Shown here: positions 1-53,254 of the stretch, one piece after another | How positions within the stretch are numbered: the first letter of the stretch is position 1 | How the letters are laid out: the number at the start of each line of letters is the position of its first letter | DNA from: a virus | Lineage: Duplodnaviria > Heunggongvirae > Uroviricota > Caudoviricetes | Reading direction: 5' to 3' (one strand) | Length of the DNA stretch: 53,254 nt | IMG/VR virus record: IMGVR_UViG_2563366998_000011 | Location: 1 to 53,254 of that record | Notes under the pieces: model-generated | What the model saw: the letters and a program-made list of their open reading frames with translations, nothing else | Database searches by the model: none | Told to the model about the DNA's origin: nothing | Program-made: the position numbers and the translations under genes

Positions 1-231
1 TTATGTGTTATCTTTGGCTGACGTTAAACCAATCCGATCAAAGAACTGCATTACGTCCTGATAGCGGTACATAACGCCACGCCCGGTCCCAAGTACGTCA
101 ACCGGGTCGGGGAACGGAGTTCCGTTCCGTTCCCATTTTTTACGCCATAAGTAAAACGTTCCCCTGCTAATTCCCCCAAGCATCCGGCAGATGGCAGGGC
201 GACTAAGAAGGATTGTCCCGGTTTTATCCAT
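1..231 (-). CDS. xis: Excisionase / AlpA-family winged-helix DNA-binding protein (Xis-like)
   Basis: 76 aa; pattern W..(K/R)....G.PFP.PV......G....Y resembles lambda Xis/AlpA winged helix; last gene of the minus-strand operon at the window edge, integrase expected just outside. Confidence 0.6.
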   Translation of the reverse strand: MDKTGTILLSRPAICRMLGGISRGTFYLWRKKWERNGTPFPDPVDVLGTGRGVMYRYQDVMQFFDRIGLTSAKDNT

Positions 232-893
232 TATTTATCCCCCGTGTATTCAACGTGTCCGATACATCCATCAATAATAGCTTGCGCCATATTGCGATAA
301 TCGCACGAAAAATCATTGTCGTGGTTAAAGTCAATCTCTTTTGCCGCGTCTTCACCCATAACATTGACAGCAAGTGCAAGCGCGATTTCAGCAAGTGCCT
401 TTTCTTTCGGATCTATATGCAGCTTGAAAGAGCATGTTGTCCATGATAGCGGCCTCTCGCCACAAAAATCTTCCTTGCTTTCACATATAGCCCATTTATC
501 ACCAACATATTTAAACCTGACGACATCAAGAATAGTTCCACTTGTCAAACCTACGCAATCAAGCCACACATTAACAGGAGGCTTATCACCTACGACCCAT
601 TCCGTTTTTTCTTGTTGTGTTTCGCAGTCACGGCGTTCATCTTCGATTAATCCATCAATAATTTCACTTTCTTTATTCATGCCGTCATCATCCTTGTTAG
701 ATAAATTAGCGTATTTATCAAATTTCCAGCTTGCCGCCATAACTGAATAAGTGCCGCGAGTATCAGCGCGGACGCCAACTAAATAGCATGATCCAAAATT
801 GTATTCCGTGCGGCATGTTGTTACCTCAAACGATGGGTAAACATCAGGGTTAGTGCGATGACGAATTATGCCAATTACTCTTGATTCACTCAT
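231..893 (-). CDS. Hypothetical protein
   Basis: ORF 231..908; likely start MSESRV at 893 preceded by GAGGA; no recognisable motif. Confidence 0.5.
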   Translation of the reverse strand: MSESRVIGIIRHRTNPDVYPSFEVTTCRTEYNFGSCYLVGVRADTRGTYSVMAASWKFDKYANLSNKDDDGMNKESEIIDGLIEDERRDCETQQEKTEWVVGDKPPVNVWLDCVGLTSGTILDVVRFKYVGDKWAICESKEDFCGERPLSWTTCSFKLHIDPKEKALAEIALALAVNVMGEDAAKEIDFNHDNDFSCDYRNMAQAIIDGCIGHVEYTGDK

Positions 894-908
894 TTTGTTT
901 ATCCTCAA

Positions 909-1070
909 TTACGCCACTGTTACATTGTCAACCTTAATAAAATATTCAGGATGATTTTCTATTTCGTGCTTAAAGTGCGCGTGACACAATCGCCACTCAC
1001 GCGCCTGGTTGTGAAAGTAATAAACGTATTCGCCATCAACCTTATACAAAATGCCTGTAGGTTTAGCCAT
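909..1070 (-). CDS. Small hypothetical protein (53 aa)
   Basis: ATG-initiated ORF MAKPTGILYKVDGEY... filling the gap upstream of ninB; below the track cutoff. Confidence 0.3.
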   Translation of the reverse strand: MAKPTGILYKVDGEYVYYFHNQAREWRLCHAHFKHEIENHPEYFIKVDNVTVA

Positions 1071-1084
1071 GTAATAACTAGCCA

Positions 1085-1516
1085 TTATTGCCCCCAGCGT
1101 TTTATAAATTCCTCGTTTAATTTCGTATCACCTGACCATTGAACATTATGTTCAGCACCGAACGAGTAGATCAGTTCGATTAATTCGCTAAATTCCGCTT
1201 TACTCATCCGGCTGGTTGATGTTCCCAGCACAACAAAGCCTGATTTGTCCAGGTTAGGGACAACGCCATATTTCTTAAGCCCGGCAGTGAATACCGCCTT
1301 CCAGTCTTCCGGCGACAGCCTCTTACCGTACCAATTAACCTGATCACTAATGTCGGTTAGCAACGCCCATAGAAGGCTATTTTGGCTTAGCGAGCGGGTT
1401 TTCTCCTGGATGGTGATTATCAGCGGGCTTTTGCTATCAGGCTGTATTTCCCTTATCTGCCTGATAGCATTTTCTTTCACGGCGTCGTTGACTATCTCAA
1501 ATCTAATTTGCCTCAT
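1085..1516 (-). CDS. ninB: Recombination protein NinB (Orf family)
   Basis: 143 aa; close match along full length to lambda NinB as recalled (VVTIQE..RSL.QN..LWA....S.QV.W.G..L....WK.VFTA.LK...VVPNL...GFVV.G.STSRM...EF.EL.ELI..FG). Confidence 0.85.
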   Translation of the reverse strand: MRQIRFEIVNDAVKENAIRQIREIQPDSKSPLIITIQEKTRSLSQNSLLWALLTDISDQVNWYGKRLSPEDWKAVFTAGLKKYGVVPNLDKSGFVVLGTSTSRMSKAEFSELIELIYSFGAEHNVQWSGDTKLNEEFIKRWGQ

Positions 1517-1710
1517 AATACACCGTTGCTATTTTTCCATTGCGCCCGCGCATACATGATCGCCCATAAAGAAATGAGCCTTGAACTAGCCATATGGTCG
1601 TTTTTTAGTTTTTTCATATCAACGACGACAGGACGATCAGGATCATCGTCGCGCATGTATTCCGCAATCGTGCTCAGGTCTTCAACTGTTAAATCTAATT
1701 CCTTATCCAT
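1513..1710 (-). CDS. Hypothetical protein
   Basis: 65 aa ORF; start overlaps ninB stop (translational coupling). Confidence 0.45.
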   Translation of the reverse strand: MDKELDLTVEDLSTIAEYMRDDDPDRPVVVDMKKLKNDHMASSRLISLWAIMYARAQWKNSNGVL

Positions 1711-1719
1711 AACGCCACC

Positions 1720-1926
1720 TCACACAATACGCATTGTGTTTCGTAATTCACCGCGCAGCGCGCGCAGTGCATCACGCATTGGTACAAAAAACCGGTTAAA
1801 TTTTACGTGTTTATATTTCCGCATTAGTGGCGGTGTATAAACCATCGCGCCGCAAGAATTGCATGGGAAACGGAAATGTGATTCATCAATGAATGTTTCA
1901 ACTGAATAAAAGATTACACGTCTCAT
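1720..1926 (-). CDS. Hypothetical small Cys-containing protein
   Basis: 68 aa ORF (CNSCG motif), coupled to flanking genes. Confidence 0.4.
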   Translation of the reverse strand: MRRVIFYSVETFIDESHFRFPCNSCGAMVYTPPLMRKYKHVKFNRFFVPMRDALRALRGELRNTMRIV

Positions 1927-2480
1927 AATTCCAATCCAGTTTCACCATTAAGTTTTTCGATCTCAAATACTGGTTTATCCGGCAGCAGGCCGTTATTTTT
2001 CCGGTATTCATTCAGGCGGCTGTCAAAATCAAATGCAAGATCATTAGCGTGACCGAAGCGCCCAGGTTTAAACAGTGAATAAAAATTAAGGCCATGTTTA
2101 TTTGTATCAATGCAAAGTGTCTCATCAAGCACCATTAAACGCAGGGTGCGCGAAAGATAATTCCACGGGATACCTGTTTCAGCGCTAATGTCACGCATAC
2201 GCTTTTTGACGCTGTAGTCACTAAATAACGCCGCCACACGATCGCGACGTTGTGCATACAAATATTTAATCCGATAACCAAGCAAGCGGCGGCGTGGTCC
2301 GAAATATGTATATACACGCTCGACAATGCCAGTGTCGATTAAGTGTTTAATTGTCTCAGGCAAGCATCCTGCTTCGTCATATTCCGCTGATAATCCTGTT
2401 TTCTGGCGTAACTGCTGCATTGTGTCGATGCCATCCAGTTCAAGGATGTTGATAATTTTTGTTTCAAGTTCAATGCTCAT
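1923..2480 (-). CDS. Hypothetical protein (possible N-terminal HTH)
   Basis: ORF 1923..2516; likely start MSIELET at 2480 with GAGG RBS. Confidence 0.5.
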   Translation of the reverse strand: MSIELETKIINILELDGIDTMQQLRQKTGLSAEYDEAGCLPETIKHLIDTGIVERVYTYFGPRRRLLGYRIKYLYAQRRDRVAALFSDYSVKKRMRDISAETGIPWNYLSRTLRLMVLDETLCIDTNKHGLNFYSLFKPGRFGHANDLAFDFDSRLNEYRKNNGLLPDKPVFEIEKLNGETGLEL

Positions 2481-2559
2481 TGTTTTTAGCCTCAATTTAA
2501 GCGCGAAAACAGCCACCAGAAAGCGGTAAACTTTCCGGTAAGCCGTTTGCTCAAGTTAA

Positions 2560-3981
2560 TTAAAAAGATGCTTTATTCTGGTTGTTTCGTGGCGAGAATC
2601 GGCTTACCGCCGGACGTTGTTGCATTGACTGGATGCAAGCTGACGCCGCGCGGGCCTGGTCACACGGTAATATGTTGCCGTTGTCGTCAAAACGCTGGTA
2701 AACAGTCCCGGTTTTTCCGTGACGGTTTTTTGAAACGATAATCTCCATGTATTCGCGTGCAACAGATTGTTCGTTGTAGTAGCCGTCGCGGTATACCATG
2801 ATGATCCGGTCTGCGTCCTGTTCAAGATTGCCGGAATCGCGCAGATCAGAATTGTTCGGTCGCTTGTTCGGTCGTTCCTCGACGCGGCGGGATAATTGCG
2901 CCAGCGCCGCCACTGGTACGCGCAATTCTTTCGCCATCATTTTCAATGACCACGACAATTGCCCTACAGCGAGATCGTGACGTTCTGCCTTAGCCAGCTT
3001 CATTAACCCGATGTAGTCAATCATTACCATACCCAGGTTGGGATAATCCTGCTTCATTCGTTCAGTTGTGGCGCGTATTTCCTCGACAGTTAACTGTGAT
3101 GCATCAACAATCCACACATCGAGATCAGCAAGTGCGCTCATTCCCTGGGCAACGTGCGCCCATCCTTCGTCATCCAGTTTTACCGGATTACGTAAGCAAT
3201 CCGTTGACAAATTCCCTGCGCCAGCGATAGCGCGTTCAGTCATCTGATCGAGCGACATTTCAAGCGTGAACAGCAAAACGCCGACCCGCTGACCTTCGCC
3301 TCCAGGGTATGGGCGTTCAGCCGCCGCGCGGGCAATTGCCAACGCCAACGCCGATTTACCAGACCCTGGGCGTCCGGCGATAAGCACCAGATCAGTAGCG
3401 TTAATGCCGCCTAACATTTCGTCGAGTGGGTCAATCCCTGTTTTGATGTTGTCAGAGTTCACGCCACACTCCATGCGTTTACTTAACACTTCCGTGTATT
3501 CCTGGACCGCATCGCGCAACAGCACCGGGATAATTTGATCTTTTGTTACCTTTAATTTTGAATACCGGGAATCAAAATCTTTCATCGTCTCCCTGACGAC
3601 TTCAAGCGTCCCTGTTTCCAGCTTGTAGCGAATGTCTTCCATTAGTTCCAGCATTTGCCGACGCTGGTGTTCTTCCTGTAGTAGTTGCGCATATCCTTTC
3701 AGGTTGGCAGCAGAAGGGCACGATCGTGCCGTTTGCATTAGCGGTACAAAGTTTTCATTGCCAATCTCATCGCCAACCAATAACGCGTCGATAAGATTTC
3801 TGTTTCTGGCTTGCGCCCGGATAACTTCAAACGCACGTTTATAAAGCGGGATCGTGAACACTTCAGGATCAAGTGTGGCGAGAACATCTTGCGCGTTAGG
3901 AGTAAGGCCACCTAACAGTAGCCCGCCGATAACTGACGCTTCACGTTCCTGCCGTAGTGAGTTTATTTGCTCAGTTACCAT
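2560..3981 (-). CDS. dnaB: Replicative DNA helicase, DnaB family
   Basis: 473 aa; Walker A GRPGSGKSALALAIA; C-terminal DnaB signature LRDSGNLEQDADRIIMVYRD...SKNRHGKTG; DnaB-like N-terminal domain; GGAGG RBS. Confidence 0.85.
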   Translation of the reverse strand: MVTEQINSLRQEREASVIGGLLLGGLTPNAQDVLATLDPEVFTIPLYKRAFEVIRAQARNRNLIDALLVGDEIGNENFVPLMQTARSCPSAANLKGYAQLLQEEHQRRQMLELMEDIRYKLETGTLEVVRETMKDFDSRYSKLKVTKDQIIPVLLRDAVQEYTEVLSKRMECGVNSDNIKTGIDPLDEMLGGINATDLVLIAGRPGSGKSALALAIARAAAERPYPGGEGQRVGVLLFTLEMSLDQMTERAIAGAGNLSTDCLRNPVKLDDEGWAHVAQGMSALADLDVWIVDASQLTVEEIRATTERMKQDYPNLGMVMIDYIGLMKLAKAERHDLAVGQLSWSLKMMAKELRVPVAALAQLSRRVEERPNKRPNNSDLRDSGNLEQDADRIIMVYRDGYYNEQSVAREYMEIIVSKNRHGKTGTVYQRFDDNGNILPCDQARAASACIQSMQQRPAVSRFSPRNNQNKASF

Positions 3982-3999
3982 TATGTTATTGCCTCCGGT

Positions 4000-5118
4000 T
4001 TACAAAATGGAATATTCAGGGTAATAAACAAAGCGCCCAATTTCCCCATGATCCGGGCTGTAAATAATCACCGCTGCCAGACGCCGCGACCGCCAGCCGC
4101 CATTAGTTGAATATGCGTCTTTGCCAGCTAATGTGCCGTGGTGCTCAACTATTCCAAGTGATGTTTCAACAACTGATTGATGGTGCAGATGTCCAGTGTG
4201 AGCGTAAACAGCCACAGACCTTCCGAAATCCTCCCGCCAGTCAGCTACGCAAGCAGACAATAAATTTTCCGGCTTTTTGATAGTGTGCCCGTGGTGGTAA
4301 GCAAGGAATGTTTTGCCATACTGTGTGTGGTGGACAATGGCAGGTGACACGTCAACAGTCACGCGCGGCTCATCTTCGTAAAAAGCCGCAAGCGCAGCAC
4401 GTAGCCAGATCATACCTGATTGGTCGTGATTACCGGATAATACCTGGATCTCGACATCCTTATGATTTAGTAACATCTTCCCGACCGCACGCCGGACCGA
4501 CCGGATCGCCACATAAACCAGTTTTGCGTAGCGTGAATCACAATCTAAAACGTGATTACTTGATGGCGTCACTGGTAACAGGCCGTCAGTGTGAAGCACA
4601 TCACCGCCGAGAAGTAAAACAGCTTTTTCAGACATCGGAGCAGCGCCAACAGCGTAGTCAAAGAAGTCATTCAACACGCGCTCAGCGATCCCAGTATCGT
4701 AGCTCTCACCGCATTCAGCTTTATGAGCAAGCGCCCCGATATGCAGATCAAACACCGGATAAAGTGCCAGGCTTTTTTGAAAATCAATTTCAGGCACTGG
4801 CACAGCCTCCGCGCGTGGTATTTCATCAGTGAAAGCGTCGCGGGCCGCTTCCATTAGCTGTTCCATTTCTTCGCGGTCACGGGCTGTTTTAATCCAGCGC
4901 ATGATAACATTGCCGTTCTTATCGACTAGCAACGACTCGCCATTGACGCCAAAACCAGGAGCGCGGCGTGTTGATAATAAACCACGTTTCGCCAGTTTTG
5001 CGCCCAGGCGCTCGACATTGCGTTTTGACATGCCATATTTTTCAGCAATCTGCTTGTACGTTAAACCGTTGTTATATTCAGCGATCAATTGCTCATCGCT
5101 GATTTTTCTTTGCGACAT
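4000..5118 (-). CDS. HTH-domain protein with metallophosphoesterase motifs (possibly replication-associated)
   Basis: 372 aa; N-terminal HTH (LTYKQIAEKYGMSKRNVERL); motifs DLHIG, GGDVLHTDG, SGNHDQ resembling SbcD/Mre11-type metallophosphoesterases; lies between replisome organizer and helicase. Confidence 0.6.
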   Translation of the reverse strand: MSQRKISDEQLIAEYNNGLTYKQIAEKYGMSKRNVERLGAKLAKRGLLSTRRAPGFGVNGESLLVDKNGNVIMRWIKTARDREEMEQLMEAARDAFTDEIPRAEAVPVPEIDFQKSLALYPVFDLHIGALAHKAECGESYDTGIAERVLNDFFDYAVGAAPMSEKAVLLLGGDVLHTDGLLPVTPSSNHVLDCDSRYAKLVYVAIRSVRRAVGKMLLNHKDVEIQVLSGNHDQSGMIWLRAALAAFYEDEPRVTVDVSPAIVHHTQYGKTFLAYHHGHTIKKPENLLSACVADWREDFGRSVAVYAHTGHLHHQSVVETSLGIVEHHGTLAGKDAYSTNGGWRSRRLAAVIIYSPDHGEIGRFVYYPEYSIL

Positions 5119-5152
5119 AATGTTAATTCCTCAGGTTTACATTTTGTATACA

Positions 5153-6208
5153 TCAGGATATAGCACAACGAAAAAACTTGCACCCCAAATAATCCTCAAT
5201 GCGTTTTTGTCTTATCGCATCGCTTTTTGCTTGCCGTTTGTGATGTGATTCATCAATTTCTACAGCAATATTATTCACAAGATCGTAGCCATCAATAAAA
5301 TACTTGTTGCCAGCAACATTAACAGGATATTGCCTTATTAATTTAACTCCTTTTAGTTTTTCGTACATAGTTAATCCAGCATGTTCATAACGCTTCCTAA
5401 TCATATTTTTACAATTATAACTCATTTCTGATAATTTCTCGTCACATTCCCTTTTTATTTCCTCAATTACATTCTTGTCGCTTTTTAATTCAATAAAGTT
5501 TTCTATGTCGTTATAATTACCGCATTCAAAATTATTACTAAGACCTTTATTTTGACCCCATGTATGATACTTTTCCGCTATCTTATCGCTAATATATCTT
5601 TCATATCCATAATTTGTTTTAACTGTAAAATATTCAATATTTAAATCAATGGTAAACTCATCATTATTAAGATGTTCATTTAAAAACGTATCTGGATCTG
5701 CAATATCGCTTGAATGAAACAACCTTACCCATAGTTTTTCTATTGATACTCCGCGAGTAACGAACAACCATTTTTTATACTTTTCAGCATCTTCCTTTGA
5801 CACATACACAGAGCATCGCCCGGGAGTATCACTAGTTTCAACATAGTTGTTACACCATAAAACATAATTATAAGCATAAGGACTATCTTTTCTGGTATTA
5901 TTTGAATATTTATTAAACACATCTTGTAAATCAACTAATCCACAAGATTCAATAACTGGCTTAACCCAATTTTCATTATATTCATAATGTCTATATTTAC
6001 CAGGTGTAACGAATCTAATAAACGTTATAGGTGTGATATACACATCATCACCATCAATAATAAAATCCTTGTATTCCTCAAATCCGTAAAGATCAGAGTA
6101 TTTAACAAATGATTTAAGCCTATCGATTTCAAGTTCAGAAACAAGATTATTAACAGATAGTAATTGCGTGTCCTTACAATTTAGTTTCACATGATAAGTG
6201 GCAATCAT
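5153..6208 (-). CDS. AT-rich moron protein with C-terminal restriction-endonuclease-like (DUF559/Vsr-like) domain
   Basis: ORF 5153..6289; likely start MIATYHV at 6208 with AAGAGG RBS; visibly AT-rich versus flanks; C-terminus YFIDGYDLVNNIAVEIDESHHK...DAIRQKRIEDYLGCKFFR fits the DUF559 endonuclease pattern. Confidence 0.55.
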   Translation of the reverse strand: MIATYHVKLNCKDTQLLSVNNLVSELEIDRLKSFVKYSDLYGFEEYKDFIIDGDDVYITPITFIRFVTPGKYRHYEYNENWVKPVIESCGLVDLQDVFNKYSNNTRKDSPYAYNYVLWCNNYVETSDTPGRCSVYVSKEDAEKYKKWLFVTRGVSIEKLWVRLFHSSDIADPDTFLNEHLNNDEFTIDLNIEYFTVKTNYGYERYISDKIAEKYHTWGQNKGLSNNFECGNYNDIENFIELKSDKNVIEEIKRECDEKLSEMSYNCKNMIRKRYEHAGLTMYEKLKGVKLIRQYPVNVAGNKYFIDGYDLVNNIAVEIDESHHKRQAKSDAIRQKRIEDYLGCKFFRCAIS

Positions 6209-6361
6209 ATGTACCTCTTTTCTTAATTTTATATATAACGCCTCAGACGTGCTACAACGCAAAAATCCCACCGCGTAACCCGTTTGCACAGGTTGCAGTG
6301 TCTTATTGCGTCAGAGGCGCTCTCAGGTGGCTAATTTTTGATTTACAGGCTGGTATGAAGG

Positions 6362-6463
6362 TTATGGATTGATAAGAAGGAACAAACCGCCGAACAAAGC
6401 GACGTTAACAGCGATTGCAGCAGCGATGGCAAAGGCCAGGGCGAAAACGTGTTTACCGTCCAT
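6362..6463 (-). CDS. Small hydrophobic membrane peptide (33 aa)
   Basis: MDGKHVFALAFAIAAAIAVNVALFGGLFLLINP; GAGAGGA RBS 7 nt upstream; below track cutoff. Confidence 0.35.
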   Translation of the reverse strand: MDGKHVFALAFAIAAAIAVNVALFGGLFLLINP

Positions 6464-6596
6464 TTTAAAATCCTCTCTAAAACGCTCTATAACGAGCTAA
6501 ATAGCTAAAGATATGCAATCGTAGCACCATGCGTGTTTTAGCTCGCTGGTGAGGTTGTTTTGTGGGTAATTTTGGATTTTTGCGAATCGTGGTTGG

Positions 6597-7649
6597 TCAA
6601 AGAGCGCCTGCGCGTGTGTCGCGTAGCGTTTTTGGTTTAAGCAGGAAATCAAGTGTCGCTGTGAAGCCATTGCCGAAGTAAAAATCTGAAGCCGTGTTTT
6701 TGAATGTTTCGAAGTAGGCGACAAAGCCGTTAATGCTTTTGTCTTTCAGGTAGTCAGTGAACGCATAGATCTTGCGTTCAAGATCCCGATCCAGTTCGAC
6801 AGGTGGTAACAGGCCGTCAAACGTGCTGTTAAATGCTTCCACCACGTCGGCAGCGTTTGCAGTGGCTGACAGTTTGCGCCATTGTTCAGCATCAGTCAGA
6901 TACCCATCAAATTTAGTTACCCGGCAAATATTGATAGGCTTAGGTGTTCCACCACGGCTACGCCATTGCGTTAAAGCCCACTCAATCACTAATGTGATCT
7001 CATCCTCCGTATACGCTTTACGTGTTTTTGTTTCTGTCAGTAGTTCGATGAATGGCTTCGCATCACGACATTTGCATCCTGCCTTGTCGTTGTAGAAGGC
7101 CAGGCAACGCAACGCCGCTTCGTTTACGCCATCATGATTGACCATTTTTTGTTCATTTTCGACAATACACGAAGTGTATATATCTTTTTCTCTTTCTTCT
7201 TCTACTTCTAATTCTAATTCATGACCCTTTCCTGACCCGGTCATGACCCTATCATGACCTTTTTGTGTTGGATTGATTAACTTTTCTAATTTTAATTGCT
7301 CCTTAGCTGTGTTTATGGCGGCCCTGTACGCGCTTTTAGAAGTCATTGATTGGTCAAGCCTTTTCAATAACTTTAAACAAGTTATGTGGCCTTGAGAACA
7401 TTCAAACAAACCAATTTCGATGAAGTATTTCATCATTTCTTCTATACGTTTTTCAGTCGATCCGACGTTTCGCGCAATGATTCTCGCGTCATGTCGTAGG
7501 TCAAAAGTCAGATTGTGCTGATCTACGTCATAAGTTATTAGTTCGAGGCAATACCAATAAAGCCCGTACCCTTCCAGGCCATAATCTAACAAAACGTTTT
7601 GAAGTTTTTCATCGCGGTTCGCATCGCTGTCATGCTTAAACCACTTCAT
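6597..7649 (-). CDS. Phage replication initiation / replisome organizer protein (DUF4373-like N-terminus)
   Basis: 350 aa; N-terminus MKWFKHDSDANRDEKL...YGLEGYGLYWYCLELI matches the Lin1244/DUF4373 pattern of phage replisome organizers. Confidence 0.65.
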   Translation of the reverse strand: MKWFKHDSDANRDEKLQNVLLDYGLEGYGLYWYCLELITYDVDQHNLTFDLRHDARIIARNVGSTEKRIEEMMKYFIEIGLFECSQGHITCLKLLKRLDQSMTSKSAYRAAINTAKEQLKLEKLINPTQKGHDRVMTGSGKGHELELEVEEEREKDIYTSCIVENEQKMVNHDGVNEAALRCLAFYNDKAGCKCRDAKPFIELLTETKTRKAYTEDEITLVIEWALTQWRSRGGTPKPINICRVTKFDGYLTDAEQWRKLSATANAADVVEAFNSTFDGLLPPVELDRDLERKIYAFTDYLKDKSINGFVAYFETFKNTASDFYFGNGFTATLDFLLKPKTLRDTRAGAL

Positions 7650-7652
7650 AGA

Positions 7653-7910
7653 TCATCCCTCCGGCAACATCACTACATAGACATCACTGAATGCATCAAG
7701 ACGACAAACAAATCCTTTATCCATTAACGCGGCGAAGGCATCATGTACCGTATGAACAGGAAGTTCACACATTGCGGCTACTTCTTTGCGTGATGCATCA
7801 TGTACCCGTCCTTTGTTATCTGCCTTTTCAGCCAGAGCCATTAAGACAAGTTTTTGAATCGGGCTATTAAGTTTTACGTTCCATGCTTTACTAATCATGT
7901 TTATACTCAT
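7653..7910 (-). CDS. HTH DNA-binding protein at the Cro position
   Basis: ORF 7653..7988; best start MSINMISK at 7910 with AGGAGAAAA RBS; KLVLMALAEKADNKG resembles HTH_36 winged helix; first gene divergent from the repressor. Confidence 0.5.
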   Translation of the reverse strand: MSINMISKAWNVKLNSPIQKLVLMALAEKADNKGRVHDASRKEVAAMCELPVHTVHDAFAALMDKGFVCRLDAFSDVYVVMLPEG

Positions 7911-8180
7911 CGCATTTTCTCCTATGGTTAGAGTGAACGCGCGGGCGGGCATCCCATTAGCATTAGATAGCAGTGACTGACCGCTCAACAGATCCCGCCG
8001 TTGCGTGATATTTGTTTTTCGCTTCGCAGCGACACCGGATTTTTAAAGAGCATAAGGTAAGTGCCTTTTTGTGCCTTCCGTTATCTTTTTCCTTGCGTCT
8101 TTGCAAGTATGGCCTTACCTTGTCTGCAAGTTTACAAAATGGAATTTTAAGATCAAGGCTTAAAATACACGTTTTGTGAC

Positions 8181-8216
8181 TTGCATCAAACTTTTTGAGG
8201 TTATAGGGTAGCGACA
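8181..8216 (+). promoter_or_regulatory. Candidate pRM-like promoter giving a leaderless cI mRNA
   Basis: TTGCAT (8181-8186), 17-bp spacer, TAGGGT (8204-8209); predicted start coincides with the cI ATG at 8216; no SD upstream. Confidence 0.35.
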
Positions 8217-8863
8217 TGAAAACAAAATGGTATGACTTAGCAAAGCAGCTCATGCGGGCGCAGGGCATGAGCCAGGATTCGCTCGCGGATCGTATGGGGA
8301 TAACTAAAGGCGGCCTGTCACACTGGCTGAACGGTCGCCGAGAGCCAAATCTTGAAGATATTGCGCGGATTATGCGCGAGCTTGGTCGTCGGCAGTTTAC
8401 TGTTACACATGATGGCATGGTCATTGATGATTCTGTTTCTAATACACTTCAGGCCGTGCCGCCGCGTGATTTAGGTAGTTACCCGGTTATTGACTGGAAG
8501 GACACAGTAAACAATATGGATGACGCAAGGCGTTCAGCATTACGACACGTTACGACTAGCGTTATTTGTTCAGATGACAGTTACTGGCTGGTTGCCAAAG
8601 GTGAATCAATGAACGCGCCGCAGGGGTTGAGCATCCCGGCGGGGACGATGATACTTGTGGACCCGCACGCGCCAGCTATTGACGGCAAACTGGTTATAGC
8701 CCAGCTTGAGGAAGGGCAGATACCGACGTTTAAACAGTTGATTATTGATGGAGGTCAAAGGCTTTTACGTTCGCTCAATCCGCTGTATCCGCCAATCCCT
8801 ATGAATCCAGAATCAAAAATTATAGGCGTGGTGGTTGATGCGAAGATCGTAAACCTGCCATAA
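8216..8863 (+). CDS. cI: CI-like repressor (HTH-XRE plus S24 LexA-like peptidase domain)
   Basis: 215 aa; N-terminal HTH (MSQDSLADRMGITKGGLSHWLNGRREP); C-terminal S24 domain with GESM serine and downstream lysine (TFKQL); divergent from the Cro-position gene. Confidence 0.85.
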   Translation: MKTKWYDLAKQLMRAQGMSQDSLADRMGITKGGLSHWLNGRREPNLEDIARIMRELGRRQFTVTHDGMVIDDSVSNTLQAVPPRDLGSYPVIDWKDTVNNMDDARRSALRHVTTSVICSDDSYWLVAKGESMNAPQGLSIPAGTMILVDPHAPAIDGKLVIAQLEEGQIPTFKQLIIDGGQRLLRSLNPLYPPIPMNPESKIIGVVVDAKIVNLP

Positions 8864-8867
8864 ACAT

Positions 8868-8893
8868 TAGCCGCCGAATGGCGGCTTTTCTTT
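8868..8893 (+). terminator. Intrinsic terminator downstream of cI
   Basis: hairpin GCCGCC-GAAT-GGCGGC followed by TTTTCTTT. Confidence 0.6.
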
Positions 8894-8987
8894 GCCTGGG
8901 AAACACCAAAACGTAAACAGAAAACGTTATTTATTATTTAAATATCAATGGCATATAAAATATTTTAAAAAAGTATACAAAATGGAT

Positions 8988-9016
8988 TGACTCGATGTTT
9001 TACGGGGCGTATATTG
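8988..9016 (+). promoter_or_regulatory. Candidate pL-like sigma70 promoter
   Basis: TTGACT, 17-bp spacer, TATATT; immediately preceded by the dispersed TACAAAATGGA motif (8976-8986). Confidence 0.4.
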
Positions 9017-9269
9017 CGAGTCAAAGGAAGGGCGCAGGTAACAAAAGCAACTTCCTGGCACTTTAAAAATCAGGCTTAACACCTTGTCAACCGTGGAGTA
9101 ACTCCCCGATGGGGGACCGAAAGCGGCACTGATAACAAGGCGCATGGGGTGTTTAAAGCGTTACATCCCCCACGAAACCGCACGCAAGGCGACGAGTCAG
9201 CTTGCTTGGAGTGAGCAAGGTCACGCCGGGAACGGCGATGATTGCGGGATTAGTTGAAAGATGTTAAGC

Positions 9270-9307
9270 CGCTCATTAACAATCTGGTCAGCCGCTGGAA
9301 GTGCGGC
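9270..9307 (+). promoter_or_regulatory. nutL-like site (boxA-like CGCTCATTA plus boxB-like hairpin)
   Basis: CGCTCATTA at 9270-9278 resembles boxA CGCTCTTA; hairpin GCCGC-UGGAAGU-GCGGC at 9291-9307; about 60 bp upstream of the N-like gene. Confidence 0.4.
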
Positions 9308-9363
9308 AATTAACGAAGATGATTTTTTATTAAGTATCATCAAGGATATACGGAGATCAGATT

Positions 9364-9654
9364 ATGAGCGTTACAATTATATATGGTAAATGTGATAGCA
9401 AAATGAATGCCAGGGAACGCAGAAGGATAAAAAGAGAAAACGAAAGAAAATCATCACCTGCAATCAATAAAACAGACAATGTGGATAAAGCTATTCGATT
9501 TGCAAACGAGGAAAGATGCAAACCAAATAGCATTAAAGAACGTCGCAAAGGATCAGTAAAATGGTATACGGAAAATGAAAGCGGCAGCTACTACCACGCA
9601 ACGCAACCACGCCATTTAGGGGAAAAACCCCTGGATAAAGTCCGCTACCATTAA
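9364..9654 (+). CDS. N: N-like transcription antiterminator (P22 gene 24 type)
   Basis: 96 aa; N-terminus MSVTIIYGK...NARERRRIKRENERK parallels the P22 N start and arginine-rich motif as recalled; first gene after cI. Confidence 0.7.
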   Translation: MSVTIIYGKCDSKMNARERRRIKRENERKSSPAINKTDNVDKAIRFANEERCKPNSIKERRKGSVKWYTENESGSYYHATQPRHLGEKPLDKVRYH

Positions 9655-9800
9655 TACAAAATGTAAACATCCGGAGATGACATTATGGTTATTCAGGCGC
9701 TTCAATTCAAACTGGCAGTAGCGGAAATGCTTCACGATGCCGAAATGTGGAGCGCCGCGAATAAAGCCTTATACATAGTGTTAACAGCACGGGAGATTAA

Positions 9801-10445
9801 ATGGTGAAAACAGAGTTACATAAAAAGCTATGGACGATTCAGCAAACGCTGAACGCGCCGAAAAATCAGCGTAATAATTTTGGTGGATATAATTACAGGT
9901 CGGCGGAGGATATTTTAGAGGCGGTTAAACCACTGCTTCAAAATATCACGCTGACTGTTAGTGATGAAATTGTCCTGATCGGCAATCGCTATTATGTGAA
10001 AGCAACGGCGACGCTAAGCGACGGTGAAGACGTAATAGCGGTAACTGCTTATGCCAGGGAGGAAGAAAACAAGAAGGGTATGGACGCCAGCCAGCTAACA
10101 GGAGCAACATCAAGTTACGCGCGTAAATATGCTTTGAACGGTTTATTCTGTATAGATGATGCTCGCGATCCTGATACTGATGCTTACGCGAAGCAGACAG
10201 GCCAGCAGCCGCGACAACAGAAAAACCCACCAAAACAACAACCGCAGCAGAAGAAAGCGCCGCCAAATCCTGATGAAGTATTAGCACGTTTCTGTGATGC
10301 AGCAGCGAAAGCGCAGGACGCTAACAAGCTGCGTGAAATATTTGGCAAATGCTGGAAATTACTACCGGAAGGATCGGAACATCGAATCAAGGCAAAAGAT
10401 GTTTATGACATCCGGGTCGCAGAGCTTAACGGGGAGATGGGTTAA
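9801..10445 (+). CDS. erf: ERF-family single-strand annealing protein
   Basis: 214 aa; NAPKNQ..FGGYNYRS.EDILE.VKPLL ... IGNRYYVKATATL.DGE ... GATSSYARKYALNGLF.IDD pattern consistent with P22 Erf-like proteins as recalled. Confidence 0.7.
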   Translation: MVKTELHKKLWTIQQTLNAPKNQRNNFGGYNYRSAEDILEAVKPLLQNITLTVSDEIVLIGNRYYVKATATLSDGEDVIAVTAYAREEENKKGMDASQLTGATSSYARKYALNGLFCIDDARDPDTDAYAKQTGQQPRQQKNPPKQQPQQKKAPPNPDEVLARFCDAAAKAQDANKLREIFGKCWKLLPEGSEHRIKAKDVYDIRVAELNGEMG

Positions 10446-10864
10446 TGAGTTTGAATTCAATTACGCTGGGCGGGAATATCGGAAACGACATGGAAGTTCG
10501 CTACACGCAAAACGGTAAAGCGATTGGTAGTTTTCCGTTAGCTGTAACGAATGGCTACGGTGATAACAAGCGGACAATGTGGATCACTTGCCTGGTATTT
10601 GGTGAGCGTGCGGAAAAATTAGCGCCACATATCCGCAAGGGTGGAAAAATAGTGGTAAGCGGTCGCCTGGATGTTCGGCAATATGACCGGAACGACGGCA
10701 CGAAGGGGACTGCGGTAGAAGTGGCGGTTAATGAATTTGAATTCATGAATGTTAACCAACAAGGCCAGCAGCAAGGACAGCAGCAGAAAGCGCCGCCGCA
10801 GCAGCAGAATAATAACGGGAATAATCCGCCTCCGATGGACTTCGACGACGATATTCCTTTTTAG
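10445..10864 (+). CDS. ssb: Single-stranded DNA-binding protein
   Basis: 139 aa; OB-fold N-terminus, Gln/Pro-rich linker and C-terminal acidic tail DFDDDIPF. Confidence 0.9.
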   Translation: MSLNSITLGGNIGNDMEVRYTQNGKAIGSFPLAVTNGYGDNKRTMWITCLVFGERAEKLAPHIRKGGKIVVSGRLDVRQYDRNDGTKGTAVEVAVNEFEFMNVNQQGQQQGQQQKAPPQQQNNNGNNPPPMDFDDDIPF

Positions 10865-10880
10865 AATCAATGTGTTAGCG

Positions 10881-11159
10881 ATGAGTGATTATCTAAAACC
10901 GCCGCCGCAACCACGAACAAAAGAGCAAGTATTAAAAGAAGCCCGCGATCAAATCGATCGCGGGCTTTTTTTATGCGGCACGGCAGCGGAACGGATGGCA
11001 AAAAGATTTAGTGACCTGTACGCAAAACAAATATGGTTCGACAACTGGCAGGCAAGTTTTTATCCGCTGCAAAGAAAACCGGATATGCATTGGCCTGAAT
11101 ATGTCGATCCGCGTATGCGCAAATATCGCGGGCGTATGGGCCAGGTTATTAACGATTAA
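10881..11159 (+). CDS. Hypothetical protein (boundaries uncertain)
   Basis: ORF 10749..11159 overlaps ssb; first ATG after ssb at 10881; contains the terminator hairpin in its 5' part. Confidence 0.35.
   Translation: MSDYLKPPPQPRTKEQVLKEARDQIDRGLFLCGTAAERMAKRFSDLYAKQIWFDNWQASFYPLQRKPDMHWPEYVDPRMRKYRGRMGQVIND
10941..10972 (+). terminator. Strong intrinsic terminator-like hairpin downstream of ssb
   Basis: perfect 10-bp stem GCCCGCGATC/GATCGCGGGC, 5-nt loop, then TTTTTTT; lies inside the next predicted ORF. Confidence 0.5.
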
Positions 11160-11173
11160 TGAGGTATTAAATC

Positions 11174-11398
11174 ATGATCGAAGATAAAGAAGTTGACAAT
11201 GAAATTCCTGACGGCGCTGATGAACTTATCACTTTCGGTGGCGGGCTGTACGAGTTTGAAACGTCGGCTGGGTGGACGGATAAGTGGCCTTTCCCAACGC
11301 GCCAGGAATTAAGCGTTCGTAAATCATTTGGCGAAGATGCCGAACGGCTGGCTAATAACAAGTGGCTTAATAAGTTTATTGCGGAGGGTGGCAAATGA
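11174..11398 (+). CDS. Hypothetical protein
   Basis: 74 aa ORF. Confidence 0.45.
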   Translation: MIEDKEVDNEIPDGADELITFGGGLYEFETSAGWTDKWPFPTRQELSVRKSFGEDAERLANNKWLNKFIAEGGK

Positions 11399-11508
11399 AC
11401 CTTGCAAAAATTGCCGCATTGCTTGCGGCTTTGTCTATCGCTGTGCTGTATCTCAGCGCATCTCTTTATATCACGGCAGCGATCATTAAACTCATTACTA
11501 ACATGTGA
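11395..11508 (+). CDS. Small hydrophobic membrane peptide (37 aa)
   Basis: MNLAKIAALLAALSIAVLYLSASLYITAAIIKLITNM; GGAGGGTGG RBS; ATGA overlap with upstream stop. Confidence 0.4.
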   Translation: MNLAKIAALLAALSIAVLYLSASLYITAAIIKLITNM

Positions 11509-11516
11509 GGCCAATT

Positions 11517-11636
11517 ATGAAAGTCGGTAAGGATATTGTGACTGTCGCGTTTTGCATTATTTGCTTCCTGTTTGTGTTTGTTTCTTGTGGCGCATTTGCT
11601 GCGCTGGTTAGCTTTATTTTCAGAGGGTTGCTGTGA
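11517..11636 (+). CDS. Small hydrophobic membrane peptide (39 aa)
   Basis: MKVGKDIVTVAFCIICFLFVFVSCGAFAALVSFIFRGLL; TGAGG RBS; stop overlaps next start. Confidence 0.4.
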   Translation: MKVGKDIVTVAFCIICFLFVFVSCGAFAALVSFIFRGLL

Positions 11637-11908
11637 TGAAAACATGGGATGCAAAGTCTGGTGATCTTGTCGTGTTGCCTGAATATCGTGATGACCCTGG
11701 CCTGGTTGTACTGAATAAGATGTATAACGATCTCGAGCGCCCGCTAGTGGTTAAATACCTGGACGGAACAATCATCGAACCGCGCTACTTTGATGATATT
11801 GAACTGAAGGCCCGCAATGTTCGCGTTAAGCCGTTCCGGGCTTATGCTGAAAACCACTGGCGGAAATTGTTCGCCGGACTGAATGGGATGTTCGGCGTAT
11901 GGCTATAA
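11636..11908 (+). CDS. Hypothetical protein
   Basis: ORF 11633..11908; ATG at 11636. Confidence 0.45.
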   Translation: MKTWDAKSGDLVVLPEYRDDPGLVVLNKMYNDLERPLVVKYLDGTIIEPRYFDDIELKARNVRVKPFRAYAENHWRKLFAGLNGMFGVWL

Positions 11909-12090
11909 AATTGGTGAAAGTTAAAGATTTAAAAGGCGGCGAAAAGATCCGAACGTGGTATGGGTATAAATTTATCATAGCTGCCTTTTCTTTTGGGCCT
12001 GGTGGTCAGGTAACATTATTTGACGAGGAAGATGATGAGGTGGGTCAATGGCATCTTGAACAATATGTTGAGGTGTTAAATGAAAATTAA
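11899..12090 (+). CDS. Hypothetical protein
   Basis: 63 aa ORF. Confidence 0.4.
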   Translation: MAIKLVKVKDLKGGEKIRTWYGYKFIIAAFSFGPGGQVTLFDEEDDEVGQWHLEQYVEVLNEN

Positions 12091-12412
12091 ATTCCATAAA
12101 GCATATGATAGCGAAACAAACAAGCTATCACTATTTATCGAATTCGAACGCCGGATCGTGGTTGTGCCCTGGGCGCGGCGCTTCAATGACGCTGGCGGAC
12201 GTAGACAATTCGCGGTCGATATGCTGTTACGCGGCTGCGGCCTTATGCGTCCGCTATCTGATTTAAAACGAATGATGCCGGGATCGTTCGGTCAGATTGA
12301 TGAAATAGAAATAAGCCCGGAAGAACTGAAACGGGAGCGTGATTTATTCCTTTCAAGCGAAGGAAACCCGTTTAATTCAGAAACTGAAATGAAATGGCAT
12401 CACCCACTATAA
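12080..12412 (+). CDS. Hypothetical protein
   Basis: 110 aa ORF. Confidence 0.45.
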   Translation: MKIKFHKAYDSETNKLSLFIEFERRIVVVPWARRFNDAGGRRQFAVDMLLRGCGLMRPLSDLKRMMPGSFGQIDEIEISPEELKRERDLFLSSEGNPFNSETEMKWHHPL

Positions 12413-12425
12413 AAGGATAAATATC

Positions 12426-13046
12426 ATGAACGACATCAAAACAGCTTACTCTCTCGGTAATGAAGGTATGTTGATCACTCGCTATACAGATGATGCAAAC
12501 TTTCACGAAGTGGAAATTAAAGATTATCACGAAGTATTGAAAGATATGGAAGCTGGCGCGTATGACGCTGATTTGAATCTGGCGCTACAGGTTGTTGATA
12601 TTGTGATGGGTGCGTCAATCCGCGATTACGTGTCTTTAAGTATGGAAGAAAAAACATCGGTAGCGCGTTATGTATTCTCTCTTACTTTTGTGAAGCGCAT
12701 GGAGGAAGAATTCGGACGCGTACCAGTGCCGGAAGAGGTTGATCCGCTCGCGTTCGGAAGTGCTGTCATTTTCCCGTTGAACAAGGAACAGCTTGGTAGT
12801 GTTTCACTGCATTCTATGCGCGTCCTGATGAAAAATATCTTTGAGGTTAAGATGTTGCAGAAATGCATTGAGGAAGGCCACAAAGAGGAAGAAGTAAAAG
12901 CGCTCATGCCATTGTTTTACGGTGAAATGGTTGGCAATGATATGCGTGCAAATGATTTCGGCGTACAGGCGGCTATCGCTGTGCTTAATTACGCACGGAA
13001 AAACGCACAGCCGACGCCTGAACAGGGAAAACGTGTACTGCATTAA
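12426..13046 (+). CDS. Hypothetical protein
   Basis: 206 aa ORF; no recognisable motif. Confidence 0.5.
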   Translation: MNDIKTAYSLGNEGMLITRYTDDANFHEVEIKDYHEVLKDMEAGAYDADLNLALQVVDIVMGASIRDYVSLSMEEKTSVARYVFSLTFVKRMEEEFGRVPVPEEVDPLAFGSAVIFPLNKEQLGSVSLHSMRVLMKNIFEVKMLQKCIEEGHKEEEVKALMPLFYGEMVGNDMRANDFGVQAAIAVLNYARKNAQPTPEQGKRVLH

Positions 13047-13145
13047 CCGAGTAATTCCGATCACATAAATATACATTTTGTATTGTGATTGTATATCCGT
13101 TTTGTAAGCCGAAATCAAAAGGTTTACGGTGCGGAGGAAGCAAAA

Positions 13146-13364
13146 ATGGAACGCGAATTGATGCTTTATTGCGTAGAAGGTGGCGTAGGTCACGATGCCT
13201 ACGTCGCCGGGAAAGACTATCCAGCCGATGAAGTGCTTTCTAATATGCACTTCAGAGAAAATGAAAGCCAGGTGTCTGTGTGGAAACGGTGTATTGATGG
13301 TATTGAGGTTGTAAGTATCGAACGGTATTTAGGCACGTTTGATTACGGTGTTATTGAGGCTTAA
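13146..13364 (+). CDS. Hypothetical protein
   Basis: ORF 13089..13364; likely start MERELML at 13146 after GGAGGAAG. Confidence 0.4.
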   Translation: MERELMLYCVEGGVGHDAYVAGKDYPADEVLSNMHFRENESQVSVWKRCIDGIEVVSIERYLGTFDYGVIEA

Positions 13365-13462
13365 TTATGGACGATACATTGTTTTATATGTGCTGTTTCT
13401 GGGGTTTTATTGCCTTATACCTGTTTATCAGGTGGTTTATTGAATACCATATGAGGTAATGT

Positions 13463-13657
13463 ATGGAACAAGAAACTGATTATCGAATACCTGATAGCCT
13501 AAAATTAGTTGGCATTGGTTTCGGGTGTAGATTTGTATCTGACGCAAAAGGAGCGATTTATTTAATACGTCTTATTGATGGCGTTCAACATATAAGGAGA
13601 TTAGGAATTTACATCAAAGCATTCAGAAGAGGTTATTTAAAAACTCATGAAATTTAA
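13463..13657 (+). CDS. Hypothetical protein
   Basis: 64 aa ORF. Confidence 0.35.
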   Translation: MEQETDYRIPDSLKLVGIGFGCRFVSDAKGAIYLIRLIDGVQHIRRLGIYIKAFRRGYLKTHEI

Positions 13658-13850
13658 ACATTACATGGAATGGAAAATTCCAGAAGCAGCAACAAAGGCA
13701 GCGCCAGGAAATTTTTCTGGCGTTTATTTTTATATGGATGGCAAATGGTATTTCGGCAGCAGGCCGGATCACTACTATCAAGAAATATGCAAGCCTCACG
13801 TATGGGATATTAAAGAGCGCGTGAAAGGCGGGGTAATTGAGGACGTTTAA
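13647..13850 (+). CDS. Hypothetical protein
   Basis: 67 aa ORF. Confidence 0.4.
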   Translation: MKFKHYMEWKIPEAATKAAPGNFSGVYFYMDGKWYFGSRPDHYYQEICKPHVWDIKERVKGGVIEDV

Positions 13851-14088
13851 AATGCTTAAGAGCTTTTTTAACTGGTTGGGGGCGTGGCTTTTGGCTACGC
13901 TTTTTGTTTTCCTGGCGGCCCTGACTGTTATCGGTGTTATTATGCTGGGGGCTATGTTTATTACGTGGTCGCTTCCTGAATTTAACGACATTGGGAATAT
14001 TCTTTTTGCAGCCCGCGCTTTATTGGCTGTTAGCGCATTCATTGGTTTTTGCTGGACTGCCGCGCCGGATTGGACTGACACATGGTGA
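13837..14088 (+). CDS. Hypothetical membrane protein (two predicted TM helices)
   Basis: 83 aa; two long hydrophobic stretches. Confidence 0.45.
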   Translation: MRTFKMLKSFFNWLGAWLLATLFVFLAALTVIGVIMLGAMFITWSLPEFNDIGNILFAARALLAVSAFIGFCWTAAPDWTDTW

Positions 14089-14092
14089 TCCT

Positions 14093-14326
14093 ATGGCCTT
14101 ATTCAATATGTCAGAGCCGCAATTTAACGCCGTAAAGACTGCCGCCCGCGCCGCGCTTTCGGCCTGCAAAGCGGAGGTAGAGAAGAACGGCTACAGCGAT
14201 AAAGCCACGCGGCTGATACTCGACAAGCATTATCGCAAGGTCGCCCCGCTAATCAGCATTGAGCGTTTTGTGTGGTTGGTGGGGTATCTGAATAACCGCT
14301 GGGGGACGGAGCAGGATTATTTCTAA
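14093..14326 (+). CDS. Hypothetical protein
   Basis: ORF 13934..14326; likely start MALFNMSEPQ at 14093. Confidence 0.4.
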   Translation: MALFNMSEPQFNAVKTAARAALSACKAEVEKNGYSDKATRLILDKHYRKVAPLISIERFVWLVGYLNNRWGTEQDYF

Positions 14327-14336
14327 GGGGGACGCA

Positions 14337-14876
14337 ATGAAAAATGATTACGGCGGCAGTCATACGCCGAAAGAAATAAAAGACCTATGGCAGACGCCGA
14401 AACCTGTTTTTAGAGGAATGGATCGGGAATTCGAATTCGTCGCGGACGTGGCGGCAAACAAGGCAAATGCATTAGTTCCGCGATATATAACCGAAGAAAT
14501 GAACACGCTTAATTACCCGTGGGGAGCGGTGGCGATGCCTGGTGAATATGTCTGGATGAATCCACCATATTCTAATCCGGGACCATTCGTTGATAAGGCG
14601 GCGTTTGAACACCACCGAAATCATATTGGCTGTGTAATGTTATTGCCAGCCGACACTTCTGTTAGTTGGTTTATGAACGGCGTGGAGACGGCAAATGAAT
14701 GCCGATTAATCACGCGCGGGCGGCTGGCGTTTATTAATGCCGCGACGGGTAAACCAGCAAGCGGAAACAATAAGGGGAGCTTGTTCTTGATCTGGCATCC
14801 ACGGTGCAGACATGAATGTATTTTCACGCAGATAACACGTAAAGAGCTATATGCAAGAGGTGCAGATAATGACTAA
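14337..14876 (+). CDS. dam: Phage-type DNA N6-adenine methyltransferase (Dam family)
   Basis: 179 aa; catalytic NPPY motif (WMNPPYSNPGPF); size and layout typical of small orphan phage Dam. Confidence 0.8.
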   Translation: MKNDYGGSHTPKEIKDLWQTPKPVFRGMDREFEFVADVAANKANALVPRYITEEMNTLNYPWGAVAMPGEYVWMNPPYSNPGPFVDKAAFEHHRNHIGCVMLLPADTSVSWFMNGVETANECRLITRGRLAFINAATGKPASGNNKGSLFLIWHPRCRHECIFTQITRKELYARGADND

Positions 14877-15201
14877 GGCAGCAGATTTATTGAGACTTGC
14901 AGCGGAAACCATAGAGCAAAGAGGTAAACAAAACGGCTACGACAAAAAAGAGGAAAAATCAGCGCCAAAAATAGCCACTATTTACAACGCTAAGAAGGGA
15001 GCAGATTTAACCCCGCTTGATGTATGGGATCTGCTAATTTGTCTCAAGGAGGCGCGTTTAGAGGCCATTTTAAGCAATAAATCAGATCCGACAGACACGC
15101 TAATTGATTTGATTAGCTATAACGCGCTAAAAGCGGAGCAAATATTAACGGAGCGGGAGGAAGCACAAAGAAAGAAACGGGCTGTTTTGATATACCGTTA
15201 A
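14869..15201 (+). CDS. Hypothetical protein
   Basis: ORF 14851..15201; likely start MTKAADLL at 14869 after AAGAGG. Confidence 0.4.
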   Translation: MTKAADLLRLAAETIEQRGKQNGYDKKEEKSAPKIATIYNAKKGADLTPLDVWDLLICLKEARLEAILSNKSDPTDTLIDLISYNALKAEQILTEREEAQRKKRAVLIYR

Positions 15202-15339
15202 ATTGCGGCTGTAAGAATGCCTCAATACCAGGCGACTTAATCGCCAGCAGCAAGGTAACGCTAAATAGTGTCCTTGCAAACAGGCTTGATGGTAAGTGTG
15301 ATAACGAATCACTACTACGCGCGGCGGGGTATCATAAAA

Positions 15340-15843
15340 ATGGAAAGGGTGACAATTGACAGGTTATTGGCCTGCATTTATGTCGCCGTTTTCGTGATCA
15401 TTAACCTTATTGTTAACCACTGCGGCCCGTGGGTAATTCCGATCACCACGGTAGCCGCCGTGTGCGTCAATATGATGATCCGTGACTTCCTGTTATATGA
15501 CGGCGGCCTGAAATGGTCGGCTACAACATGCGCCGCCGCTGGCGCAATCACGGTGCTGATAAACTACGATGCCGGGATGGTGGCGATCGCGTCATTCGTC
15601 GCGGTTGTTTCCGGTGCGCTTATTTCTGGCGGTGTTTACCGGATTTTACCTGGCGATTTCGATTCAAAACGCTGGCCTGCGAATATAGCGTCCGCCATTG
15701 GTGATGCGTTAATTTTTCCCACGCTATCGTTTATGGCATTTATGCCGGAAATATCAGCTATGCAATTCATCTCAAAAATGGCGGCTGTAACGGTGATCAC
15801 TATCATCATTCGTCGCTATTTTACGTTCGAGGGTAGGAAATGA
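15340..15843 (+). CDS. Multi-pass membrane protein, tentatively YhhQ/VUT-family (queuosine-precursor transporter-like)
   Basis: ORF 15268..15843 (start uncertain: 15289 or 15340); 4-5 hydrophobic helices; RWPANIASAIGDALIFPTLSFMAF resembles E. coli YhhQ RWWLAPTASTLFGNVSDTLAFFFIAF as recalled; stop overlaps next start. Confidence 0.45.
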   Translation: MERVTIDRLLACIYVAVFVIINLIVNHCGPWVIPITTVAAVCVNMMIRDFLLYDGGLKWSATTCAAAGAITVLINYDAGMVAIASFVAVVSGALISGGVYRILPGDFDSKRWPANIASAIGDALIFPTLSFMAFMPEISAMQFISKMAAVTVITIIIRRYFTFEGRK

Positions 15844-16604
15844 GTGGGCTTAGAAATTGGGTGGTGTGGTCGCTGTACGACGGCAGCGGGTACGCCGTTA
15901 AAGATTGGGCCGACGCTGGCTATAAGTGTTATTGTTTCAATTATGACGGCGCTAATCATGGCGATTATGAAGGCGTCAAGATCATTCATCCTAACATTGA
16001 ATATGTCAACGTATGGATTGACAGCCATTTCCTGGTAATGTTCTCCCCTGAATTGTCTGTTTATCCAGATCCTGACATTATCCTGGGCTTTCCTCCGTGC
16101 GACGATCTTGCGGTGTCCGGCGCTCGTTGGTTTTCAAGCAAGCGTGAAAAAGATCCTTACTTCCAGCAGAAGGCGGCATACAACGCAAAACTGGTAGAAA
16201 CGCTTGCTGACATGTACCACGTCCCGTGGATGGTGGAAAACCCGGTTGGAGCACTGTCAACGTTATGGCGTAAGCCGGATTTCATTTTTAATCCGTGCGC
16301 TTACGGTGGCTACCTGCCGGAAGATGATAAGCATCCAGCTTTCCCGGAATACATCGCCGACCGCGACGCCTACACGAAGAAAACTTGTATCTGGTGCGGC
16401 AACGGATTTAAACAGCCGCTATTTCGGCCTGTACCAATGCCTGATGAGTGGGAAGATAGTAAGCAGCACGCGAAGTTAGGCTGGAAGTCGAAGCGCACTA
16501 AGATGATCCGCTCACTCACGCCGCGAGGATTCGCCCGTGCTGTATTCCTGGCTAATGACCGGGCAATCACGCGGACTACTCTTAACCGCGTTTTACCGGA
16601 TTGA
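15840..16604 (+). CDS. Short DNA (cytosine-5)-methyltransferase-like protein
   Basis: 254 aa; motif I-like LYDGSGY, motif IV GFPPCDD, motif VI MVENPVG, motif IX-like IRSLTPRGFARAVF; unusually short variable region. Confidence 0.6.
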   Translation: MSGLRNWVVWSLYDGSGYAVKDWADAGYKCYCFNYDGANHGDYEGVKIIHPNIEYVNVWIDSHFLVMFSPELSVYPDPDIILGFPPCDDLAVSGARWFSSKREKDPYFQQKAAYNAKLVETLADMYHVPWMVENPVGALSTLWRKPDFIFNPCAYGGYLPEDDKHPAFPEYIADRDAYTKKTCIWCGNGFKQPLFRPVPMPDEWEDSKQHAKLGWKSKRTKMIRSLTPRGFARAVFLANDRAITRTTLNRVLPD

Positions 16605-16764
16605 TGTTTACAAAATGGCGTCATTGTGTGATGCGGATCACATAATGGCGCTTTATTGTTTGTTCGCATGTATCCGTTTTGTATACTTCAAACAAACAAA
16701 ATGCTCTTTAAAAATCCGGTAACGCTGAAATGCGTAAAAATCACCTGAAAAAGGAGAGAGCATT

Positions 16765-16941
16765 ATGTCTTTTGAGAATTACCAATGGCATGACGACTAT
16801 GAACGGGAAAGTGTCATGCGTGCAATGTGCAGTGTATGCAGCACGAAGAAGGGAGAATGTAACGAGTGCAACGAATGCGTAGATCGCTTGCTAAGGGCTG
16901 GACACGCCGAAAGGCTGAACGAAACAGAGAATCAAGAATAA
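16765..16941 (+). CDS. Small Cys-rich (zinc-ribbon-like) protein, 58 aa
   Basis: MSFENYQWHDDYERE...CSVCSTKKGECNECNEC; AAAGGAGAGAG RBS; below track cutoff. Confidence 0.4.
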   Translation: MSFENYQWHDDYERESVMRAMCSVCSTKKGECNECNECVDRLLRAGHAERLNETENQE

Positions 16942-16956
16942 TCGGGGTGGTTTTTA

Positions 16957-17561
16957 TGCAAAACCCTAAGAAACCAATAAGACGCCGTTGCAAATGCTGC
17001 GGCGTTTTTTTTGAGCCTAAATATCACAATCAAACGTGGTGCAGCGATGAATGTCTGGAAGAACTGAAGTTTGACCAGCTATGCCGCGACCGTGAGAAGG
17101 CTATGAAGGCTATGGAGCGGAAGAAACGCCGTGATAGCCAGAGGGAAGAACGCAACCGGAAGCGTAAACAGTTAAATCCGCGTAGTTATTGGATCAAACA
17201 AGTTCAAAATGTATTTAACGCCTATATTCGCGAACGTGACGCGCGCTTGCCGTGTATATCTTGCGGGACTTACTACGGTGAGCAATGCGGGTGGGATGCA
17301 GGTCATTACAGGACGGTAGCCGCCGCCGGACACCTTCGCTTCAACGAGGATAATTGCCATAAGCAATGTAGGCACTGCAACCAGACACTAGACGGCAGCA
17401 TCGGAGGGTATCGCCCGGCACTGATTCGAAAAATTGGCCTCGCAAGGGTGGTAGCACTGGAAAACAACAATGATACGCATAAATGGACGATCGCAGAATG
17501 TAAGGAGCTAATAAACATCTATCAGGCGAAATTGGACGCCTTAAGGAGAAAGGCAGCATGA
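16957..17561 (+). CDS. ninG: NinG / Rap recombination protein
   Basis: ORF 16866..17561; likely start MQNPKKPIRRRCKCCG at 16957; NinG-type Cys clusters (CKCCG, CISCG, CRHCN) and FNAYIRERD motif; about 200 aa as lambda NinG. Confidence 0.8.
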
Positions 17562-17965
17562 ATGAATATACTTTTAGCCTGCCTTACCCGCCATCGAATA
17601 ACCGCTATTACCGACATTCACGGGGTTTTCACTATATCAGCGAAGTGGGGAAGGAATACCGGGAACAAGTAAAAGACATCATCGAATTATTAAATCTAGA
17701 CATTAACCTGTCTTGCCGACTGGCAATCGCCATTTATGCCGCGCCGCCTGATAACCGGACCAGGGATCTTGATAATATCCCTAAATGCCTATTTGACAGC
17801 CTTACTTATGCCGGATTTTGGAAAGATGATGGACAAATTGACTCAATAAAAATTGTCCGCTGCCGGAAGGTAAAAGGCGGACGCTTGTTTATTAAGATCC
17901 GCGAACGCGGCGACCTACTACCGGATATTGACGAATACGCGACTAATATGTGGGGTGAGCAATGA
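17558..17965 (+). CDS. rusA: Holliday junction resolvase RusA
   Basis: 135 aa; LPYPPSNNRYYRH and RDLDN motifs match E. coli RusA closely. Confidence 0.9.
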   Translation: MNEYTFSLPYPPSNNRYYRHSRGFHYISEVGKEYREQVKDIIELLNLDINLSCRLAIAIYAAPPDNRTRDLDNIPKCLFDSLTYAGFWKDDGQIDSIKIVRCRKVKGGRLFIKIRERGDLLPDIDEYATNMWGEQ

Positions 17966-18144
17966 AAAACGAAGTTAAAGATCTGCAAATAGATATTCAG
18001 CGCGATGAGCATGATTTAGCTACAGTCCGACAAATCCGGGCTTTTCATATGCGCGAATTGCTTGCATTGAAAGAGCTTGAGAAAAAGTTAGTCCAGTCTA
18101 TTTCTGATCGTAAACAACTTATTGCTCGTTACGGGGGGAAATAA
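17962..18144 (+). CDS. Hypothetical protein
   Basis: 60 aa ORF coupled to flanking genes. Confidence 0.35.
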   Translation: MKNEVKDLQIDIQRDEHDLATVRQIRAFHMRELLALKELEKKLVQSISDRKQLIARYGGK

Positions 18145-18866
18145 TGAATTTAGAATCCATTCTGAAATTCCACTTTCCCAAATCACCGCGATTATCAGAC
18201 GAAAGCCGGGGCACATCCCCGGATGCGCTTAATACGACTGATGCGCTAACCGCTGCAGGTATGGCGCAATCGCGCGTAGAGCTTGGTTACAGCGCTTTTT
18301 TAGGGAAGATGGAACTATCGCAAGCCGAAAAACACAGGGCCGTAGTTTTGCTTACAGAGCGTTTAAGAGCTATGGCAAAAGATTACGAATACGTCATGGA
18401 GCTGGACGAGGACAAACGCAATGATCTTATTATTCTTGTTGCCGTTTTCGCGTTTCGGGATTACTGCCAGAGTGCCGCGACAGAAAAAACTTGTATGGAT
18501 TGCGGCGGATATAAATTTACGTTTGACGACTACGGAGAAAAACACCTTTGCAAAAAATGCAAGGGGCATGGAAAAGTTCGCAATCATTGTAAACGATGCA
18601 AAGGGCGCGGCGAGATACCGGATAAAGCAGCCAGTGAAGCAGCGGAAATGCCAGTGTTCAAAACGTGCCAGCATTGCGGCGGGCGCGGGTACTCGCGTTT
18701 CCCTGTAGATCTTGTCCGGCGTGCGGTTAATCAGCTTGTATTTCCGGTAAGCCGATCAACATGGTGGAAAAAATACCGGGTTTTCTATGAAGACGCCATC
18801 GCTGAATTGTTCAAGGAAGAGGCGCGGGCTGATAACGAAATTAAACGAGTTACGCGGGGTGAATGA
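18144..18866 (+). CDS. Q-like late antiterminator candidate with four CxxCxGxG zinc-finger repeats
   Basis: 240 aa; directly downstream of rusA (Q position in nin region); CMDCGGYK, CKKCKGHG, CKRCKGRG, CQHCGGRG repeats; assignment by position and zinc-finger content only. Confidence 0.45.
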   Translation: MNLESILKFHFPKSPRLSDESRGTSPDALNTTDALTAAGMAQSRVELGYSAFLGKMELSQAEKHRAVVLLTERLRAMAKDYEYVMELDEDKRNDLIILVAVFAFRDYCQSAATEKTCMDCGGYKFTFDDYGEKHLCKKCKGHGKVRNHCKRCKGRGEIPDKAASEAAEMPVFKTCQHCGGRGYSRFPVDLVRRAVNQLVFPVSRSTWWKKYRVFYEDAIAELFKEEARADNEIKRVTRGE

Positions 18867-19069
18867 TGGATAAACTGGAAATAAACGATCAGTTTGCCGT
18901 TATCTTGTTCGAAGATAAAACAGGCGGCGCATGGTGTAAGAAAGTCACTGGTGCTGAAGCACGCTTAATATTGGGTATGGCAAGCGCGTTAAATGATGGC
19001 GAATTGCCAGCCGTGCCAATTAAGCCAGTACATATTTACGGACGGAGTAACGACAATGAAAATACTTAA
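18863..19069 (+). CDS. Hypothetical protein
   Basis: 68 aa ORF, ATGATGG overlap with upstream stop. Confidence 0.4.
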   Translation: MMDKLEINDQFAVILFEDKTGGAWCKKVTGAEARLILGMASALNDGELPAVPIKPVHIYGRSNDNENT

Positions 19070-19403
19070 CATTGGGTGGCTGTATTGCGAAAACTGCGAC
19101 GACGATGGCATGGTCGTAAAAACCGAAAAAGGTTGCGGCCTCATGCTGTATCAAGGTGATAAATTCGTTTGTCCTCGCTGCGGCGGCGGTGGTGAGATAG
19201 AAATTGTTAATGATATTGCTACAGCATATAAGCCATCTCGCATTGCCCTTGATGAAAAAATAAAAATTCATCCTTATTTATTACAGCAAATTATCGATCA
19301 CGTATCGGCAGCCGCAATCTATAGCGGTAACAATTATCAGCGAGAAATGAACGTCAAACGTGCGATTGAGCAGTATTTCGAAGGTGACGACAATGAAGCC
19401 TAA
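19056..19403 (+). CDS. Hypothetical zinc-finger protein
   Basis: start MKILNIG at 19056 with GGAG RBS; CENC...CPRCGGGG. Confidence 0.45.
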   Translation: MKILNIGWLYCENCDDDGMVVKTEKGCGLMLYQGDKFVCPRCGGGGEIEIVNDIATAYKPSRIALDEKIKIHPYLLQQIIDHVSAAAIYSGNNYQREMNVKRAIEQYFEGDDNEA

Positions 19404-19662
19404 ATTAAAAGAGCATGAATTTAGGGATCTCATAAACGGAATAACCGATAAAGCTAGGATGTACTCAAATGCGCAACAGTTAAGGGCGGTTATAGTTACG
19501 GAATTAATGAAATACATTGAGCCATGCGGACCAGGCGACGAAATGACTATGGATAAGGCCATCAAGCGCCGTTCGGCTGATTGGTCGGTTAGTAACACTG
19601 GATTAACCGGATACATTGAAGGCTATAACGACTGTTTACAGGATCATGGCAATGAAAAGTAA
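19393..19662 (+). CDS. Hypothetical protein
   Basis: ORF 19360..19662, ATG at 19393. Confidence 0.4.
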   Translation: MKPKLKEHEFRDLINGITDKARMYSNAQQLRAVIVTELMKYIEPCGPGDEMTMDKAIKRRSADWSVSNTGLTGYIEGYNDCLQDHGNEK

Positions 19663-19867
19663 CCGCAAGCGCCTTGTAAGGGCATACGATAAAGCATTAA
19701 AGGCTTTTGATGATCTGCGACACAATAAGCGCCAGCGCCGCAAATGGGCGCGTATGCTTGTTTATGAGTGGCATTATTCTGATGCTTTCATGGAAAGTGC
19801 GCCGCTATTAACACAGGAACAAGCCGACGAAGTAGCTAACGATAACGTTTATTATATGATGTGGTGA
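19646..19867 (+). CDS. Hypothetical basic protein
   Basis: ORF 19616..19867, ATG at 19646. Confidence 0.4.
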   Translation: MAMKSNRKRLVRAYDKALKAFDDLRHNKRQRRKWARMLVYEWHYSDAFMESAPLLTQEQADEVANDNVYYMMW

Positions 19868-19871
19868 TAAT

Positions 19872-20237
19872 ATGCAAATAATCATTGATTATCTTTGCCA
19901 TGCTGCAAATACGCTTTTTGGTTTTTATCAACAACCATTCCTCAAAGAATGGGACGAAATGCTTAATGACATCATTGATAAAGGGTTAATAGTTGAGGTT
20001 GGCGAGCTAACGATAAAATTTAATTACGAAGGCAAAGAATATGATATATGGGTAGGTAACAGATGGTACGCATACGGGCATATTTATTCAATTGGCGGCA
20101 AATACATTAAACGTAGCCAGGAGTTCAGGCCGCGATTCCGCACAATGCGCCGCCTGCGTGACCTGCATATGAATATATTTGAAAATCAGGAAGCGTGTGA
20201 ACTATTCAAAATCTACGGAGATAAATCATGGAACTAA
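19872..20237 (+). CDS. Hypothetical protein
   Basis: 121 aa ORF. Confidence 0.45.
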   Translation: MQIIIDYLCHAANTLFGFYQQPFLKEWDEMLNDIIDKGLIVEVGELTIKFNYEGKEYDIWVGNRWYAYGHIYSIGGKYIKRSQEFRPRFRTMRRLRDLHMNIFENQEACELFKIYGDKSWN

Positions 20238-20458
20238 AAATCTGGCAGGGTATCGACGTAGTTGATAATGAATTGTCTATGTTCGCCACTAACGGGAAAC
20301 GCGTGGTGATCGCTACATGGACGCGCAACCATGATGATATAGCTTTTCGTCGCAAGGCTGCGGAGTGGCTTTTCTCTGATGAAGGCTACACGATGAATAT
20401 CTCCCAGCTTGCCAGAATGAAGGATGAAAAGCTGGTTGATAGTTACACAACTGCATAG
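20228..20458 (+). CDS. Hypothetical protein
   Basis: 76 aa ORF. Confidence 0.4.
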   Translation: MELKIWQGIDVVDNELSMFATNGKRVVIATWTRNHDDIAFRRKAAEWLFSDEGYTMNISQLARMKDEKLVDSYTTA

Positions 20459-20468
20459 TGGGGCAAAT

Positions 20469-20702
20469 ATGTGTATCTATGAACACAAGCGGGATAAAAC
20501 CCGCTTTTTTGTTCGTGCTGGCGTGGCTTACCAGTATCACGACTGCGGATATATCGAGGCGCTTGCTTACGATCTGGACTTCGAACAAGAAAAAGAATGG
20601 TTCGATTTCAAAATTTACCGGAAGCGTAAACCGACGCGCGACGAGCGACACGCTATCCGGGACTTTTTAATCAGCATAGACCGCTGGGAGACAGAGGAAT
20701 GA
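20469..20702 (+). CDS. Hypothetical protein
   Basis: ORF 20424..20702, ATG at 20469. Confidence 0.4.
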   Translation: MCIYEHKRDKTRFFVRAGVAYQYHDCGYIEALAYDLDFEQEKEWFDFKIYRKRKPTRDERHAIRDFLISIDRWETEE

Positions 20703-20986
20703 GAGCGAAGAAAACAGCAGATCAGAAAGCGTTAGTTATCACTACAACTGATGTGTCGTTATTCACGAAGGGTGAAGAAATAGATCTTAAATTACTTTTC
20801 GGCATGTTTGAGCCACACGAAAAGCCGTGGTTCGTGCATGAAGACAAACAGGGAAATATGCGCGTAGTAGTGCCGGACAAAAACAGCGACATATTTTTTG
20901 CTATTCCAGACCCGTTACATGACGGTGAATTGCTGGCGGTATTGTTGATCGCTGATGCTGTTACTTATAAAGGGAAAGAAATATGA
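20699..20986 (+). CDS. Hypothetical protein
   Basis: 95 aa ORF. Confidence 0.4.
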   Translation: MRAKKTADQKALVITTTDVSLFTKGEEIDLKLLFGMFEPHEKPWFVHEDKQGNMRVVVPDKNSDIFFAIPDPLHDGELLAVLLIADAVTYKGKEI

Positions 20987-21210
20987 AAGTTAAATTCTTG
21001 CACGATCACGGCTACCCATCATTAAAACGCGTGGTAGGGGAAACGGTAGACGTTGTTCATTCTGATGATGTGACCTGCGTCATTTTGGGTAAAGACCTTA
21101 TCGCTCACGGTGCTGATGATTACTACATTAACCCGGCGTGGTCATATACGTTTAGCCTGGGCGACTTCGTAGGCGATAAGGGGCGCGGCTTGCAAGTAGT
21201 CGAGGGTTAA
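20983..21210 (+). CDS. Hypothetical protein
   Basis: 75 aa ORF. Confidence 0.4.
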   Translation: MKVKFLHDHGYPSLKRVVGETVDVVHSDDVTCVILGKDLIAHGADDYYINPAWSYTFSLGDFVGDKGRGLQVVEG

Positions 21211-21214
21211 TATC

Positions 21215-21463
21215 ATGGACGTTTACGAAGATTTATACCTTCAAACAAATACCAGCACTTTTTATTTTTTGAAAAACGGCGTCGTATATCGCAGCGACAA
21301 CGGGGTGATAATGAAAGAGTGTTTATTTAAGCGTAAAGACCTACTCGAAGATCTGGTTTTTGCCGGGATATTTCGTAAACGTCCGGCTAACCTGGAAGAA
21401 GAAATGTTGATTGAGGTTATTAAACATGAAAATCAGGGTAAGTTATTTCCGGGCGAAAGATAA
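21215..21463 (+). CDS. Hypothetical protein
   Basis: 82 aa ORF. Confidence 0.4.
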   Translation: MDVYEDLYLQTNTSTFYFLKNGVVYRSDNGVIMKECLFKRKDLLEDLVFAGIFRKRPANLEEEMLIEVIKHENQGKLFPGER

Positions 21464-21677
21464 GGCAACAGGAAAGCGGATGGCGATCCTGGTTAATGAA
21501 GCTAATTATATGTTTGTGCTTCAGCCGTGGTGCATAGCTGACTATAACGATGATTATCGCCGTCACGGTGCGCGGGGTGCTGTAGGGATGAAGGGATGGC
21601 AACCGCGTGACATGGAAAACTATTGTGAATGGAAATTGATAGCAAAATATACGGTCGATTATAAAGGTGTTTTCTAA
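21426..21677 (+). CDS. Hypothetical protein
   Basis: ORF 21411..21677, ATG at 21426. Confidence 0.4.
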   Translation: MKIRVSYFRAKDKATGKRMAILVNEANYMFVLQPWCIADYNDDYRRHGARGAVGMKGWQPRDMENYCEWKLIAKYTVDYKGVF

Positions 21678-21883
21678 TGTACGTCAGATGCACTGAATCA
21701 AAATCATCATGCTTTGAGGTTGGCGGAATATATACCGTAGATCACCTGACTGGTGATGAACTTAACACCCAATACATTAAAGACGACCTCGGCGACGCGT
21801 GGCGCTATTGGGATTGCTACGCGCGTGGACACGTTACCAGTCAGTTTGGTACGGAACCGATCGCGCGTTTTGTTAAGTGGTGA
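21677..21883 (+). CDS. Hypothetical protein
   Basis: 68 aa ORF. Confidence 0.4.
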   Translation: MYVRCTESKSSCFEVGGIYTVDHLTGDELNTQYIKDDLGDAWRYWDCYARGHVTSQFGTEPIARFVKW

Positions 21884-21997
21884 GGCGTTGGACAACCATA
21901 AATGTGATCTGTATCACAATGTATACGAAATGGCATTGTTTCGACAGTGCCATTTTGTTATATATAAGCCACGGAAAGACGGAGGGGAGGCAAGAAG

Positions 21998-22138
21998 ATG
22001 AGCGCTAACGCTAAATATCCGGCATGGGTTTTTGAGTTATACGCCCGCTACTTTGAATTGCTGGCACAAGGTGAAGAAGCATTAAGCATTGACGAGTACG
22101 CGGAGTGCTTAGGGTTTAAAGGAGACGAAGAAGCATAA
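21998..22138 (+). CDS. Small hypothetical protein (46 aa)
   Basis: GGAGGGGAGG RBS then ATG at 21998; below track cutoff. Confidence 0.35.
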   Translation: MSANAKYPAWVFELYARYFELLAQGEEALSIDEYAECLGFKGDEEA

Positions 22139-22181
22139 AACACGGGGCCGGATGGCCCCATCAAATCAGAAGGGTGTAATC

Positions 22182-22475
22182 ATGAAAAGCGCTAAATTTA
22201 TTGCTTGCTGTTTTGTTGAAGTTCCCTATAACGATGCGTTCTATCACGCTACTTTTACCGATAAGAATGGGAATGATCACGTTATTGTCGGCAAGCGTGG
22301 TGACTGGCTTTATATAACTGATGATGATTGCATTTTCACTAAAAATCAGTTGCAAAAACTGGTTATCGGTAAACAGGAACAGGAAGGCTATCAAATCATC
22401 CCGGTGGAAAGACTGAAAAGGGAGCAGAGAATTAAACGCGCTCAAGAGGAATTAAATAACATAAAGGGTATGTGA
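22182..22475 (+). CDS. Hypothetical protein
   Basis: ORF 22152..22475, ATG at 22182. Confidence 0.4.
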   Translation: MKSAKFIACCFVEVPYNDAFYHATFTDKNGNDHVIVGKRGDWLYITDDDCIFTKNQLQKLVIGKQEQEGYQIIPVERLKREQRIKRAQEELNNIKGM

Positions 22476-22476
22476 T

Positions 22477-22731
22477 ATGAAAACAATCAGACTATGGCGC
22501 GGCAATAGCCGACTTGATGGTGAGTACATCCGCGTGATTGAAGATGTTAATCGTGGTCGGTTTTATGAATTGGCATACAGCGAAAAAAGGGAGAAAGAAT
22601 ATCTGAACGAATCGACCCCTATGTGGCGTAAAGTGGCTGGCCTTGCCTCAATTCTGCGCCACGGGTTTTATGCAGATCATAACACGCTAATTGATGCCGA
22701 ACTGGTGACAACTCTTTACGAAGGAGAATAA
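22477..22731 (+). CDS. Hypothetical protein
   Basis: 84 aa ORF. Confidence 0.4.
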   Translation: MKTIRLWRGNSRLDGEYIRVIEDVNRGRFYELAYSEKREKEYLNESTPMWRKVAGLASILRHGFYADHNTLIDAELVTTLYEGE

Positions 22732-22734
22732 ACA

Positions 22735-23058
22735 ATGAGTAAATTTATCAGCGTTAAGGTTTTCCGTGGCAATTTTCCAGAAGATAAAGAAATTGGACAA
22801 TTCGCAGGTGAACGTGGCGTATGTTTCCGTGTAGCTACTGAAGACGATGCGCACGTTAAATGCTTTCACGTATCTGAACCGCCTTTTAATGCAGACCATC
22901 TTGAAGACCTGAATAGAATTAAAAGCCTTATTTTTGCCTATCTGGCGTTCCCTGGCATAGCTGATGCTGATGTTGAATTGGTTGGGGCCGAACTGGTGGC
23001 AGAATACAAAATGACTGAAGGCGAAAACGGAGGGGTGGAAATTGAGCGCATCAAATAA
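22735..23058 (+). CDS. Hypothetical protein
   Basis: 107 aa ORF. Confidence 0.4.
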   Translation: MSKFISVKVFRGNFPEDKEIGQFAGERGVCFRVATEDDAHVKCFHVSEPPFNADHLEDLNRIKSLIFAYLAFPGIADADVELVGAELVAEYKMTEGENGGVEIERIK

Positions 23059-23293
23059 GCTGTATAAAGTCAGGTGTAAAGGCGAATACCCTGGCTTTAC
23101 GGTTGGTTGCGAATATCTGGGCCACATTGGGTACGGCCCTTTCGGTGAGTTGGGAATGAATACGATTGACGACGACGGCGACAGCAGGACGCTTGATCTT
23201 GATAGCGATGATTTCGAATACATCCCGCCAGTCACTTACCGCGTCGTCGATGATTTCCTGGCTGAACATGAAGACGAGGATGATGATGATTGA
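23042..23293 (+). CDS. Hypothetical acidic protein
   Basis: 83 aa; C-terminal EHEDEDDDD. Confidence 0.4.
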   Translation: MSASNKLYKVRCKGEYPGFTVGCEYLGHIGYGPFGELGMNTIDDDGDSRTLDLDSDDFEYIPPVTYRVVDDFLAEHEDEDDDD

Positions 23294-23480
23294 ATGCCTT
23301 ATCGCTGTGATTGTTTTGCTTTATATCGCTGGCGCGATCCTGATGTCATGTTTTATTAAGTTTAGCGGCGCTGAACCTGGTGGCCTTGAGATTCCTTTTT
23401 GGCCTGTGACTGTGTTTATCGCTTTCTTCGACGCTACGGCAGAGCAGATCAATCGAGCTATTAAGGAGCGCAAGAAATGA
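23286..23480 (+). CDS. Small membrane protein
   Basis: ORF 23166..23480; ATG cluster at 23280-23286; two hydrophobic helices. Confidence 0.4.
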   Translation: MIECLIAVIVLLYIAGAILMSCFIKFSGAEPGGLEIPFWPVTVFIAFFDATAEQINRAIKERKK

Positions 23481-23656
23481 TTGAAGATGGGGTGTACGCA
23501 ACAGTAGTAGACGGGCTGTTTTACCGCGTAGAAGGTGATGATATTCGCATCCGCGTTGGCGGTGGTGAGTGGGTAGCGCCAATCATTAAGACGACGCGAG
23601 AAACAATTAAAATATTTCTTGATGCTGGTGAACTGGTGAGGGTTAGCGACCTATGA
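23477..23656 (+). CDS. Hypothetical protein (59 aa)
   Basis: MIEDGVYATVVDG...; paralogous N-terminus with next gene. Confidence 0.35.
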   Translation: MIEDGVYATVVDGLFYRVEGDDIRIRVGGGEWVAPIIKTTRETIKIFLDAGELVRVSDL

Positions 23657-23829
23657 ACGAGATCGAAGATGGTATCTATTTACATAAGGTATTTAACATC
23701 GTCTATTTGGTTAGAGGTGAATCGGTGATGATAAGACCTGATGATGATCCTTATTGGGAATTAAGCGACATGGATCGGTGGCATATGCAAACATTGCTTG
23801 ATAATGGCCTGATATATAGAAAGCCGTAA
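23653..23829 (+). CDS. Hypothetical protein (58 aa)
   Basis: MNEIEDGIYLHK...; shares IEDG(V/I)Y start with previous gene. Confidence 0.35.
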   Translation: MNEIEDGIYLHKVFNIVYLVRGESVMIRPDDDPYWELSDMDRWHMQTLLDNGLIYRKP

Positions 23830-23851
23830 AGCCGTATTTGTTGGGGGGAAT

Positions 23852-24079
23852 ATGGAAGAAATGGTTTTACTGTCATCAATATGGCATCGGTTCGGAACTG
23901 AAAAAGGATACTCACCTGCTTGCTGGCTGGATAGTAAAAGCGGAAAGGAGTATCAAAACGAGTGCGAATTTAGAAGGGAGTGGCGAGGTGGTAAGGAAGT
24001 GCAAGGATATTTTGCACCAAAACACGTTGCCGCCAAATACAAAGAATGGCTTGTGCGTTTGCTTGGCCCTTATCGTTAA
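23852..24079 (+). CDS. Hypothetical protein
   Basis: 75 aa ORF flanked by 15-bp direct repeats TAAAGCCGTATTTGT. Confidence 0.4.
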   Translation: MEEMVLLSSIWHRFGTEKGYSPACWLDSKSGKEYQNECEFRREWRGGKEVQGYFAPKHVAAKYKEWLVRLLGPYR

Positions 24080-24087
24080 AGCCGTAT

Positions 24088-24116
24088 TTGTAGGGCGTAA
24101 ACAAACAGATTAAAAT
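24088..24116 (+). promoter_or_regulatory. Candidate late promoter (pR'-like)
   Basis: TTGTAG, 17-bp spacer, TAAAAT; upstream of tR'-like terminator and lysis cassette. Confidence 0.3.
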
Positions 24117-24144
24117 ATTCTCTAACAATGCGAAACTGTAACTA

Positions 24145-24172
24145 CCCGGCCCAGCGCCGGGTTTTTGCTTTG
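24145..24172 (+). terminator. tR'-like intrinsic terminator immediately upstream of the holin gene
   Basis: hairpin CCCGGC-CCAGC-GCCGGG followed by TTTTTGCTTTG; 15 nt before holin RBS. Confidence 0.55.
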
Positions 24173-24186
24173 TTGGAGGTAAATCT

Positions 24187-24387
24187 ATGTTCGACAAAAT
24201 ACGGGCGGCGTGCGCTTATGTAACAGGGACCGTAACCGCTTTTTTTGGTGCGATAACCATTAATGACGTTGCCGTCTTTGTGGGTATCTTATCAACCATT
24301 GGCACATTTGCCGTTAACTATTACTTCAAATCACAGGAGAACAAGCGAGCGCAAGAGGAACACGACGCACGAATGGGGAATAAGTAA
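24187..24387 (+). CDS. Holin, pinholin-like (phage 21 S type)
   Basis: 66 aa; two TM segments then YFK and charged tail; GGAGG RBS; directly precedes SAR endolysin. Confidence 0.7.
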
Positions 24388-24388
24388 C

Positions 24389-24880
24389 ATGATTAGCCAA
24401 TCGCTAAAGAATAAAATTATTGCTGCGGCGGCTGGTGGGGCTATCGCTATTGCGGCTGTGATGGTTAAACCATTGGAAGGCGTGGAATATGATCCTTATC
24501 GTGATGTTGTCGGTGTATGGACTGTTTGCCACGGTCACACCGGAAAGGACATCATGCTTGGTAAGACTTACACGCAATTTGAATGCGATGCTTTGTTGAA
24601 CAAAGATCTACACAAAACCGCAAAAGCGATTGACCCATATATCAAAGTCGAAATATCAGATTTTACCCGCGCAGCACTTTATTCATTCGCCTATAACGTA
24701 GGCGCAACCAACTTCAAAACATCAACCTTATTAAAGCTACTTAATGACGGCAAGAAATCGGAAGCGTGCGCACAGCTTAAACGCTGGGTATACGCTGGCG
24801 GTAAGAAGTGGCAAGGCCTGGTTAACCGCCGTGATATTGAATATGCCGTTTGCGAATGGGGTGAAACATGGACAAGGTGA
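24389..24880 (+). CDS. R: SAR endolysin (lysozyme, phage 21 R type)
   Basis: ORF 24263..24880, ATG at 24389; N-terminal signal-anchor-release segment [15 protein letters not shown]; [33 protein letters not shown] matches phage 21 lysozyme as recalled. Confidence 0.9.
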
Positions 24881-25338
24881 AGACGTTAATCATCGCCGTT
24901 GTTGTTTGCATTATTGCCGGGCTTACCGCCGTAACGTGTTATTACCAGGGTGAGGCGGCAAGGTTACAGGAAGAAGTCACGGTGACGAAAGGCGCACTAA
25001 AAACAGCAAGTAACACTATCCAGCAGATGAAGGAGCGAAACGCCGAACTGTCAAAACTTGATAAGAGGTATCACGATGAGATTAAAGCTATCAGATCTGA
25101 CATTGCCGATCTTCGCGCTGGCATTGATAGCGGTGCTATCAGGTTGCACGTCAACGCCGAGCCAGTGTACGTGCACGACGCCACCGGAACCGCCAGCAGC
25201 ATTAATGGAGCCACCTGTAGACTTACTGCCAGTGCTCAATCAAATTATCTATCCCTCAGAGAACAACTAAAAGAGAAAGACGCGAAGATCACCGGATTAC
25301 AGGACTACATCAAAACGCAGTGCATACGCAAAGAATAA
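24868..25338 (+). CDS. Rz: Rz-like inner-membrane spanin
   Basis: 156 aa; N-terminal TM helix then coiled-coil periplasmic domain; follows endolysin. Confidence 0.8.
25076..25270 (+). CDS. Rz1: Rz1-like outer-membrane lipoprotein spanin embedded in Rz
   Basis: ORF 25058..25270 in alternate frame inside Rz; start MRLKLSDL at 25076 with AAGAGG; lipobox LSGC; Pro-rich. Confidence 0.75.
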   Translation: MRLKLSDLTLPIFALALIAVLSGCTSTPSQCTCTTPPEPPAALMEPPVDLLPVLNQIIYPSENN

Positions 25339-25606
25339 CAGCGCGCGGACGTGTCGCCGTTTCCGCCAGCCAGCCATAACCGGGCCAATCCTTCCCGCGA
25401 GCGACAGCGGAAATTCAAAAACACGTAATACCGGATCAACAGTCCCATTAACAGGTCGGGCGCTACCTGGGTAGAAGAAAGCGCCATTCACCAATTTTAT
25501 AAAATTCTGGAAACGGTACTGATGAAGCGCCGTTCTCAGTGTTTTATGTCATTCCTGCCGCTGTATAAACAGGAAGTAAAAGCAAACCAGACAGGAGATT
25601 ATTCTG

Positions 25607-26179
25607 ATGGCTAAGGCTAAAGGCATTAAGTTGCCTCAATTCAAAGTCCCGCTCTTTGAGCATACAACCGTTTTCTTTTGCCCGACCCGCGAGATGTTCT
25701 ATGAATTTTGCGAAAAGGCCGGAATACCAATCGAACCTGATTTCGAACTAGCTGGCGGTCTGACGTTAACCTGTACTGGTGAGACCGGCGGTAATTTCTA
25801 CGTGATCGCAGTATTCAACAATGAGACTGGAACGCTGGTCCATGAATGCGCTCACACTACATTCCACGTTTTAAGTGATGTAGGCGTCGTGGCGACCACT
25901 GATCCTACTCATCCTGCGAATGAGACTTACGCTTACATGGTTGGACGTATCTTTGACGCATTCTTCCCAATCCTGGCTGAATCAAACGAAGCACAGATCA
26001 CAGCGATGCAGGCGGCTGAAGTCGTTGAGCAGGCGTTAGAAAAGGCAGAGCAGGCGACTGATGCAGCAGAACAGGCAGAGGAGCCGAAAGAAGAGAAAAA
26101 ACCAGCTAAGAAAGGCAAACGTAAGCCGAAAGCAAAAGAGGCGCTTGTACCGCGCGTTATGAGCTTTAAGAGAGGGTAA
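25607..26179 (+). CDS. Hypothetical protein with HExxH motif and Lys-rich tail
   Basis: 190 aa; VHECAHTTFH (HExxH); C-terminal KEEKKPAKKGKRKPKAK. Confidence 0.5.
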   Translation: MAKAKGIKLPQFKVPLFEHTTVFFCPTREMFYEFCEKAGIPIEPDFELAGGLTLTCTGETGGNFYVIAVFNNETGTLVHECAHTTFHVLSDVGVVATTDPTHPANETYAYMVGRIFDAFFPILAESNEAQITAMQAAEVVEQALEKAEQATDAAEQAEEPKEEKKPAKKGKRKPKAKEALVPRVMSFKRG

Positions 26180-26181
26180 TT

Positions 26182-26250
26182 ATGTTTACTTTTCTGTTAG
26201 GCGTATTTGTTGGCATAGCTGCCGCTGTGATCTTGATATACGGACATTGA
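26182..26250 (+). CDS. Mini-ORF a (22 aa) hydrophobic peptide
   Basis: MFTFLLGVFVGIAAAVILIYGH; AGAGGG RBS 6 nt upstream. Confidence 0.4.
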   Translation: MFTFLLGVFVGIAAAVILIYGH

Positions 26251-26254
26251 TATT

Positions 26255-26359
26255 ATGGATGCTTACATCATCGCCGGATTAATCGGCGTTTCTGTGTTTC
26301 TTGTGGGTTCTATTATAGTTGCGCTGATAAACGTATATATCAAGTATTTGGTGGGGTGA
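26255..26359 (+). CDS. Mini-ORF b (34 aa) hydrophobic peptide
   Basis: MDAYIIAGLIGVSVFLVGSIIVALINVYIKYLVG. Confidence 0.4.
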   Translation: MDAYIIAGLIGVSVFLVGSIIVALINVYIKYLVG

Positions 26360-26364
26360 AAAAT

Positions 26365-26439
26365 ATGATTGACCCGCTAATTATCCTTTCTGCCTGCGTC
26401 GCTGTATGGCTGGCGATCATGATATTCATTGAAAGCTGA
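26365..26439 (+). CDS. Mini-ORF c (24 aa) hydrophobic peptide
   Basis: MIDPLIILSACVAVWLAIMIFIES. Confidence 0.4.
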   Translation: MIDPLIILSACVAVWLAIMIFIES

Positions 26440-26450
26440 AGGTATCCACA

Positions 26451-26531
26451 ATGAACGCATACGAAATGCTATTGCTGGTGGCTGTTATTACAGTTATTGC
26501 CGTAGATGTTTATCGGGAGTTTAAAAAATGA
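26451..26531 (+). CDS. Mini-ORF d (26 aa) hydrophobic peptide
   Basis: MNAYEMLLLVAVITVIAVDVYREFKK; stop overlaps next start (ATGA). Confidence 0.4.
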   Translation: MNAYEMLLLVAVITVIAVDVYREFKK

Positions 26532-26596
26532 AATGGCTTGATTTCTTTTTCCTGATCGTTGCGATTGTTCTCACTATGACAGCGCTTGCTCAATAG
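26528..26596 (+). CDS. Mini-ORF e (22 aa) hydrophobic peptide
   Basis: MKWLDFFFLIVAIVLTMTALAQ. Confidence 0.4.
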   Translation: MKWLDFFFLIVAIVLTMTALAQ

Positions 26597-26604
26597 GTGA
26601 AAGC

Positions 26605-26679
26605 ATGAACGCTATTGATATTATGTTGATCGTGTGTACCGTTGCATTAGTTATTATTGGGGTGATTATCAATGTCTGA
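26605..26679 (+). CDS. Mini-ORF f (24 aa) hydrophobic peptide
   Basis: MNAIDIMLIVCTVALVIIGVIINV; AGGTGA RBS. Confidence 0.4.
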   Translation: MNAIDIMLIVCTVALVIIGVIINV

Positions 26680-26740
26680 TGGTGATTTCTTAATCATGGC
26701 TATATGCACGCTGTTAACTGTTATTGTTTTCTTCGCGTAA
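26672..26740 (+). CDS. Mini-ORF g (22 aa) hydrophobic peptide
   Basis: MSDGDFLIMAICTLLTVIVFFA; overlaps ORF f by 8 nt. Confidence 0.35.
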   Translation: MSDGDFLIMAICTLLTVIVFFA

Positions 26741-26749
26741 AGGTAAACA

Positions 26750-26833
26750 ATGAAAGAATTATTCGATTGGTTGGAAGTATTAACATACTGTGCAAGTTTT
26801 GTTGCTTGCGTATATATCATCAATAAATATTGA
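26750..26833 (+). CDS. Mini-ORF h (27 aa) hydrophobic peptide
   Basis: MKELFDWLEVLTYCASFVACVYIINKY; AAGGT RBS. Confidence 0.4.
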   Translation: MKELFDWLEVLTYCASFVACVYIINKY

Positions 26834-26843
26834 GAGGTGAATT

Positions 26844-27359
26844 ATGGCCCGCACTAAAAAGGCAAAAGCTGACGACAAAAAGCCAGCCGCAAAAAGGGTG
26901 GGCCGTCCGCATGGTTATACCGAAGAAAAGGCGTTAGAAATCTGTGAACTGGTGGCGGACGGTCAGAGCGTTAACAAAATTTCGAAGATGCCTGGTATGC
27001 CTACCCGTTCAACAATCCTGAAATGGTTTAGAGACGTGCCGGAATTCTCGGACATGTACATGCGCGCGAAGGAAATCGGCTTCGAGGTATTAGCTGATGA
27101 GATCCTCGATATAGCTGATGATGCTAAGAACGTTGATAAAGACCAACTACGCCGCCACCAATTAATGATTGAAACGCGTAAATGGTTATTGGCTAAGCTA
27201 CAACCGCGCAAATACGGCGAACGCGTCACACAGGAGATCGTCGGTAACAAGGAAGAAGCACCCGTCCAGGTAGAAGTAAATCAGACTACTGTCCTTGAGA
27301 TAATCGATAACCTGAATAAGGAGTACAATACTCATGGAGACTGCGACGACAAAGATTGA
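26844..27359 (+). CDS. Terminase small subunit
   Basis: 171 aa; basic N-terminus with HTH-like segment; GAGAGGTGA RBS; immediately precedes large terminase. Confidence 0.7.
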   Translation: MARTKKAKADDKKPAAKRVGRPHGYTEEKALEICELVADGQSVNKISKMPGMPTRSTILKWFRDVPEFSDMYMRAKEIGFEVLADEILDIADDAKNVDKDQLRRHQLMIETRKWLLAKLQPRKYGERVTQEIVGNKEEAPVQVEVNQTTVLEIIDNLNKEYNTHGDCDDKD

Positions 27360-28848
27360 CAGAGAGGTTCTAAGGGGGTTGTGTGTTAAAGGTTGTGCTC
27401 CCAAAGACATATCAGCACCTTTGTTTTTTAGTTCCTACTTTTATAAGCAACAGGTTGGCAAGGACTTTTTGGTTGGGCGTCATCACAGAATAATTGCCGA
27501 TACGCTACAACGAGTTATTAATGGTGAAATCACCAGGTTGATAATCAACATCCCACCGGGCTATGGCAAAACAATGATTGCCACAATTCACATGATGGCC
27601 CGCTGCCTCGCAATAGAACCCCGCACCAGATTCCTGCATGTATCGTATTCACACGGACTCGCCTTGCTTAATTCCTCAGAGACAAGAAACATAATCACGA
27701 TGCCGCAATATCAGGAATTGTGGCCTATGCAAATGCGCAACGATTCGAACGCGAAAAACCTGTGGTGGACCACTCAGGGTGGCGGCGTGTATGCGACGTC
27801 ATCGCTTGGACAGGTGACAGGGTTCCGCGCCGGGTACATGGAACCTGGGTTTAACGGCGCAATGATTATTGATGACCCCCTGAAACCAGCTGACGCTTAT
27901 TCTGATGTGGTGCGAAAGCAGGTTAATACCAATTACAACGACACGCTTTCTTCGCGCCTGGCTGTGCAAACAACGCCAGTGATCGTCATCATGCAGCGTA
28001 TCCACTACGATGATTTATCCGGCTACCTGTTACGTGGCGGTAGTGGTGAGAAATGGCATCACCTTTGCCTGCCAGTGAAGATCGACAACAGTCTTGACTA
28101 TTGGGATCTGTACCCGGAAAACAAATTCGCTATTCCTGTTCCTCACAACCTGCCGGATGGCTGGCTATGGTTGCATAAGCATAGTGATAAAGATGAATCA
28201 ACTCTTAAATCACATCGCCGAACATTCGAAGCTCAATATATGCAGTGTCCGCGCAAGTTCGATCAAGAGGGCGCATTGTGGACTGAAGCGATGATAACCG
28301 CCGCGCACATGATGCAGATAACGCGGGAGAAAATTCGCACGGTGATAGCCATCGACCCGGCGACAACATCATCTGATGAGTCAGACGAAACAGGGATTGT
28401 AGCCTGTTCCGCTTATGGTGGTGGCAAGAATGCTCAGTATTCAGTAGACGGTGACTACTCAGGCCGCATGTCACCTAATGACTGGGCGCAAGCAGCAATG
28501 AACGCCTACAACATCCATGAAGCTGACGCGATGGTTATCGAAACCAACCAGGGTGGTGATATGGCAGAGGCCACACTACGCAATGCAGGATTTAAGGGCC
28601 GCATTGTTAAGGTGCACGCAAGCAAGGGTAAATTTGCCCGCGCCGAACCAATATCTGCATTGTATGCACAGGGTAGGGTAGCCCACACTGGCAGCCTGTA
28701 CACGCTGGAAAATCAAATGATGGAATATGTGCCAGCTACCGCTAAAAAATCCCCTGACCGTATGGATGCGATGGTATGGGGGATCACTGAATTAAGCCAA
28801 CCACAGGCGATGGGGCTTATGTTACCTAAACGCCTGCGCGGATTTTAA
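27334..28848 (+). CDS. Terminase large subunit
   Basis: 504 aa; Walker A-like INIPPGYGKTMIA; acidic nuclease-type motifs downstream (IIDDP, AIDPA); overlaps small subunit. Confidence 0.8.
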   Translation: METATTKIDREVLRGLCVKGCAPKDISAPLFFSSYFYKQQVGKDFLVGRHHRIIADTLQRVINGEITRLIINIPPGYGKTMIATIHMMARCLAIEPRTRFLHVSYSHGLALLNSSETRNIITMPQYQELWPMQMRNDSNAKNLWWTTQGGGVYATSSLGQVTGFRAGYMEPGFNGAMIIDDPLKPADAYSDVVRKQVNTNYNDTLSSRLAVQTTPVIVIMQRIHYDDLSGYLLRGGSGEKWHHLCLPVKIDNSLDYWDLYPENKFAIPVPHNLPDGWLWLHKHSDKDESTLKSHRRTFEAQYMQCPRKFDQEGALWTEAMITAAHMMQITREKIRTVIAIDPATTSSDESDETGIVACSAYGGGKNAQYSVDGDYSGRMSPNDWAQAAMNAYNIHEADAMVIETNQGGDMAEATLRNAGFKGRIVKVHASKGKFARAEPISALYAQGRVAHTGSLYTLENQMMEYVPATAKKSPDRMDAMVWGITELSQPQAMGLMLPKRLRGF

Positions 28849-28975
28849 GTTATTGATTATTATCAACTTCGAAAAATTTTCGAAGATGAACAAGAATAAT
28901 TCTCAATTGGCTACATAAAATCTGTCTCACAATCCCCCACAAGTTTTTCTATTTTTCGCGTAGCAACGCGTAAAC

Positions 28976-30382
28976 ATGTATTCAGGAGTAAACATTATGC
29001 CATCCAATTTAGAATTGGCGGTTAATGCTGCCTTGTCACAACGCAAGGCGGCCTTTGCCCGCTATGCAGCCGCTAACCCATTCTCAATGGGTATTGATGC
29101 AAAACGTGATGCTGCGTGGAGTGAATACGGATTCAAAGAAGAAATCACCTATGACGATTTATACAAACTGTATCGTCGCGGTGGTATCGCTCACGGTGCT
29201 ATTGAGAAGATCATCACTACGTGCTGGCGCACCAGGCCAACGCTGATCGAAGGTACGGAAGACGAGAAAGCAGAAAAGGAAACGCCGTGGGAAAGAGAAA
29301 TCAAAAAACAATTTGATAATCGTTTCTGGCGCGTCATAGCTGAATGTGATCGCCGCCGCCTCATTGGTCGTTATGCTGGCCTGTTGATTCATGTCAGAGA
29401 TAACCAGCCGTGGGATCAGCCAGTAACAAAAGGCGTAGGCATTGCCAAATTTACTCCAGTATGGGCTGGTGCTCTGACGCCGAAGGACTTCGAAGAAAAC
29501 CCGGATAAAGAAAACTATGGCCTGCCTACATGGTGGGAATACAAGGAGCGCATCAATAGTAAGACCATAGCAAGAAAGATACATCCAGACCGGATATTCA
29601 TCTTCGGTGACTATTCTGATGATGCTATCGCTTTCCTTGAGCCGTCCTATAACGCTTTTGTATCGCTGGAGAAAGTGGAAGGAGGTAGCGGTGAATCCTT
29701 TCTAAAAAACGCCGCACGTCAACTGGCTATCTCGTTCGATAAAGAGATTGATTTCCGTTCCCTGGCTGCAACATACGGTTGCGACGTTACAGAGCTACGC
29801 GAAAAATTCAATGAAGCGGCAGAGGATATAAACAAAGGGAATGATGTGATGATGGCATTACAGGGAGCCACCGTTAGCCCGCTGGTCACTGCCGTAGCAG
29901 ATCCGTCCGCAACCTATGACGTCAACCTGCAAACCGCCGCCGCTGGTATCGACATTCCAACGCGTATCCTGGTTGGGAATCAGCAGGGCGAACGCGCATC
30001 AACTGAAGACCTCCGCTACTTCAATAATCGCTGTATGACCCGCCGTGAGGAAATAGGAGGCGAGCTTGAGGAACTATTCCGCAAGATGGCAGATCTCCGC
30101 CTTATCAGTATGCCAGTCGATGTATCAGTGTTATGGGATGACCTTAACGCCATGACAAAAGCCGAACTACTGGAAGCGGCACACAAGATGGCGCAAATCA
30201 ATCAGGCATGTCTCGCTACTGGTGAGGAAATATTTAGCGGCGATGAGATCCGCGAAGCTGCCGGATATGAAGGGCCAACGCAGGAAGTAGAAGTGGAAGA
30301 CGAGGACGATAAAGATGAAGATGAAGATGAAAGTAAAGAGAATAATCAAAAAGATTCCGCCGTCCGCGATAATGCCATCTAA
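28976..30382 (+). CDS. Portal protein (putative)
   Basis: 468 aa; position between terminase and MuF-like head protein; acidic C-terminal tail. Confidence 0.6.
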   Translation: MYSGVNIMPSNLELAVNAALSQRKAAFARYAAANPFSMGIDAKRDAAWSEYGFKEEITYDDLYKLYRRGGIAHGAIEKIITTCWRTRPTLIEGTEDEKAEKETPWEREIKKQFDNRFWRVIAECDRRRLIGRYAGLLIHVRDNQPWDQPVTKGVGIAKFTPVWAGALTPKDFEENPDKENYGLPTWWEYKERINSKTIARKIHPDRIFIFGDYSDDAIAFLEPSYNAFVSLEKVEGGSGESFLKNAARQLAISFDKEIDFRSLAATYGCDVTELREKFNEAAEDINKGNDVMMALQGATVSPLVTAVADPSATYDVNLQTAAAGIDIPTRILVGNQQGERASTEDLRYFNNRCMTRREEIGGELEELFRKMADLRLISMPVDVSVLWDDLNAMTKAELLEAAHKMAQINQACLATGEEIFSGDEIREAAGYEGPTQEVEVEDEDDKDEDEDESKENNQKDSAVRDNAI

Positions 30383-31268
30383 CACCGAAGACCCGACCAT
30401 GACAGGTAAGTTGCGGTCTGGAGCTATTAAGCGTTTTAAATCCTGCCTGAAGAAAATAGCCGATCCATATATCGCCATACTGGACAAAATACAATATAGC
30501 CTGGCTGTTAATAAGAAATATACCTTCCAGATTTACATGGATGAATTGCACGACATGCTGGAGGACGCCAGCGACATGATTGATGATATATTCGAGCTAA
30601 CCGACCCGGAAAGTTTTTGGTTCTGGCAGGAATACGTGAAGGTCGCGTATCTGCGAGGCACGGCACAGGAATACGCCAACCTTGCTAACCAGTCTGTCAC
30701 GTACTCAAGCGTTTATCCCGATGTATCTGCCGTACTATCAAGCACAACCTACCGCACGCGCCTTGCCCTGGTCCGTACCCGTGTATTTGAGGAAATGCGC
30801 GGGCTGACAGCACAGATCAAAAAGGATATGGCCCGCCGACTAACTGAAGGCATGGCCCGTGGCTTAAACCCACTTGAAATAGCGCGCACATTGCAGCAGG
30901 AAACGCAATTGCCGCTATACAGGTGCAAACGTATTGCTCGAACTGAAATATGCACAGCGTTGCGCACAGCGCGTATGGATGAGGCAGAAGCAGCGTCAGA
31001 AGAGCTTAATTTGCGCACCATGCAAATGCATATTTCGGCATTATCACCGACTACCAGGTTATCACACGCACAGCGGCACGGGAAAACATACACCATAGAA
31101 GAGCAGCGCGAATGGTGGAGCAGATCCCCTAATTCAATTAACTGCAAATGTAGCACGATTACCGTATTAGTTGACGAAGACGGTAATATATTAAACAAAC
31201 GAATATTAGATCGGGCGCAAGAAAACTATAAGGTTGCGCACGCTAAATATGGCGAAGATTGGGAGTAA
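30372..31268 (+). CDS. Minor head / head morphogenesis protein (Mu F / SPP1 gp7-like)
   Basis: ORF 30315..31268, likely ATG at 30372 overlapping portal stop; position and size typical of MuF-like proteins. Confidence 0.55.
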   Translation: MPSNTEDPTMTGKLRSGAIKRFKSCLKKIADPYIAILDKIQYSLAVNKKYTFQIYMDELHDMLEDASDMIDDIFELTDPESFWFWQEYVKVAYLRGTAQEYANLANQSVTYSSVYPDVSAVLSSTTYRTRLALVRTRVFEEMRGLTAQIKKDMARRLTEGMARGLNPLEIARTLQQETQLPLYRCKRIARTEICTALRTARMDEAEAASEELNLRTMQMHISALSPTTRLSHAQRHGKTYTIEEQREWWSRSPNSINCKCSTITVLVDEDGNILNKRILDRAQENYKVAHAKYGEDWE

Positions 31269-31273
31269 AAATC

Positions 31274-32563
31274 GTGAGTAAAGAACTGATTCAGGTTAAT
31301 ACCAAATTAACCGCTAATACCATCCGCCGGGAAACATATAACGGGCGTGAACACATTGTAGTCCCGTCGTATACGTTGCCCTTCAATATCGTTATGAATC
31401 GTGAATATTACCCGGAAGCCGAAATCATTGCTAATTATCAATCTCTGGAAGGCACGCTCGCACCGCTGGGCCATCCTACGGTTGACGGCGAATTTGTTTC
31501 CGCATTTAGCCCTGAAGGTCTGAATATTGGCTTTTGTGGCGCATGGAACAGGAATGTAGAATTACGCGGGAACCGTGTTTATGTGGAAAAGTGGGTGGAT
31601 GTTGAAACCGCCAGCCATTCAGAACAAGGCCGCGAATTATTAAGCCGACTGGAAGCACTGGAAAAAGGCGAAAGCAAATATCCGATCTGGTCATCTGTTG
31701 CCGTATATCGTCAGCGTATGCCAGCTACTGAAGAAATGAAAGCCCAGGGCGCTGACAGCGTTGTCAAAATCATGTCGATTGACCATGACGCCATCTTACT
31801 GCATGAACCGCCAGCCGCATCGCCTGAACAGGGCGTTGGCCTGATGGTTAACACTGACCAGGCGAAACCGTTAATGGCGGTGGCAATGAAAGAAAACAGT
31901 TACCGTACGCTTGAGAAACAATTAACCGACGCGGCGCGTGAATTATTTCCTGATGCCGATTACGTGTATGTTGTGGACTTCACTGATAAAGAAGTGACGA
32001 TTGCCACTAATACCGAAAGTGCTCAAGTTTGCGCATATGAAAAACAGGCTGATAAAATTATTCTCAATAATGGCGAGCTTGCAACCAATGAGGAAAGTAA
32101 ATCATGGTTCGCTCAGTTCGCTGAACACCTGTCTAATCTTTTCTCCCTGAATGAAAAAATTAAGGCCAATAAATCGGAGGACGATCCCATGCCTTTGACC
32201 AAAGAAGAACGCGCCGAACTGGTAAAAGAAATTAACGAAGGCTTATCCGCCAATATCGCTAATGCAGTAGCAGAGGCATTAAAACCAGTACAGGCAAGCG
32301 TTGAAGAATTACAGACCAACCAAGAAGAATTACAGACCAACCAGAAAGCAATTAAAGAAGAAATTGCAGCAAACGCAAATAAAGAAGTAGCAGAAAAACG
32401 CGCCGCAGTAGCAAAAGTTCACGGAGAAATTGTTGCTAACGCATTAAGCGGTGAAGCATTAGAGGCAATGTTTAAATCCCTGGGTAAAGCAACTCCGCTA
32501 GCCGCCAACACAGCAAGTGAAGACAAAAAAGGTGAAGTCCCTGACTTTAACACTTATTTCTAA
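31274..32563 (+). CDS. Scaffolding protein (putative)
   Basis: ORF 31259..32563, probable GTG start at 31274 after GGGAG; C-terminal half coiled-coil-like (EELQTNQEELQTNQKAIKEEI); precedes capsid genes. Confidence 0.5.
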   Translation: MSKELIQVNTKLTANTIRRETYNGREHIVVPSYTLPFNIVMNREYYPEAEIIANYQSLEGTLAPLGHPTVDGEFVSAFSPEGLNIGFCGAWNRNVELRGNRVYVEKWVDVETASHSEQGRELLSRLEALEKGESKYPIWSSVAVYRQRMPATEEMKAQGADSVVKIMSIDHDAILLHEPPAASPEQGVGLMVNTDQAKPLMAVAMKENSYRTLEKQLTDAARELFPDADYVYVVDFTDKEVTIATNTESAQVCAYEKQADKIILNNGELATNEESKSWFAQFAEHLSNLFSLNEKIKANKSEDDPMPLTKEERAELVKEINEGLSANIANAVAEALKPVQASVEELQTNQEELQTNQKAIKEEIAANANKEVAEKRAAVAKVHGEIVANALSGEALEAMFKSLGKATPLAANTASEDKKGEVPDFNTYF

Positions 32564-32577
32564 CTGGAGGGAATACA

Positions 32578-33006
32578 ATGTCTCGTTTTCGTCGTGTAAA
32601 TATTGATGGTAAATCCATTACCGAAACCTACACTGCTAAGGTCGCAGTAAAACCAGGTGAACTGGTAAAACTGGACGGAGGTAAGTTTGCAAAAGCAACC
32701 AGTGCTGATGTCGGTGCAGCTCAGTTGTACATCGTCAACCCGGCATTCCACGAAGGCAAAACCATTACTGATGCAATCGCTGCAAATGAAACTGTTGTTG
32801 CTGATTATGTGGAACAGGGCCGAGAGTTTGCTCTCCTTGTTCCTGCAGCCGCTTATGTTAAGGGTGCAGCTATTGCTCTCGCAGCTGACGGGGTGAAACT
32901 GTTTGTTGCGCCAAGTGAACAGGCAGCGCCAGATCCGATCATCGCATACTGCCAGGAAGACGTAACCCTGGAAGCGGAAGATTTTATCCGCGTTCGCGTG
33001 GCTTAA
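32578..33006 (+). CDS. Head decoration / structural protein (putative)
   Basis: 142 aa; strong GGAGG RBS; immediately upstream of major capsid gene. Confidence 0.5.
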   Translation: MSRFRRVNIDGKSITETYTAKVAVKPGELVKLDGGKFAKATSADVGAAQLYIVNPAFHEGKTITDAIAANETVVADYVEQGREFALLVPAAAYVKGAAIALAADGVKLFVAPSEQAAPDPIIAYCQEDVTLEAEDFIRVRVA

Positions 33007-33023
33007 TTTAAAAGGGGAATAAC

Positions 33024-34088
33024 ATGTACTTTACTAAAGAAAACCTTGTCGCCAACTCCCGGATGCAGAGCCATTGGAAAGAACTGTGGGCGCAACGCAA
33101 TATCTTCAACGAGCAGCACAACGCCATGATTGCAGCAAATCAGGCAAATATGACCGCTGAAATGTTGACCTGTAACGCCGTCGGCGGCTTCGCAAAAGAA
33201 TTCTGGAAAGAAATCGATAACCAAATCATTGAACTGAACACCGAAGAGGTCGGTATCGAGATCGTAAACGACCTGATGGGTGTACAGACCGTATTACCAA
33301 TCGGTAAAACGCTGAAAATGTACAACGTATCCGGCGACATTAACGATGAGGTCGTAATGTCTATGGATGGTCAAGCGCCACACAGCTTTGATCACACCGA
33401 ATACGGCAGCGATGGCGACCCGATCCCGATGTTCGCAGCGGGTTACGGTGTTAACTGGCGTTTAGCTCAGGGCTTAAATACTGTAGGTATCGACCTTGCA
33501 TTAGACAGCCAGCGCCTTAAACTGAAAAAATTCAACAAAGCACGCGTCCAGTTCTACCTGAATGGTAACGATCGCATCGTGGTTGATGATCATAAAGCAA
33601 TGGGTATTAAAAACCACAAAAACACCCAGCAACTTAAACTGAAAACTGTTGCTAAAATCGACCTTACCACTGCGGCTTTCGATAAGATTATTGAATTCTT
33701 TACCACTGGTGAGTTCGGGAAACTGGCCCGCGCCAACTTCGTAGCTAAATACGATGTAATGTGGGTATCGCCAGAAATCATGGCTAACCTGGCACGCCCA
33801 CACATCGTTAATGGCGCAATTGTTGGTAGTGTGCTGGATGTTATCAAGCCGTTTGTCCCGGTTGGTGATATTCGCCAGACCTATGCGCTGACTGGCAACG
33901 AATTTATCGCTTATCAGCGTAGCCGCAGCGTCATCACCCCGCTGATTGGCATGACCACTGGCGTAGTTCCGTTACCGCGCATGATGCCGACTGATAACTA
34001 CAACTTCCGCATCATGTCCGCTGAGGGTCTGCAAATCACCCGTGACATGGAAGGTCGTTCAGGAGTGGTCTACGGCAGCAATACCTGA
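33024..34088 (+). CDS. Major capsid protein (putative)
   Basis: 354 aa; strong RBS; followed by strong terminator as typical for coat genes. Confidence 0.65.
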   Translation: MYFTKENLVANSRMQSHWKELWAQRNIFNEQHNAMIAANQANMTAEMLTCNAVGGFAKEFWKEIDNQIIELNTEEVGIEIVNDLMGVQTVLPIGKTLKMYNVSGDINDEVVMSMDGQAPHSFDHTEYGSDGDPIPMFAAGYGVNWRLAQGLNTVGIDLALDSQRLKLKKFNKARVQFYLNGNDRIVVDDHKAMGIKNHKNTQQLKLKTVAKIDLTTAAFDKIIEFFTTGEFGKLARANFVAKYDVMWVSPEIMANLARPHIVNGAIVGSVLDVIKPFVPVGDIRQTYALTGNEFIAYQRSRSVITPLIGMTTGVVPLPRMMPTDNYNFRIMSAEGLQITRDMEGRSGVVYGSNT

Positions 34089-34105
34089 TTGATATGTTTC
34101 TGTAG

Positions 34106-34136
34106 CTCCCCGGCGCAATGCCGGGGATTTTTTTTG
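34106..34136 (+). terminator. Intrinsic terminator after major capsid gene
   Basis: hairpin CCCCGGCGCAATGCCGGGG followed by T8. Confidence 0.7.
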
Positions 34137-34153
34137 TATGTGGAGAAAACAAA

Positions 34154-34540
34154 ATGGTTACCACACAACAGGCGCGGGAATATCTCGAAAGCCAGGGGAT
34201 TGAAATACCAGACGTGGTTTTATCTTTGCTGGTGGAGCAGGCAAATAGCGTTAATGAATGCCTTGATGCCAATTATCCGTCCTCCACTGCAACATTGATT
34301 CAGCTTTATCTCATTGGCCTGTTAGGACTCAGCCAGGCTGATAAATACGTTTCCTCGCAGACTGGTCCGAACGGTGCAAGCCAGTCTTACCGCTATGTCG
34401 ATTTTAATAAGCGATGGAAGGCGGCCTATTCGTTGCTTTACTCACTGGACAAACACCATTGTACAGCCGAACTAATTCCACCAGATCCAGAAAACACCGC
34501 GCACGCCGGGCTGTGGATTGGTAAGAGCAGGAGGATGTGA
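34154..34540 (+). CDS. Head completion / head-tail connector protein (putative)
   Basis: ORF 34118..34540, ATG at 34154 after GGAG; position. Confidence 0.45.
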   Translation: MVTTQQAREYLESQGIEIPDVVLSLLVEQANSVNECLDANYPSSTATLIQLYLIGLLGLSQADKYVSSQTGPNGASQSYRYVDFNKRWKAAYSLLYSLDKHHCTAELIPPDPENTAHAGLWIGKSRRM

Positions 34541-34728
34541 CAATGTGGAACGACCTGACATTACCAAATCCAGTATTGCCGAAACCATTTACCCGCGTGT
34601 GGGTTAAAACGGATAGCGGACGCCAGGTGGCGGCCTACCTCAATGATGCTGGCTTATGGGTAATTCTTTGCCCGCGCGTGGCGAAAACTCATCCAAAGGT
34701 CATTAGCTGGAGTTACGGCTATGAGTAA
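34537..34728 (+). CDS. Hypothetical structural protein
   Basis: 63 aa ORF, coupled. Confidence 0.4.
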   Translation: MTMWNDLTLPNPVLPKPFTRVWVKTDSGRQVAAYLNDAGLWVILCPRVAKTHPKVISWSYGYE

Positions 34729-35089
34729 GATTGCGCGATTCAGTTACAAGGCATTAGCCACCATCTACCCCGTAACGCATGACGACTGGACAAACGCCGA
34801 CGTATACGGCGCACCATACCTGATTAACTGCGCATGGGAGCGCACCGACGGCACTGCAACAGACACAAACGGTAATGAGGTTAGCAATACAATAACCGTA
34901 TTTACCGAACTGCTTCATAATATGCAGCCAGTGCAGCGCCCGAAAAACGGCTGGATGATTGCCACTGGCGACACCACTAATATTTCCGACCCGCTGGTGG
35001 CTGGGGCCAACGTTATTACCGGGATCGTTGAATGGGATATGAGCATGTTTAACGACACGCCGGATTATAAGATCGTGACAGGGGGTTAA
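34721..35089 (+). CDS. Head-tail adaptor (putative)
   Basis: 122 aa ORF; position. Confidence 0.4.
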   Translation: MSKIARFSYKALATIYPVTHDDWTNADVYGAPYLINCAWERTDGTATDTNGNEVSNTITVFTELLHNMQPVQRPKNGWMIATGDTTNISDPLVAGANVITGIVEWDMSMFNDTPDYKIVTGG

Positions 35090-35091
35090 TC

Positions 35092-35556
35092 ATGCCTATC
35101 AAGGGGGTTAAACGCGTCCGTGAGAGATTAAAGCAGGAACTAAAGGAAATCACCGATAAAAAGACGCACGAAGTTTTATGGCGCGTCGGTATGCTGGCTG
35201 GTGGCTTCGCGGCAAACATGACACCAGTTGATACGGGTTTTTTAATTAACAGCCAATTTCAATATATAGGTAACACGGCGGACGGTATGCAATTACGCCT
35301 GGGATATACGGCCCGCTACGCTGAATGGGTGCACAATATGCCGGGTACATTAAAAGGCCAGCCGCGCGAAGATTTCGGCAAAACGAATAACCTTTCAGAT
35401 TTCGGACCGAAACAGGTAATTAGTTTTGGTGGTGGTACTGGAAAGGGTAATTATTGGGATCCAAATGCGGAGCCTGGATTCTTGCGTAAGGCATTCGAAG
35501 ATCCTAACCACGCCGATGATATTTATAAAGAAATTGTAGAAGGTTACAAAGTATGA
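35092..35556 (+). CDS. Head-tail joining protein (HK97 gp10-like, putative)
   Basis: 154 aa; position and size. Confidence 0.45.
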   Translation: MPIKGVKRVRERLKQELKEITDKKTHEVLWRVGMLAGGFAANMTPVDTGFLINSQFQYIGNTADGMQLRLGYTARYAEWVHNMPGTLKGQPREDFGKTNNLSDFGPKQVISFGGGTGKGNYWDPNAEPGFLRKAFEDPNHADDIYKEIVEGYKV

Positions 35557-35939
35557 AACGCAGCGAAGTTTACGACGAAATAAGGGATTGGATTCAATCC
35601 CACGGATACGATGAAGGCTATATTTTGCAGGCCCGTTTCTGGAATGAGCGAAGTAATTCGAATAATGACAGATACATCGTGATCCAGCAAAACGGCGGCG
35701 CGGCTGGTGAGGAAGCAATAACCCGTGATTATTTCCGCATCCTGGTTATTTCAGCGCGTAATGATGCAAATATCAGTGAGGTGGAAGACCTTGCCGATGC
35801 CATCCGTCAAAGTATGTTAACAGAATATAAAACTGATAAAATTACACACATGAAGCCAGTTGGCGCTATTCCTGCAATACAGACAAGAGAAGGGCGCTTT
35901 ATTTTTACCGTAGCCTTTCAAACCATCATATCAAGATAA
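35553..35939 (+). CDS. Tail completion protein (putative)
   Basis: 128 aa; position before major tail gene. Confidence 0.4.
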   Translation: MKRSEVYDEIRDWIQSHGYDEGYILQARFWNERSNSNNDRYIVIQQNGGAAGEEAITRDYFRILVISARNDANISEVEDLADAIRQSMLTEYKTDKITHMKPVGAIPAIQTREGRFIFTVAFQTIISR

Positions 35940-35952
35940 GAGGTAAATTAAC

Positions 35953-36429
35953 ATGTCTCAGACTTGCGAAAAAGGCACGTTTACAGGCCGTGACGTTGCT
36001 GTATTCTTCGCTATCGCTTGTCCAAATGCGAAGCCGGAAGCTGAAGCGTACAAAGCGTTAGGCATGATGCGTGGTAAAACACTTTCCGTTGAATGGGAAA
36101 CCGCTGACGCCACCGCCGATAAATCAGCCGATTACACGAAAGAATCAATGGTTACTTACAAATCCGTTTCTTTCTCCGGCGACGGTGTGTCCCGCACTGA
36201 AGAAATCCATAATCAGAAAGCGCTGAAACGCCACGTAATTACGCCAGGTGAAACCACCGGATCACAACCTTATGTATGGCTGAAGATCGTTTCTCCTGTA
36301 GACGTAACTGAAGGCCCATTCCTTTGCACTTCCTTTAAAGAAGAAGATCCGCATGATGATGTTTCCACCTGGTCTATTGAGTGCGAAAGCGCTGGCAAGG
36401 TAACGGTAGGCGACGTTCCGCCAGCATAA
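35953..36429 (+). CDS. Major tail protein (putative)
   Basis: 158 aa; position before chaperone and tape measure. Confidence 0.5.
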   Translation: MSQTCEKGTFTGRDVAVFFAIACPNAKPEAEAYKALGMMRGKTLSVEWETADATADKSADYTKESMVTYKSVSFSGDGVSRTEEIHNQKALKRHVITPGETTGSQPYVWLKIVSPVDVTEGPFLCTSFKEEDPHDDVSTWSIECESAGKVTVGDVPPA

Positions 36430-36475
36430 CAGCCAATATTAACAATCGGGGCCATTTGGCCCCTTTTCTTTTAAG

Positions 36476-37183
36476 GTGAATACTATGATCCATGTTCGTA
36501 CAGGACAATTTGCTGCCGTGGTGAACGGTAAGCGCTATGAGTTTAATCCTTGCTTTGCTGCGATGGCTAAAATCGGCAACGATAGTGAGCTTGTCGAATA
36601 TTTCGCACTTATCCACGGCGGCAAATATCCATCACGATTGCCAGCAGATCCAGACCTACGCAATCGCATTCTGGCGCGGTGTTATGGTGAAATAGTTCAG
36701 ACATCAATGCACATCCTGAAATGTTGCTCAGACGACGAAATAGGCCCGTTATTGGGCGAATGCTGGTTTACTCCTTCGGGTAAGTTAAAGTTAAAGCCCG
36801 GATTAATGCCGATCGAGGATATCATCACGCTTGCGCAGCACTGCATGTACCACGGTCTTATTGGTGATGGCCCGGAAGAAGAGTCCGGGGAAATTCCGGA
36901 AGGGGAATATAAGCCGACTTTTAACGTCCTTGAATTCGTCTATTCTGCCGTTGCTCACCTGGGCTTGTCAGAATCGGAAGCATGGAATATGACAATGACC
37001 GGATATAGGGCCGCTGTACGCGCTAAAACGCCGCCAGACGAAAGAAACGAGAAAAGCAAGCCAAACATTCACATAAATAAACGTGCTTATGACGAGCAAA
37101 TGGAGGCCGCTAAAAAGGCACTAGAAAGAATGAAAAATCGTGAGCAAGAAAAGCCCGGTAGATCCGGGCGTTTTGCTAATTGA
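36476..37183 (+). CDS. Tail assembly chaperone (putative)
   Basis: 235 aa; position upstream of tape measure. Confidence 0.45.
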   Translation: MNTMIHVRTGQFAAVVNGKRYEFNPCFAAMAKIGNDSELVEYFALIHGGKYPSRLPADPDLRNRILARCYGEIVQTSMHILKCCSDDEIGPLLGECWFTPSGKLKLKPGLMPIEDIITLAQHCMYHGLIGDGPEEESGEIPEGEYKPTFNVLEFVYSAVAHLGLSESEAWNMTMTGYRAAVRAKTPPDERNEKSKPNIHINKRAYDEQMEAAKKALERMKNREQEKPGRSGRFAN

Positions 37184-37550
37184 AATCTTTAATTGCTGTA
37201 CCTGGTGAACTGTGTGTGATTGTATTGTATACAGACTTTGCCTTACTGCGATCTTTCCATTCTTTTAGGATGCAGTTATCAAACTTTGCGATAACCCTTG
37301 AAGGGGATAATTCTTCAACATCCATGTAAGTAAATCCTATCGTGCTGGTTACTGAATACCATACGTGATAACTATAATTACCGTCATGCTCGATTCTTTG
37401 TGGTTCCCCCATTATTTTATTCACTTGCTCACAAGTCATTCCAACTTGCAAATTTTTATCAGCTAACTTAACGAAATCAGTTGATCTTGCGCACCCTGTA
37501 AGAGCTAAAGCCATAACACCAATGAGAACCGCTTTGATTATTTTTTTCAT
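37176..37550 (-). CDS. Lipoprotein (antisense moron in tail cluster)
   Basis: 124 aa; signal peptide and lipobox LTGC; opposite strand to tail genes. Confidence 0.7.
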   Translation of the reverse strand: MKKIIKAVLIGVMALALTGCARSTDFVKLADKNLQVGMTCEQVNKIMGEPQRIEHDGNYSYHVWYSVTSTIGFTYMDVEELSPSRVIAKFDNCILKEWKDRSKAKSVYNTITHSSPGTAIKDFN

Positions 37551-37560
37551 GATTTACCCC

Positions 37561-38220
37561 TTAATTCCAGTTGCAAGCGTTTTTCACTTTGTCGATGTGG
37601 TTATAAAGACCATCAATGTTAAACACTGCTTTCTCAATGTCGCCAGCTTCCGGCACTACTTCAATGATGAATTGTTTTTCGTTAACCAGTTTTTTAATCA
37701 TTGGGATGGCTTTTTTGCCGTCCCATAATCCAAGAGCTTTATAATTAGTTGACCGCCACCACTCAGTAGCTACAGCTTTGTGAACGCCGATCCGGTAGTT
37801 AATATAAGTAGTGTCCCCGGCGTCAGTTACATGGTGTGACCATGCTACGAACATTTTTGTTTTATTACCCTGGCAAGCGATTGTTAATACCGGTTTATTC
37901 TTATCCTGTGCCTTCAGTGTCGGGAAAGCATCAAGACTTCCGCTGAATTGTTCTGCTTTCACAAAAAGGAATACGTTTTTTGCGTCCTGCATATCATCTT
38001 TTCTTTCAACTACAAGCCACTGTTTACCAGCATTTTCTTTTTCTAACTGTGCATCGTATGCGGCTTGTTTTGCTTGTTGTTCTGCAAGCCATTTAGCATT
38101 TTTCTCTGCTAATGCTTGTTGCTCTTGATTGGTCACTATAGGCGCTTTTTCATTATCCTCATTGCAACCAACCAGACCCAATACCGCCGCAATCATTGCC
38201 ACTTTTGCTAACCGTTTCAT
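37561..38220 (-). CDS. Lipoprotein (antisense moron in tail cluster)
   Basis: 219 aa; signal peptide and lipobox LVGC. Confidence 0.7.
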   Translation of the reverse strand: MKRLAKVAMIAAVLGLVGCNEDNEKAPIVTNQEQQALAEKNAKWLAEQQAKQAAYDAQLEKENAGKQWLVVERKDDMQDAKNVFLFVKAEQFSGSLDAFPTLKAQDKNKPVLTIACQGNKTKMFVAWSHHVTDAGDTTYINYRIGVHKAVATEWWRSTNYKALGLWDGKKAIPMIKKLVNEKQFIIEVVPEAGDIEKAVFNIDGLYNHIDKVKNACNWN

Positions 38221-38347
38221 AACCCACCACGCTAACTTGATTTACTGACCATTCCCTTTAGCTTCCTTATACAAAATGGAGTCGTTGAAGTAAAGCCATT
38301 TTGTATAAAATAGATACACAGATCACATTTTTGCATGAGGTTAAATC

Positions 38348-40690
38348 ATGGCTACCAGTGTAGGTACAATTTATTACGAAGTTGATGCGAAAACTGGTCA
38401 ACTTCTCGTTGCACAACGACAGGCAGACCAGGCCTTTGATCGTATAGAGCGCGGCGCAAAACAGGCTGACCGCCAGGTAAACACCCTGAAAACATCCATC
38501 AAGGCACTGACCAGGGTTATCCATCTGCTAATTGCTGCGGAGGCTGTGCGCCAATTTATGGATATGGCGGAGCAAGCAAAAATGCTTCGCGTAAAAATCA
38601 AAATGCTTACGGGCGATGCGGAGTCCGCCGGACGGGTTTTCGACGGCCTGAAAGCAATATCCAGGGAGACGGGGCAGAGCCTGAAAGATACTGGCGAATT
38701 ATGGCAAGGCCTGGCTATCTCACTAAAAAACACCTCCGCTACGGAAGGGCAATTGCTTAACCTGGTTGGCACTATTCAGAAAATGGGTGCATTAGGCGGC
38801 GCGTCAGCGGAACAGATGTCTAACTCAATGCGTCAATTCCGTCAGTCTATCGACGGCGGTGTTCTTCGTGCCGAAGAATTTAACAGCCTGCTTGAAAATA
38901 CGCCGACCATCGTACAAACAATGGCCCGCCATATGGGATTATCAATGGGCCAGTTCCGCGCCGAAATGCTGGACGGCAAGATCACGGCTGAAAGGATGGT
39001 TAACGCAATACAGGCGGCTACGCAGGAAACAAACGATAAGTTTGCTCAGTTGCCGCGCACATCCGGCATGGCTATCAATGAGCTTAAAGTAGAAATTATG
39101 GGCCTTGTTGAGCAGTTGGATGATCTTTTTGGCGTGTCAGATGGCGTTGTTTCAGCTATCGACTTGATCACGAAAGGCGTTAAAGGGCTTGGCGATGGCG
39201 CTAAATTCGCTAAAACCTGCTTCGACACACTCAAAACGGCTGGTAGCGAATTTATCGACATGTTTGATGATGTGGCTGTTAAGGCTGGAGAGGTGGCAGA
39301 GAAGATCATCGCAATGGTGACGCCAATCAAGGCGCTAATGGATGGCTATAAATGGATGAAGGAGGTAGTAGGAGAGCAAACCGACGAATATAACAGCAAC
39401 TACGAGAAGAAATACGGGAAGACCGTTGGCAAGGTCATGCAACTACAGGATGATCTGACCGCAGCAATCCAGGCTACAGAAGAAGCAAGGAAAAATGAAC
39501 AGAATGCTGCCAATGACGGAGCGATTACCGGATTCGACAAGCCAGTAGACAAGCCGAAAAAACAGAAAAAAGAGAAGAAATCGGAAGCTGATCGGCTTGG
39601 TGACAAAGGTATAAGCGTTTCTGATCAGTACAACAAAGACGCCGCCGCCATGCGCAAAGCGTTGGAGAACGGCAAGGCCATTGATGCTGCATTTGCCCAG
39701 GGTAAAATCACGCTCCTTGAGTACCGCGCCGCGCAAAAAGGGATCGGCAAGGAACTGAAAGAAGAATTAGCACAAATTCCGGTAGATGAATTGCGTGATA
39801 AATGGTCACAAATAGTAAGCCCGATGGATCAGCTAAAAGGCGAAGTTGACCCCATCCAGCAGGCGCAAAATGAATGGGCCATCCGTAAGCAAATGCTTAT
39901 AGACCTGGGCGCTACTGAAGCGCAACAGAAACAGGAATTGTTAGCCTATGAGCAACAGATCCGCGATCTGAAATGGGAACAATGGCAGGCGCAAAGCGAC
40001 ACAAACGGCCTTATCGGTGATTGTGTTAATGGCCTTAAAGGCGGAATGAGTAATGCGCTTGTTGGCCTGTTAAACGGCACTCAATCATTGAGTGATGTTT
40101 TTGCTAACTTAGGAAGCAATATACTCGGCAATATCGGTAACAGACTCTCAGACATAGCTGCAAACTGGATAGCAGATCAGATCATGATGGAGACACAAAG
40201 CAAGGCCACGCAAACAAGTACAACAGCAAGCGCGGTAGCAGCTCAGGGAAGCATTGCTGCGGCGGCGGCCCCAGCAGCGGCGGCAACTGCGGCGTCAACT
40301 GGCGGTAGCTGGGCGGCGGCTGGTTCGGCGGCGCTCACTGCGATCATGTCGCTGGCTACGTCAATTTTCGGCGGCGGTCGCTTTAATGGTGGTAGCGTCA
40401 TTGGTGGTAATATGTACCGCGTAGGGGAACACAACAGGCCGGAGCTATTCCAGACATCTAACGGCAATCAATATATGATCCCTGGCGAGAACGGCAGAGT
40501 TATTCCGGGCCGTGATATTGGCGGCGGTGGCGGTATTAGTATGCCTGTCAGTATCAGCATTCAGACCACGAACGGATTCAGCGACGAAGACAGCCGCAGA
40601 CTTGAATTAACAATGGAACGTGTAGCCATGAAAATGATAACAAGGGAATCTCAAAGACCAGGCGGAATGTTGCAACCTCGCCGCAAATAA
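38348..40690 (+). CDS. H: Tail tape measure protein (lambda H-like)
   Basis: 780 aa; alpha-helical with Gly/Ala-rich C-terminal region; precedes M-L-K-I-J. Confidence 0.85.
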   Translation: MATSVGTIYYEVDAKTGQLLVAQRQADQAFDRIERGAKQADRQVNTLKTSIKALTRVIHLLIAAEAVRQFMDMAEQAKMLRVKIKMLTGDAESAGRVFDGLKAISRETGQSLKDTGELWQGLAISLKNTSATEGQLLNLVGTIQKMGALGGASAEQMSNSMRQFRQSIDGGVLRAEEFNSLLENTPTIVQTMARHMGLSMGQFRAEMLDGKITAERMVNAIQAATQETNDKFAQLPRTSGMAINELKVEIMGLVEQLDDLFGVSDGVVSAIDLITKGVKGLGDGAKFAKTCFDTLKTAGSEFIDMFDDVAVKAGEVAEKIIAMVTPIKALMDGYKWMKEVVGEQTDEYNSNYEKKYGKTVGKVMQLQDDLTAAIQATEEARKNEQNAANDGAITGFDKPVDKPKKQKKEKKSEADRLGDKGISVSDQYNKDAAAMRKALENGKAIDAAFAQGKITLLEYRAAQKGIGKELKEELAQIPVDELRDKWSQIVSPMDQLKGEVDPIQQAQNEWAIRKQMLIDLGATEAQQKQELLAYEQQIRDLKWEQWQAQSDTNGLIGDCVNGLKGGMSNALVGLLNGTQSLSDVFANLGSNILGNIGNRLSDIAANWIADQIMMETQSKATQTSTTASAVAAQGSIAAAAAPAAAATAASTGGSWAAAGSAALTAIMSLATSIFGGGRFNGGSVIGGNMYRVGEHNRPELFQTSNGNQYMIPGENGRVIPGRDIGGGGGISMPVSISIQTTNGFSDEDSRRLELTMERVAMKMITRESQRPGGMLQPRRK

Positions 40691-41400
40691 ACTAAACCCC
40701 GGTGCAATGCCGGGGTTATTTTTGTGCACAGAAAACCCCCAGCTAGGCTGGGGGTTCCGGAAAGCTTTCAGCTTTAAGCCAGTTATTAAAACCCCTTTTG
40801 ATTTGTTAAAACACCTTGCGGTCTGGCAACTGCAAGTGTCAAACAAGAAATCAAAAGGGGGTCCCAATGGGGAACGAAAAGAGCTTAGCGCACACCCGAT
40901 GGAACTGTAAATATCACATAGTTTTTGCGCCAAAATACCGAAGACAGGTGTTCTACAGAGAGAAGCGTAGAGCAATAGGCAGTATTTTGAGAAAGCTGTG
41001 TGAGTGGAAAAGTGTACGGATTCTGGAAGCTGAATGCTGTGCAGATCATATCCATATGCTTGTGGAGATCCCGCCCAAAATGAGCGTATCCGGGTTTATG
41101 GGATATCTGAAAGGGAAAAGCAGTCTGATGCTTTACGAGCAGTTTGGTGATTTGAAATTCAAATACAGGAACAGGGAGTTCTGGTGCAGAGGGTACTACG
41201 TCGATACAGTGGGTAAGAACACGGCGAAGATACAGGATTACATAAAGCACCAGCTTGAAGAGGATAAAATGGGAGAGCAGTTATCGATTCCCTATCCGGG
41301 CAGCCCGTTTACGGGCCGTAAGTAACGAAGTTGGATGCAAATGTCAGATCGTGTGCGCCTGTTAGGGCGCGGCTGGTAAGAGAGCCTTATAGGCGCATTT
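40691..41400 (+). mobile_element. IS200 insertion sequence (boundaries approximate)
   Basis: contains IS200-type tnpA; left-end hairpins at 40697-40715 and 40733-40756; about 0.7 kb; inserted between tape measure and gene M. Confidence 0.65.
40867..41325 (+). CDS. tnpA: IS200/IS605-family transposase TnpA
   Basis: ORF 40816..41325, likely start MGNEKSLAHTRWNCKYHIVF; HxH motif (HIHMLVEIPP) and catalytic Tyr region (GYYVDTVG); matches Salmonella IS200 TnpA as recalled. Confidence 0.9.
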   Translation: MGNEKSLAHTRWNCKYHIVFAPKYRRQVFYREKRRAIGSILRKLCEWKSVRILEAECCADHIHMLVEIPPKMSVSGFMGYLKGKSSLMLYEQFGDLKFKYRNREFWCRGYYVDTVGKNTAKIQDYIKHQLEEDKMGEQLSIPYPGSPFTGRK

Positions 41401-41425
41401 GAAAAACCTCCGGCTATGCCGGAGG
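41399..41425 (-). terminator. Minus-strand intrinsic terminator
   Basis: hairpin CCTCCGGCATAGCCGGAGG followed by TTTTTC on minus strand. Confidence 0.5.
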
Positions 41426-41488
41426 ATATTTATTTCGTATTTATAAACGACCATTCCGCGCGATATATCCCCTTTCGAATATCTCGAC

Positions 41489-41743
41489 TCACTTATGAGT
41501 GCCTTTCACGCCACATAACTTGTTATAGGCATGGTGCTCAACAATTAACCAAACCTTCAAATCTTCGCTAAACAGCCTCCAATCAAGATTGATATCCATT
41601 TTGTATCCGTAACCGTCGCGTAACTTTTTGGGGTAAACTTCTTTTCTCAGAAAGGCTTTAAGTAATTCCTTACCTTTCTTGATGATCCGGTCCTGTGCGT
41701 TTTTCTGTGCTTTCAGATTTCTGTCAATCGCTACCAGTTTCAT
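41489..41743 (-). CDS. Hypothetical protein, possible RelE/YafQ-like toxin
   Basis: 84 aa; basic; C-terminal ...VKGTHK loosely resembles the YafQ/RelE C-terminus; second gene of a two-gene antisense operon. Confidence 0.3.
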   Translation of the reverse strand: MKLVAIDRNLKAQKNAQDRIIKKGKELLKAFLRKEVYPKKLRDGYGYKMDINLDWRLFSEDLKVWLIVEHHAYNKLCGVKGTHK

Positions 41744-41760
41744 AACTCACCCCATCATCC

Positions 41761-41916
41761 TTAGTTAAGTGCCTTCAGGAAGAAGTCCCGGTATTCATCT
41801 TCTTTCGCATTCATCATGAATTGACCGTATTTGAATGCGTCGTCGAAACCCTTAACGATTGCTATTTCCACTTGTTCGAATGCGTTATTTAGCATTACTA
41901 CTACATAGCGTTTCAT
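41761..41916 (-). CDS. Small hypothetical protein (51 aa), possible antitoxin partner
   Basis: MKRYVVVMLNNAFEQ...; strong GAAGGAGG RBS; 18 nt upstream of the 84-aa gene. Confidence 0.35.
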   Translation of the reverse strand: MKRYVVVMLNNAFEQVEIAIVKGFDDAFKYGQFMMNAKEDEYRDFFLKALN

Positions 41917-42083
41917 TTTGGGCCTCCTTCGTTGGTACTACTTTCTTCTTGCTTTCTATATACATCTTGTTGCGTGCTATGTGAAGCCATTTTGTAAACT
42001 AGCTATAATCATTGTGACAATGATCTTATTTTTCGCGTAGAAGCGCGTAAAGATATATACAAAATGTAACTTGTGGGGGGTTT

Positions 42084-42437
42084 ATGCCGGAAGTGTTCAG
42101 ATGGACGCCGCAAAGAAGCTACAGCGTGACCAGGAAGCCAGACGTATCTGTTGTTAAGCTGGGCGATGGTTATGAGCAAAGACAGGTAAAAGGTATCAAT
42201 CCATTGCTTGATAGCTACACCCTGGTGTTTAAAGGCAGTAGCGCCGGATGTGGTGATGGTGGAAACGTAGCAATCCAGGCGGAAGCATTCTTGAGGGCGC
42301 GCGGCGCGGTCGAGGCTTTTTACTGGTCGCCGTCAATGGATAACGTGCAAAGGCTTTTTGTCTGTCGGCAATGGAGCATGACTAAAGACGGGCCTTTGTA
42401 CACGCTAAACGCAACGTTTGAGCAAGTTGTTGGCTAA
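42084..42437 (+). CDS. M: Minor tail protein M
   Basis: 117 aa; FRW...KLGDGYEQR...EAFL...WSP...FEQVVG matches lambda gpM. Confidence 0.85.
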   Translation: MPEVFRWTPQRSYSVTRKPDVSVVKLGDGYEQRQVKGINPLLDSYTLVFKGSSAGCGDGGNVAIQAEAFLRARGAVEAFYWSPSMDNVQRLFVCRQWSMTKDGPLYTLNATFEQVVG

Positions 42438-42634
42438 TGGGGGTTGTTATGTACGGGACTTGTGTAGTTGACAAAACTTACGCTTTTACATTGTTTGACG
42501 ACTATGAGATCAACGACCTTACTGTAAAAGCTGACAACGGCGATATATGGTATCTTCACGACGTTGGTGATGGGTACGTTGGGTGTAGATCCCGGGAAGG
42601 GAAGGAGGTTTTATTTTTGGTTGATGGCGTATAA
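42437..42634 (+). CDS. Hypothetical protein
   Basis: 65 aa ORF coupled to M stop; followed by terminator. Confidence 0.4.
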   Translation: MGVVMYGTCVVDKTYAFTLFDDYEINDLTVKADNGDIWYLHDVGDGYVGCRSREGKEVLFLVDGV

Positions 42635-42638
42635 ACAC

Positions 42639-42668
42639 GACCCCGCGCGAAGCGGGGTTATTTTTATT
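42639..42668 (+). terminator. Intrinsic terminator within tail cluster
   Basis: hairpin CCCCGC-GCGAA-GCGGGG followed by TTATTTTTATT. Confidence 0.55.
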
Positions 42669-42790
42669 CTATTTCCATTAATGCTATATTTTCTGCTATC
42701 GTTTTCCAGTCCAGATCTACAGCATGAACGCCAAATACTATCAACCACATTATTATTAGCGCCAAAACTTCTATTTTTATAATCAGTCAC

Positions 42791-43039
42791 CTATAAGTTA
42801 TCACGCAGATAATTAACGCCCTTATCAGTGACGAATGAATGGTTAACCTGGTTTTCATCCGTCATGATGATGAATAACTTTTCATGTAGGTATTTCGCTT
42901 TCGGGTACAGCGTTAAACAGACCTGGTACAGTATCCCGCGCTCAATCAGCAAATCAATAAATTCGTGTTCATGATAACCGATGAGGCGGGCGGCCTGTTT
43001 CAACGTGTACACATAATCACCGTGATTGCGCCGCCCCAT
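42791..43039 (-). CDS. Hypothetical protein (possible HTH), antisense moron
   Basis: 82 aa ORF on opposite strand between M and L. Confidence 0.4.
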   Translation of the reverse strand: MGRRNHGDYVYTLKQAARLIGYHEHEFIDLLIERGILYQVCLTLYPKAKYLHEKLFIIMTDENQVNHSFVTDKGVNYLRDNL

Positions 43040-43048
43040 GTTGCCGCC

Positions 43049-43396
43049 TTATTTATCGAATGCTGAAAGGTTATCGATACAGAAATCTTTCGCCGCTTTT
43101 TCGTATTCGCGTTTTGCTTCTGGATCGTCAGCCGGGAAACCTTTTGCGTGTATTTCACCAGGGCAAGACTGGTCCATAGAATCTGCATAATAAGCAGTGA
43201 AGCTACCATTAATATCTTTCGGGTTCATATCTTCCACCTCATCAACTATATGTACCGGATTAGCAGCATATTTCACTGGATGGCCTAAACTACATTCAAG
43301 AATCCTGCCTTCTTCCAGGGCTACTTCTTCGCTATCAAATAATCCGAAACACTCCTTGCTACCACTTAACCACACATCAAGACTGTATTTTTTCAT
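43049..43396 (-). CDS. Hypothetical protein, antisense moron
   Basis: ORF 43049..43498; likely start MKKYSLDV at 43396 with GAGG RBS. Confidence 0.4.
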   Translation of the reverse strand: MKKYSLDVWLSGSKECFGLFDSEEVALEEGRILECSLGHPVKYAANPVHIVDEVEDMNPKDINGSFTAYYADSMDQSCPGEIHAKGFPADDPEAKREYEKAAKDFCIDNLSAFDK

Positions 43397-43565
43397 TTTT
43401 GTTAGCCTCATATTTGACAGGTTCGATCTGGTATCCCAAAAGGCGGTCATCCTCAGCAAGTAAAAGCGCGTCAACCAATGCTTCACCCTCGTCGTCATAC
43501 AGGGCGATAACCTTTTCCCTACCGTCTGTCATGAATACCGTCAACTTCCATAGCTTTTCAGTCAT
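43377..43565 (-). CDS. Hypothetical protein (62 aa), antisense moron
   Basis: ORF 43377..43685; likely start MTEKLWK at 43565 with GGAGGTG RBS. Confidence 0.4.
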   Translation of the reverse strand: MTEKLWKLTVFMTDGREKVIALYDDEGEALVDALLLAEDDRLLGYQIEPVKYEANKNEKIQS

Positions 43566-43694
43566 AACGCACCTCCGCGCCATTTTGTTAACTATGCTTC
43601 CGTTTGAGTAAAATATACATATTGTAAAAACCGCGATCAATCCATTTTGGTATGATTTAGCGTGACGCAGATCACAGAATGACAAGGTGAGAAA

Positions 43695-44399
43695 ATGCGC
43701 AATATTCCGAGAGAAATGATTATTGATTCCGTCGATGCCGGAGTCGGCGCGGTAATTGACTTGTTTGAATTAGACCTCACGCCCCTGGGTGGCGAGGTTA
43801 TCCGCTTCCATTCCGGCGTGAATGGCTATTACGGCCCGGTTATCTGGAAGGGGGTGGCTTACAACAGCTACCCTATCGAGGCCACTGGCTTCGAAATGAA
43901 AAACGAGGGTGTCTATTCACGCCCGCAAATGGTTGTAGCCAACATTGGCGGCCTAATCACCGGGATGAATAACGATTTCAACGACCTGCGAGGAATGAAA
44001 GTTACACGCCGCCAGGTGGAAGTAAAATACCTGGACGCCATCAACTTCCCCAACGGCAACCCGGATGCAGATCCGTCTATCGAGGCGGTGTCTTTTTACG
44101 TCGTTGAGGCGATGAGCGAAGAAACAGCCGACCAGGTGCAATATGAGCTGTCAACGCCAATTGATGCTGACAAGGCGGTTATCCCAGGGCGCACAATCCT
44201 TGCTGACGTTTGCCAATGGCAATATCGCGGCGACGGTTGCGGATACAGTGGCGGCCCTGTAGCTACTGATAAAGACGAATCGACCAGCGATCCAAAGCTG
44301 GATAAATGCAGCCACCGCCTGAGCGGTTGCCGTTTACGTTTCCCGCGCCCGAATCCGTTACCAATTTCATGTTTCCCAGGATCGAGCAAGGTGGGTTGA
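43695..44399 (+). CDS. L: Minor tail protein L
   Basis: 234 aa; LDLT..GGE...WQG..Y..YPI...GFE ... FPGR...A..C.W.YRGD.CGYSG ... DKCS..LSGC matches lambda gpL. Confidence 0.9.
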   Translation: MRNIPREMIIDSVDAGVGAVIDLFELDLTPLGGEVIRFHSGVNGYYGPVIWKGVAYNSYPIEATGFEMKNEGVYSRPQMVVANIGGLITGMNNDFNDLRGMKVTRRQVEVKYLDAINFPNGNPDADPSIEAVSFYVVEAMSEETADQVQYELSTPIDADKAVIPGRTILADVCQWQYRGDGCGYSGGPVATDKDESTSDPKLDKCSHRLSGCRLRFPRPNPLPISCFPGSSKVG

Positions 44400-44401
44400 T
44401 T

Positions 44402-45133
44402 ATGGCACTTGAAGATAAAATGATTCGCTATGCAGCAGCCCACCCGCGCGAGGAAGTGTGCGGGCTGGTGATAGATAACGATTATTTTTACCCGTGCGCT
44501 AACGTGTCTGAAACGCCGCACAACAGCTTTAAAATCTCGCCTGACGATTATATCAAAGCTGACGAATTGGGCGTTATAACAGCCGTTTTCCACTCTCACG
44601 TTGAAGATATTCCGGTATTGTCGGCACGGGATCGACAACAGCAGGTTATTTCCGGCCTGCCGTGGTTTTTATGTTCCGGTGGCATGGTGAGGAAATTCCG
44701 CCCGGTGGCGCACCTGTTAGGCCGTAAATTTGAACACGGGAAAACAGATTGCTACTCGCTTTTTCGTGACGCCTATCACCTTTGCGGCGTGGATCTGCCT
44801 GACTTTGAACGCCACGATGGGTGGTGGCTGCGTGGGGAAAACCTGTACATAAAAAACCTGCCATTGAACGGGTTTTTCATGGTTGATGCGCAAAGCATTC
44901 AGCCTGGTGACGTGATTATTCGCCAGCCGTTCAAGGGTGCTGACCCATGTCACGCGATGATTTACCTGGGCGATAACACTGTTTTGCATCATGACAATGC
45001 CGGACTGCTAAGCCGCCGCGAGCAAATGCGGCCCGCGTATGTTCGACAAACGCATTCAATATGGAGATCTGACAAATGCTCAAATTTAGATTTACGGGCA
45101 ATCTTCGAAGATATTACGGCAAAGTGTGTTTAA
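44402..45133 (+). CDS. K: Tail assembly protein K (JAB/MPN plus NlpC/P60-like)
   Basis: ORF 44306..45133; start MALEDK at 44402 right after L stop; AVFHSHV MPN-type motif; position between L and I. Confidence 0.8.
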   Translation: MALEDKMIRYAAAHPREEVCGLVIDNDYFYPCANVSETPHNSFKISPDDYIKADELGVITAVFHSHVEDIPVLSARDRQQQVISGLPWFLCSGGMVRKFRPVAHLLGRKFEHGKTDCYSLFRDAYHLCGVDLPDFERHDGWWLRGENLYIKNLPLNGFFMVDAQSIQPGDVIIRQPFKGADPCHAMIYLGDNTVLHHDNAGLLSRREQMRPAYVRQTHSIWRSDKCSNLDLRAIFEDITAKCV

Positions 45134-45606
45134 ACGTTGATACGCCAGCACAAGGACTTAGCCTATTGACCGCGCAGAATCAGGAGTTCAAGAAGGCTTT
45201 TTTAAATACACCTTTGCGGTTACGGATTGCCGGGAAAGATTATAACGAAAAGACGGCCCCGGCAGCGGTTAATAGTAAATACCCTGACGGAACTACCGTC
45301 ATTATTGCGCCAGTAGTTGAAGGCGGTATTGCTGGGATTGGTGTTGTAGGCTGGATCCTGATTGGTGTTTCGGTGGTTAGCGTTGCGTTCTCAATCTTTA
45401 TGTCCCGCAACATGAAGATAAAAACATCGGCAGAAAGCGCACAAGATAACACCATAACGAACAACACCTACACCAGCATTGAAAACAAGGTGGGCCAGGG
45501 TAGACCAGTGCCAATACTATTAGGTGAAATGAAAATAGGTTCAAACGTCGGATCGTTAGGCATAGACACAAGCAACAATAGAGACGCCTTAGACGTTGTA
45601 AGTTAA
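45076..45606 (+). CDS. I: Tail assembly protein I
   Basis: 176 aa; overlaps K end; hydrophobic GIGVVGWILIGV segment; position before J. Confidence 0.75.
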   Translation: MLKFRFTGNLRRYYGKVCLNVDTPAQGLSLLTAQNQEFKKAFLNTPLRLRIAGKDYNEKTAPAAVNSKYPDGTTVIIAPVVEGGIAGIGVVGWILIGVSVVSVAFSIFMSRNMKIKTSAESAQDNTITNNTYTSIENKVGQGRPVPILLGEMKIGSNVGSLGIDTSNNRDALDVVS

Positions 45607-45619
45607 CAGGAGAAAAACC

Positions 45620-48600
45620 ATGAGTAGCGGCGGCGGCAAAGCCAAAACACCAACATTATTGAACGATAACCTGTATCACAAACAGTTTTATCGTGTTTTA
45701 GATATTCTCAGCGAAGGGCCGATATACGGTCCGGTAAACCAGAAAGCGCCATTGAATGACGTGATGCTTAATGACACTCCTGTTACTGACGCAAACGGGA
45801 ATACATCAATTCCGGGGATTAGTATAGCCTGGCGCAACGGCACGGCTGACCAATCGCCGATTAATGGTTTTAACGCCATTGAGTCAACCGTTATTGTCAA
45901 CGCAAAGGTAACTCACGACACACCAATAATCAGGACTGTTTCAGATCCAAACGTTACCCGCGTCAGGTTGAATCTTGGTGTTGATGCTCTCGTTCAGTCA
46001 GATGAAAAGGGCAATCAATATAATACATCCGTCATGTTGATGGTTGATGTTAAACCGTCATCATCTTCTACGTGGTCGCTGATTAAAGACATACACATTG
46101 GCCCTGGTAAACAAAGCGGTGAATACCTGGAAGCTCACATCATTAAAGCGCCGGATGAAAAACCGTTTGATATTCGCGTTCGTCGCATAACACCAGACAG
46201 CAACGGCGATCTATTGCGGAATGATACGCGGTGGAGTAGTTACAGCGAAATAATAGATGATAATCTGTCTTATCCTCATACCGCTGTAGCTGGCGCCGTA
46301 ATTGACCATGATCAGTATACTGATACGCCTACCCGCACCTATCACCTTCGCGGCCTGATTGTTGATGTGCCTGACAACTACAACCCTGAAACGCGCACAT
46401 ATTCAGGTTTATGGCTTGGTGGATTTAAAAAGGCGTATACCAATAACCCTGCATGGCTTTTCCGGTATCTGGTTAAAAACGAGCGCTTTGGACTTGCTCG
46501 ACATGCTGGTTACATTGATGTTGATGATGGCGCTTTGTACGTGCTTTCTCAATACTGCGATCAGTTGGTTGATGATGGCTATGGTGGCCTTGAACCTCGC
46601 ATGACGCTTAACGCTTACATTACGGAGCAAATGAGCGCCCGCGACCTACTGGATAACATCGCAGGTATGTTCCGTGGTATCGCGTTATGGGACGGACAAC
46701 GTCTTACCGTGATGATTGATGCGCCACAAGATCCAATCGCCACCATCACAAATGCAAACGTCGTTGATGGCGCGTTTACTCGTTCAAGTATCGCACGCGC
46801 AGAATGCTACAACGCCGTGATCGTATCCTGGACTGACCCTGAAAACGGCTGGGAGCAATCAAAAGAATATGTCGCAGATGATAAACTAATCGCCCGTGAT
46901 GGTTATAACGAAACCACGTTGGAGGCGTTCGGTTGCACTTCACGCGGGCAAGCGCACCGCGCTGGTAAATGGCTGATCGAAACAGCGAAACGCGAGCCGT
47001 CAAAATTCACATTTAAAATGGCCCGTGACGCCATTCACTTTACGCCGGGGGATATAATCGAGATCCTCGATAATAATCGCGCAGGCGCTCGTTTAGGCGG
47101 TCGCATCGTGGCGAACAATGGCAGAGCGATCACGGTCGACAAGGTTGATTCTGAATATATCGCGGCTGGCGACACCATCAGCTTACTTGATAGCGATGGT
47201 AAATTTAAAAAACACCAGATCATCGGAGTTAACGGGAACATTATCACCCTTGCAGCCGCCCCGGCGTGGATTCGTAACGGCACTGTTTTTGCTGTATCAA
47301 CCAACGCAGCAAAACCCGTTTTATGTCGAATCACCAGTGTAGCAGAAACAGAAAATAACAGCGTATACACCATCGAGGCCGCACAGCATGATCCACATAA
47401 GCAGGCCGTAGTCGATAATGGCGCAATCTTCGAGATCAATAACGACACGCTTAATCACTTCCGCGTGCCGAACATTGAAAATCTGAAGGTGTTAAACGTT
47501 GGATCTGAAACGGTTCAATGTCGCGCAACATGGGAAACACAGACGACAACGCGTCGCCTGACCTTTGAGATTCGCGTGTATAACGCCGAAGGCGCTGTAG
47601 TTAAAAGCTACGAAACCACGAATTACAGTTATGATTTTTATGGCATTGATGCTGGCAACTACTCATTAGGCATTCGTGGCAGAAATGACACGGGCATGAA
47701 GGGTGCGGAAAGCATTGTCGATCTGGTTATTGGCGCACCAGCGGCCCCAGTTGGCGTTAATTGGGTTCCCGGTGTATTCCAGGCTACAGTTTACCCGATC
47801 AGCAGAACAACGCTCACCACTGATACCAGTTACGAGTTTTATTACTCAGGTGAAACGCAGATCACTGATCCGGCATCAATAACCACTAAAGCACAATATA
47901 CCGGGCGTGGTCATCAGTGGACGTTTGGCGGCATGAATACAGGTCACACATATTACGTTTATGTGCGCGCGCGTAACGCTTTTGGTGTGTCTGACTTTGT
48001 GGAAGCGTCAGGTAAGCCAACAGAAAACTTTGATGAAATTACCGATTACGTCACCAAAGACGTAATGAATTCCAAACAATTTAAAGAAATGGTTGGTGAC
48101 ATTAAAGATCTAGGCGACCGCACTGATCTTATCGAAAGCGCTACGAATGACCTTAAAACTGCTACTGACAACCTCAAAACTGCAACTGATAATCTGACCA
48201 ACATAACTGACGATTTAAGGACTGAAACTGACAACCTAACCATAGAAACAGGATCAATAAAAGCTGATACTGATACGCTCAAAAAAGAAACGGAAGATCT
48301 TTATAAAAAAGTTAAGGAAAACGCCGATGATATTGGACAGCATGAGTCGAGAATCGACTCGCTGGAGGTGTCTAGCGAAAAAGTTGGCAGCGAACTGGCG
48401 CAAGCAAAAGCAAGTCTGCAAAACGCCTCACTTGCTCTTATTAATAACTCGCTTGCACAGACTAACACTCGCGTAACTCTTACCGCTCAGTACAAGAAAG
48501 GCAGGACAGAGACGAAAGCGGAAATTGACCGCATTGACAACGTTATCGCTGAAGAGAAAAAAGCGACAGCGGAATCACTGGAAACCATCACGGCAGAAAT

Positions 48601-50698
48601 GAATGTGATGGACACAAACCTTAAAGGTCAGATCTCTAATGTGCAACGCGCAGTAGCTGACGAGGCCAGCGCCCGCGCTGAAGCTATTAACGGTGTAAAT
48701 GCCTCAATAAGCAATCTTGACAAGAAAACTGACGCCAGCGTAAACCGTCTTGATCAGGCAATTGCAGACGAAACAAGTGCGCGTACTCAGGCTATCAGCG
48801 ACGTGAACGCAAGTATCTCAACACTTGACAAGAAAACTGACGCCAGCGTTAAGCGCCTCGATAATGCAATATCAGATGAAACGCAGGCAAGAAGCGACGC
48901 AATAACAGTGGTTAAAGCTGATTTAACAACGCTTGAAAATAACACAAATGCCAGTGTTAGCCGTCTTGATCAAGCTATCGCTGATGAATCAAGCGCACGT
49001 GCTCAGGCGATATCAGGTATCAGCGCGACGCTTGGCGGCGTTAAAAGTGAGGTTGATAAAAACAGCGACGAGATAGATCAGGCGAAAGCAAGTCTGCAAA
49101 ACGCATCTCTGGCGCTTATTAATAACTCAATGGCGCAAAGCAAGATGAGCACTGTTATTGAGGCGAAATACAGGAAAGGACAAACAAAAACAAAAGCGGA
49201 AATAGCAAGGGTAGACACAGCAATCGCAGATGAGGCGAGCGCACGCGCAGAAGCTATTAGCAACGTTAACGCCAGCGTCAGTAGTCTTGAAAGCAAAACC
49301 GACGCGAGCGTTTCCCGTCTTGATAAAGCAATCGCAGATGAGGCGAGCGCACGCGCAGAAGCTATTAGCAACGTTAACGCCAGCGTCAGTAGTCTTGAAA
49401 GCAAAACCGACGCGAGCGTTTCCCGTCTTGATAAAGCAATCGCAGATGAGGCGAGCGCACGCGCAGAAGCTATTAGCGGGGTTAATGCGTCAATTTCCAC
49501 GCTCGATAGCAAGGTGACAAGCAACGTAACCAGGATGGATAAAGCGATCGCAGATGAGAAGAATGCACGCACTGACGCAATCAGCAGCCTTAACTCATCG
49601 CTTACCAGTACGATTAATTCGAAAGTATCCGAAGTGTCAACTGCACTTTCTACGCATGAAACATCAAGCGCGGAAAAATTTGGCCAGATCTCGGCATCTT
49701 TCGACGATGTAAACTCAAGCATCACGGAATGGTCACAGGCTATGGCAACGGCAGACGAGGCATTGTCAACCAGAATCGACCAGTTGAAAGTAACTATTAA
49801 CGGAAACACAACGGCGATAGAAACGACATCAAAAGCACTGACTGACTTCAAAGGTAACGTTGATGCGTCATATTCAATTAAGATTGCCACTGATAAAAAC
49901 GGTATGAAATACGCTACAGGAATGTCGCTCGGCCTTACTGGTAGCGGGACTAACGTTCAATCGCAGTGTATTTTCCTCGTTGACCGTTTCGTGCTTATGA
50001 CTGCGGCAGGTGGCTCCTATCAGACCCCGTTCTATGTTACTAACGGTGCTTGCTACATCCGTGATGCGTGGATCAGAGACGCATCAATCACTACCGCGAA
50101 GATTGCGCAGCAAATTCAGTCAACCAACTATAAAGCTGGTTCGGCTGGCTGGATGCTAAATAAAAACGGCAATGCGGAGTTCAACAACGTCACTGTACGC
50201 GGTACGGTGTACGCAACATCTGGTAAATTCACTGGTGAGATTCAGGCCACAAGCGGGAAGTTTAAAGGTACAGTAGAGGCAAAGTCATTTGTCGGTGACG
50301 TTGCTAACATGGGGGTTGGTCCAGATCGAGTGCTTGGGCATAACGGAAGTTATAGCGCAACCATCACATATAAAGACAGCACGGATAATGCATTGACGAA
50401 ATCAGTTATGCTTATGGCGACTATTTCATTAATGTCTGGTGAATATAGATCCACTTATAACGTAACGTTTAGTTGCGGAGATAAAAACAAAACAATTTCA
50501 TATTACGTGCCTTATGGTGGATGCACATTAACAGTGCAATGCGCTTTTTCTGGTTTAAAAGCATCAGATATTATCGGGAAAATATATTGTCCTCAAACAT
50601 CATCATCTGAAGGATACGCATATTGTACCGCGTTGTATTCTCCAACAATGATAGTAGCAAGAGGCACCGGATCATTTAGAACATCAACGACAGCATAA
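45620..50698 (+). CDS. J: Host specificity / central tail fiber protein J with expanded repetitive central region
   Basis: 1692 aa; N-terminal 900 aa and C-terminal domain colinear with lambda J (AISEGPI, FGCTSRGQAHRAG, AVQH.P.K.A.VDNGA); about 460 aa of 36-aa repeats inserted (lambda J is 1132 aa). Confidence 0.9.
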   Translation: MSSGGGKAKTPTLLNDNLYHKQFYRVLDILSEGPIYGPVNQKAPLNDVMLNDTPVTDANGNTSIPGISIAWRNGTADQSPINGFNAIESTVIVNAKVTHDTPIIRTVSDPNVTRVRLNLGVDALVQSDEKGNQYNTSVMLMVDVKPSSSSTWSLIKDIHIGPGKQSGEYLEAHIIKAPDEKPFDIRVRRITPDSNGDLLRNDTRWSSYSEIIDDNLSYPHTAVAGAVIDHDQYTDTPTRTYHLRGLIVDVPDNYNPETRTYSGLWLGGFKKAYTNNPAWLFRYLVKNERFGLARHAGYIDVDDGALYVLSQYCDQLVDDGYGGLEPRMTLNAYITEQMSARDLLDNIAGMFRGIALWDGQRLTVMIDAPQDPIATITNANVVDGAFTRSSIARAECYNAVIVSWTDPENGWEQSKEYVADDKLIARDGYNETTLEAFGCTSRGQAHRAGKWLIETAKREPSKFTFKMARDAIHFTPGDIIEILDNNRAGARLGGRIVANNGRAITVDKVDSEYIAAGDTISLLDSDGKFKKHQIIGVNGNIITLAAAPAWIRNGTVFAVSTNAAKPVLCRITSVAETENNSVYTIEAAQHDPHKQAVVDNGAIFEINNDTLNHFRVPNIENLKVLNVGSETVQCRATWETQTTTRRLTFEIRVYNAEGAVVKSYETTNYSYDFYGIDAGNYSLGIRGRNDTGMKGAESIVDLVIGAPAAPVGVNWVPGVFQATVYPISRTTLTTDTSYEFYYSGETQITDPASITTKAQYTGRGHQWTFGGMNTGHTYYVYVRARNAFGVSDFVEASGKPTENFDEITDYVTKDVMNSKQFKEMVGDIKDLGDRTDLIESATNDLKTATDNLKTATDNLTNITDDLRTETDNLTIETGSIKADTDTLKKETEDLYKKVKENADDIGQHESRIDSLEVSSEKVGSELAQAKASLQNASLALINNSLAQTNTRVTLTAQYKKGRTETKAEIDRIDNVIAEEKKATAESLETITAEMNVMDTNLKGQISNVQRAVADEASARAEAINGVNASISNLDKKTDASVNRLDQAIADETSARTQAISDVNASISTLDKKTDASVKRLDNAISDETQARSDAITVVKADLTTLENNTNASVSRLDQAIADESSARAQAISGISATLGGVKSEVDKNSDEIDQAKASLQNASLALINNSMAQSKMSTVIEAKYRKGQTKTKAEIARVDTAIADEASARAEAISNVNASVSSLESKTDASVSRLDKAIADEASARAEAISNVNASVSSLESKTDASVSRLDKAIADEASARAEAISGVNASISTLDSKVTSNVTRMDKAIADEKNARTDAISSLNSSLTSTINSKVSEVSTALSTHETSSAEKFGQISASFDDVNSSITEWSQAMATADEALSTRIDQLKVTINGNTTAIETTSKALTDFKGNVDASYSIKIATDKNGMKYATGMSLGLTGSGTNVQSQCIFLVDRFVLMTAAGGSYQTPFYVTNGACYIRDAWIRDASITTAKIAQQIQSTNYKAGSAGWMLNKNGNAEFNNVTVRGTVYATSGKFTGEIQATSGKFKGTVEAKSFVGDVANMGVGPDRVLGHNGSYSATITYKDSTDNALTKSVMLMATISLMSGEYRSTYNVTFSCGDKNKTISYYVPYGGCTLTVQCAFSGLKASDIIGKIYCPQTSSSEGYAYCTALYSPTMIVARGTGSFRTSTTA
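49220..49477 (+). repeat. Perfect 108-bp tandem duplication (2 exact copies plus partial third) inside J
   Basis: 49220-49327 and 49328-49435 identical; encodes 36-aa unit ...AIADEASARAEAISNVNASVSSLESKTDASVSRLDK; degenerate copies upstream 48640-49030. Confidence 0.9.
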
Positions 50699-50727
50699 AA
50701 AAACGGGGCATAAGCCCCGTTTTTTTA
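50697..50727. terminator. Bidirectional intrinsic terminator after J
   Basis: AAAAAAACGGGGC-ATAA-GCCCCGTTTTTTT. Confidence 0.75.
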
Positions 50728-50737
50728 TGCATTGTTT

Positions 50738-50983
50738 TTATTTTTTACACCCATCATTTACACCAGAAAAATGGATAGGTAAATTACATTCACTGTCAAT
50801 AATTTTACCTTGTAGTTGTTTTTCTTTCCATGAGTCAGTATTGAAATAACTCGAACGTTGGTTATCAAGGCCAGTATCACCATATTGAGCAGTGCCAGCA
50901 TCACTCTTATCTGTCGAATTTACAGAAGCAAAAGCACCAAAAGACAGAGCTGATAAGATGCAAGCAACAATTAGTTTTTTCAT
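50738..50983 (-). CDS. Small secreted protein (lom-position antisense moron)
   Basis: ORF 50738..51040; likely start MKKLIVACILSALSFGAFA at 50983 with AAGGTGA RBS; signal peptide; between J and side tail fiber. Confidence 0.5.
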   Translation of the reverse strand: MKKLIVACILSALSFGAFASVNSTDKSDAGTAQYGDTGLDNQRSSYFNTDSWKEKQLQGKIIDSECNLPIHFSGVNDGCKK

Positions 50984-51180
50984 TGTATTCACCTTACTGT
51001 TTGTTTTACTGTCATTTGTTGTTCGTGATGATCCACCCATCCGATGAGCAAATCACCGCAGAAGCTATCATTTCGTATGTTGATATAGATCAAAAAATAC
51101 ATTATGTATAAGCCCAAAGTGTAACACAGATTACAAAATGGTAGAATTGTTTAGTTAATTAACAAAACGGAGTTATTGCG

Positions 51181-52977
51181 ATGATTTACACAACAGGCAC
51201 TATAGCTGTTAGCGGAAACACAGTTACCGGGGCAGGGACTGAATTCAACGCCGCATTATCTCTGATCAGAGTGGGTTGCACTCTTATTGCCATTAGCGAT
51301 CCGGTGCAGATTTTTTCAATCACAAAGGTAAAAAGCGCAACAAGTTTGTCGGTAACTCCTGCGGCAAGTCCGGCTATTCCGGCTGGAACTAAATTTAGCA
51401 TCCTGCTTTCAGATTCGATCTCTGTGGATGGTCTTGCTCAGGATGTCGCCGAAACACTGCGTTACTATCAGGGCAAAGAATCAGAAATAGCGGACGCAGT
51501 TGAATTTTTTAGCGACAACAAAGATGTGATTTCAGCCTCAAAATTAGCATCACAATCAGCTACCACTGCAACCAACGCTGCAACAACAGCGACAAGCGCA
51601 GCCGATTCAGCTAAGACATACAGAGACGAAGCCCACGAATACGCCAATCAGACGGCGCAGCCTTACGCGTATGTTTTACAGCCGCTGCCGGATGTGTGGA
51701 TGCCCTTTAATGATTCGCTGGATATGATTACGGGCTATTCTCCGGGTTATAAAAAAGTGAAGATTGGCGATAATGTGGTTCAGGTTGCCAGTGATAAACA
51801 GGTTAATTTCAGTCGCGCATCAACGGCAACATATATCAACAAATCTGGCGAACTGAAAACGGCGGAAATTAATGAGCCGCGATTTGAGTGTGATGGCCTG
51901 CTTATTGAGGGACAAAGAACGAACTTCTTCCAGAACAGTACAGACCCTTCGAAGTGGAATAAGTCAACTTCACTGGACGTTACAGAAACAGGCGCAGATA
52001 GTTTCGGGTTTAATTATGGCCGGTTTGTCGTACAGGATTCGATTGTTGGTACAAGTAAAGCGCATACCATTATCGGACTGTATTCGAGTGCCGGAGGGGT
52101 TGATACTTCAGGGGACGAAAAGCATGTAACTATATCCTGTCGGGTAAAAAGTGAAGTTGATAATATCGCCGTTCGTATTTTATTTGAACATTATGATGGG
52201 GAGGTAAGGACATCAATAGGAGCAGCAAACCTGAACCTTACCACCCGCATAATTAGCAAGACAGGTCAGACAAGCCGTGTTACAGCAAGGTCTGTTAAGG
52301 ATGATGCAACTGGCTGGATATTTTTTGAGGCTACATTAAAAGCAGATACAACAGAAAATACGGTTGGTGGTTTTGTCCAGTATTCTCCGGATACAGGGCA
52401 GATGGTTACATCAGGGGATTATCTCGATGTAACCACTCCACAGATTGAGGCTGGTACAGGCGCATCATCTTTTATTGTTACGGGGACGGCACCGGCAACG
52501 CGGGCAAGCGATATGGTGACAGTCCCAATCAAGAATAACCTTTATAATCTTCCTTTTACGGTTCTTTGTGAGGTACATAAGAACTGGTATAAAACGCCAA
52601 ATGCAGCACCGCGTGTTTTTAATATCAGCGGTCATCAAACCGGAGCGGGGATCGAAATGGGGTTTGGTTCATCAGGTGGGTACGACGGTTTTCCGTATTG
52701 CAATATAAGTGGTTCAGACCGACGAATAAATGAAAATGCCGGGCTGGAAAAAATGGTTATGGGGATGCGTGTAAAAGCAGATCAATTGACATGTGCAATA
52801 AGTAACGGACGTATATCCAGCGAAATAAAAACAACCTGGACTTATATTCAAAGCTCCGCAACTATTCGTATCGGTGGTCAGACAACGACAGGACAACGTC
52901 ATTTATTTGGTCATATCAGAAATTTTCGAGTATGGCATAAGGCATTAACTGATGCGCAATTAAGCGAAATTGTTTAA
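51181..52977 (+). CDS. Side tail fiber protein (putative)
   Basis: 598 aa; Ala/Thr/Ser-rich collar SASKLASQSATTATNAATTATSAADSAKTYRDEA as in lambdoid side fibers; follows J. Confidence 0.6.
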   Translation: MIYTTGTIAVSGNTVTGAGTEFNAALSLIRVGCTLIAISDPVQIFSITKVKSATSLSVTPAASPAIPAGTKFSILLSDSISVDGLAQDVAETLRYYQGKESEIADAVEFFSDNKDVISASKLASQSATTATNAATTATSAADSAKTYRDEAHEYANQTAQPYAYVLQPLPDVWMPFNDSLDMITGYSPGYKKVKIGDNVVQVASDKQVNFSRASTATYINKSGELKTAEINEPRFECDGLLIEGQRTNFFQNSTDPSKWNKSTSLDVTETGADSFGFNYGRFVVQDSIVGTSKAHTIIGLYSSAGGVDTSGDEKHVTISCRVKSEVDNIAVRILFEHYDGEVRTSIGAANLNLTTRIISKTGQTSRVTARSVKDDATGWIFFEATLKADTTENTVGGFVQYSPDTGQMVTSGDYLDVTTPQIEAGTGASSFIVTGTAPATRASDMVTVPIKNNLYNLPFTVLCEVHKNWYKTPNAAPRVFNISGHQTGAGIEMGFGSSGGYDGFPYCNISGSDRRINENAGLEKMVMGMRVKADQLTCAISNGRISSEIKTTWTYIQSSATIRIGGQTTTGQRHLFGHIRNFRVWHKALTDAQLSEIV

Positions 52978-53254
52978 GGTGGTTAACATGAAAGACGTTA
53001 GCTTGCAATTTACTGACAAACAGCAATACAACGACATTGTGATTAATAGCGGCTTGCTGGATGCCAATTGGTCAACCGTGTTTATTGATGATATCGGTTT
53101 TGTCCTTGTATTCGACGATCCAGAAAGCGAGACACCTGTACTTATTGGGAAAAAAGGTTATTACGTCAACGTGCGTATAACTGGTGACGATGTTGATATT
53201 TCTCAGCTTGAGCCTTTCATTGTTCCAGATCCAGGCGTCCGCGCATGGGCTTAA
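52970..53254 (+). CDS. Hypothetical protein (possibly fiber-associated)
   Basis: 94 aa ORF coupled to fiber gene stop; ends at window edge with TAA. Confidence 0.4.
   Translation: MFKVVNMKDVSLQFTDKQQYNDIVINSGLLDANWSTVFIDDIGFVLVFDDPESETPVLIGKKGYYVNVRITGDDVDISQLEPFIVPDPGVRAWA

Follow-up and report, generated by a model that had tools for sequence, protein, structure and literature searches.

Organization of the locus up to and including Q

The DNA analysed here, referred to as the window, is a 53,254-nucleotide stretch from a phage of the published mEpimmI (mEp021-like) group (PMC11893012). All features described below lie on the + strand, as does every gene from 9.3 to 24.1 kb. A 96-aa homologue of Gp17 that is 93% identical to mEp021_17 is encoded at 9364-9654; Gp17 is an N-like early antiterminator, and its function and nut sites have been described for this group (PMC11893012). 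Downstream of the methyltransferase genes there is a terminator-like hairpin (16617-16652) that is the counterpart of mEp021 TERM_4. It is followed, upstream of ninF, by a nutR2-like site (16702-16736) that we read from the sequence as a boxA-like TGCTCTTTAA (16702-16711) and a boxB-like hairpin, ACGC-TGAAAT-GCGT (16723-16736). This site is probably the counterpart of nutR2 because its position agrees with that of the published nutR2 (PMC11893012). Next are the genes for NinG (16866-17561; Pfam PF05766, 1.9e-65) and the RusA Holliday-junction resolvase (17558-17965; PF05866, 7e-16), and a 60-aa ORF (17962-18144), found in 39/39 relatives and matching phrog_18514 of unknown function, whose stop overlaps the start of Q.

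The 240-aa ORF at 18144-18866 had been described as Q-like, and the evidence turned out to be stronger than was claimed because the protein is not merely Q-sized. In profile searches it matched phrog_127, 'anti-termination protein Q-like', from end to end (7e-79) and PF03589 with 102 bits (cut-off 26.7). The PDB structure of lambda Q, 7ubm_Q, matched with an E value of 3e-39 over residues 1-122 and 148-238; the identity to lambda Q is 40% and all four lambda zinc-binding cysteines are aligned. The AF2 model has a pLDDT of 79, with residues 1-30 disordered as they are in lambda Q, and its significant PDB fold matches were Q-lambda structures only (E 6e-15, TM 0.78-0.81). Judged by profile, alignment and predicted fold, this ORF is a true full-length member of the lambda Q family, and it is kept at 83-100% identity in 39/39 relatives with the torus-forming N-terminus included. 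Four CxxCxGxG repeats had been reported in it. Four CxxC motifs are indeed there, namely, C117MDCGG, C136KKCKGHG, C149KRCKGRG, and C175QHCGGRG, and the last three are perfect CxxCxGxG repeats while the first is only CxxCGG. The Pfam DnaJ_CXXCXGXG model scored 26 bits on this ORF, which is under its cut-off of 32.7. The second CxxC pair enlarges the zinc-ribbon arm, and such an enlargement is common in the Q-lambda family.

The block of 21 small genes

Between 18863 and 24079 there are 21 ORFs of 46 to 121 aa, the starts of which were adjusted to PHROG matches and to the annotation of relatives. The first starts at 18863 and thus overlaps the stop of Q at 18866. Gaps among the ORFs range from -38 to +43 nt except for a single one of 114 nt (21884-21997). 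The differences across relatives are concentrated at third codon positions, as in two examples with 16/7/136 and 54/8/106 differences at positions 1/2/3, and therefore these ORFs are real genes. Thus, the prediction that about 21 tightly coupled small ORFs follow Q was borne out.

ORFs 1 (18863-19069, 68 aa, 36/39 relatives, phrog_35000), 2 (19056-19403, 115 aa, 19/39), 3 (19393-19662, 89 aa, 33/39, phrog_29262), and 4 (19646-19867, 73 aa, 36/39, phrog_8758) are flexible. ORF 2 has a CxxC...CxxCGGGG motif with a weak DnaJ_CXXCXGXG match (E=0.009), and its likeness to the arm of Q is at the motif level only. ORF 4 has homologues of 47-51% identity outside the mEpimmI group in Salmonella phages of the Sasha/Sergei/Solent type and in Escherichia phages vB_EcoS_PJ16, PDP46, and vB_VIPECOTH07. 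ORF 5 (19872-20237, 121 aa, phrog_16975) is nearly core, being found in 38/39 relatives. Five ORFs are core, each in 39/39 relatives with a median identity of 82-95%: ORF 6 (20228-20458, 76 aa, phrog_38280), ORF 7 (20469-20702, 77 aa), ORF 9 (20983-21210, 75 aa, phrog_5009), ORF 10 (21215-21463, 82 aa), and ORF 11 (21426-21677, 83 aa, phrog_38609). The flexible ORF 8 (20699-20986, 95 aa, 21/39, phrog_33175) lies among them. ORF 7, the source of the 16/7/136 pattern, is the most conserved of the block (91-100% identity). Outside the group, 119 phage records contain homologues of ORF 9 with less than 60% identity; among the matches listed these were of 42-45% identity and from rV5-like E. coli myoviruses of 130-140 kb. 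ORF 10 has homologues in E. coli only and is 91% identical to mEp021_41; according to a published paper, mass spectrometry identified the product of the latter, gp41, in virions.

The next seven ORFs are all flexible: ORF 12 (21677-21883, 68 aa, 14/39, phrog_31142), ORF 13 (21998-22138, 46 aa, 25/39, phrog_22232), ORF 14 (22182-22475, 97 aa, 22/39), ORF 15 (22477-22731, 84 aa, 25/39, phrog_32200), ORF 16 (22735-23058, 107 aa, 36/39, phrog_23107), ORF 17 (23042-23293, 83 aa with an acidic C-terminus, 33/39, phrog_25234), and ORF 18 (23283-23480, 65 aa, 34/39, phrog_10061). The translation of ORF 18 reads as mostly hydrophobic and it is probably a membrane protein. ORFs 19 (23477-23656, 59 aa) and 20 (23653-23829, 58 aa) are paralogues as had been proposed, with 30% identity (E=1e-5) and a shared phrog_15318 (~1e-32). 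ORF 21 (23852-24079, 75 aa, phrog_23715), just upstream of the late element, is flexible and rare (6/39). It had no match in the phage collection, and the full stretch is present in 10 E. coli genomes. Two copies of a 15-bp direct repeat, TAAAGCCGTATTTGT, read from the sequence at 23827-23841 and 24077-24091, bracket it.

None of the 21 ORFs matched a Pfam family or a PADLOC model, every PHROG match was to a family of 'unknown function', ORF 14 was without any PHROG, and RefSeq (PGAP) labels the homologues 'hypothetical protein'. The description of these ORFs as lacking recognisable motifs was therefore nearly right, the exceptions being the zinc-ribbon-like motif of ORF 2 and the hydrophobicity of ORF 18. 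It had also been considered that they could be conserved core genes of known function; some are core but none has a known function. In all, 16 of the 21 vary in presence, from 6 to 38 of 39 relatives. The block thus appears to be made up in part of core genes, that is, the five and the nearly core one, and in part of flexible cargo exchanged by recombination.

Three hairpins lie within the block. The first, AAGCGGG-ATAAAA-CCCGCTT followed by a T-run (20487-20516), resembles an intrinsic terminator and is inside ORF 7. Third positions of ORF 7 vary at 4/10 sites in the hairpin and at 51/68 elsewhere (Fisher p=0.056), and one relative has a compensatory change from GCGGG/CCCGC to GCGCG/CGCGC; these observations give borderline support for selection on the hairpin. 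The second (21927-21965; fold z=-3.5) is terminator-like, with a 12-bp stem, a UUCG loop and a U-rich tail, and sits in the only large gap of the block. Of the 42 loci, 31 have this hairpin, which varies chiefly in its loop, and in mEp554 a terminator was predicted by ARNold at the equivalent position. The third, ACGGGGCC-GGAT-GGCCCCAT (22142-22161), is GC-rich, has no U-tract on the + strand, was scored on the - strand, and occurs in 23/42 loci.

The late element at 24.1 kb

It had been predicted that a late-promoter-like element and a tR'-like terminator first appear at 24.1 kb, about 5 kb away from the Q-like gene and not adjoining it, and this is what we found. The only lambda PR'-type signature of the window, defined as a -10, 6-7 nt, AAYRMT, and a terminator within 70 nt, is at 24088-24167 and ends 20 bp before the holin gene; both strands of the 53 kb were searched and it occurs once. 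A 37-nt conserved motif of the element is likewise unique in the window and had 0 matches in 100 shuffles. The -10 hexamer TAAAAT (24111-24116) and the candidate sigma-dependent pause element AACAAT (24124-24129, at about +1 to +6), which is itself -10-like, are invariant in 40/40 loci. About 20 nt beyond AACAAT begins the intrinsic terminator, ACCCGGC-CCAGC-GCCGGGT followed by TTTTT (24144-24167), the stem core of which, CCCGGC/GCCGGG, is invariant with variation concentrated in the loop (40 loci). It is tR'-like and equivalent to mEp021 TERM_5. In PMC11893012 a terminator 't5' is stated to be experimentally shown; t5 is tied to this pre-holin terminator through the GenBank label TERM_5 only. 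As a whole the element is 92% conserved, compared with 88-92% for neighbouring coding DNA.

The -35-like TTGTAG (24088-24093), 17 nt from the -10, matches at 3/6 positions and is not conserved in the family, one promoter type having TCGCGC there, and the site was not among the hits of a simple sigma70 scan. Therefore, the strength of the promoter and its exact start point are uncertain. Between the -35 and the -10 is AAACAAACAGAT (24099-24110), with the family consensus AAACAAAYRGAT invariant in 38/40 loci and one substitution each in loci L027 and L038. This segment may bind Q, by analogy with the position of the lambda Q-binding element (PMC9388147). In all 40 loci the late element is directly before the holin gene, whatever the length of the block. 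The first late gene codes for an HP1-family class II holin (24187-24387; PF16080, 4.5e-16), and it is followed by genes for a phage lysozyme (24389-24880; PF00959, 3.6e-43; start from the annotation of relatives), an Rz-like spanin/lysis protein (24868-25338, from the same annotation), and then by structural genes.

Transcription and function of the block

From the stop of Q to the late element there are 5.2 kb filled by 21 same-strand small genes. The sequence thus presents a lambda-type Q cassette that is pulled apart, with the Q gene separated from a predicted promoter, pause and terminator unit just before the lysis genes. Such a layout is not restricted to this genome but characterizes the mEp021-like coliphages as a group; in 40 family loci the distance is 1,924-7,060 bp with a median of 5,530.

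We propose that RNA polymerase starting at ~24124 would pause via sigma70 bound to AACAAT, that Q from the upstream early transcript would bind the AAACAAAYRGAT segment in trans and load onto the paused complex together with NusA, and that the Q-modified polymerase would then transcribe past the terminator (24144-24167) and on into the genes for lysis and morphogenesis. If the Q-dependent late start is only at ~24124, then the 21 small genes would not be late genes but the distal part of an early right operon with the order pR, Gp17 and nutR2, ninF-ninG-rusA-Q, and the small-gene block. The common strand, Gp17, the nutR2-like site, the overlap of Q with ORF 1, the internal hairpins, and a number of promoter-like matches inside the block that is not above chance (17 vs 21 +/- 3.8 expected) all point to membership in this operon. 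Expression of the block would rely on processive antitermination by Gp17, and this would explain why conserved terminator-like hairpins are tolerated within it. To this whole explanation, a split Q cassette with Q acting in trans and the block as distal early operon, we assign a probability of about 0.7.

What the small genes do is a separate matter. The original prediction suggested a store of anti-defence genes, that is, an island for host takeover with early-made inhibitors of restriction, CRISPR, abortive infection or similar systems; such a role, being a matter of function, could coexist with the transcriptional model. PHROGs v4 has anti-restriction and anti-CRISPR categories and Pfam has Ocr/ArdA/Acr-type families, and yet the searches of each ORF in Pfam, PHROGs, and PADLOC yielded no such match, nor are the 'hypothetical protein' labels of the homologues of any help to this suggestion. 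The variable presence of 16 ORFs, a block length that varies from 1.9 to 7.1 kb, the small size of all the proteins and their early-operon position would fit. So would the direct repeat around ORF 21, as expected of a recently inserted cassette, and the homologues of ORFs 9 and 4 in rV5-like virulent myoviruses or in Sasha-type Salmonella and some Escherichia phages, which are typical of horizontally traded accessory genes. However, the five strictly core ORFs are not variable cargo and suit phage-intrinsic roles better than an arms race, one core product, the ORF 10 homologue, is found in mEp021 virions, and the only small-ORF structure tried, an AF2 model of ORF 10, was of low confidence (pLDDT 61) and had no fold match. 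We therefore consider an anti-defence role for the block unlikely.

It is very unlikely that the block is late, transcribed from a missed Q-dependent promoter located where Q ends or the block begins, with the 24.1-kb element reduced to a secondary promoter or an internal attenuator. Accessory genes (morons) downstream of PR' are transcribed late in Stx and other lambdoid phages, a virion-associated core product would suit late expression, and Q-modified polymerase would read through the internal hairpins equally well. Against this, Q is not followed by non-coding DNA in which such a promoter could lie: in 30/33 mEpimmI-type loci the following ORF begins before Q ends, and of the other three one has a 30-bp gap and two have a deletion (gap 92 bp). 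Nor does the window have a second -10/pause/terminator signature, and the conserved element stays before the holin gene at any block length while an element of the same shape lies right after Q in most other cassettes read.

It would be just as surprising if the 24.1-kb element were an early-operon terminator combined with a lysis promoter that is constitutive or under some other control, with Q acting elsewhere or dispensable and the late genes reached by Gp17 read-through, because, even if the -35 is poor and variable, the link of Q to the site comes from sequence, and N-type antitermination in lambda can read through downstream terminators, Q would hardly be so well kept in all relatives and a plain terminator does not need an invariant AACAAT whose spacing from the -10 is constant and which stands where lambda, the sister lineage and most other cassettes read have their pause element.

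Comparison with other Q systems

The Q of the window has the parts of lambda Q, namely, an N-terminal segment corresponding to the torus segment at the RNA exit channel, a helical HTH body and a zinc-ribbon arm. It counts against the split-cassette model that the recognition-helix residues differ from those of lambda Q and that the candidate Q-binding segment does not clearly resemble the lambda Q-binding element. The layout of the late element is shared with lambda PR', with TAAAAT in place of TAAATT as the -10, AACAAT in place of AACGAT as the pause-like element, and a spacing between them of 7 nt instead of the 6 nt of lambda and the sister lineage. In 47 other Q-lambda-family phages, unlike in the mEpimmI type, the element lies in non-coding DNA that begins directly after Q, the gap to the next ORF being 35-669 bp. 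Nine of 13 such cassettes that were read show a -10, 6-7 nt, AAC(G/A)(A/C)T, and a terminator at ~110 bp or less from the Q stop, and the cassette of locus L045 has the near variant AATGAT at the pause position. The sister lineage is also split: TATAAT-N6-AATAAT and a terminator precede its holin gene ~3.0 kb from Q. The split arrangement is thus an unusual yet modest variant of the textbook Q system.

Identification of the 240-aa protein as a putative Q antiterminator

The ORF at 18144-18866 on the + strand codes for a protein of 240 aa, referred to here as Q. The original prediction that this protein is Q-like held when profile searches were carried out against antiterminator families, as PF03589, phrog_127 and lambda Q in PDB were all matched. 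The match to phrog_127 ('anti-termination protein Q-like') runs end to end (7e-79), the score against Pfam PF03589, the Q-lambda family, is 102.3 bits with a cut-off of 26.7, and the lambda Q chains in PDB are matched at 3e-39 over residues 1-122 and 148-238. Q is 40% identical to lambda Q and is homologous to it over the full length. It has been reported that the RNA exit channel is narrowed by a torus to which lambda Q contributes residues 1-44, V6 and G39 among them, together with NusA, and that residues 61-113 and 153-207 of lambda Q make up the HTH body and residues 114-152 the zinc-ribbon arm (PMC9388147). Residues 1-60 of Q align without gaps to lambda Q with G39 kept and V6 replaced by Ile, which is a conservative change, and C149, C152, C175, and C178 line up with both lambda CxxC pairs with an identical spacing of 22 residues. 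The AlphaFold model of Q has a pLDDT of 79, and residues 1-30 are predicted to be disordered, as they are in lambda Q. When the model was compared to PDB the only matches were Q-lambda structures (E 6e-15; TM 0.78-0.81, target-normalised). Judged by sequence homology and predicted fold, Q is a member of the Q-lambda family.

It had also been claimed that the protein carries four CxxCxGxG repeats. There are four CxxC motifs but only three of them are perfect CxxCxGxG repeats, the first one being CxxCGG. Two of the four are in 33 additional residues that lie upstream of the lambda-type CxxC pairs. That Q is a homologue of DnaJ was rejected because the score against Pfam PF00684 (DnaJ CXXCXGXG) is 26.0 bits, which is under the cut-off of 32.7, the cysteine repeats are part of the Q-lambda arm, and the likeness is only at the level of the motif. 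A precomputed PF00684 hit is present on many of the long-arm Q homologues. Among 24 aligned long-arm Q homologues (240-283 aa), which come from Enterobacterales prophages of Escherichia, Citrobacter, Pantoea, Pectobacterium, Xenorhabdus, and Serratia, not one of the eight cysteines in the four CxxC motifs varies. The segment from the first to the second CxxC is up to about 65 residues in these proteins, whereas it is 15 residues in the window Q. Going by these alignments, the doubled cysteine motif is not peculiar to the window phage, and lambda Q is the short-armed form. ORF 2 of the small ORFs that follow Q was considered as a copy of the zinc arm of Q and this was rejected, since here too the likeness is only at the level of the CxxCxGxG motif.

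Gene order around Q and coding capacity of the small ORFs

Genes follow each other on the + strand in an unbroken run from about 9.3 kb to past 25 kb of the window. The order before Q is NinG (16866-17561, +), RusA (17558-17965, +), and an ORF of 60 aa. A Q-like ORF followed by a run of small ORFs is indeed the layout, with 21 + strand ORFs of 46-121 aa placed directly 3' of Q and reaching up to 24079 without any non-coding space after Q. The limits of these ORFs were set by the ends of the PHROG matches and by annotation in relatives. Only two gaps of more than 45 nt are present between Q and the holin gene, namely, 21884-21997 and 24080-24186. The holin gene starts at 24187 and is followed by the lysozyme gene (start 24389) and then by the spanin genes. 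In every small ORF the third codon positions hold most of the substitutions among relatives (for example, 16/7/136 and 54/8/106 at positions 1/2/3), and therefore the small ORFs are expressed and selected genes and not chance ORFs.

Some features of the lysis region and beyond were noted in passing. An ORF at 25058-25270, in another frame within the Rz-like gene (24868-25338), has a signal peptide and a lipobox (LSGC) and looks like an Rz1-type o-spanin gene. The stretch at 25607-26843 has an ORF of 190 aa (phrog_1365) with a C-terminus rich in Lys, Glu, and Ala that is followed by a terminator-like hairpin at 26272-26288. After this hairpin about 660 bp without a convincing ORF extend up to the small terminase gene (26844), and this stretch may be the cos or packaging region.

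Relationship to the mEpimmI phages

The DNA of the region is 86-90% identical to that of mEp021, mEp010, mEp013, mEp044, mEp515, mEp554, and phage MagusPhagus, and among 5,426 complete E. coli genomes there are 35 with matching prophages. The homologue of Gp17, the N-like early antiterminator, is 93% identical, and Q is 93% identical to mEp021_37, which is annotated in mEp021 as 'putative late gene regulator Q'. In one IMG/VR contig Q is identical to that in the window and the spacing is equal. The window shares with the mEpimmI phages the order of the methyltransferase genes, nutR2, ninF, ninG, rusA, the 60-aa ORF, Q, small ORFs, terminator, HP1-type holin, and lysozyme. It has been reported that in these phages nutR2 is upstream of ninF and past the methyltransferase genes (PMC11893012). 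Upstream of ninF in the window, at 16702-16736, there is a boxA-like TGCTCTTTAA and a boxB-like hairpin ACGC-TGAAAT-GCGT. This pair is just 3' of a terminator-like hairpin at 16617-16652 and fits nutR2 of mEp021. Going by identity and synteny, the window phage belongs to the mEpimmI group. It is not identical to any named member, the top match being 88% over 77% of the region, and its set of flexible ORFs differs from theirs in that the mEp021 block has 8 genes and ORF 21 is missing in all six mEp phages. In human faeces the mEpimmI phages are reported to equal lambdoid phages in prevalence (PMC11893012).

A putative late promoter unit in front of the holin gene

A predicted unit of the PR' type is found at 24088-24167. 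Its order is TTGTAG, 17 nt that include AAACAAACAGAT, TAAAAT, ATTCTCT, AACAAT, 14 nt, the hairpin ACCCGGC-CCAGC-GCCGGGT, and TTTTT. The intrinsic terminator (24144-24167) ends 20 nt before the start codon of the holin gene. The composite signature of -10, pause, and terminator occurs only once in the 53-kb window with both strands searched and a 37-nt motif of the element is also unique in the window. A second Q target elsewhere in the window was therefore rejected, as both searches return only the site at 24.1 kb. The stretch from AAACAAA to the ATG of the holin gene is nearly invariant in 40 related genomes, the changes falling mostly within the loop of the terminator and at a few positions of the leader, and TAAAAT and AACAAT are invariant in 40 of 40 related loci. 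The conservation of the element is 92% and that of the flanking genes is 88-92%, so the element is conserved like its coding flanks and not above them, and exceptional conservation is not claimed.

The same arrangement recurs in phages that are distant from this group. In 9 of 13 other Q-lambda-family cassettes that were read a -10 is followed by 6-7 nt, AAC(G/A)(A/C)T, and a terminator, at most about 110 bp past the Q stop. This is seen, for example, as TAATCT-CACGCC-AACGAT and as TAGTTT-TCATCT-AACGAT, and a near variant, AATGAT, is present in L045, another of these 13 cassettes. In a sister lineage, whose Q is 49% identical, TATAAT-TCCCTC-AATAAT and a terminator are found before an HP1-type holin. 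Because the signature is unique in the window, conserved in the 40 relatives, recurrent in the distant cassettes, and present in the sister lineage, it is most likely that Q acts at 24088-24167. The weak point in assigning a late promoter to this site is the -35. TTGTAG matches at 3 of 6 positions with a spacing of 17 nt, the sequence at this position is not conserved, being TCGCGC in another family type, and the promoter of the element was not among the sites listed by a scan for generic consensus promoters.

Family variants that have T at 24136 can fold the predicted late leader (24124-24142) into a small stem-loop, ACAAU-GCGAA-AUUGU, whose pentaloop is GNRA-like; in the window itself the stem has one mismatch.

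Separation of Q from its putative target in the whole group

The element is 5,241 bp past the Q stop in the window with the 21 ORFs in between. The feature of the canonical cassette that the transcription unit is directly downstream of Q was looked for and is absent in the window. Among 40 family loci the distance from the Q stop to the element is 1,924-7,060 bp with a median of 5,530 bp, and in 30 of 33 IMG/VR family loci the ORF after Q overlaps the Q stop, the exceptions being one gap of 30 bp and two deletion joints. A promoter right after Q in L026 and L028, two loci of related phages with a gap of 92 bp, was considered and rejected because the gap is the joint of a deletion from ORF 1 to ORF 4. 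In 47 other Q-lambda-family loci, which take in the lambda-like 207-aa and the 254-274-aa forms of Q, Q is followed by 35-669 bp of non-coding DNA, and a PR'-type unit is inside this gap in most of the 13 other cassettes that were read. The window differs from the IMG/VR phages with a 254-274-aa Q in particular, as these have a gap of 35-649 bp after Q and a PR'-like unit there in most of those read. The cassette of the sister lineage is split too, by about 3.0 kb and 11-13 genes. The separation of Q from the element is thus a trait of the whole phage group.

The phages of the sister lineage with the split Q cassette (L091-L093; Logan SRR23253395, SRR16327189, and ERR9714990) are about 53 kb and have the order NinG, RusA, 61 aa, Q as in the window. 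Their block has a gene for a 179-aa HAD/PNKP-type phosphatase-like protein, and a gene with an ASCH domain is present after the lysis cassette.

Genomes with the split layout are already public and it appears that the arrangement itself has not been pointed out before. The text of PMC11893012 that was searched covers Gp17 and the nut sites, and the site of action of Q and the block are not discussed in that text.

Predicted expression of the block and action of Q

The block would be the tail of the early right operon. This is proposed because the small ORFs are co-oriented with Q, translationally abutted, and downstream of nutR2, and because in the block promoter signal is not above chance and there are conserved terminator-like hairpins inside it. 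These hairpins would be ignored by a processively antiterminated polymerase. Q would accumulate from the early transcript and act in trans on the element, which is 5.2 kb further downstream, where it would load onto polymerase paused at AACAAT. The Q-loaded polymerase would then pass the terminator at 24144-24167 and go on to transcribe the lysis and structural genes. Only the homology of Q and the conserved PR' grammar of the element come directly from the comparisons, and from there on the steps are what we infer from the sequence.

One of the hairpins (20487-20516) is terminator-like with a T-run and lies 18 nt into ORF 7 (20469-20702), which is the best conserved of the small ORFs, and nearly all relatives have kept it. 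Variation at third positions within it is 4 of 10 vs 51 of 68 elsewhere (p=0.056) and there is one compensatory pair, a change from G-C to C-G in one relative. Two other conserved hairpins flank the 46-aa ORF. The intergenic one at 21927-21965 consists of a stem of 12 bp with a UUCG loop and is followed by a tail rich in U (z=-3.5; 31 of 42 loci), and the one at 22142-22161 is rich in GC and lacks a U-tract on the + strand (23 of 42 loci). Each of them may be a terminator, a processing site, or a recombination joint.

Content and origin of the small-gene block

Five contiguous core ORFs, starting at 20228, 20469, 20983, 21215, and 21426, are present in 39 of 39 relatives and the ORF at 19872 is present in 38. 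The flexible ORF at 20699 is inserted amid these five, and other ORFs are present in 6 to 36 of the 39 relatives. Two of the small ORFs had been thought to be paralogues and they are, with 30% identity and a match to the same PHROG. The rare ORF at 23852-24079 (75 aa) is between two copies of TAAAGCCGTATTTGT, and 10 E. coli genomes have it in this very position, which suggests that it is a cassette inserted by recombination at a boundary sequence. The two copies of this 15-bp direct repeat are at 23827-23841 and 24077-24091 and the second copy overlaps the -35-like hexamer.

The suggestion that the block harbours anti-defence genes found no backing when all 21 small ORFs were scanned by profile searches, as there was no usable match in Pfam, PHROGs, or PADLOC. 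No Pfam family was matched at E<=0.1 beyond chance-level hits, every PHROG match was to a family of 'unknown function', and the sole PADLOC match was at the level of chance (E=0.015, 12 bits). The homologues in RefSeq are labelled 'hypothetical protein'. An anti-defence role is unlikely for the core five and it is a possibility for the flexible ORFs.

The core ORF of 82 aa at 21215 is a homologue of mEp021 gp41 and its homologues, with at least 65% identity, are confined to E. coli. In PMC11893012 it is reported that gp41 was detected in virions by mass spectrometry, and a RegA-like/RNA-binding identity is proposed for this protein from PLMSearch. The AF2 model of the 82-aa protein is poor (pLDDT 61) and too weak to classify it, and the top PDB match is at E=0.56. 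Neither this poor model nor homologues found only in E. coli support the RegA-like/RNA-binding reading. Beyond the group, homologues of the core ORF at 20983-21210 occur in 119 phage records; they are 42-45% identical among the matches listed, and the records listed are 130-140-kb rV5-like virulent E. coli myoviruses. Some 137-kb records with this homologue carry the name 'Campylobacter phage', apparently in error. The ORF at 19646-19867 has homologues in Salmonella phages of the Sasha/Sergei/Solent type and in some Escherichia phages. Since these two ORFs have homologues outside the group, some of the block genes circulate among unrelated enterobacterial phages.

A far-reaching reading, which we consider improbable, is that the whole family reserves the space from Q to PR' for accessory genes that are expressed early. 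The flexible ORFs would then include new inhibitors of host defence or physiology. The five core proteins, of which one is found in virions, would be parts of the switch from early to late expression that are new, and might for example modulate Q, Gp17, or host RNA polymerase. If true, this would explain the separation of Q from its target in every member and in the sister lineage. The block, with five core and about 16 exchangeable small genes that are predicted to be early, is a reasonable source of candidates for functional screens.

Comparison with known systems

In a whole group of gut coliphages a lambda-type Q is kept at a distance of 2-7 kb from the site where it presumably loads. The group lends itself to asking, in a natural setting, whether it matters that Q is near PR'; a partial cis-preference of lambda Q had been suggested in older genetic work. 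For annotation, the late promoter in these phages should be sought before the holin gene and not after Q.

The lambda nin region and the Stx morons are runs of small and mostly non-essential ORFs that are exchanged horizontally and lie between the replication and lysis genes. The nin genes of lambda are upstream of Q, and the Stx morons are past PR' and late, whereas the run in the window is between Q and PR', so early expression is predicted for it. A Q cassette has been described as the Q gene and an adjacent transcription unit at 'equivalent positions' in phage genomes (PMC9388147). The lambda-type cassette is adjacent, whereas in the window 5.24 kb and 21 genes are in between (1.9-7.1 kb in the family). 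There is a precedent in the telomere phages N15, phiKO2, and PY54, in which a putative q is in the immB region beside cB/cro, apart from the late operon that it is thought to control (PMC4997575). These differ from the window phage in being linear plasmid prophages, and q there is only a putative antiterminator. Since there is this precedent and Q acts in trans, the split is a modest surprise and not a new principle, and it does not reveal a new mechanism.

Lambda PR' reads TTGACT, 17 nt (the region of the Q-binding element), TAAATT, TGACTC, and AACGAT, the last of which is the -10-like sigma-dependent pause element. The grammar of the target is the same in the window, with TAAAAT in place of TAAATT, then 6-7 nt, AACAAT in place of AACGAT, a terminator, and lysis genes 3' of it. 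The window has no TTGACT-like sequence beside the pause element and its -35 is weak, unlike lambda, and the sequence of its spacer, at the position of the Q-binding element, is unrelated to that of lambda. The terminator is about 20 nt past the predicted start in the window, whereas the hairpin is about 150 nt into the lambda transcript. The arm of lambda Q is without the additional CxxC pair (33 residues) of the window Q. Within Q itself, the likeness to lambda Q/PR'/tR' (PF03589; 4MO1, 7UBJ-7UBN) takes in the torus segment at the N-terminus, the HTH body, the zinc ribbon, and also the fold. By analogy, the system in the window, although the adjacency of the cassette is absent, would work like the lambda Q switch.

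Follow-up and report, generated by a model that had tools for sequence, protein, structure and literature searches.

The exact 15-bp direct repeats that bracket a 75-aa open reading frame (ORF75) shortly before the holin gene are best read as the edges of a 250-bp accessory-gene indel, and the stretch that follows them, from position 24099 to the holin ATG, as a lambda-type Q-dependent late control region. Taking into account that this joint reading is drawn from sequence comparison, we assign it a probability of about 0.7. All positions refer to the plus strand of the window, i.e., the whole 53,254-nt stretch of viral DNA that was analysed. An earlier, sequence-only reading of the same DNA had likened the layout to lambda pR'/qut/tR' and had proposed that the repeats could be Q-loading or promoter elements. 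The likeness to lambda, in the form of a putative promoter, sigma-dependent pause element (SDPE) and terminator (pR'/SDPE/tR'), is supported by comparison with other phages, and the proposal that the repeats load Q is not. In this way, the probable regulatory element is separated from the look-alike repeats beside it.

The Phage and Its Antiterminator

The region studied matches only the mEp021 group, represented in GenBank by seven relatives (mEp021, mEp010, mEp013, mEp044, mEp515, mEp554 and MagusPhagus), and the window derives from a temperate coliphage of the mEp021-like (mEpimmI) type. Members of the mEp021 group are Nus-dependent, non-lambdoid temperate coliphages, and mEpimmI phages equalled lambdoid ones in prevalence in a collection isolated from human faeces (PMC11893012). 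According to the same paper, experiments have demonstrated the terminators t1, t2 and t5; a Q-lambda-like protein is mentioned for the group, and neither a late promoter nor a Q site is described (PMC11893012). No description of the late switch of mEpimmI phages was found in the accessible literature, and the 90-nt block upstream of holin represents a testable candidate for both the late promoter and the Q-utilisation site.

The Q gene of the window (18144–18866, 240 aa) encodes an antiterminator of the lambda family (Pfam PF03589, E=1.6e-29; PHROG 127, 'anti-termination protein Q-like'), which, along its full length, is 35% identical to lambda Q (E=2e-48). It differs from lambda Q by a 31-aa CxxC..CxxC insertion in the zinc-ribbon 'arm', located at the start of the arm, a term that follows the naming of the Q-lambda arm in PMC9388147. 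A scan of GTDB representative genomes with this Q found no relative. Q-lambda binds a 13-bp non-repeat, asymmetric site as a monomer, and Q21, which belongs to a family unrelated to Q-lambda, binds tandem direct repeats that provide two subsites for two protomers (PMC9388147). The occurrence of direct repeats near a Q-dependent promoter, putative in the present case, is the feature shared with the Q21-family element, and it is probably what prompted the earlier Q-loading suspicion. In contrast to that element, however, the Q of the window is a PF03589 protein and not a member of the Q21 family, the two copies lie 250 bp apart instead of in tandem, and one or both of them are absent in relatives.

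Regarding the place at which Q could be loaded, this phage group offers no intergenic space for a Q-utilisation site directly after the Q gene, as the next ORF overlaps the Q stop codon. A predicted hairpin at 20487–20513, considered as a further candidate, was discarded since it falls within a conserved ORF. Q and the block upstream of holin are separated by a mosaic array of approximately 25 small and tightly packed ORFs that, owing to this mosaic and ORF-packed nature, holds no other conserved non-coding site.

Direct Repeats and the ORF75 Indel

The 15-mer TAAAGCCGTATTTGT is present, as originally noted, in two exact copies at 23827–23841 and 24077–24091 that flank the 75-aa ORF; no further copy was detected in the window on either strand when up to 2 mismatches were allowed. 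Without gaps, the similarity extends over 24 nt with 21/24 matches (88%), and the spacing is exactly 250 bp. The length of the repeat alone proves nothing, because two other pairs of exact 15–16-nt repeats occur by chance within the same 53-kb window. The features of this pair that are not attributable to chance are the 250-bp spacing, the identical register and the comparative evidence. Both copies open with a TAA at which an ORF stops. The first of these ORFs (23653–23829, 58 aa, phrog_15318) is the last one before holin in most relatives, and its TAA constitutes the first 3 nt of the left repeat. The second is ORF75 itself (23852–24079, 75 aa, phrog_23715), which, with its ATG at 23852 and its stop at 24077–24079, fills the body of the indel (23842–24076) together with a G-run Shine-Dalgarno sequence at 23843–23848.

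The nature of the repeat becomes evident from the relatives. In all seven GenBank phages, a homologue of the 58-aa ORF is followed by approximately 105 nt and then by holin, and ORF75 is absent; the alignment with the window displays a clean 250-bp gap, with one (G)TAAAGCCGTATTTGT copy at the junction. The additional 250-bp unit of the window thus comprises a ribosome-binding site, ORF75 and a second copy of the repeat. The empty site, found in these seven phages and in most of the prophage and metagenome relatives, reads gene58-TAA-AGCCGTATTTGT-block, and in the filled site the stop codon and at least the 12 nt that follow it are repeated beyond ORF75. The left copy (23827–23841) forms the left edge of the indel and is present because the 250-bp ORF cassette is present, relatives without ORF75 having a single copy. 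The right copy (24077–24091) corresponds to that single copy, and its last 4 nt overlap a -35-like hexamer. With this copy, the sequence that originally lay upstream of the putative late control region is re-established, so that the context of the region is unaltered by the insertion.

The same picture is obtained from a wider set of 51 loci that carry the block. ORF75 is found in 16 of them, always at one and the same site; in 15 of these 16 carriers the ORF is intact and has a repeat copy on each side, the right copy being one base off in four. The junction with the 58-aa ORF and a single copy of the 15-mer, sometimes one A shorter, is seen in 25 loci, and in the remaining 10 loci (class B) another ORF comes last and the 15-mer is missing (…CATAATCGCGCATAAAAAACAAATAGATTAAAAT), with CATAATCGCGC in place of the right copy. 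The block is also found in 32 of 5,426 complete E. coli genomes, 10 of which have ORF75 and 8 the empty site with the same flanking gene. In the other 14 the last ORF is different, and homology begins near 24075–24099, mostly at 24099. NZ_CP030768 and NZ_CP116987 are two examples of E. coli strains with such prophages.

These distributions bear directly on the proposed Q-loading or promoter role of the repeats, which is not sustained: the left copy is tied to the ORF cassette, relatives mostly have one copy, and 10 of the 51 loci keep the downstream block without any 15-mer. Furthermore, in a conservation profile of 52 loci, 11 of the 15 columns of the right copy are variable, and the variability of both the 15-mer and the -35 position equals or exceeds the neutral rate; the site of Q-lambda is itself a non-repeat one, bound by a monomer (PMC9388147). 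The comparative data therefore argue that the repeat pair has no regulatory role, the right copy lending only TTGT to a weak and non-conserved -35-like hexamer. The repeats are in themselves ordinary, an evolutionary scar, and mutagenesis aimed at them would be effort wasted.

ORF75 appears to be a genuine gene, as suggested by the G-run Shine-Dalgarno sequence that precedes it and by the low number of amino acid changes in one other carrier (locus L008), where 14 nucleotide differences from the window result in only 3 amino acid differences. In a set of 5.8 billion proteins it is represented by only two clusters, each from mEp-like contigs, and tblastn against 50,697 phage records returned no match; no donor of the indel was found. 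The domain search gave no family above threshold (KilA-N, E=0.0065, falls below the Pfam cut-off). The single-sequence AlphaFold model was of low confidence, with a pLDDT of 64.5, and a Foldseek search of this model against the PDB returned nothing at E<=0.001.

The 250-bp unit has precise edges of presence and absence, a short repeat at both edges that occurs once at the empty site, and comparable indels nearby. Within the same small-ORF array, a one-ORF deletion in locus L011 is bounded by the 8-bp repeat AAGAAATG, and a neighbouring one-ORF indel between loci L055 and L056 is bounded by the 7-bp repeat TATGAAA. Joints of this type are known from the 'boundary sequences' and morons of lambdoid phages, from relaxed recombination by Rad52-like/Erf recombinases and from the shuffling of PeSL cassettes in T4-type phages. 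The ORF75 indel resembles such gene-boundary joints of mosaic phages, since one small ORF is gained or lost exactly at a gene boundary in a hyperplastic region, and the mEp021 group, mEp021 included, encodes an Erf-type recombinase and an SSB. On the other hand, the unit has neither a promoter nor a terminator of its own, and therefore it does not strictly qualify as a moron. The repeat (15–24 bp) is also longer than the 7–8-bp repeats at the neighbouring indels, probably because it lies at the left edge of a conserved regulatory module.

The repeats would thus mark a joint made at a gene boundary by recombination of the short-homology or unequal type, either left by a gain or serving as substrate for a loss, and the indel would be part of the ordinary mosaic turnover of the small-ORF array. 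Gain in the window lineage and loss in the others both fit the data. ORF75 occurs on several block haplotypes, which does not imply repeated events, because recombination in the homologous flanks explains its spread. The indel provides a clean example of how an accessory gene may enter or leave without disturbing an adjacent control region.

A discrete 250-bp unit with a perfect 15-bp flanking repeat, of which the empty site has a single copy, could also be viewed as a small mobile element carrying ORF75, with the repeats as its target-site duplication. This is highly improbable: terminal inverted repeats are absent from the unit, as are genes for a transposase, an integrase or an endonuclease, and its only protein has no family match above threshold; in all 16 carriers ORF75 occupies the one site, and the neighbouring one-ORF indels are bounded by different short repeats. 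A duplication of 15–24 bp is, moreover, unusually long for a target-site duplication.

It is likewise very unlikely that the 15-mer is a copy of a recurrent motif, AAGCC-N(1-3)-TTTGT, bound by a phage protein at several sites of the late region. The motif has 6 matches in the window, all on the plus strand, against 0.43 expected, and those at 38293 and 41984 lie in conserved intergenic regions and adjoin -10-like hexamers. Two of the six, however, are the repeat itself and two more fall inside coding DNA. The late sites are half-sites of inverted repeats (CCATTTTGTA/TACAAAATGG), whereas the 15-mer has no inverted partner and can be matched to them only with a 1-nt gap. In addition, the distance to the nearest -10 differs from site to site (19, 1 and 8 nt), and class-B relatives lack the 15-mer altogether. 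Recombination at a gene boundary thus remains the preferred account of the repeats.

Sequence Conservation Upstream of Holin

The conservation profile comprises 52 loci with 37 distinct haplotypes. The IMG/VR loci were found by a pattern over 24122–24149 and the profile was anchored on 24168–24189, so that invariance within these two intervals, including that of AACAAT and of the 5' stem described below, is partly forced; the -10, spacer, loop and 3' stem columns are unforced by the search pattern. The approximately 90 nt from 24099 to the holin ATG are conserved more strongly than the third codon positions of holin, of which 35 of 67 are variable.

To the left of this block, the columns at 24092–24098 are all variable (7/7), and in prophages with a different upstream gene the homology mostly resumes at 24099. 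The TTGTAG (24088–24093), N17 and TAAAAT (24111–24116) described in the sequence-only reading are present, and the hexamer overlaps the second repeat copy as stated. The -35-like TTGTAG matches the consensus at only 3/6 positions and is not conserved: TTGTGG or TTGTTG stands in its place in other class-A relatives, TCGCGC in class B and AAGCGC in a sister phage group. As a whole, TTGTAG-N17-TAAAAT matches the consensus at 8/12 positions and was not called by a promoter scan.

Conservation begins with the spacer core AAACAAACAGAT (24099–24110, 3/12 columns variable), which is a candidate Q-binding element. It is followed by the -10 hexamer TAAAAT (24111–24116), which matches the consensus at 5/6 positions and is invariant (0/6 columns, unforced), and by a discriminator (24117–24123) in which 4/7 columns vary. 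Seven nucleotides after the -10 lies a second -10-like hexamer, AACAAT (24124–24129, 0/6 columns variable), with G next to it; at approximately +1 to +6 of the predicted transcript, it is a candidate sigma-dependent pause element. A double -10 motif of this kind is not significant in itself, since at a loose threshold it has 33 matches in the window against approximately 24 expected, and the strict form occurs three times, once inside a 434-aa ORF. For this reason, the case for a control region is based on conservation and on the comparison across lineages.

Downstream, an intrinsic terminator (24144–24174) is predicted, in which the 7-bp stem ACCCGGC/GCCGGGT (24144–24150/24156–24162) encloses a 5-nt loop (24151–24155) and is followed, from 24162/3, by the U-run TTTTTGCTTTGTT; the folding energy of the hairpin is -12.8 kcal/mol. 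No column of the 5' stem (0/7) and one of the 3' stem (1/7) vary, in contrast to 4/5 of the loop, for which 8 variants are found; the U-run (24163–24176) has 1/14 variable columns. One-nucleotide indels are present in the loop (loci L014 and L032) and in the U-run (L029), which rules out that a protein-coding constraint from the small ORF overlapping at 24128–24223 maintains the hairpin and U-run. The strong hairpin with its T-run had been placed 15 nt before the holin ribosome-binding site: the structure itself is confirmed, and the 15 nt turn out to be counted to the ATG at 24187. Between the T-rich tail and the Shine-Dalgarno sequence of holin, GGAGG (24175–24179), there is no gap. The holin gene (24187–24387; Pfam PF16080, E=4.5e-16) is the first of the lysis cassette, and lysozyme and Rz-like genes lie downstream of it.

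The same hairpin in the same position before holin is annotated in GenBank as TERM_5 in mEp021 and as T8–T10 in mEp010/013/044/515; unlike the arrangement proposed here, these records contain a predicted terminator only and mention neither a promoter nor a pause element nor any connection with Q. An Rfam scan of 23600–24400 returned sub-threshold matches only. The best of them, rnk_pseudo (23 bits, cut-off 55), was set aside as a terminator-like chance match.

Comparison with Other Lambda-Family Q Loci

The DNA downstream of Q was compared for lambda and for Q homologues 32–49% identical to the Q of the window, with the cassette defined as in PMC9388147. The elements, given in the order of -35 with spacer, -10, gap and pause-like hexamer with the adjoining bases, are TTGACT-N17, TAAATT, TGACTC and AACGAT-GGG in lambda; TTGACG-N17, CATTAT, CACGCC and AATGAT-GGG in Pantoea; TTGACA-N16, CATAAT, GATTCT and AACAAT-GGC in Pectobacterium; TTTACT-N16, TAATTT, CTTTCT and AACGAT-GGG in Serratia; TTGACA-N17, CATCAT, TGCTCT and AACGAT-GGG in Xenorhabdus; and TTTACA-N17, TAATCT, GAAACC and AATGAT-GGA in Citrobacter. 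The sister phage group (locus L055) has no recognisable -35, followed by TATAAT, TCCCTC and AATAAT-GGC, and the window has TTGTAG-N17, TAAAAT, ATTCTCT and AACAAT-GCG. The order -10, 6–7 nt, AAYRAT, G and terminator is therefore common to the window and to seven lambda-family Q lineages, lambda included. In every lineage compared, an intrinsic terminator follows, its U-run ending 49–221 nt past the pause-like element.

This recurrence, together with the PF03589 Q encoded by the window, bears out the earlier impression that the layout resembles lambda pR'/qut/tR'. The lambda coordinates reproduce the known pR' start at 44587 and the known length of the 6S RNA (194 nt), and they therefore validate the way in which the elements were read. 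The predicted initially transcribed sequences of Pectobacterium (CTAACAATGGCGAAATTG) and mEp021 (CTAACAATGCGAAATTG) are nearly identical. The sister group, whose Q is 49% identical to that of the window, has the same order of elements directly before its own holin, and AAACAA stands in its spacer at the same place as the conserved spacer core of the window. In lambda, the 17 nt that separate the -35 from the -10 hexamer of pR' read TATTGAATAAAATTGGG, and this is where the Q-binding element lies.

The window and the lambda cassette thus share a homologous Q (35% identity over the full length), the series -10, 6–7 nt, AAYRAT-G and intrinsic terminator ahead of the lysis genes, and a conserved spacer between the -35 and -10 positions, the place of the Q-binding element in lambda. 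Several differences are equally clear. The -10 lies 5245 nt past the Q stop codon in the window and approximately 1.9 kb past it in mEp021, in contrast to 66 nt in lambda; it is found at 39–66 nt in the six lambdoid lineages and at 3.0 and 5.2 kb in the two mEp-like groups, where the holin ATG follows the U-run at a distance of only 14–20 nt. The window group has no conserved -35. Its hairpin begins approximately 21 nt past the putative start, so that an RNA of approximately 40–50 nt is predicted as opposed to the 194 nt of lambda, and the U-run abuts the holin ribosome-binding site, where lambda has approximately 400 nt. Finally, the arm of the window Q carries the extra zinc-finger insertion. 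On these grounds, the block would constitute a putative new lambda-family Q cassette with unusual placement and no conserved -35, and such a compact version, kilobases away from Q, would extend the known range of these cassettes.

Putative Late Switch and Alternative Readings

According to the mechanism that we propose, sigma-70 RNA polymerase would start approximately 7 nt after TAAAAT, near 24123/24124. Sigma would then re-bind the -10-like AACAAT, and the polymerase would pause approximately 16–17 nt downstream. Without Q, transcription would halt at the hairpin and U-run, releasing an RNA of approximately 40–50 nt. With Q (18144–18866) bound in the promoter spacer, a termination-resistant polymerase would be expected to read into the holin, lysozyme, spanin and structural genes. 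The transcription start, the pause, the binding of Q and the Q-dependent read-through are all deduced from sequence; the case for them is built on the conservation of the block, on its position, no other conserved non-coding DNA being present from Q to the lysis genes, and on the recurrence of the architecture in diverged lineages. The promoter reading is weakened by the -35, which matches at only 3/6 positions in the window and is unrecognisable in class B and in the sister group.

The lack of a conserved -35, the 5.2 kb that separate the block from the Q gene and the frequency of double -10 motifs by chance are all compatible with another possibility, namely that the hairpin merely terminates a long rightward early operon. 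TAAAAT and AACAAT would then be a coincidence, the late promoter would lie elsewhere, and the block would be a 3'/5' UTR whose hairpin is overcome either through the N-like Gp17 system or by polymerase loaded with Q at another place; indeed, N-like antitermination with three nut sites has been demonstrated in the mEp021 group (PMC11893012). We consider this possible but doubtful. It does not account for the invariance of TAAAAT and AACAAT among neighbouring bases that vary, for the sister group keeping the architecture with a different sequence, or for the presence of the same architecture in all six lambdoid lineages of this Q family, and the mosaic, ORF-packed DNA between Q and the block offers no other conserved non-coding site. 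The Q-dependent control region is therefore preferred.

Within the preferred reading, the separation of the putative Q site from the Q gene (2–5 kb in mEp-like phages) and a presumed loss of the -35 would suggest that Q loading might not need an ordinary constitutive promoter. In one version, Q with its extra zinc finger would help to recruit polymerase to the -35-less promoter; in another, the tandem -10-like elements would be where sigma re-binds polymerase that comes in from the early operon. Combined with a two-layer lock on lysis, in which the terminator is backed by a pyrimidine run upstream of the start that could mask the holin ribosome-binding site only in early read-through transcripts, this uncoupled arrangement is a speculative extension that we regard as unlikely.

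The masking component can be considered separately. The terminator stem is extended by the pairings GCGAAA/UUUUGC and UCUCUAACAA/UUGUUGGAGG, the latter including the holin Shine-Dalgarno sequence. The extended stem could thus act as a translational gate, in which UCUCU (24119–24123) pairs with the Shine-Dalgarno sequence, so that the holin ribosome-binding site would be masked in read-through early transcripts and free in those begun at the late promoter. For the RNA 24117–24186, a fold of -30 kcal/mol (z = -5.3) is predicted in which UCUCUAACAA pairs with UUGUUGGAGG, and folding of an RNA begun at 24124 leaves most of the Shine-Dalgarno sequence free; three discriminator variants and the sister group all retain some complementarity to it. 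Nevertheless, a gate of this kind is improbable. The paired columns of the extended stem are invariant or changed on one side only: no compensatory changes are seen, the Shine-Dalgarno side being fixed and the changes in the discriminator unmatched. Most of the lambda-family Q promoters compared, with some exceptions, also have pyrimidine-rich discriminators ending in CT or CTC; the lambda promoter, where holin is far away, is one of those that do. Extension of the stem by A-tract/U-tract pairing is also common at intrinsic terminators. In the sister group, a comparable UCCC/GGGA pairing is observed.

Possible Recurrence of the Repeat Motif in the Late Region

The pattern AAGCC-N(1-3)-TTTGT, contained in the 15-bp direct repeat (copies at 23827-23841 and 24077-24091), occurs six times in the window versus 0.43 expected, and all six matches lie on the plus strand. 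Two of them (23829 and 24079) are the repeat itself, two (1236 and 33846) fall in coding DNA, and the remaining two (38293 and 41984) correspond to late-region sites, namely an inverted repeat at 38267-38311 and a region at 41981-42069. A relationship between the 15-bp repeat and these late-region sites is unproven.

The inverted repeat, TATACAAAATGG-N16-CCATTTTGTATA, is located in the interval that separates the tape-measure gene (38348) from a gene on the minus strand (37561-38220), and is directly followed by TAAAAT. It is preserved in the related phages mEp021, MagusPhagus and mEp013 and has the appearance of an operator or promoter region within the late operon.

The second site holds a 35-nt element, TATTTTTCGCGTAG(C/A)A(A/G)CGCGTAAA, present in two copies 13 kb apart (41981-42069 and 28916-28984). 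Each copy has, on its upstream side, CACAAT or GACAAT preceded at a distance of 6 nt by a -10-like hexamer. Half-sites CCATTTTGTA and TACAAAATG lie on either side of the copy at 42 kb, which three relatives retain; the two copies may be internal control sites of the late region. Towards the window's right end, a 108-nt repeat is found in five copies (48644-49537; 66-98% identical), presumably within a tail-fibre-type gene.

Q Protein and Downstream Hairpin

Compared with lambda Q, the Q antiterminator of the window (gene 18144-18866) carries a 31-aa insertion with two additional CxxC pairs, situated where the zinc-ribbon arm begins; in lambda Q this arm makes contact with the Q-binding site and with region 4 of sigma. 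A DnaJ-like CxxCxGxG match is common to many Q homologues (Serratia, Xenorhabdus and the sister phage group). Downstream of Q, a conserved ORF (20469-20702) contains a strong hairpin and T-run resembling a terminator (AAGCGGGATAAAACCCGCTTTTTTGTT, 20487-20513). This hairpin is also kept in mEp021, where the ORF pair comes directly after Q, and the mEp515 record annotates predicted terminators in the matching region.

Small-ORF Array

Short direct repeats also bound further one-ORF indels of the array between Q and the holin gene. The indel distinguishing two relatives (L055 at 11067 vs L056 at 11067-11240) has a 7-bp repeat, TATGAAA, and that of a third, L011 (~840-850), has an 8-bp repeat, AAGAAATG, with window equivalents at 23472-23479 and 23856-23863. 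Just upstream of the indel holding the 75-aa ORF, the 59-aa (23477-23656) and 58-aa (23653-23829) ORFs are tandem paralogues, both matching phrog_15318. The ribosome-binding region of the 75-aa ORF (TTTGTTGGGGGGAA, 23837-23850) resembles that of the holin gene (TTTGTTGGAGGTAA, 24169-24182), a likeness that may be a clue to the origin of the left junction or may be due to chance.

Follow-up and report, generated by a model that had tools for sequence, protein, structure and literature searches.

An ordered and variable array of predicted single-helix microprotein genes upstream of the small terminase gene in mEpimmI-type Escherichia coli phages

The window, by which we mean the whole 53,254-nt stretch of DNA that was analysed (IMG/VR record IMGVR_UViG_2563366998_000011), comes from an mEpimmI-type (mEp021-like) E. 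coli phage. The gap of about 650 bases between a gene for a 190-aa HExxH protein and the Sf6-type small terminase gene is filled by eight plus-strand mini-ORFs (26182-26833), each with an ATG start and each encoding 22-34 aa that amount to one hydrophobic helix. These ORFs, here called cassettes, were compared across 62 homologous loci drawn from isolated phages, E. coli prophages and IMG/VR contigs, and it was found that the slot is tiled by such ORFs in every one. The features of the region are listed below; for each cassette the SD site or its energy is followed by the number of loci with that family and by dN/dS, which pools non-independent pairs.

24187-25338, plus strand: lysis cassette, upstream of the array and on the same strand
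24187-24387, plus strand: holin of 66 aa with two TMDs, pinholin-like
24389-24880, plus strand: SAR-type endolysin
24868-25338, plus strand: Rz
25058-25270, plus strand: Rz1, embedded in Rz
25607-26179, plus strand: 190-aa protein, phrog_1365, with an invariant HExxH and a K/E-rich tail
26182-26250, plus strand: cassette A, MFTFLLGVFVGIAAAVILIYGH, 22 aa, a single hydrophobic helix; SD GAGAGGG, -8.8 kcal/mol; 32/62 loci; dN/dS 0.35, against 1.08 and 2.33 in the other frames
26255-26359, plus strand: cassette B, MDAYIIAGLIGVSVFLVGSIIVALINVYIKYLVG, 34 aa; SD energy -3.2 kcal/mol; 56/62 loci; dN/dS 0.23
26365-26439, plus strand: cassette C, MIDPLIILSACVAVWLAIMIFIES, 24 aa, or 27 aa from an alternative GTG at 26356; SD GGTGGGGTGA, -6.8 kcal/mol; 59/62 loci; dN/dS 0.31
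26451-26531, plus strand: cassette F, MNAYEMLLLVAVITVIAVDVYREFKK, 26 aa, with a short hydrophobic core and a basic C-tail; SD energy -3.9 kcal/mol; 61/62 loci; dN/dS 0.24
26528-26596, plus strand: cassette H, MKWLDFFFLIVAIVLTMTALAQ, 22 aa; SD GGGAG, -6.9 kcal/mol; 59/62 loci; dN/dS 0.14
26605-26679, plus strand: cassette I, MNAIDIMLIVCTVALVIIGVIINV, 24 aa, first half of an I-J pair; SD energy -3.7 kcal/mol; 46/62 loci; dN/dS 0.38
26672-26740, plus strand: cassette J, MSDGDFLIMAICTLLTVIVFFA, 22 aa, with an 8-nt overlap with I; SD GGGGTGA, -6.0 kcal/mol; 41/62 loci; dN/dS 0.28
26704-26826, plus strand: out-of-frame 40-aa ORF (MHAVNCYC...) that overlaps J and L, not a gene
26750-26833, plus strand: cassette L, MKELFDWLEVLTYCASFVACVYIINKY, 27 aa; SD energy -3.9 kcal/mol; 59/62 loci, plus one GTG-start copy; dN/dS 0.09, the lowest of all and almost invariant
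26844-27359, plus strand: small terminase subunit (Sf6 type), PF20901 1e-37, phrog_1482 5e-52

The sequence-only reading of this DNA had placed the array between the lysis cassette and terminase. This holds on the terminase side, where the stop codon of cassette L sits within the SD of the small terminase gene, but the array does not adjoin the lysis cassette. Between the end of Rz/Rz1 at 25338 and the array lie a gap of 268 bp and the 190-aa gene, with cassette A starting 2 nt past the stop of the latter. The same reading had described eight ATG ORFs of 22-34 aa in varying frames, with stop/start overlaps and without any ORF of at least 60 aa on either strand, and the coordinates bear this out. 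All three plus-strand frames are used, the stop of cassette F overlaps the start of cassette H by 4 nt (ATGA, 26528-26531), cassettes I and J overlap at 26672-26679, the remaining spacers are 4-11 nt, and the longest ORF in 26182-26833 is one of 58 aa with a TTG start on the minus strand. Directly 5' of cassette I, a TAG stop runs into the GTGA of an SD.

It could be supposed that the ORFs are a by-product of composition, and that the region is non-coding: a T-rich spacer, an RNA with a structured or regulatory role, or a DNA site related to packaging. The array region is indeed T-rich, with a G+C content of 0.36-0.42 compared to about 0.48, hydrophobic ORFs tend to arise in T-rich sequence (PMC11188072), and PGAP leaves the region blank in most genomes. 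However, the observed tiling was never reached in 2000 dinucleotide shuffles, which gave a mean of 0.87 hydrophobic ATG ORFs, a maximum of 5 and a mean coverage of 15.6%, whereas the eight such ORFs cover 92.6% of 26180-26843 on the plus strand and there are none on the minus strand. In the whole window, counting both strands, there are 30 hydrophobic ATG ORFs of 20-50 aa, and 8 of the 30 fall within these 652 bp. Purifying selection is frame-specific: in all 15 testable hydrophobic families the own-frame dN/dS was 0.09-0.38, compared to about 0.5-2.9 in the other frames and about 2 for out-of-frame ORFs overlapping cassettes (all from pooled, non-independent pairs). The mean SD duplex energy was -4.88 kcal/mol at 231 distinct cassette starts and -2.26 kcal/mol at 397 other ATGs of the same gaps (p = 2e-29); the mean for all ATGs of the window, as a reference for the eight cassette starts, was -2.1 kcal/mol. 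Cassette gain and loss keep to ORF boundaries, an Rfam scan of the array gave no family at threshold (an S15-leader match was sub-threshold, 22 bits compared to 39.5), the folding z-score was -1.43 and so there is no excess of RNA structure, and no tRNA or tmRNA was found. A non-coding origin is thus close to refuted, and the shuffles, own-frame dN/dS and SD enrichment agree with the earlier claim of real, packed mini-genes in place of a T-rich artefact. Two checks that had been proposed with that claim, conservation of the reading frames in homologous phages and prophages (62 loci) and a search for a structured ncRNA, also came out in its favour.

A further alternative is that the real genes are the longer ORFs that have been annotated here, and such CDS are deposited in seven related genomes (MagusPhagus, mEp010, mEp013, mEp044, mEp554, WCHEC025970 and LSU61): PHANOTATE or PGAP ORFs of 47-67 aa that span two cassettes and, in LSU61, an antisense ORF of 129 aa. 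Where a longer ORF overlaps a cassette, however, selection tracks the cassette frame (for cassette D, 0.26 in its own frame compared to 1.61 and 1.36 in the others), neither the extensions nor the antisense ORF is conserved, and at this position the window lacks any ORF of at least 60 aa. The antisense strand of hydrophobic coding sequence is also expected from the genetic code to be naturally poor in stops, and we regard the longer ORFs as the least credible of the explanations considered. The relative frame between neighbouring cassettes differs from locus to locus, and therefore the cassettes are independent units. Taken together, own-frame selection, SD sites and frame changes indicate independent real genes, as opposed to an ncRNA or the longer ORFs annotated in GenBank. 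We conclude that the cassettes are very probably real, selected and independently translated genes for what are predicted to be membrane microproteins.

The 40-aa ORF at 26704-26826 was considered as a gene and rejected, with a dN/dS of 2.11 in its own frame compared to 0.06 in the frame of the overlapped cassette; its product is not hydrophobic.

Across the 62 loci there are about 16 cassette families in 43 different array compositions of 3-13 cassettes, and the cassette order is strictly the same in all 43. No cassette is universal. The smallest arrays have three cassettes (ABL), and the plaque-forming phage mEp021 has five (CFGHL); because arrays of only 3 or 5 cassettes exist, any role is dispensable in the laboratory. 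Cassettes I and J co-occur (Fisher p = 3.5e-11), the paralogues G1 and G2 are mutually exclusive, and cassette A does not occur together with a or z, which are alternative first cassettes. Cassette J is inactivated by ATG>ACG in four loci, and for cassette C the relatives conserve the ATG start as opposed to the alternative GTG. Cassette junctions have spacers of 0-17 nt or overlaps of 1, 4 or 8 nt, typical of coupled operon genes, and their features include the fusion of a stop codon with the SD of the following cassette and ATGAAC as a shared start sequence. The lineage maintains an ordered pool of approximately 16 families that is reshuffled at short homologies in the junctions, through the precise loss and gain of cassettes, and the junction structure offers a simple model for duplication, divergence and loss of microprotein genes.

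Paralogous groups had been proposed from the window peptides themselves. The resemblances of F, I and B and of H and L within the window are individually non-significant, and paralogy is clear only when cassettes of related phages are included: H with G1 (z = 5.9) and G2 (z = 6.6), F with D' (z = 9.8) and D, and A with A''. Lone peptides said to be similar do exist at 6362-6463, 11395-11508 and 11517-11636, but they are unrelated in sequence to the array. Descent from the phage's own lysis proteins was also considered and was not convincing, as comparison of the cassettes with the TM segments of the holin, SAR endolysin, Rz and Rz1 gave a maximum z of 3.0 in 64 comparisons.

Searches of the eight peptides against PHROGs, Pfam, NCBIfam and PADLOC at E up to 1 (with cassette K as an additional query in NCBIfam and PADLOC) returned nothing meaningful. 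Six of the eight are missing from a collection of 15 billion proteins. Cassette B is one of three array-family sequences present in public protein collections, where they are named 'hypothetical' or 'putative membrane protein', and an exhaustive phmmer search with it against 1.84 billion cluster representatives gave just 2 related sequences. A 327-aa query of concatenated peptides had no match at E <= 1 among 5.8 billion proteins, probably because of composition filters and because such short ORFs are absent from gene calls, so that this result is not evidence of absence. At the DNA level, tblastn of the peptides against 50,697 phage records gave matches in seven mEpimmI-type phages only, and a degenerate DNA pattern for cassette C had no match in one genome for each of 100,044 species; in these searches no array was found outside E. 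coli.

All eight peptides have one predicted TM helix, with tails of 0-9 aa past it. The summed Hessa insertion energy is negative in 6/8 window peptides and marginal for F and L, and it is favourable in 12/16 families. F and L are the two most conserved cassettes and the least purely hydrophobic, with polar or charged residues in the helix. By inspection, D or E occurs at positions 2-6 in 17/20 families and basic residues are C-terminal only; under the positive-inside rule, such an acidic N-terminus together with a basic C-terminus predicts that the peptides are N-out/C-in. Both the acidic motif at the N-terminus and specific polar residues are conserved. Hydrophobic-to-hydrophobic substitutions occur at 0.47 of the fourfold-synonymous rate, and therefore the constraint exceeds mere hydrophobicity, although swaps at about half the neutral rate also mean that specificity may be loose.

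Promoter-like or terminator-like sites in the array are in no excess over shuffles (7 promoter-like sites compared to 7.3 expected), and so there is no sign of an independent transcription unit. We propose that the array comprises eight separate, translationally coupled and colinear genes, which would be read from a late mRNA that also carries the lysis and terminase genes; the suggestion of late expression comes from position, strand and the lack of a promoter signal. Because the peptides are too short for co-translational targeting, they would be released and then inserted post-translationally into the inner membrane, with the N-terminus out and the C-terminus in. Post-translational insertion via SRP to SecYEG or YidC is the route of small membrane proteins below about 45-50 aa (PMC12648545), and for single-helix proteins of 26 residues the binding to target transmembrane domains can be specific to the level of one methyl group (PMC5597333). 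The microproteins, which would be accessory and partly redundant, probably act late in infection and inside the membrane through sequence-specific helix-helix contacts with other membrane proteins. The statement as a whole, that is, coupled microprotein genes, expressed late and acting by intramembrane binding, is put forward with moderate confidence. As for the target, the membrane step of lysis (holin/SAR-endolysin, proton-motive force), in its timing or its execution, and host inner-membrane proteins, including defence or exclusion functions, are both tentative candidates; some other process is a slightly weaker candidate, and non-specific membrane perturbation would be an unlikely one.

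It might instead be that the peptides are non-specific depolarising or pore-forming peptides like Ibs, ShoB and TisB, which either aid the collapse of the membrane potential at lysis or form a prophage-stabilising array of type I TA modules. Their size and extreme hydrophobicity are Ibs-like, and it is established that holin/SAR-endolysin lysis systems of this kind respond to membrane depolarisation. Type I toxins (Ibs, ShoB, TisB, Ldr, Hok) are likewise very small and very hydrophobic. Some are found in prophages and some are arranged in tandem (PMC12648545; see also PMC2887945), as at the ibs and ldr loci. A type I unit, however, stands alone, with a promoter of its own, a structured 5' UTR by which translation is delayed, and an antisense or divergent small RNA as the antitoxin, whereas the cassettes lie back to back with SD sites inside an operon. 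In the array there is no excess of antisense promoters (two weak 9/12 matches were the only promoter-like sites on the minus strand), no Rfam antitoxin RNA (Sib, OhsC, Rdl, Sok, IstR) was found up to E = 1, and no toxin family of Pfam or NCBIfam was matched, the best being CD_typeI_toxin at 11.6 bits compared to a cut-off of 60. Thus, of the parts of a type I TA system, the array has the small hydrophobic ORF and shows no sign of an antisense RNA with a promoter, of a stand-alone locus with a 5' UTR or of membership of a toxin family. Several families are also without the positive charges that are often essential for membrane toxins (PMC12648545), and the sequence constraint goes beyond hydrophobicity, all of which makes this alternative, in either form, unlikely. 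We consider it less probable still that the peptides are by-products and that selection is on the act of translating hydrophobic segments, for instance in tethering of the late mRNA close to the membrane or in loading of the insertion machinery (SRP, YidC, SecYEG), with no specific activity of the peptides. Hydrophobic swaps are fairly well tolerated, cassette number and identity vary freely, and the mRNA of small membrane proteins can itself be targeted to SecY or YidC (PMC12648545). Against this, the most conserved cassettes are the least hydrophobic, with L almost invariant, the acidic motif and specific polar residues are kept, the I-J pairing and G1/G2 exclusivity suggest distinct cassette functions, and a peptide of 22-27 aa is off the ribosome too early for a targeting factor to retain its mRNA during translation (PMC12648545). 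Intramembrane binding by accessory microproteins remains the reading that we prefer.

The array may be compared with several known systems. The P22-like lysis-terminase junction resembles the array slot in having conserved flanks and different small genes in relatives, and anti-CRISPR loci and T4 hyperplastic regions are likewise variable accessory-gene slots between conserved phage genes. Such slots hold ordinary-sized soluble proteins, whereas the array slot holds exclusively single-helix microproteins in a fixed order. The psm-alpha locus of S. aureus and leaderless bacteriocins of the aureocin A70 type have 3-4 consecutive ORFs of 20-35 aa, each with its own SD, which encode amphipathic or cationic peptides that are exported and act on other cells. 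The array is alike in its consecutive SD-led micro-ORFs, but its peptides, uniformly hydrophobic, have acidic N-termini, and there is no gene for an exporter in the vicinity. Lysis accessory proteins include antiholins, the Mu releasin gp25 (DUF2730) and the multiple 'holin-like' TMD proteins of actinobacteriophages; gp25 is a late, small, N-out/C-in membrane protein encoded downstream of the SAR endolysin and spanins (PMC9239132), and up to four TMD proteins may be present per lysis cassette (PMC11385102, PMC13056207). These proteins are of 70-130 aa, have soluble domains, adjoin the endolysin and belong to recognisable families, whereas the array peptides have almost no extramembrane residues and lie apart from the lysis genes. 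The mini-ORFs matched no holin or DUF2730 model of PHROG or Pfam; they have a TMD, but are not within the lysis cassette beside the endolysin as a holin or antiholin would be, and, although their topology is probably similar to that of releasin, they lack the cytoplasmic domain of about 70 aa by which it is defined (PMC9239132).

The closest likeness is to the small membrane proteins of up to 50 aa (AcrZ, CydX, KdpF, MgtS, YohP), which likewise consist of a single helix and escape gene finders; their insertion is expected to be post-translational, and their action to be through binding to larger membrane proteins (PMC12648545). A catalogue exists of hydrophobic smORFs in Enterobacteriaceae that are intergenic and under purifying selection (PMC11188072), and the cassettes show the frame conservation and translation signals of genuine genes of this kind. 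Each of the known examples is one gene that adjoins or regulates a known partner, whereas the array sets unrelated or paralogous genes head to tail in one phage operon slot, combinatorially variable but colinear, and has no sequence similarity to any curated family. The papillomavirus E5 protein and the 26-residue 'traptamers' are also little more than one transmembrane helix and, virus-encoded or designed, bind specific target transmembrane domains (PMC5597333), but they are eukaryotic, with one protein per virus, and offer a mechanistic analogy only.

A bolder and rather doubtful extension of the binding proposal is that the array may be a recombination-shuffled library of single-helix 'transmembrane binders', each tuned to the TMD of a different host or phage membrane protein, with the presence and absence of cassettes as the record of an arms race. 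Membrane-embedded abortive-infection or defence effectors and entry or exclusion machinery are examples of what such targets might be. If true, this would be a new class of phage counter-defence or host-takeover locus made up solely of intramembrane effectors of 20-30 aa.

No paper on this array was found in a literature search (Fremin et al. 2022, on phage small genes, is outside its scope), a proteomics paper on mEpimmI does not mention these ORFs, and we found no earlier description of phage one-helix proteins encoded in a dense, ordered array of variable combinations. Real genes, up to thirteen per genome, are here invisible to standard annotation, with PGAP leaving a blank and PHANOTATE calling wrong, longer frames; because the cassettes are unannotated, an entire class of genes is missing from the pangenome and core-gene counts of this coliphage group, a common one in the gut. 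The array also offers a set of natural cases in which to ask how far a transmembrane helix on its own can provide function and specificity in bacteria, and an easily deleted locus for assessing roles in lysis timing, membrane energetics, exclusion and counter-defence.

Of the neighbouring genes, the holin of a relative carries the Pfam label Phage_holin_2_3. The gene for the 190-aa protein is upstream of the array in 62/62 loci, and its homologues occupy the same lysis-terminase junction in P22-like phages without the array. A PDB profile search with the 190-aa protein gave nothing, and its AlphaFold model has a mean pLDDT of 49.6. Named homologues of the gene are all from E. coli, and one depositor labels a homologue 'PolyVal metallopeptidase'.

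The stretch of the window from 26182 to 26833 holds no ORF of at least 60 aa on either strand, and eight consecutive ATG-initiated ORFs on the + strand tile it. This had been the starting claim of the sequence-only reading, and it was confirmed by an ORF scan and by shuffles. The eight ORFs (called cassettes; other letters denote families in relatives) are:

26182-26250, + strand: cassette A, 22 aa, MFTFLLGVFVGIAAAVILIYGH
26255-26359, + strand: cassette B, 34 aa, MDAYIIAGLIGVSVFLVGSIIVALINVYIKYLVG
26365-26439, + strand: cassette C, 24 aa, MIDPLIILSACVAVWLAIMIFIES
26451-26531, + strand: cassette F, 26 aa, MNAYEMLLLVAVITVIAVDVYREFKK
26528-26596, + strand: cassette H, 22 aa, MKWLDFFFLIVAIVLTMTALAQ
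26605-26679, + strand: cassette I, 24 aa, MNAIDIMLIVCTVALVIIGVIINV
26672-26740, + strand: cassette J, 22 aa, MSDGDFLIMAICTLLTVIVFFA
26750-26833, + strand: cassette L, 27 aa, MKELFDWLEVLTYCASFVACVYIINKY

All three frames are used, with overlaps of 4 nt (F/H) and 8 nt (I/J) and remaining spacers of 4-11 nt, and SD elements of the GGTGA-, GGGAG- or AAGGT-type precede most of the starts. Together the ORFs account for 92.6% of the 664 bp between the flanking genes; in 2000 dinucleotide-preserving shuffles of the gap, a mean of 0.87 such ORFs (maximum 5) and a coverage of 15.6% were obtained. No comparable hydrophobic ORFs were found on the minus strand of the gap, and 8 of the 30 ORFs meeting the same criterion on both strands of the whole 53-kb window fall within these 652 bp. 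The array region is T-rich (G+C 0.36-0.42 versus about 0.48 in the flanks), the composition that results from encoding Leu, Ile, Val and Phe, whose codons have T at position 2.

The array is embedded in the lysis and packaging gene block, on the same strand, among these genes:

24187-24387, + strand: holin with two TMDs, 66 aa, upstream of the array
24389-24880, + strand: endolysin with a Gly/Ala-rich N-terminal signal-anchor-release-like segment
24868-25338, + strand: Rz
25058-25270, + strand: Rz1 lipoprotein, embedded in Rz
25607-26179, + strand: 190-aa gene (phrog_1365), its stop 2 nt before cassette A
26844-27359, + strand: small terminase gene, Sf6-type (PF20901, 1e-37)

The large terminase gene comes next, and the stop codon of L sits within the SD of the small terminase gene. 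The lysis cassette (24187-25338) looks like the pinholin plus SAR-endolysin type; the start at 24263, which gives the longest endolysin ORF, probably lies too far upstream; relatives are annotated with 163 aa and a start at 24389. The array had been placed between the lysis cassette and the terminase, which implies that it adjoins the cassette, but it does not do so directly: a 268-bp gap after Rz/Rz1 and the 190-aa gene intervene. The 190-aa protein has a C-terminal tail rich in Lys and Glu and an invariant HExxH (H79, E80, H83), and a relative with 59% identity bears the label 'PolyVal Metallopeptidase superfamily domain' in one public record. Pfam and PDB searches with it gave no match, and its AlphaFold model was poor (pLDDT 49.6). 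Homologues of the gene are present in P22-like phages (Orf129, ORF47, hkcC) at the same lysis-terminase junction, where they are followed by ordinary genes and the array is absent; this junction is an accessory slot already known. Promoter-like and terminator-like sites were not above shuffle frequency. Some relatives have HNH homing-endonuclease genes inserted at varied points of the late region: in mEp013 the insertion separates the flank gene from the array (locus L005, 999-1484; locus coordinates count within each collected locus), and in a metagenomic contig it separates the endolysin gene from Rz (L110, 2752-3273). Such insertions may contribute to mosaicism around the array.

The window's phage belongs to mEpimmI, a group of non-lambdoid, Nus-dependent coliphages that was named recently (PMC11893012); the naming paper makes no mention of transmembrane proteins, small ORFs or the array region. 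The region matched phages mEp021, mEp010, mEp013, mEp044, mEp515, mEp554 and MagusPhagus, and among 5,426 complete E. coli genomes, 34 carry matching prophages. We collected 19 annotated loci and, by means of the terminase gene, 44 from IMG/VR, one of which was left out because its 5′ end was too short. An IMG/VR scan seeded with the peptides gave contigs mostly of about 50-57 kb, largely those that the terminase gene had found. The two flanking genes are the same throughout the analysed loci, with a gap of 318-1154 bp, and + strand ATG mini-ORFs tile the gap in 62 of 62 analysable loci. The 664 ORFs clustered into about 16 hydrophobic families (occurrence among the 62 loci: F 61, H 59, C 59, L 59, B 56, I 46, J 41, D 39, A 32, E 27, G2 20, G1 18, K 15, A′ 14, A″ 11, D′ 9) besides family M, which is hydrophilic and 47 aa long. 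In eight loci, an acidic, hydrophilic 47-aa ORF (MNDEELKIADEIRK...) lies between L and the small terminase gene (for example, L008 2246-2389, L015 2553-2696 and L019 2357-2500); it is the sole non-membrane member of the slot and the sole one annotated by PGAP.

The reading frames, whose conservation in relatives the sequence-only reading had named as a check, are conserved in the 62 loci, and the own-frame dN/dS (pooled Nei-Gojobori, the pooled pairs being non-independent) was 0.09-0.38 in all 15 hydrophobic families showing variation. The other two frames of the same DNA gave about 0.5-2.9, and third codon positions hold most of the variable sites. The mean SD duplex energy was -4.88 kcal/mol for 231 distinct cassette starts versus -2.26 kcal/mol for 397 other gap ATGs (Mann-Whitney p = 2e-29). 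Spacer lengths vary between loci, so that neighbouring cassettes keep no fixed frame relative to each other (the B>C junction was found in all three relative frames across loci), and read-through or frameshift fusion to a larger protein is therefore excluded. The proposal of genuine single-helix mini-genes is thus supported by frame-specific selection, SD enrichment and variable relative frames, and the sequence evidence indicates that the cassettes are real, independently translated genes. A structured ncRNA, the alternative that had been named, was rejected: no Rfam family was over threshold, and folding was no better than that of shuffles (z = -1.43). A sub-threshold S15-leader match spanning the L/terminase junction (26791-26872, + strand; 22 bits against a gathering value of 39.5; E = 0.03) was treated as chance, and no tRNA or tmRNA was found in the region. 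Two ORFs that overlap cassettes out of frame, MYRGGCYC... and MHAVNCYC... (MHAVNCYC... being at 26704-26826 of the window), had dN/dS of about 2 in their own frames and were rejected.

Existing annotations leave the array region blank (PGAP) or call longer frames in it (PHANOTATE; one PGAP 67-aa CDS), as follows:

L001 1840-2043; L002 1568-1771; L018 1829-2032: deposited 47-67-aa ORFs across two cassettes
L010 1567-1956, - strand: antisense 129-aa CDS over cassettes A-D, E. coli O157:H7 LSU61

The frame-specific dN/dS contradicts all of these annotations, the blank ones included, and the longer and antisense calls therefore look like mis-annotations. In a collection of 15 billion proteins, just B, F and the 47-aa K were present, and A, C, H, I, J and L were absent. 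The 34-aa B was found in 174 contigs under the names 'hypothetical' or 'putative membrane protein', F in one metagenome-assembled phage record, and just two B-related cluster representatives among 1.84 billion. Matches of the peptides by tblastn were limited to seven mEpimmI phages (50,697 phage records), the cassette C pattern had no match in 100,044 species (one representative genome each), and a literature search, which was not exhaustive, found no publication describing the array.

The arrays contain 3-13 cassettes (median 9; 53 distinct gap sequences). There are 43 compositions among the 62 loci, that of the window being ABCFHIJL, and the order is invariant: [A, A′, A″ or two rarer alternatives] - B - D′ - C - D - (rare) - E - F - G1 - H - I - J - G2 - K - L - M. 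I and J are paired (both in 33 loci, I only in 3, J only in 0; p = 3.5e-11), G1 (after F) and its paralogue G2 (after J) exclude each other (both in 0, singly in 18 and 17; p = 1.5e-4), and A excludes A′ and A″. The junctions are short and of recurring types: at D>E, D>F and H>I the TAG stop and the GGTGA SD are fused, and an ATGAAC start is common to D, F and I. Cassette loss has its exact limits at ORF boundaries. Decay was also seen (J ATG>ACG in four loci, a premature TAG in D in one), and L has a GTG start in one locus. One contig has a flank gene of just 59% identity and yet near-identical versions of C, D, F, H, I, J and L; cassettes are therefore exchanged horizontally within the group. 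Paralogous groups had been noted among the window peptides; paralogy is significant between families across relatives (G1-G2 z = 10, H-G2 6.6, H-G1 5.9, F-D′ 9.8, D-D′ 4.2, A-A″ 6.8; 23% of 231 family pairs above z = 2), but the window pairs F/I/B and H/L are not significant. The sole long spacer, 23-59 nt, is at the H>L junction of mEp021-type arrays that have no I and J (L003 1822-1890, L004 2169-2227, L005 2000-2058); within it is a perfect palindrome, GCGCAT-TTT-ATGCGC, a candidate small hairpin, recombination scar or regulatory site.

The peptides have a hydrophobic core of 13-21 residues, with a negative summed Hessa insertion energy in 12 of 16 families (marginal in F, L, D and D′). Asp or Glu is found at positions 2-6 in 17 of 20 families, position 5 being the commonest, and Lys or Arg, if any, is C-terminal (YREFKK, WWKNVV, INKY, GSIK; a +4 tail in K). 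Acidic N-tails aid N-tail translocation driven by the membrane potential, as in the Pf3 coat protein; with the C-terminal basic residues (positive-inside rule), an N-out/C-in topology is predicted. At 22-34 aa the peptides would be off the ribosome before a targeting factor binds, and therefore post-translational insertion is expected, as reviewed for small membrane proteins through SRP to YidC or SecYEG (PMC12648545). Changes at the first position that exchange one hydrophobic NTN codon for another reach 0.47 of the fourfold-synonymous rate, which indicates selection on more than hydrophobicity, though with considerable tolerance. L (dN/dS 0.09) and F, the cassettes with the widest occurrence and the strongest constraint, are the least hydrophobic and have polar or charged residues in the helix, a pattern that points to specific contacts and away from bulk effects on the membrane.

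Taken together, these results show a conserved, ordered and variable array of real microprotein genes within the lysis and packaging block, on the same strand. The cassettes would be expressed late from a read-through late transcript, and the peptides would insert into the inner membrane and act by helix-helix association, by analogy with the general mode of action of small membrane proteins (PMC12648545) and with 26-residue helices, which have been shown to be capable of recognising transmembrane domains of targets at single-methyl specificity (PMC5597333). There is no universal cassette, and the plaque-forming phage mEp021 has just C, F, G1, H and L; therefore the function appears to be accessory and probably redundant. 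One tentative target is the membrane step of lysis, which the peptides might tune. Holin/SAR-endolysin systems respond to TMD interactions and membrane potential, but against a direct link to lysis, the array is physically apart from the lysis cassette, and the cassettes are without similarity to holin, endolysin or spanin transmembrane domains. Proteins of the host inner membrane, among them defence or exclusion functions, are an equally possible target, the variable content in a fixed slot being like that of counter-defence loci. That the peptides serve some other process is slightly less likely than either of these, and that they perturb the membrane non-specifically is the least likely.

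No curated-family membership of the peptides was found; by operational criteria they count as bacterial small membrane proteins. Unlike type I toxin-antitoxin systems, the array has no antisense RNA/promoter signal, stand-alone UTR locus or family match (the three features tested), and the peptides differ from holins and from Mu releasin (PMC9239132) in size, domain content, position and family match. Actinobacteriophage lysis cassettes, in which as many as four holin-like TMD proteins occur (PMC11385102, PMC13056207), are the nearest phage precedent for multiple TMD genes, but those proteins are far larger and their genes adjoin the lysin. The cassettes are thus phage/bacterial small membrane proteins, but in an unusually dense, colinear and combinatorially variable arrangement, and the compact locus is easy to delete and test.

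Similar lone peptides had been noted elsewhere in the window, and three hydrophobic mini-ORFs do exist there, in otherwise unannotated gaps, although their sequences are unrelated to the array:

6362-6463, - strand: isolated hydrophobic mini-ORF, 33 aa
11395-11508, + strand: isolated hydrophobic mini-ORF, 37 aa
11517-11636, + strand: isolated hydrophobic mini-ORF, 39 aa

The latter two frames stay open in mEp021 (91% DNA identity), with differences by codon position of 1/2/2 and 2/2/6, numbers too small to bear on selection. Directly downstream of these two mini-ORFs is a gene annotated as a toxin-antitoxin subunit in mEp021.

Follow-up and report, generated by a model that had tools for sequence, protein, structure and literature searches.

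A 23-bp element that occurs twice in the window (the whole 53,254-bp stretch analyzed, which is an mEpimmI, or mEp021-like, coliphage) most likely works at the mRNA level, as a control element in gene leaders, rather than as a promoter. Copy 1 (TTTTTCGCGTAGCAACGCGTAAA; 28952–28974, plus strand) lies in the terL–portal intergenic leader, and copy 2 (TTTTTCGCGTAGAAGCGCGTAAA; 42029–42051, plus strand) in the tail gene M leader. Purifying selection on the element is strong at both sites and family-wide. Both copies are on the coding strand, and sense-strand pairing is kept in natural variants, as in a structured leader RNA.

Position and conservation of the two copies

The repeat had been reported from the sequence alone, and motif search recovered both copies, with copy 1 one nucleotide upstream of the 28953–28975 first given. 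Identity between copies was 21/23 as reported, with mismatches at element positions 13 (C/A) and 15 (A/G). With up to 3 mismatches allowed there were exactly two matches in the window, and none of 100 shuffles gave any; a third copy was not present in the window at up to 7 substitutions, nor by a generic criterion of T-run, 4-bp GC stem and A-rich tail. An independent repeat search returned the same pair as a 35-nt direct repeat, 86% identical (TATTTTTCGCG...AAACATGTATTCA, 28950–28984; TATTTTTCGCG...AAAGATATATACA, 42027–42061; both plus strand), and local alignment of the two sites was equally good in 0 of 300 shuffles.

The protein of the portal gene matches Pfam PF06381 and that of M matches PF05939. 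The start of M at 42084 was upheld, with a G-run as its RBS (42075–42080; the feature with the ATG spans 42075–42086, plus strand). The portal start at 28976 is the first in-frame ATG, yet the likely start is ATG 28997–28999 (plus strand), which has its RBS, AGGAG (28984–28988), 8 nt upstream and is annotated likewise in phage MagusPhagus. Distance from the element to the ATG was exactly 22 nt in 49/49 sampled portal loci and 32–34 nt in 30/30 family M loci.

An inverted C/G-rich partner had also been described. Both arms are present (CCCCCACAAGT at 28934–28944, its reverse complement at 42069–42079), and the match extends to 14 of 15 positions (AATCCCCCACAAGTT upstream of copy 1, 28931–28945; AACTTGTGGGGGGTT downstream of copy 2, 42067–42081; both plus strand), with about 1 in 300 shuffles as good. 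This is not a maintained pairing, however: the G-run within AACTTGTGGGGGGTT is the Shine-Dalgarno of M, the C-rich stretch is variable in relatives (CACCCGCAAGT, CTACCCACAAG, CCCTCACGAAT and others) with no covariation with the M side, and the arms vary independently among genomes.

Relatives were sampled through protein homology, independently of the motif (49 portal loci, 30 family M loci). The element recurred in both places, on the sense strand, in every family member sampled; in M leaders it was present at 30/30 family loci and 0/50 outgroup loci. It was not found in the next-closest phages outside the mEp021-like family, and a search for host chromosomal copies returned none. At the portal site pi was 0.012 in the element and 0.22–0.24 at neighboring third codon positions, and at the M site 0.039 in the element and 0.18–0.19 in the flanks. 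Over both sites (about 50 genomes), diversity of flanks and third codon positions was 0.18–0.31 and that of the element about 5 to 20 times lower, the flanks diverging between genomes while the element stays fixed. A literature search found neither a description of this element nor transcript-end mapping for mEpimmI phages.

The idea of an internal late promoter survived in part. The 23-mer itself has no acceptable −35/−10; a consensus promoter scan called nothing at either copy on either strand, and manual candidates (minus strand, TTTACG-17-TAGAAA/TGAGAA; plus strand, AAAGAT without a −35) were not conserved. Just upstream of the M copy, conservation points to a probable sigma-70 promoter (plus strand) with GTGAAG at 41981–41986, a 17-nt spacer and TATAAT at 42004–42009. 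Across 27 distinct sequences from the family, neither its TATAAT nor its TGAA varies, and the simple scan missed it because the −35 matches at only 3/6 positions. Transcription is predicted to start near 42016, which would place the element at about +13 to +35; from the invariant TATAAT 19 nt before the M copy, together with GTGAAG, an internal M promoter is probable, with the element as its transcribed leader. A conserved TATAAT occurs upstream of the M copy only; the portal copy has CACAAT/CACAAC (CACAAT 18 nt from the element) and no conserved −35, and the final T of CACAAT is lost in 6/27 portal sequences.

The spacer of the M promoter is filled by one copy of a genome-wide CCATTTTGTWWACT motif (41987–42000, plus strand). 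Between TATAAT and the element lies a partly conserved candidate CRP-like site, TGTGA-N6-TCTTA (42013–42028, plus strand), which in mEp021-type relatives reads TGTGACGAAGTTCTCA (9/10 to consensus). Conserved blocks suggest a divergent minus-strand promoter, TTCACA-17-TATATA (41957–41985), that would serve a small ParE-like toxin-antitoxin moron (41489–41916; from ORFs and Pfam PF24732). In mEpimmI phages, reverse-oriented morons and terminators interrupt the late region to an unusual degree.

The predicted leader hairpin and its natural variants

The predicted hairpin has a 5-bp CGCGU/RCGCG stem and a variable tetraloop (copy 1, CGCGU-AGCA-ACGCG, 28957–28970; copy 2, CGCGU-AGAA-GCGCG, 42034–42047; both plus strand), and UUU/AAA pairs extend the stem past a conserved U·U mismatch. 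Predicted folding energy was −6.1 kcal/mol for copy 1 and −7.7 kcal/mol for copy 2, and all 8 natural variants tested folded as a hairpin (−4.6 to −8.1 kcal/mol); against the stem-loop reading, the hairpin is small and its folding energy only 1.4–2.7 sd better than in shuffles.

The stem was unchanged in 49/49 portal loci. Variable sites were loop positions 11 and 13–15, with AGCA, AGAA, AGAG, AGCU, AGCG, GGAA and one shortened loop found, and the closing pair was either U-A or U·G. Only two stem substitutions occurred, C6>T and C16>T, which give U·G and G·U and are paired solely in RNA of the plus strand. In one lineage, L173/L174, the loop has lost 1 nt and the stems are intact (CGCG-N5-CGCG instead of N6). 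Standard pairs filled 98.2% of pair cells over 21 distinct variants, the pair changes being C-G>U·G, G-C>G·U and U-A<>U·G. Compensatory double changes were seen at 0 pairs, shuffle controls equaled the observed value, and with so little divergence in the family few would be expected; covariation thus lends no statistical support to the hairpin. The hairpin fits better than a fixed-spacing dsDNA operator because variation is located in the loop, the stem changes keep G·U pairs and the loop tolerates a 1-nt deletion. The stem sequence is itself invariant, beyond pairing, which points to sequence-specific recognition that a pure stability hairpin does not need.

Rfam gave no family at the gathering threshold for the element, its only match in the window being STnc490, in the IS200 copy at 40734–40857. 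An intrinsic terminator was rejected: the plus-strand stem is followed by UAAAG/UAAAC and the minus-strand stem by AAAAA, and a scan called none.

Processing and translational readings of the leaders

The preferred reading, advanced tentatively from sequence features and possible rather than probable, is a leader stem-loop, flanked by an RNase E-type A↓UUUUU, whose role would be to mark the 5' end of the cistrons downstream and protect it. The stem-loop would act in cis in the sense mRNA leaders of portal and M. An RNase E-type endonuclease would cut late mRNA immediately 5' to the stem, within the invariant purine-UUUUU tract, and, at M, would cut transcripts from the gene's own TATAAT promoter likewise. 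Held in the helix through the UUU/AAA extension, the new 5' end would shield the cistrons that follow and keep their RBSs insulated from upstream sequence, which is terminase mRNA at portal and, at M, about 1.3 kb without a plus-strand phage gene (an IS200-family insertion and the antisense of the moron cluster). Copies 1 and 2 would be paralogous leader cassettes, kept similar by selection and occasional gene conversion.

Nearly all copies have a purine at position 0 (A, or G in a single sequence) and then UUUUU, shortened to UUUU in one lineage. RNase E has the core motif RN↓WUU (PMC5222698), which is present beside the stem-loop of the element as a low-information match; the motif is short and common. 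Directly behind terL as it is, the portal gene does not obviously need a new 5' end, and this counts against the processing reading.

Escherichia coli papBA, the ompA 5' hairpin and the T4 gene 32 leader are intercistronic processing sites or 5' stem-loop stabilizers. The element resembles them as a stable short leader hairpin that follows an A/U-rich single-stranded tract and heads a block of cistrons within a long operon, but its hairpin is shorter, its stem sequence is invariant, and the same 23-mer is used twice in one genome. If confirmed, it would be the first cis-regulatory signal assigned in the late (structural) region of mEpimmI coliphages, which are common in the human gut; it would show how portal and tail-tip expression stays independent of upstream insertions, and phage engineers would gain a leader cassette that is compact and portable. 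No current concept would be overturned, as leader hairpins and intercistronic processing sites are already well known.

A translational operator, where a trans-acting phage or host RNA-binding protein on the hairpin would set or time translation of portal and M, is a rather doubtful alternative. The invariance of stem and flank beyond pairing suggests sequence-specific recognition, the position before the start codons is fixed (22 and 32–34 nt), and one element precedes two genes for low-copy assembly initiators; yet the loop, which hairpin-binding regulators known so far usually read, varies freely, and the RBS lies outside the hairpin. Established translational operator hairpins (MS2 coat/replicase, T4 RegA and gp43, Mu Com/mom) have in common with the element a small conserved hairpin near a start codon and multiple targets, whereas the element sits off the RBS and start codon, with a variable loop and neither a known cognate protein nor an identified candidate for one. 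It is improbable, too, that the element defines a phage-specific post-transcriptional regulon, with a phage protein binding both leaders and coupling synthesis of portal and the tail-tip initiator M. Candidates for that protein would be one of numerous unassigned small proteins, or Gp17, which is N-like and rich in arginine and would here act at sites beyond its three known nut sites, and head and tail assembly would then be coordinated at the RNA level.

Operator, transcription and recombination readings

Read as dsDNA, the element is an imperfect palindrome, TTTTCGCG-N6-CGCGTAAA, whose half-sites are separated by one helical turn. That it binds a dimeric regulator is unlikely, as is the block to transcription that such a regulator would impose at M, at about +13 to +35 from the TATAAT promoter, and likewise upstream of portal. 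The palindromic geometry has conserved arms and a variable center, and the M copy lies just past the invariant TATAAT, with the portal CACAAT at a similar distance. Neither the fixed half-site spacing nor the symmetric conservation of a dimeric-regulator operator was found, however: spacing changes from 6 to 5 bp in L173/L174 (the site may be dead in that one lineage), T10, A11 and G12 count as fixed against the variable, symmetric 13–15 (some loops vary at 11), and T5 differs from its symmetry-related A. Both stem substitutions are of the kind that preserves RNA pairing, the putative CI-type operators of the immunity region differ (CTTGC-N6-GCAAG), and the lack of host chromosomal copies and the loss of the final T from the portal CACAAT also stand against an operator. 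Promoter-proximal palindromic operators such as lacO-type roadblocks share with the element an imperfect palindrome of about 22 bp, half-sites 10 bp apart and, at M, a place after the −10; they differ from it in that its half-site spacing changes in a natural variant, its conservation is asymmetric and its portal copy has no convincing promoter. A NagC/Mlc (ROK) operator, which is a 23-bp quasi-palindrome with invariant TT/AA at ±5,6 from the center (PMC4288165), was rejected, the element having CG/CG at ±5,6.

An initiation or early-elongation part (a promoter element, or a module for sigma-dependent pausing or Q loading in a duplicated internal late promoter cassette) is distinctly unlikely. 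In its favor, the phage encodes a Q protein (family PF03589) and carries a lambda-like late promoter (TTGTAG-17-TAAAAT) that has AACAAT at +1 and a terminator; a conserved −10 precedes the M copy, and the 3' flank AAA(G/C)(A/G)T always has A at 2 and T at 6, like a −10-like pause element. The 8-mer GCGTAAAC recurs in the late promoter spacer, but chance alone should yield a 7–8-mer match in 53 kb, and the late promoter region has no significant similarity to either site (p 0.1–0.26). Against this reading, too, neither strand offers a usable −35/−10 in or near the 23-mer, and the portal copy has no conserved promoter upstream. An RfaH ops site (consensus GGCGGTAGnnTG) was rejected by inspection, with GTAG alone in common (TCGCGTAGMARC), 4/9 specified positions.

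An extra nut-like site in the late region is very improbable, whether the hairpin were a boxB-type target for Gp17, the N-like antiterminator, or a processivity signal of another kind. The mEp021 family is Nus-dependent and has three nut sites, nutL, nutR1 and nutR2, in which an A-rich boxB loop is reported to be conserved (PMC11893012). The small GC stem (4–5 bp in boxB hairpins of lambda-type nut sites, including those of mEp021), the purine-rich loop closed by U and the A-run that follows in sense RNA resemble boxB of the family nutL and nutR2. A lambda-type nut site was nevertheless rejected on both boxA and boxB: no boxA (GCTCTTTAA) lies upstream, where the sequence is TTTTTCTA or TCTCA and where the genuine nut sites of the family carry GCTCTTTAAAAA, and the loop is freely variable and not GNRA-like. 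The sites are also in late-gene leaders, far from early promoters.

A functionless remnant of an old duplication or recombination event, the footprint entertained by the sequence-only reading, is highly unlikely and unsupported as an explanation: both intergenic regions are insertion hot spots (69 bp inserted at portal; IS200, HNH and toxin-antitoxin morons ahead of M) and linked variants swap between the two sites, but element diversity is 5- to 20-fold below that of adjacent intergenic and synonymous positions at both, and the element is unchanged where its flanks diverge. The linked variants are AGCAA and AGAAG, and their exchange of sites in a few genomes points to ectopic recombination, with signs of gene conversion between the copies.

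The element and its distribution

Both copies of the 23-bp repeat described in the sequence-only reading exist on the plus strand, copy 1 (TTTTTCGCGTAGCAACGCGTAAA) at 28952-28974, one base to the left of its earlier placement, and copy 2 (TTTTTCGCGTAGAAGCGCGTAAA) at 42029-42051; the two sequence matches differed only at element positions 13 and 15. When up to 3 mismatches were allowed, the window had exactly two matches; 100 shuffles gave none. No third copy was found in the window with up to 7 substitutions, nor by a scan without sequence constraint for a T-run, a 4-bp GC stem, a 4-7 nt loop and an A-rich tail. A repeat search independently recovered the pair as a 35-nt direct repeat (28950-28984 and 42027-42061; 86% identical), and local alignment of the two sites was equalled in 0 of 300 shuffles.

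The window comes from an mEpimmI-group phage and has about 87% DNA identity to mEp021, mEp010, mEp013, mEp044, mEp515, mEp554 and MagusPhagus. Coliphages of this group are described as Nus-dependent and non-lambdoid; they encode an N-like antiterminator (Gp17) and a Q-like protein, and have three nut sites (PMC11893012). Copy 1 is flanked by terL (27334-28848) and the portal gene (Pfam PF06381), and copy 2 by the gene of minor tail protein M (Pfam PF05939). Portal most likely starts at ATG 28997, favoured by AGGAG 8 nt upstream and by the annotated portal start in MagusPhagus; the ATG at 28976, directly 3' of the element, which had been taken as the start, is less likely. In mEp021 (positions 1907-1945, against 28976-29010 of the window) the usual portal start ATGCCATCC was replaced by ATATTGCGT, so that GenBank places the portal start at the ATG that immediately follows the hairpin and lacks a ribosome-binding site. 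Either the start codon has really shifted, or the sequence or its annotation is at fault. An insert of about 69 bp (28849-28917) separates the terL stop codon from the conserved portal leader; it holds two small palindromes, TTGATTATTATCAA and CTTCGAAAAATTTTCGAAG, and was confined to some of the relatives, at 13 of the 49 portal loci.

When IMG/VR was scanned with the exact pattern, at least 80 loci were returned, and among the matches listed all lay upstream of portal or of M. As that sample was biased by the pattern, loci were resampled by protein homology (32 via the major capsid protein, 30 family loci via M and 49 via portal). Further copies, which the sequence-only reading had suggested seeking in related phages, were present at both sites: the element was found at every locus spanning a site, always on the plus strand, with no other occurrence within up to 21 kb. 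The distance from element end to start codon was exactly 22 nt for portal (49/49 loci) and 32-34 nt for M (30/30 loci). The next-closest phages, SPN3UB, ES18 and CobraSix (55-60% portal identity), have no copy before portal, and 50 outgroup loci (67-71% M identity) have none before M.

Among GTDB species genomes there were 27 matches, all in unrelated taxa and none enterobacterial, which is about the chance number (approximately 17 estimated from 18 specified bases and 1.2e12 positions). A major capsid protein search of genome contigs returned no relatives. The M-site region occurred in 35 of 5,426 complete E. coli genomes, always chromosomal and with no annotated feature beneath the match; neither these genomes nor the GTDB species genomes held host chromosomal copies pointing to a host regulon. 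The element matched no Rfam family at gathering thresholds, and neither promoters nor RNA elements of the late region are described in the genome paper of the mEpimmI group. It is a cis element that is strongly conserved, specific to the family and as yet unannotated.

Candidate promoters and the C/G-rich match beside the copies

The TATAAT upstream of M (42004-42009, plus strand) was invariant and lies 19 nt upstream of copy 2; GTGAAG stands 17 nt further upstream, with its TGAA part invariant. A plus-strand promoter for M is inferred here from conservation, which a simple promoter scan misses because its -35 matches at only 3 of 6 positions. The predicted transcript start near 42016 would place the element at about +13 to +35. 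A CRP-like TGTGA-N6-TCTYA, conserved in part, lies between the -10 and the element, and the promoter spacer is one copy of the genome-wide CCATTTTGTWWACT motif. A conserved putative minus-strand promoter, TTCACA-17-TATATA, stands back to back with that of M and points into a putative toxin-antitoxin moron. Upstream of the portal copy, CACAAT lies at 18 nt, with C in place of its final T in 6 of the 27 sequences; there was no conservation in the -35 region, which is the end of terL in some genomes and the 69-bp insert in others, and a promoter there is not supported by these sequences. No promoter or terminator was called at the element when the two sites were scanned for them. With the promoter outside the 23-mer at M and unsupported at portal, the 23-mer is best read as leader and not as promoter; of the internal late promoter proposed earlier, what stands is a candidate promoter adjoining the element at M.

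The C-rich 11-mer near copy 1 and its reverse complement after copy 2 were both present, and the match extended to 14 of 15 positions. A looser likeness occurred family-wide, between CCCCC-A-AAGTT, which precedes portal, and AACTTRTRGGGGG upstream of M. The C-rich and G-rich arms varied independently among genomes, the G-run is the ribosome-binding site of M, and the two extended leaders folded no better than shuffles (z -0.5 and -1.4). The independent variation and the shuffle-like folds also led to rejection of long-range pairing between the C-rich stretch and either the G-rich stretch or the ribosome-binding site of portal. The inverted partner is thus real as a match in the window and largely coincidental, at most a remnant of the common ancestry of the two leaders.

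Fold, variants and possible roles

The element is an imperfect palindrome in which C6-G9 pair with C16-G19 and T10 with position 15, while T2-T4 pair with A21-A23 over a conserved T5/T20 mismatch; the predicted RNA fold was -6 to -8 kcal/mol, and the hairpin was kept in 8 of 8 natural variants folded. Among 21 distinct variants, changes clustered at positions 11, 13, 14 and 15, in the loop, and the closing pair was U-A, U·G or occasionally U·U. Stem substitutions were limited to C6>T (loci L172 and L177 of sampled relatives) and C16>T (L117 and L176), which yield G·U-type pairs possible only in plus-strand RNA. In the lineage of loci L173 and L174 the loop is one nucleotide shorter by deletion (CGCG-TAGAT-CGCG), and neither stem arm is affected. 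Standard pairs made up 98.2% of pair cells; there were no compensatory double changes (0 pairs), and hence no statistical support from covariation. The variants favour, short of proof, an RNA hairpin of the sense strand.

The leading, though tentative, reading of the element is a leader RNA stem-loop acting post-transcriptionally, for which processing is a plausible role. RNase E-type cleavage would occur in the purine and U5 tract directly 5' of the stem; this tract was invariant and fits the RNase E core motif RN|WUU (PMC5222698). The UUU/AAA extension would keep the newly cut 5' end within a helix. A helix-held 5' end protects the ompA, papA and T4 gene 32 mRNAs, and an element of this kind would be already familiar. 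The stem-loop would account for the sense orientation, the fixed start-codon distance, a loop that tolerates change and a T-run and TAAA flank that are conserved, and also for the location of the copies, each heading a cistron block with variable or phage-gene-free sequence upstream.

The stem sequence itself was invariant, more than a stability hairpin requires, as would suit a translational operator bound by an RNA-binding protein; the variable loop speaks against such an operator, which is unlikely. A double-stranded DNA operator would draw on the same palindrome and is more doubtful: the deletion in L173 and L174 shortens the half-site spacing from 6 to 5 bp, hard to square with a dimeric protein, and conservation was asymmetric, with T10, A11 and G12 held and positions 13-15 free.

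A role in initiation, pausing or Q loading is improbable. The window encodes a Q protein (18144-18866; PF03589) and has a lambda-style late promoter, TTGTAG-17-TAAAAT (24088-24116), in a module spanning 24088-24167 with a -10-like AACAAT at about +1 to +6, where lambda has AACGAT, and a terminator at 24144-24162. Kinship of the element to this Q-dependent region was rejected, as the similarity was not significant and the shared 8-mer GCGTAAAC was within chance expectation.

A recombination footprint without function, also raised in the sequence-only reading, is very improbable given the low diversity of the element. In the homology-based samples, pairwise diversity was 0.012 in the portal copy and 0.029 in the whole 57-nt portal leader, against 0.22-0.24 at third codon positions of adjacent terL and portal sequence; the M copy had 0.039, against 0.18-0.19 for its flanking intergenic sequence and 0.31 for third codon positions of M. 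The intergenic region before M is variable apart from several conserved islands, of which the element is one. Linked AGCAA and AGAAG variants were exchanged between the two sites in a few genomes, which indicates occasional gene conversion between copies.

A nut-like site has equally little to commend it: nutL, nutR1 and nutR2 of the family, located by eye in mEp021 and the window, carry boxA GCTCTTTAAAAA and boxB hairpins with GNRA-like loops, and the element has no boxA and a variable loop. The TT/AA rule for NagC/Mlc operators (PMC4288165) failed. An intrinsic terminator was rejected for want of a U-tract after the stem on either strand, a leader peptide because the ATG directly 3' of the hairpin is unconserved at M, and an IS200/RAYT-type hairpin because the element is kept in relatives without the IS. 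A tyrosine-recombinase core site (arms and 6-bp centre) looks unlikely, given the direct orientation of the copies over 13 kb of essential genes and their unlike centres. Compared, as leads only, with host transcription-factor consensus sequences (LexA, Fur, TyrR, PurR, CpxR, OmpR, marbox and sigma-32, E, 28 and 54), the element fits none.

Late-region setting and other repeated sequences

The order 3' of the tape-measure gene is a terminator, an IS200-family insertion in this window, a minus-strand moron and then, on the plus strand, M and a 65-aa ORF; a bidirectional terminator (42639-42659) is followed by a second minus-strand cluster and L. The IS200/IS605-family insertion (40716-41435), between the tape-measure gene and the moron cluster, carries a 169-aa Y1 transposase ORF (40816-41325) and an Rfam STnc490 sRNA match (40734-40857); it was 99% identical to copies in other coliphages and absent in mEp021 and mEp554. 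The two-gene moron adjoining M (41489-41916, minus strand) consists of a 51-aa ORF and then a gene whose 84-aa product matches a ParE-like toxin domain (PF24732; E 9e-12); the two probably form a toxin-antitoxin pair expressed from the divergent promoter. Three closely related terminator hairpins (CCCCGGYGCAATGCCGGGG and a T-run) stand after the late promoter (24144-24170), the major capsid gene (34108-34134) and the tape-measure gene (40697-40723), so that the late region is split by near-identical terminators. A repeat of the 12-mer AGCCGTATTTGT lies at about 23829, so placed as to flank a 75-aa ORF (23852-24079) absent in mEp021.

The 14-mer CCATTTTGTWWACT occurred 22 times with up to 2 mismatches (2.4 expected), a count reached in 0 of 100 shuffles; examples are 3997-4010, 8129-8142, 8972-8985, 16605-16618, 38266-38279 and 51128-51141 on the minus strand, and 16674-16687, 38296-38309, 41987-42000 and 43580-43593 on the plus strand. 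Many of the closest matches were intergenic, beside promoter-like sequences. Among them are sites in the immunity region, upstream of the early rightward promoter, on either side of nutR2, and in the plus-strand restart regions that precede the tape-measure gene, M and L; mEp021 has orthologous copies. Possible identities of the motif are a dispersed operator and a shared promoter element.

CRP-consensus matches with up to 1 mismatch numbered 5 in the window (1.6 expected). Those at 16627-16642, 21903-21918 and 43661-43676, two perfect TGTGA-N6-TCACA and one 9/10, lie in regulatory intergenic regions, which suggests possible cAMP-CRP input to moron or restart promoters. The upstream regions of L and of the tape-measure gene both carry CCATTTTG, a -10-like sequence and, further on, ACAGATCACA. 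A 39-nt inverted repeat (8015-8053 and 16701-16739; 85% complementary) corresponds to boxA plus boxB of nutL and nutR2, in agreement with the mEp021 nut positions in PMC11893012. The tail fibre/J-like gene (45620-50698; 1692 aa) contains a periodic repeat of 108 nt (36 codons), which spans 48631-49594 in at least 8 copies of 61-100% identity.
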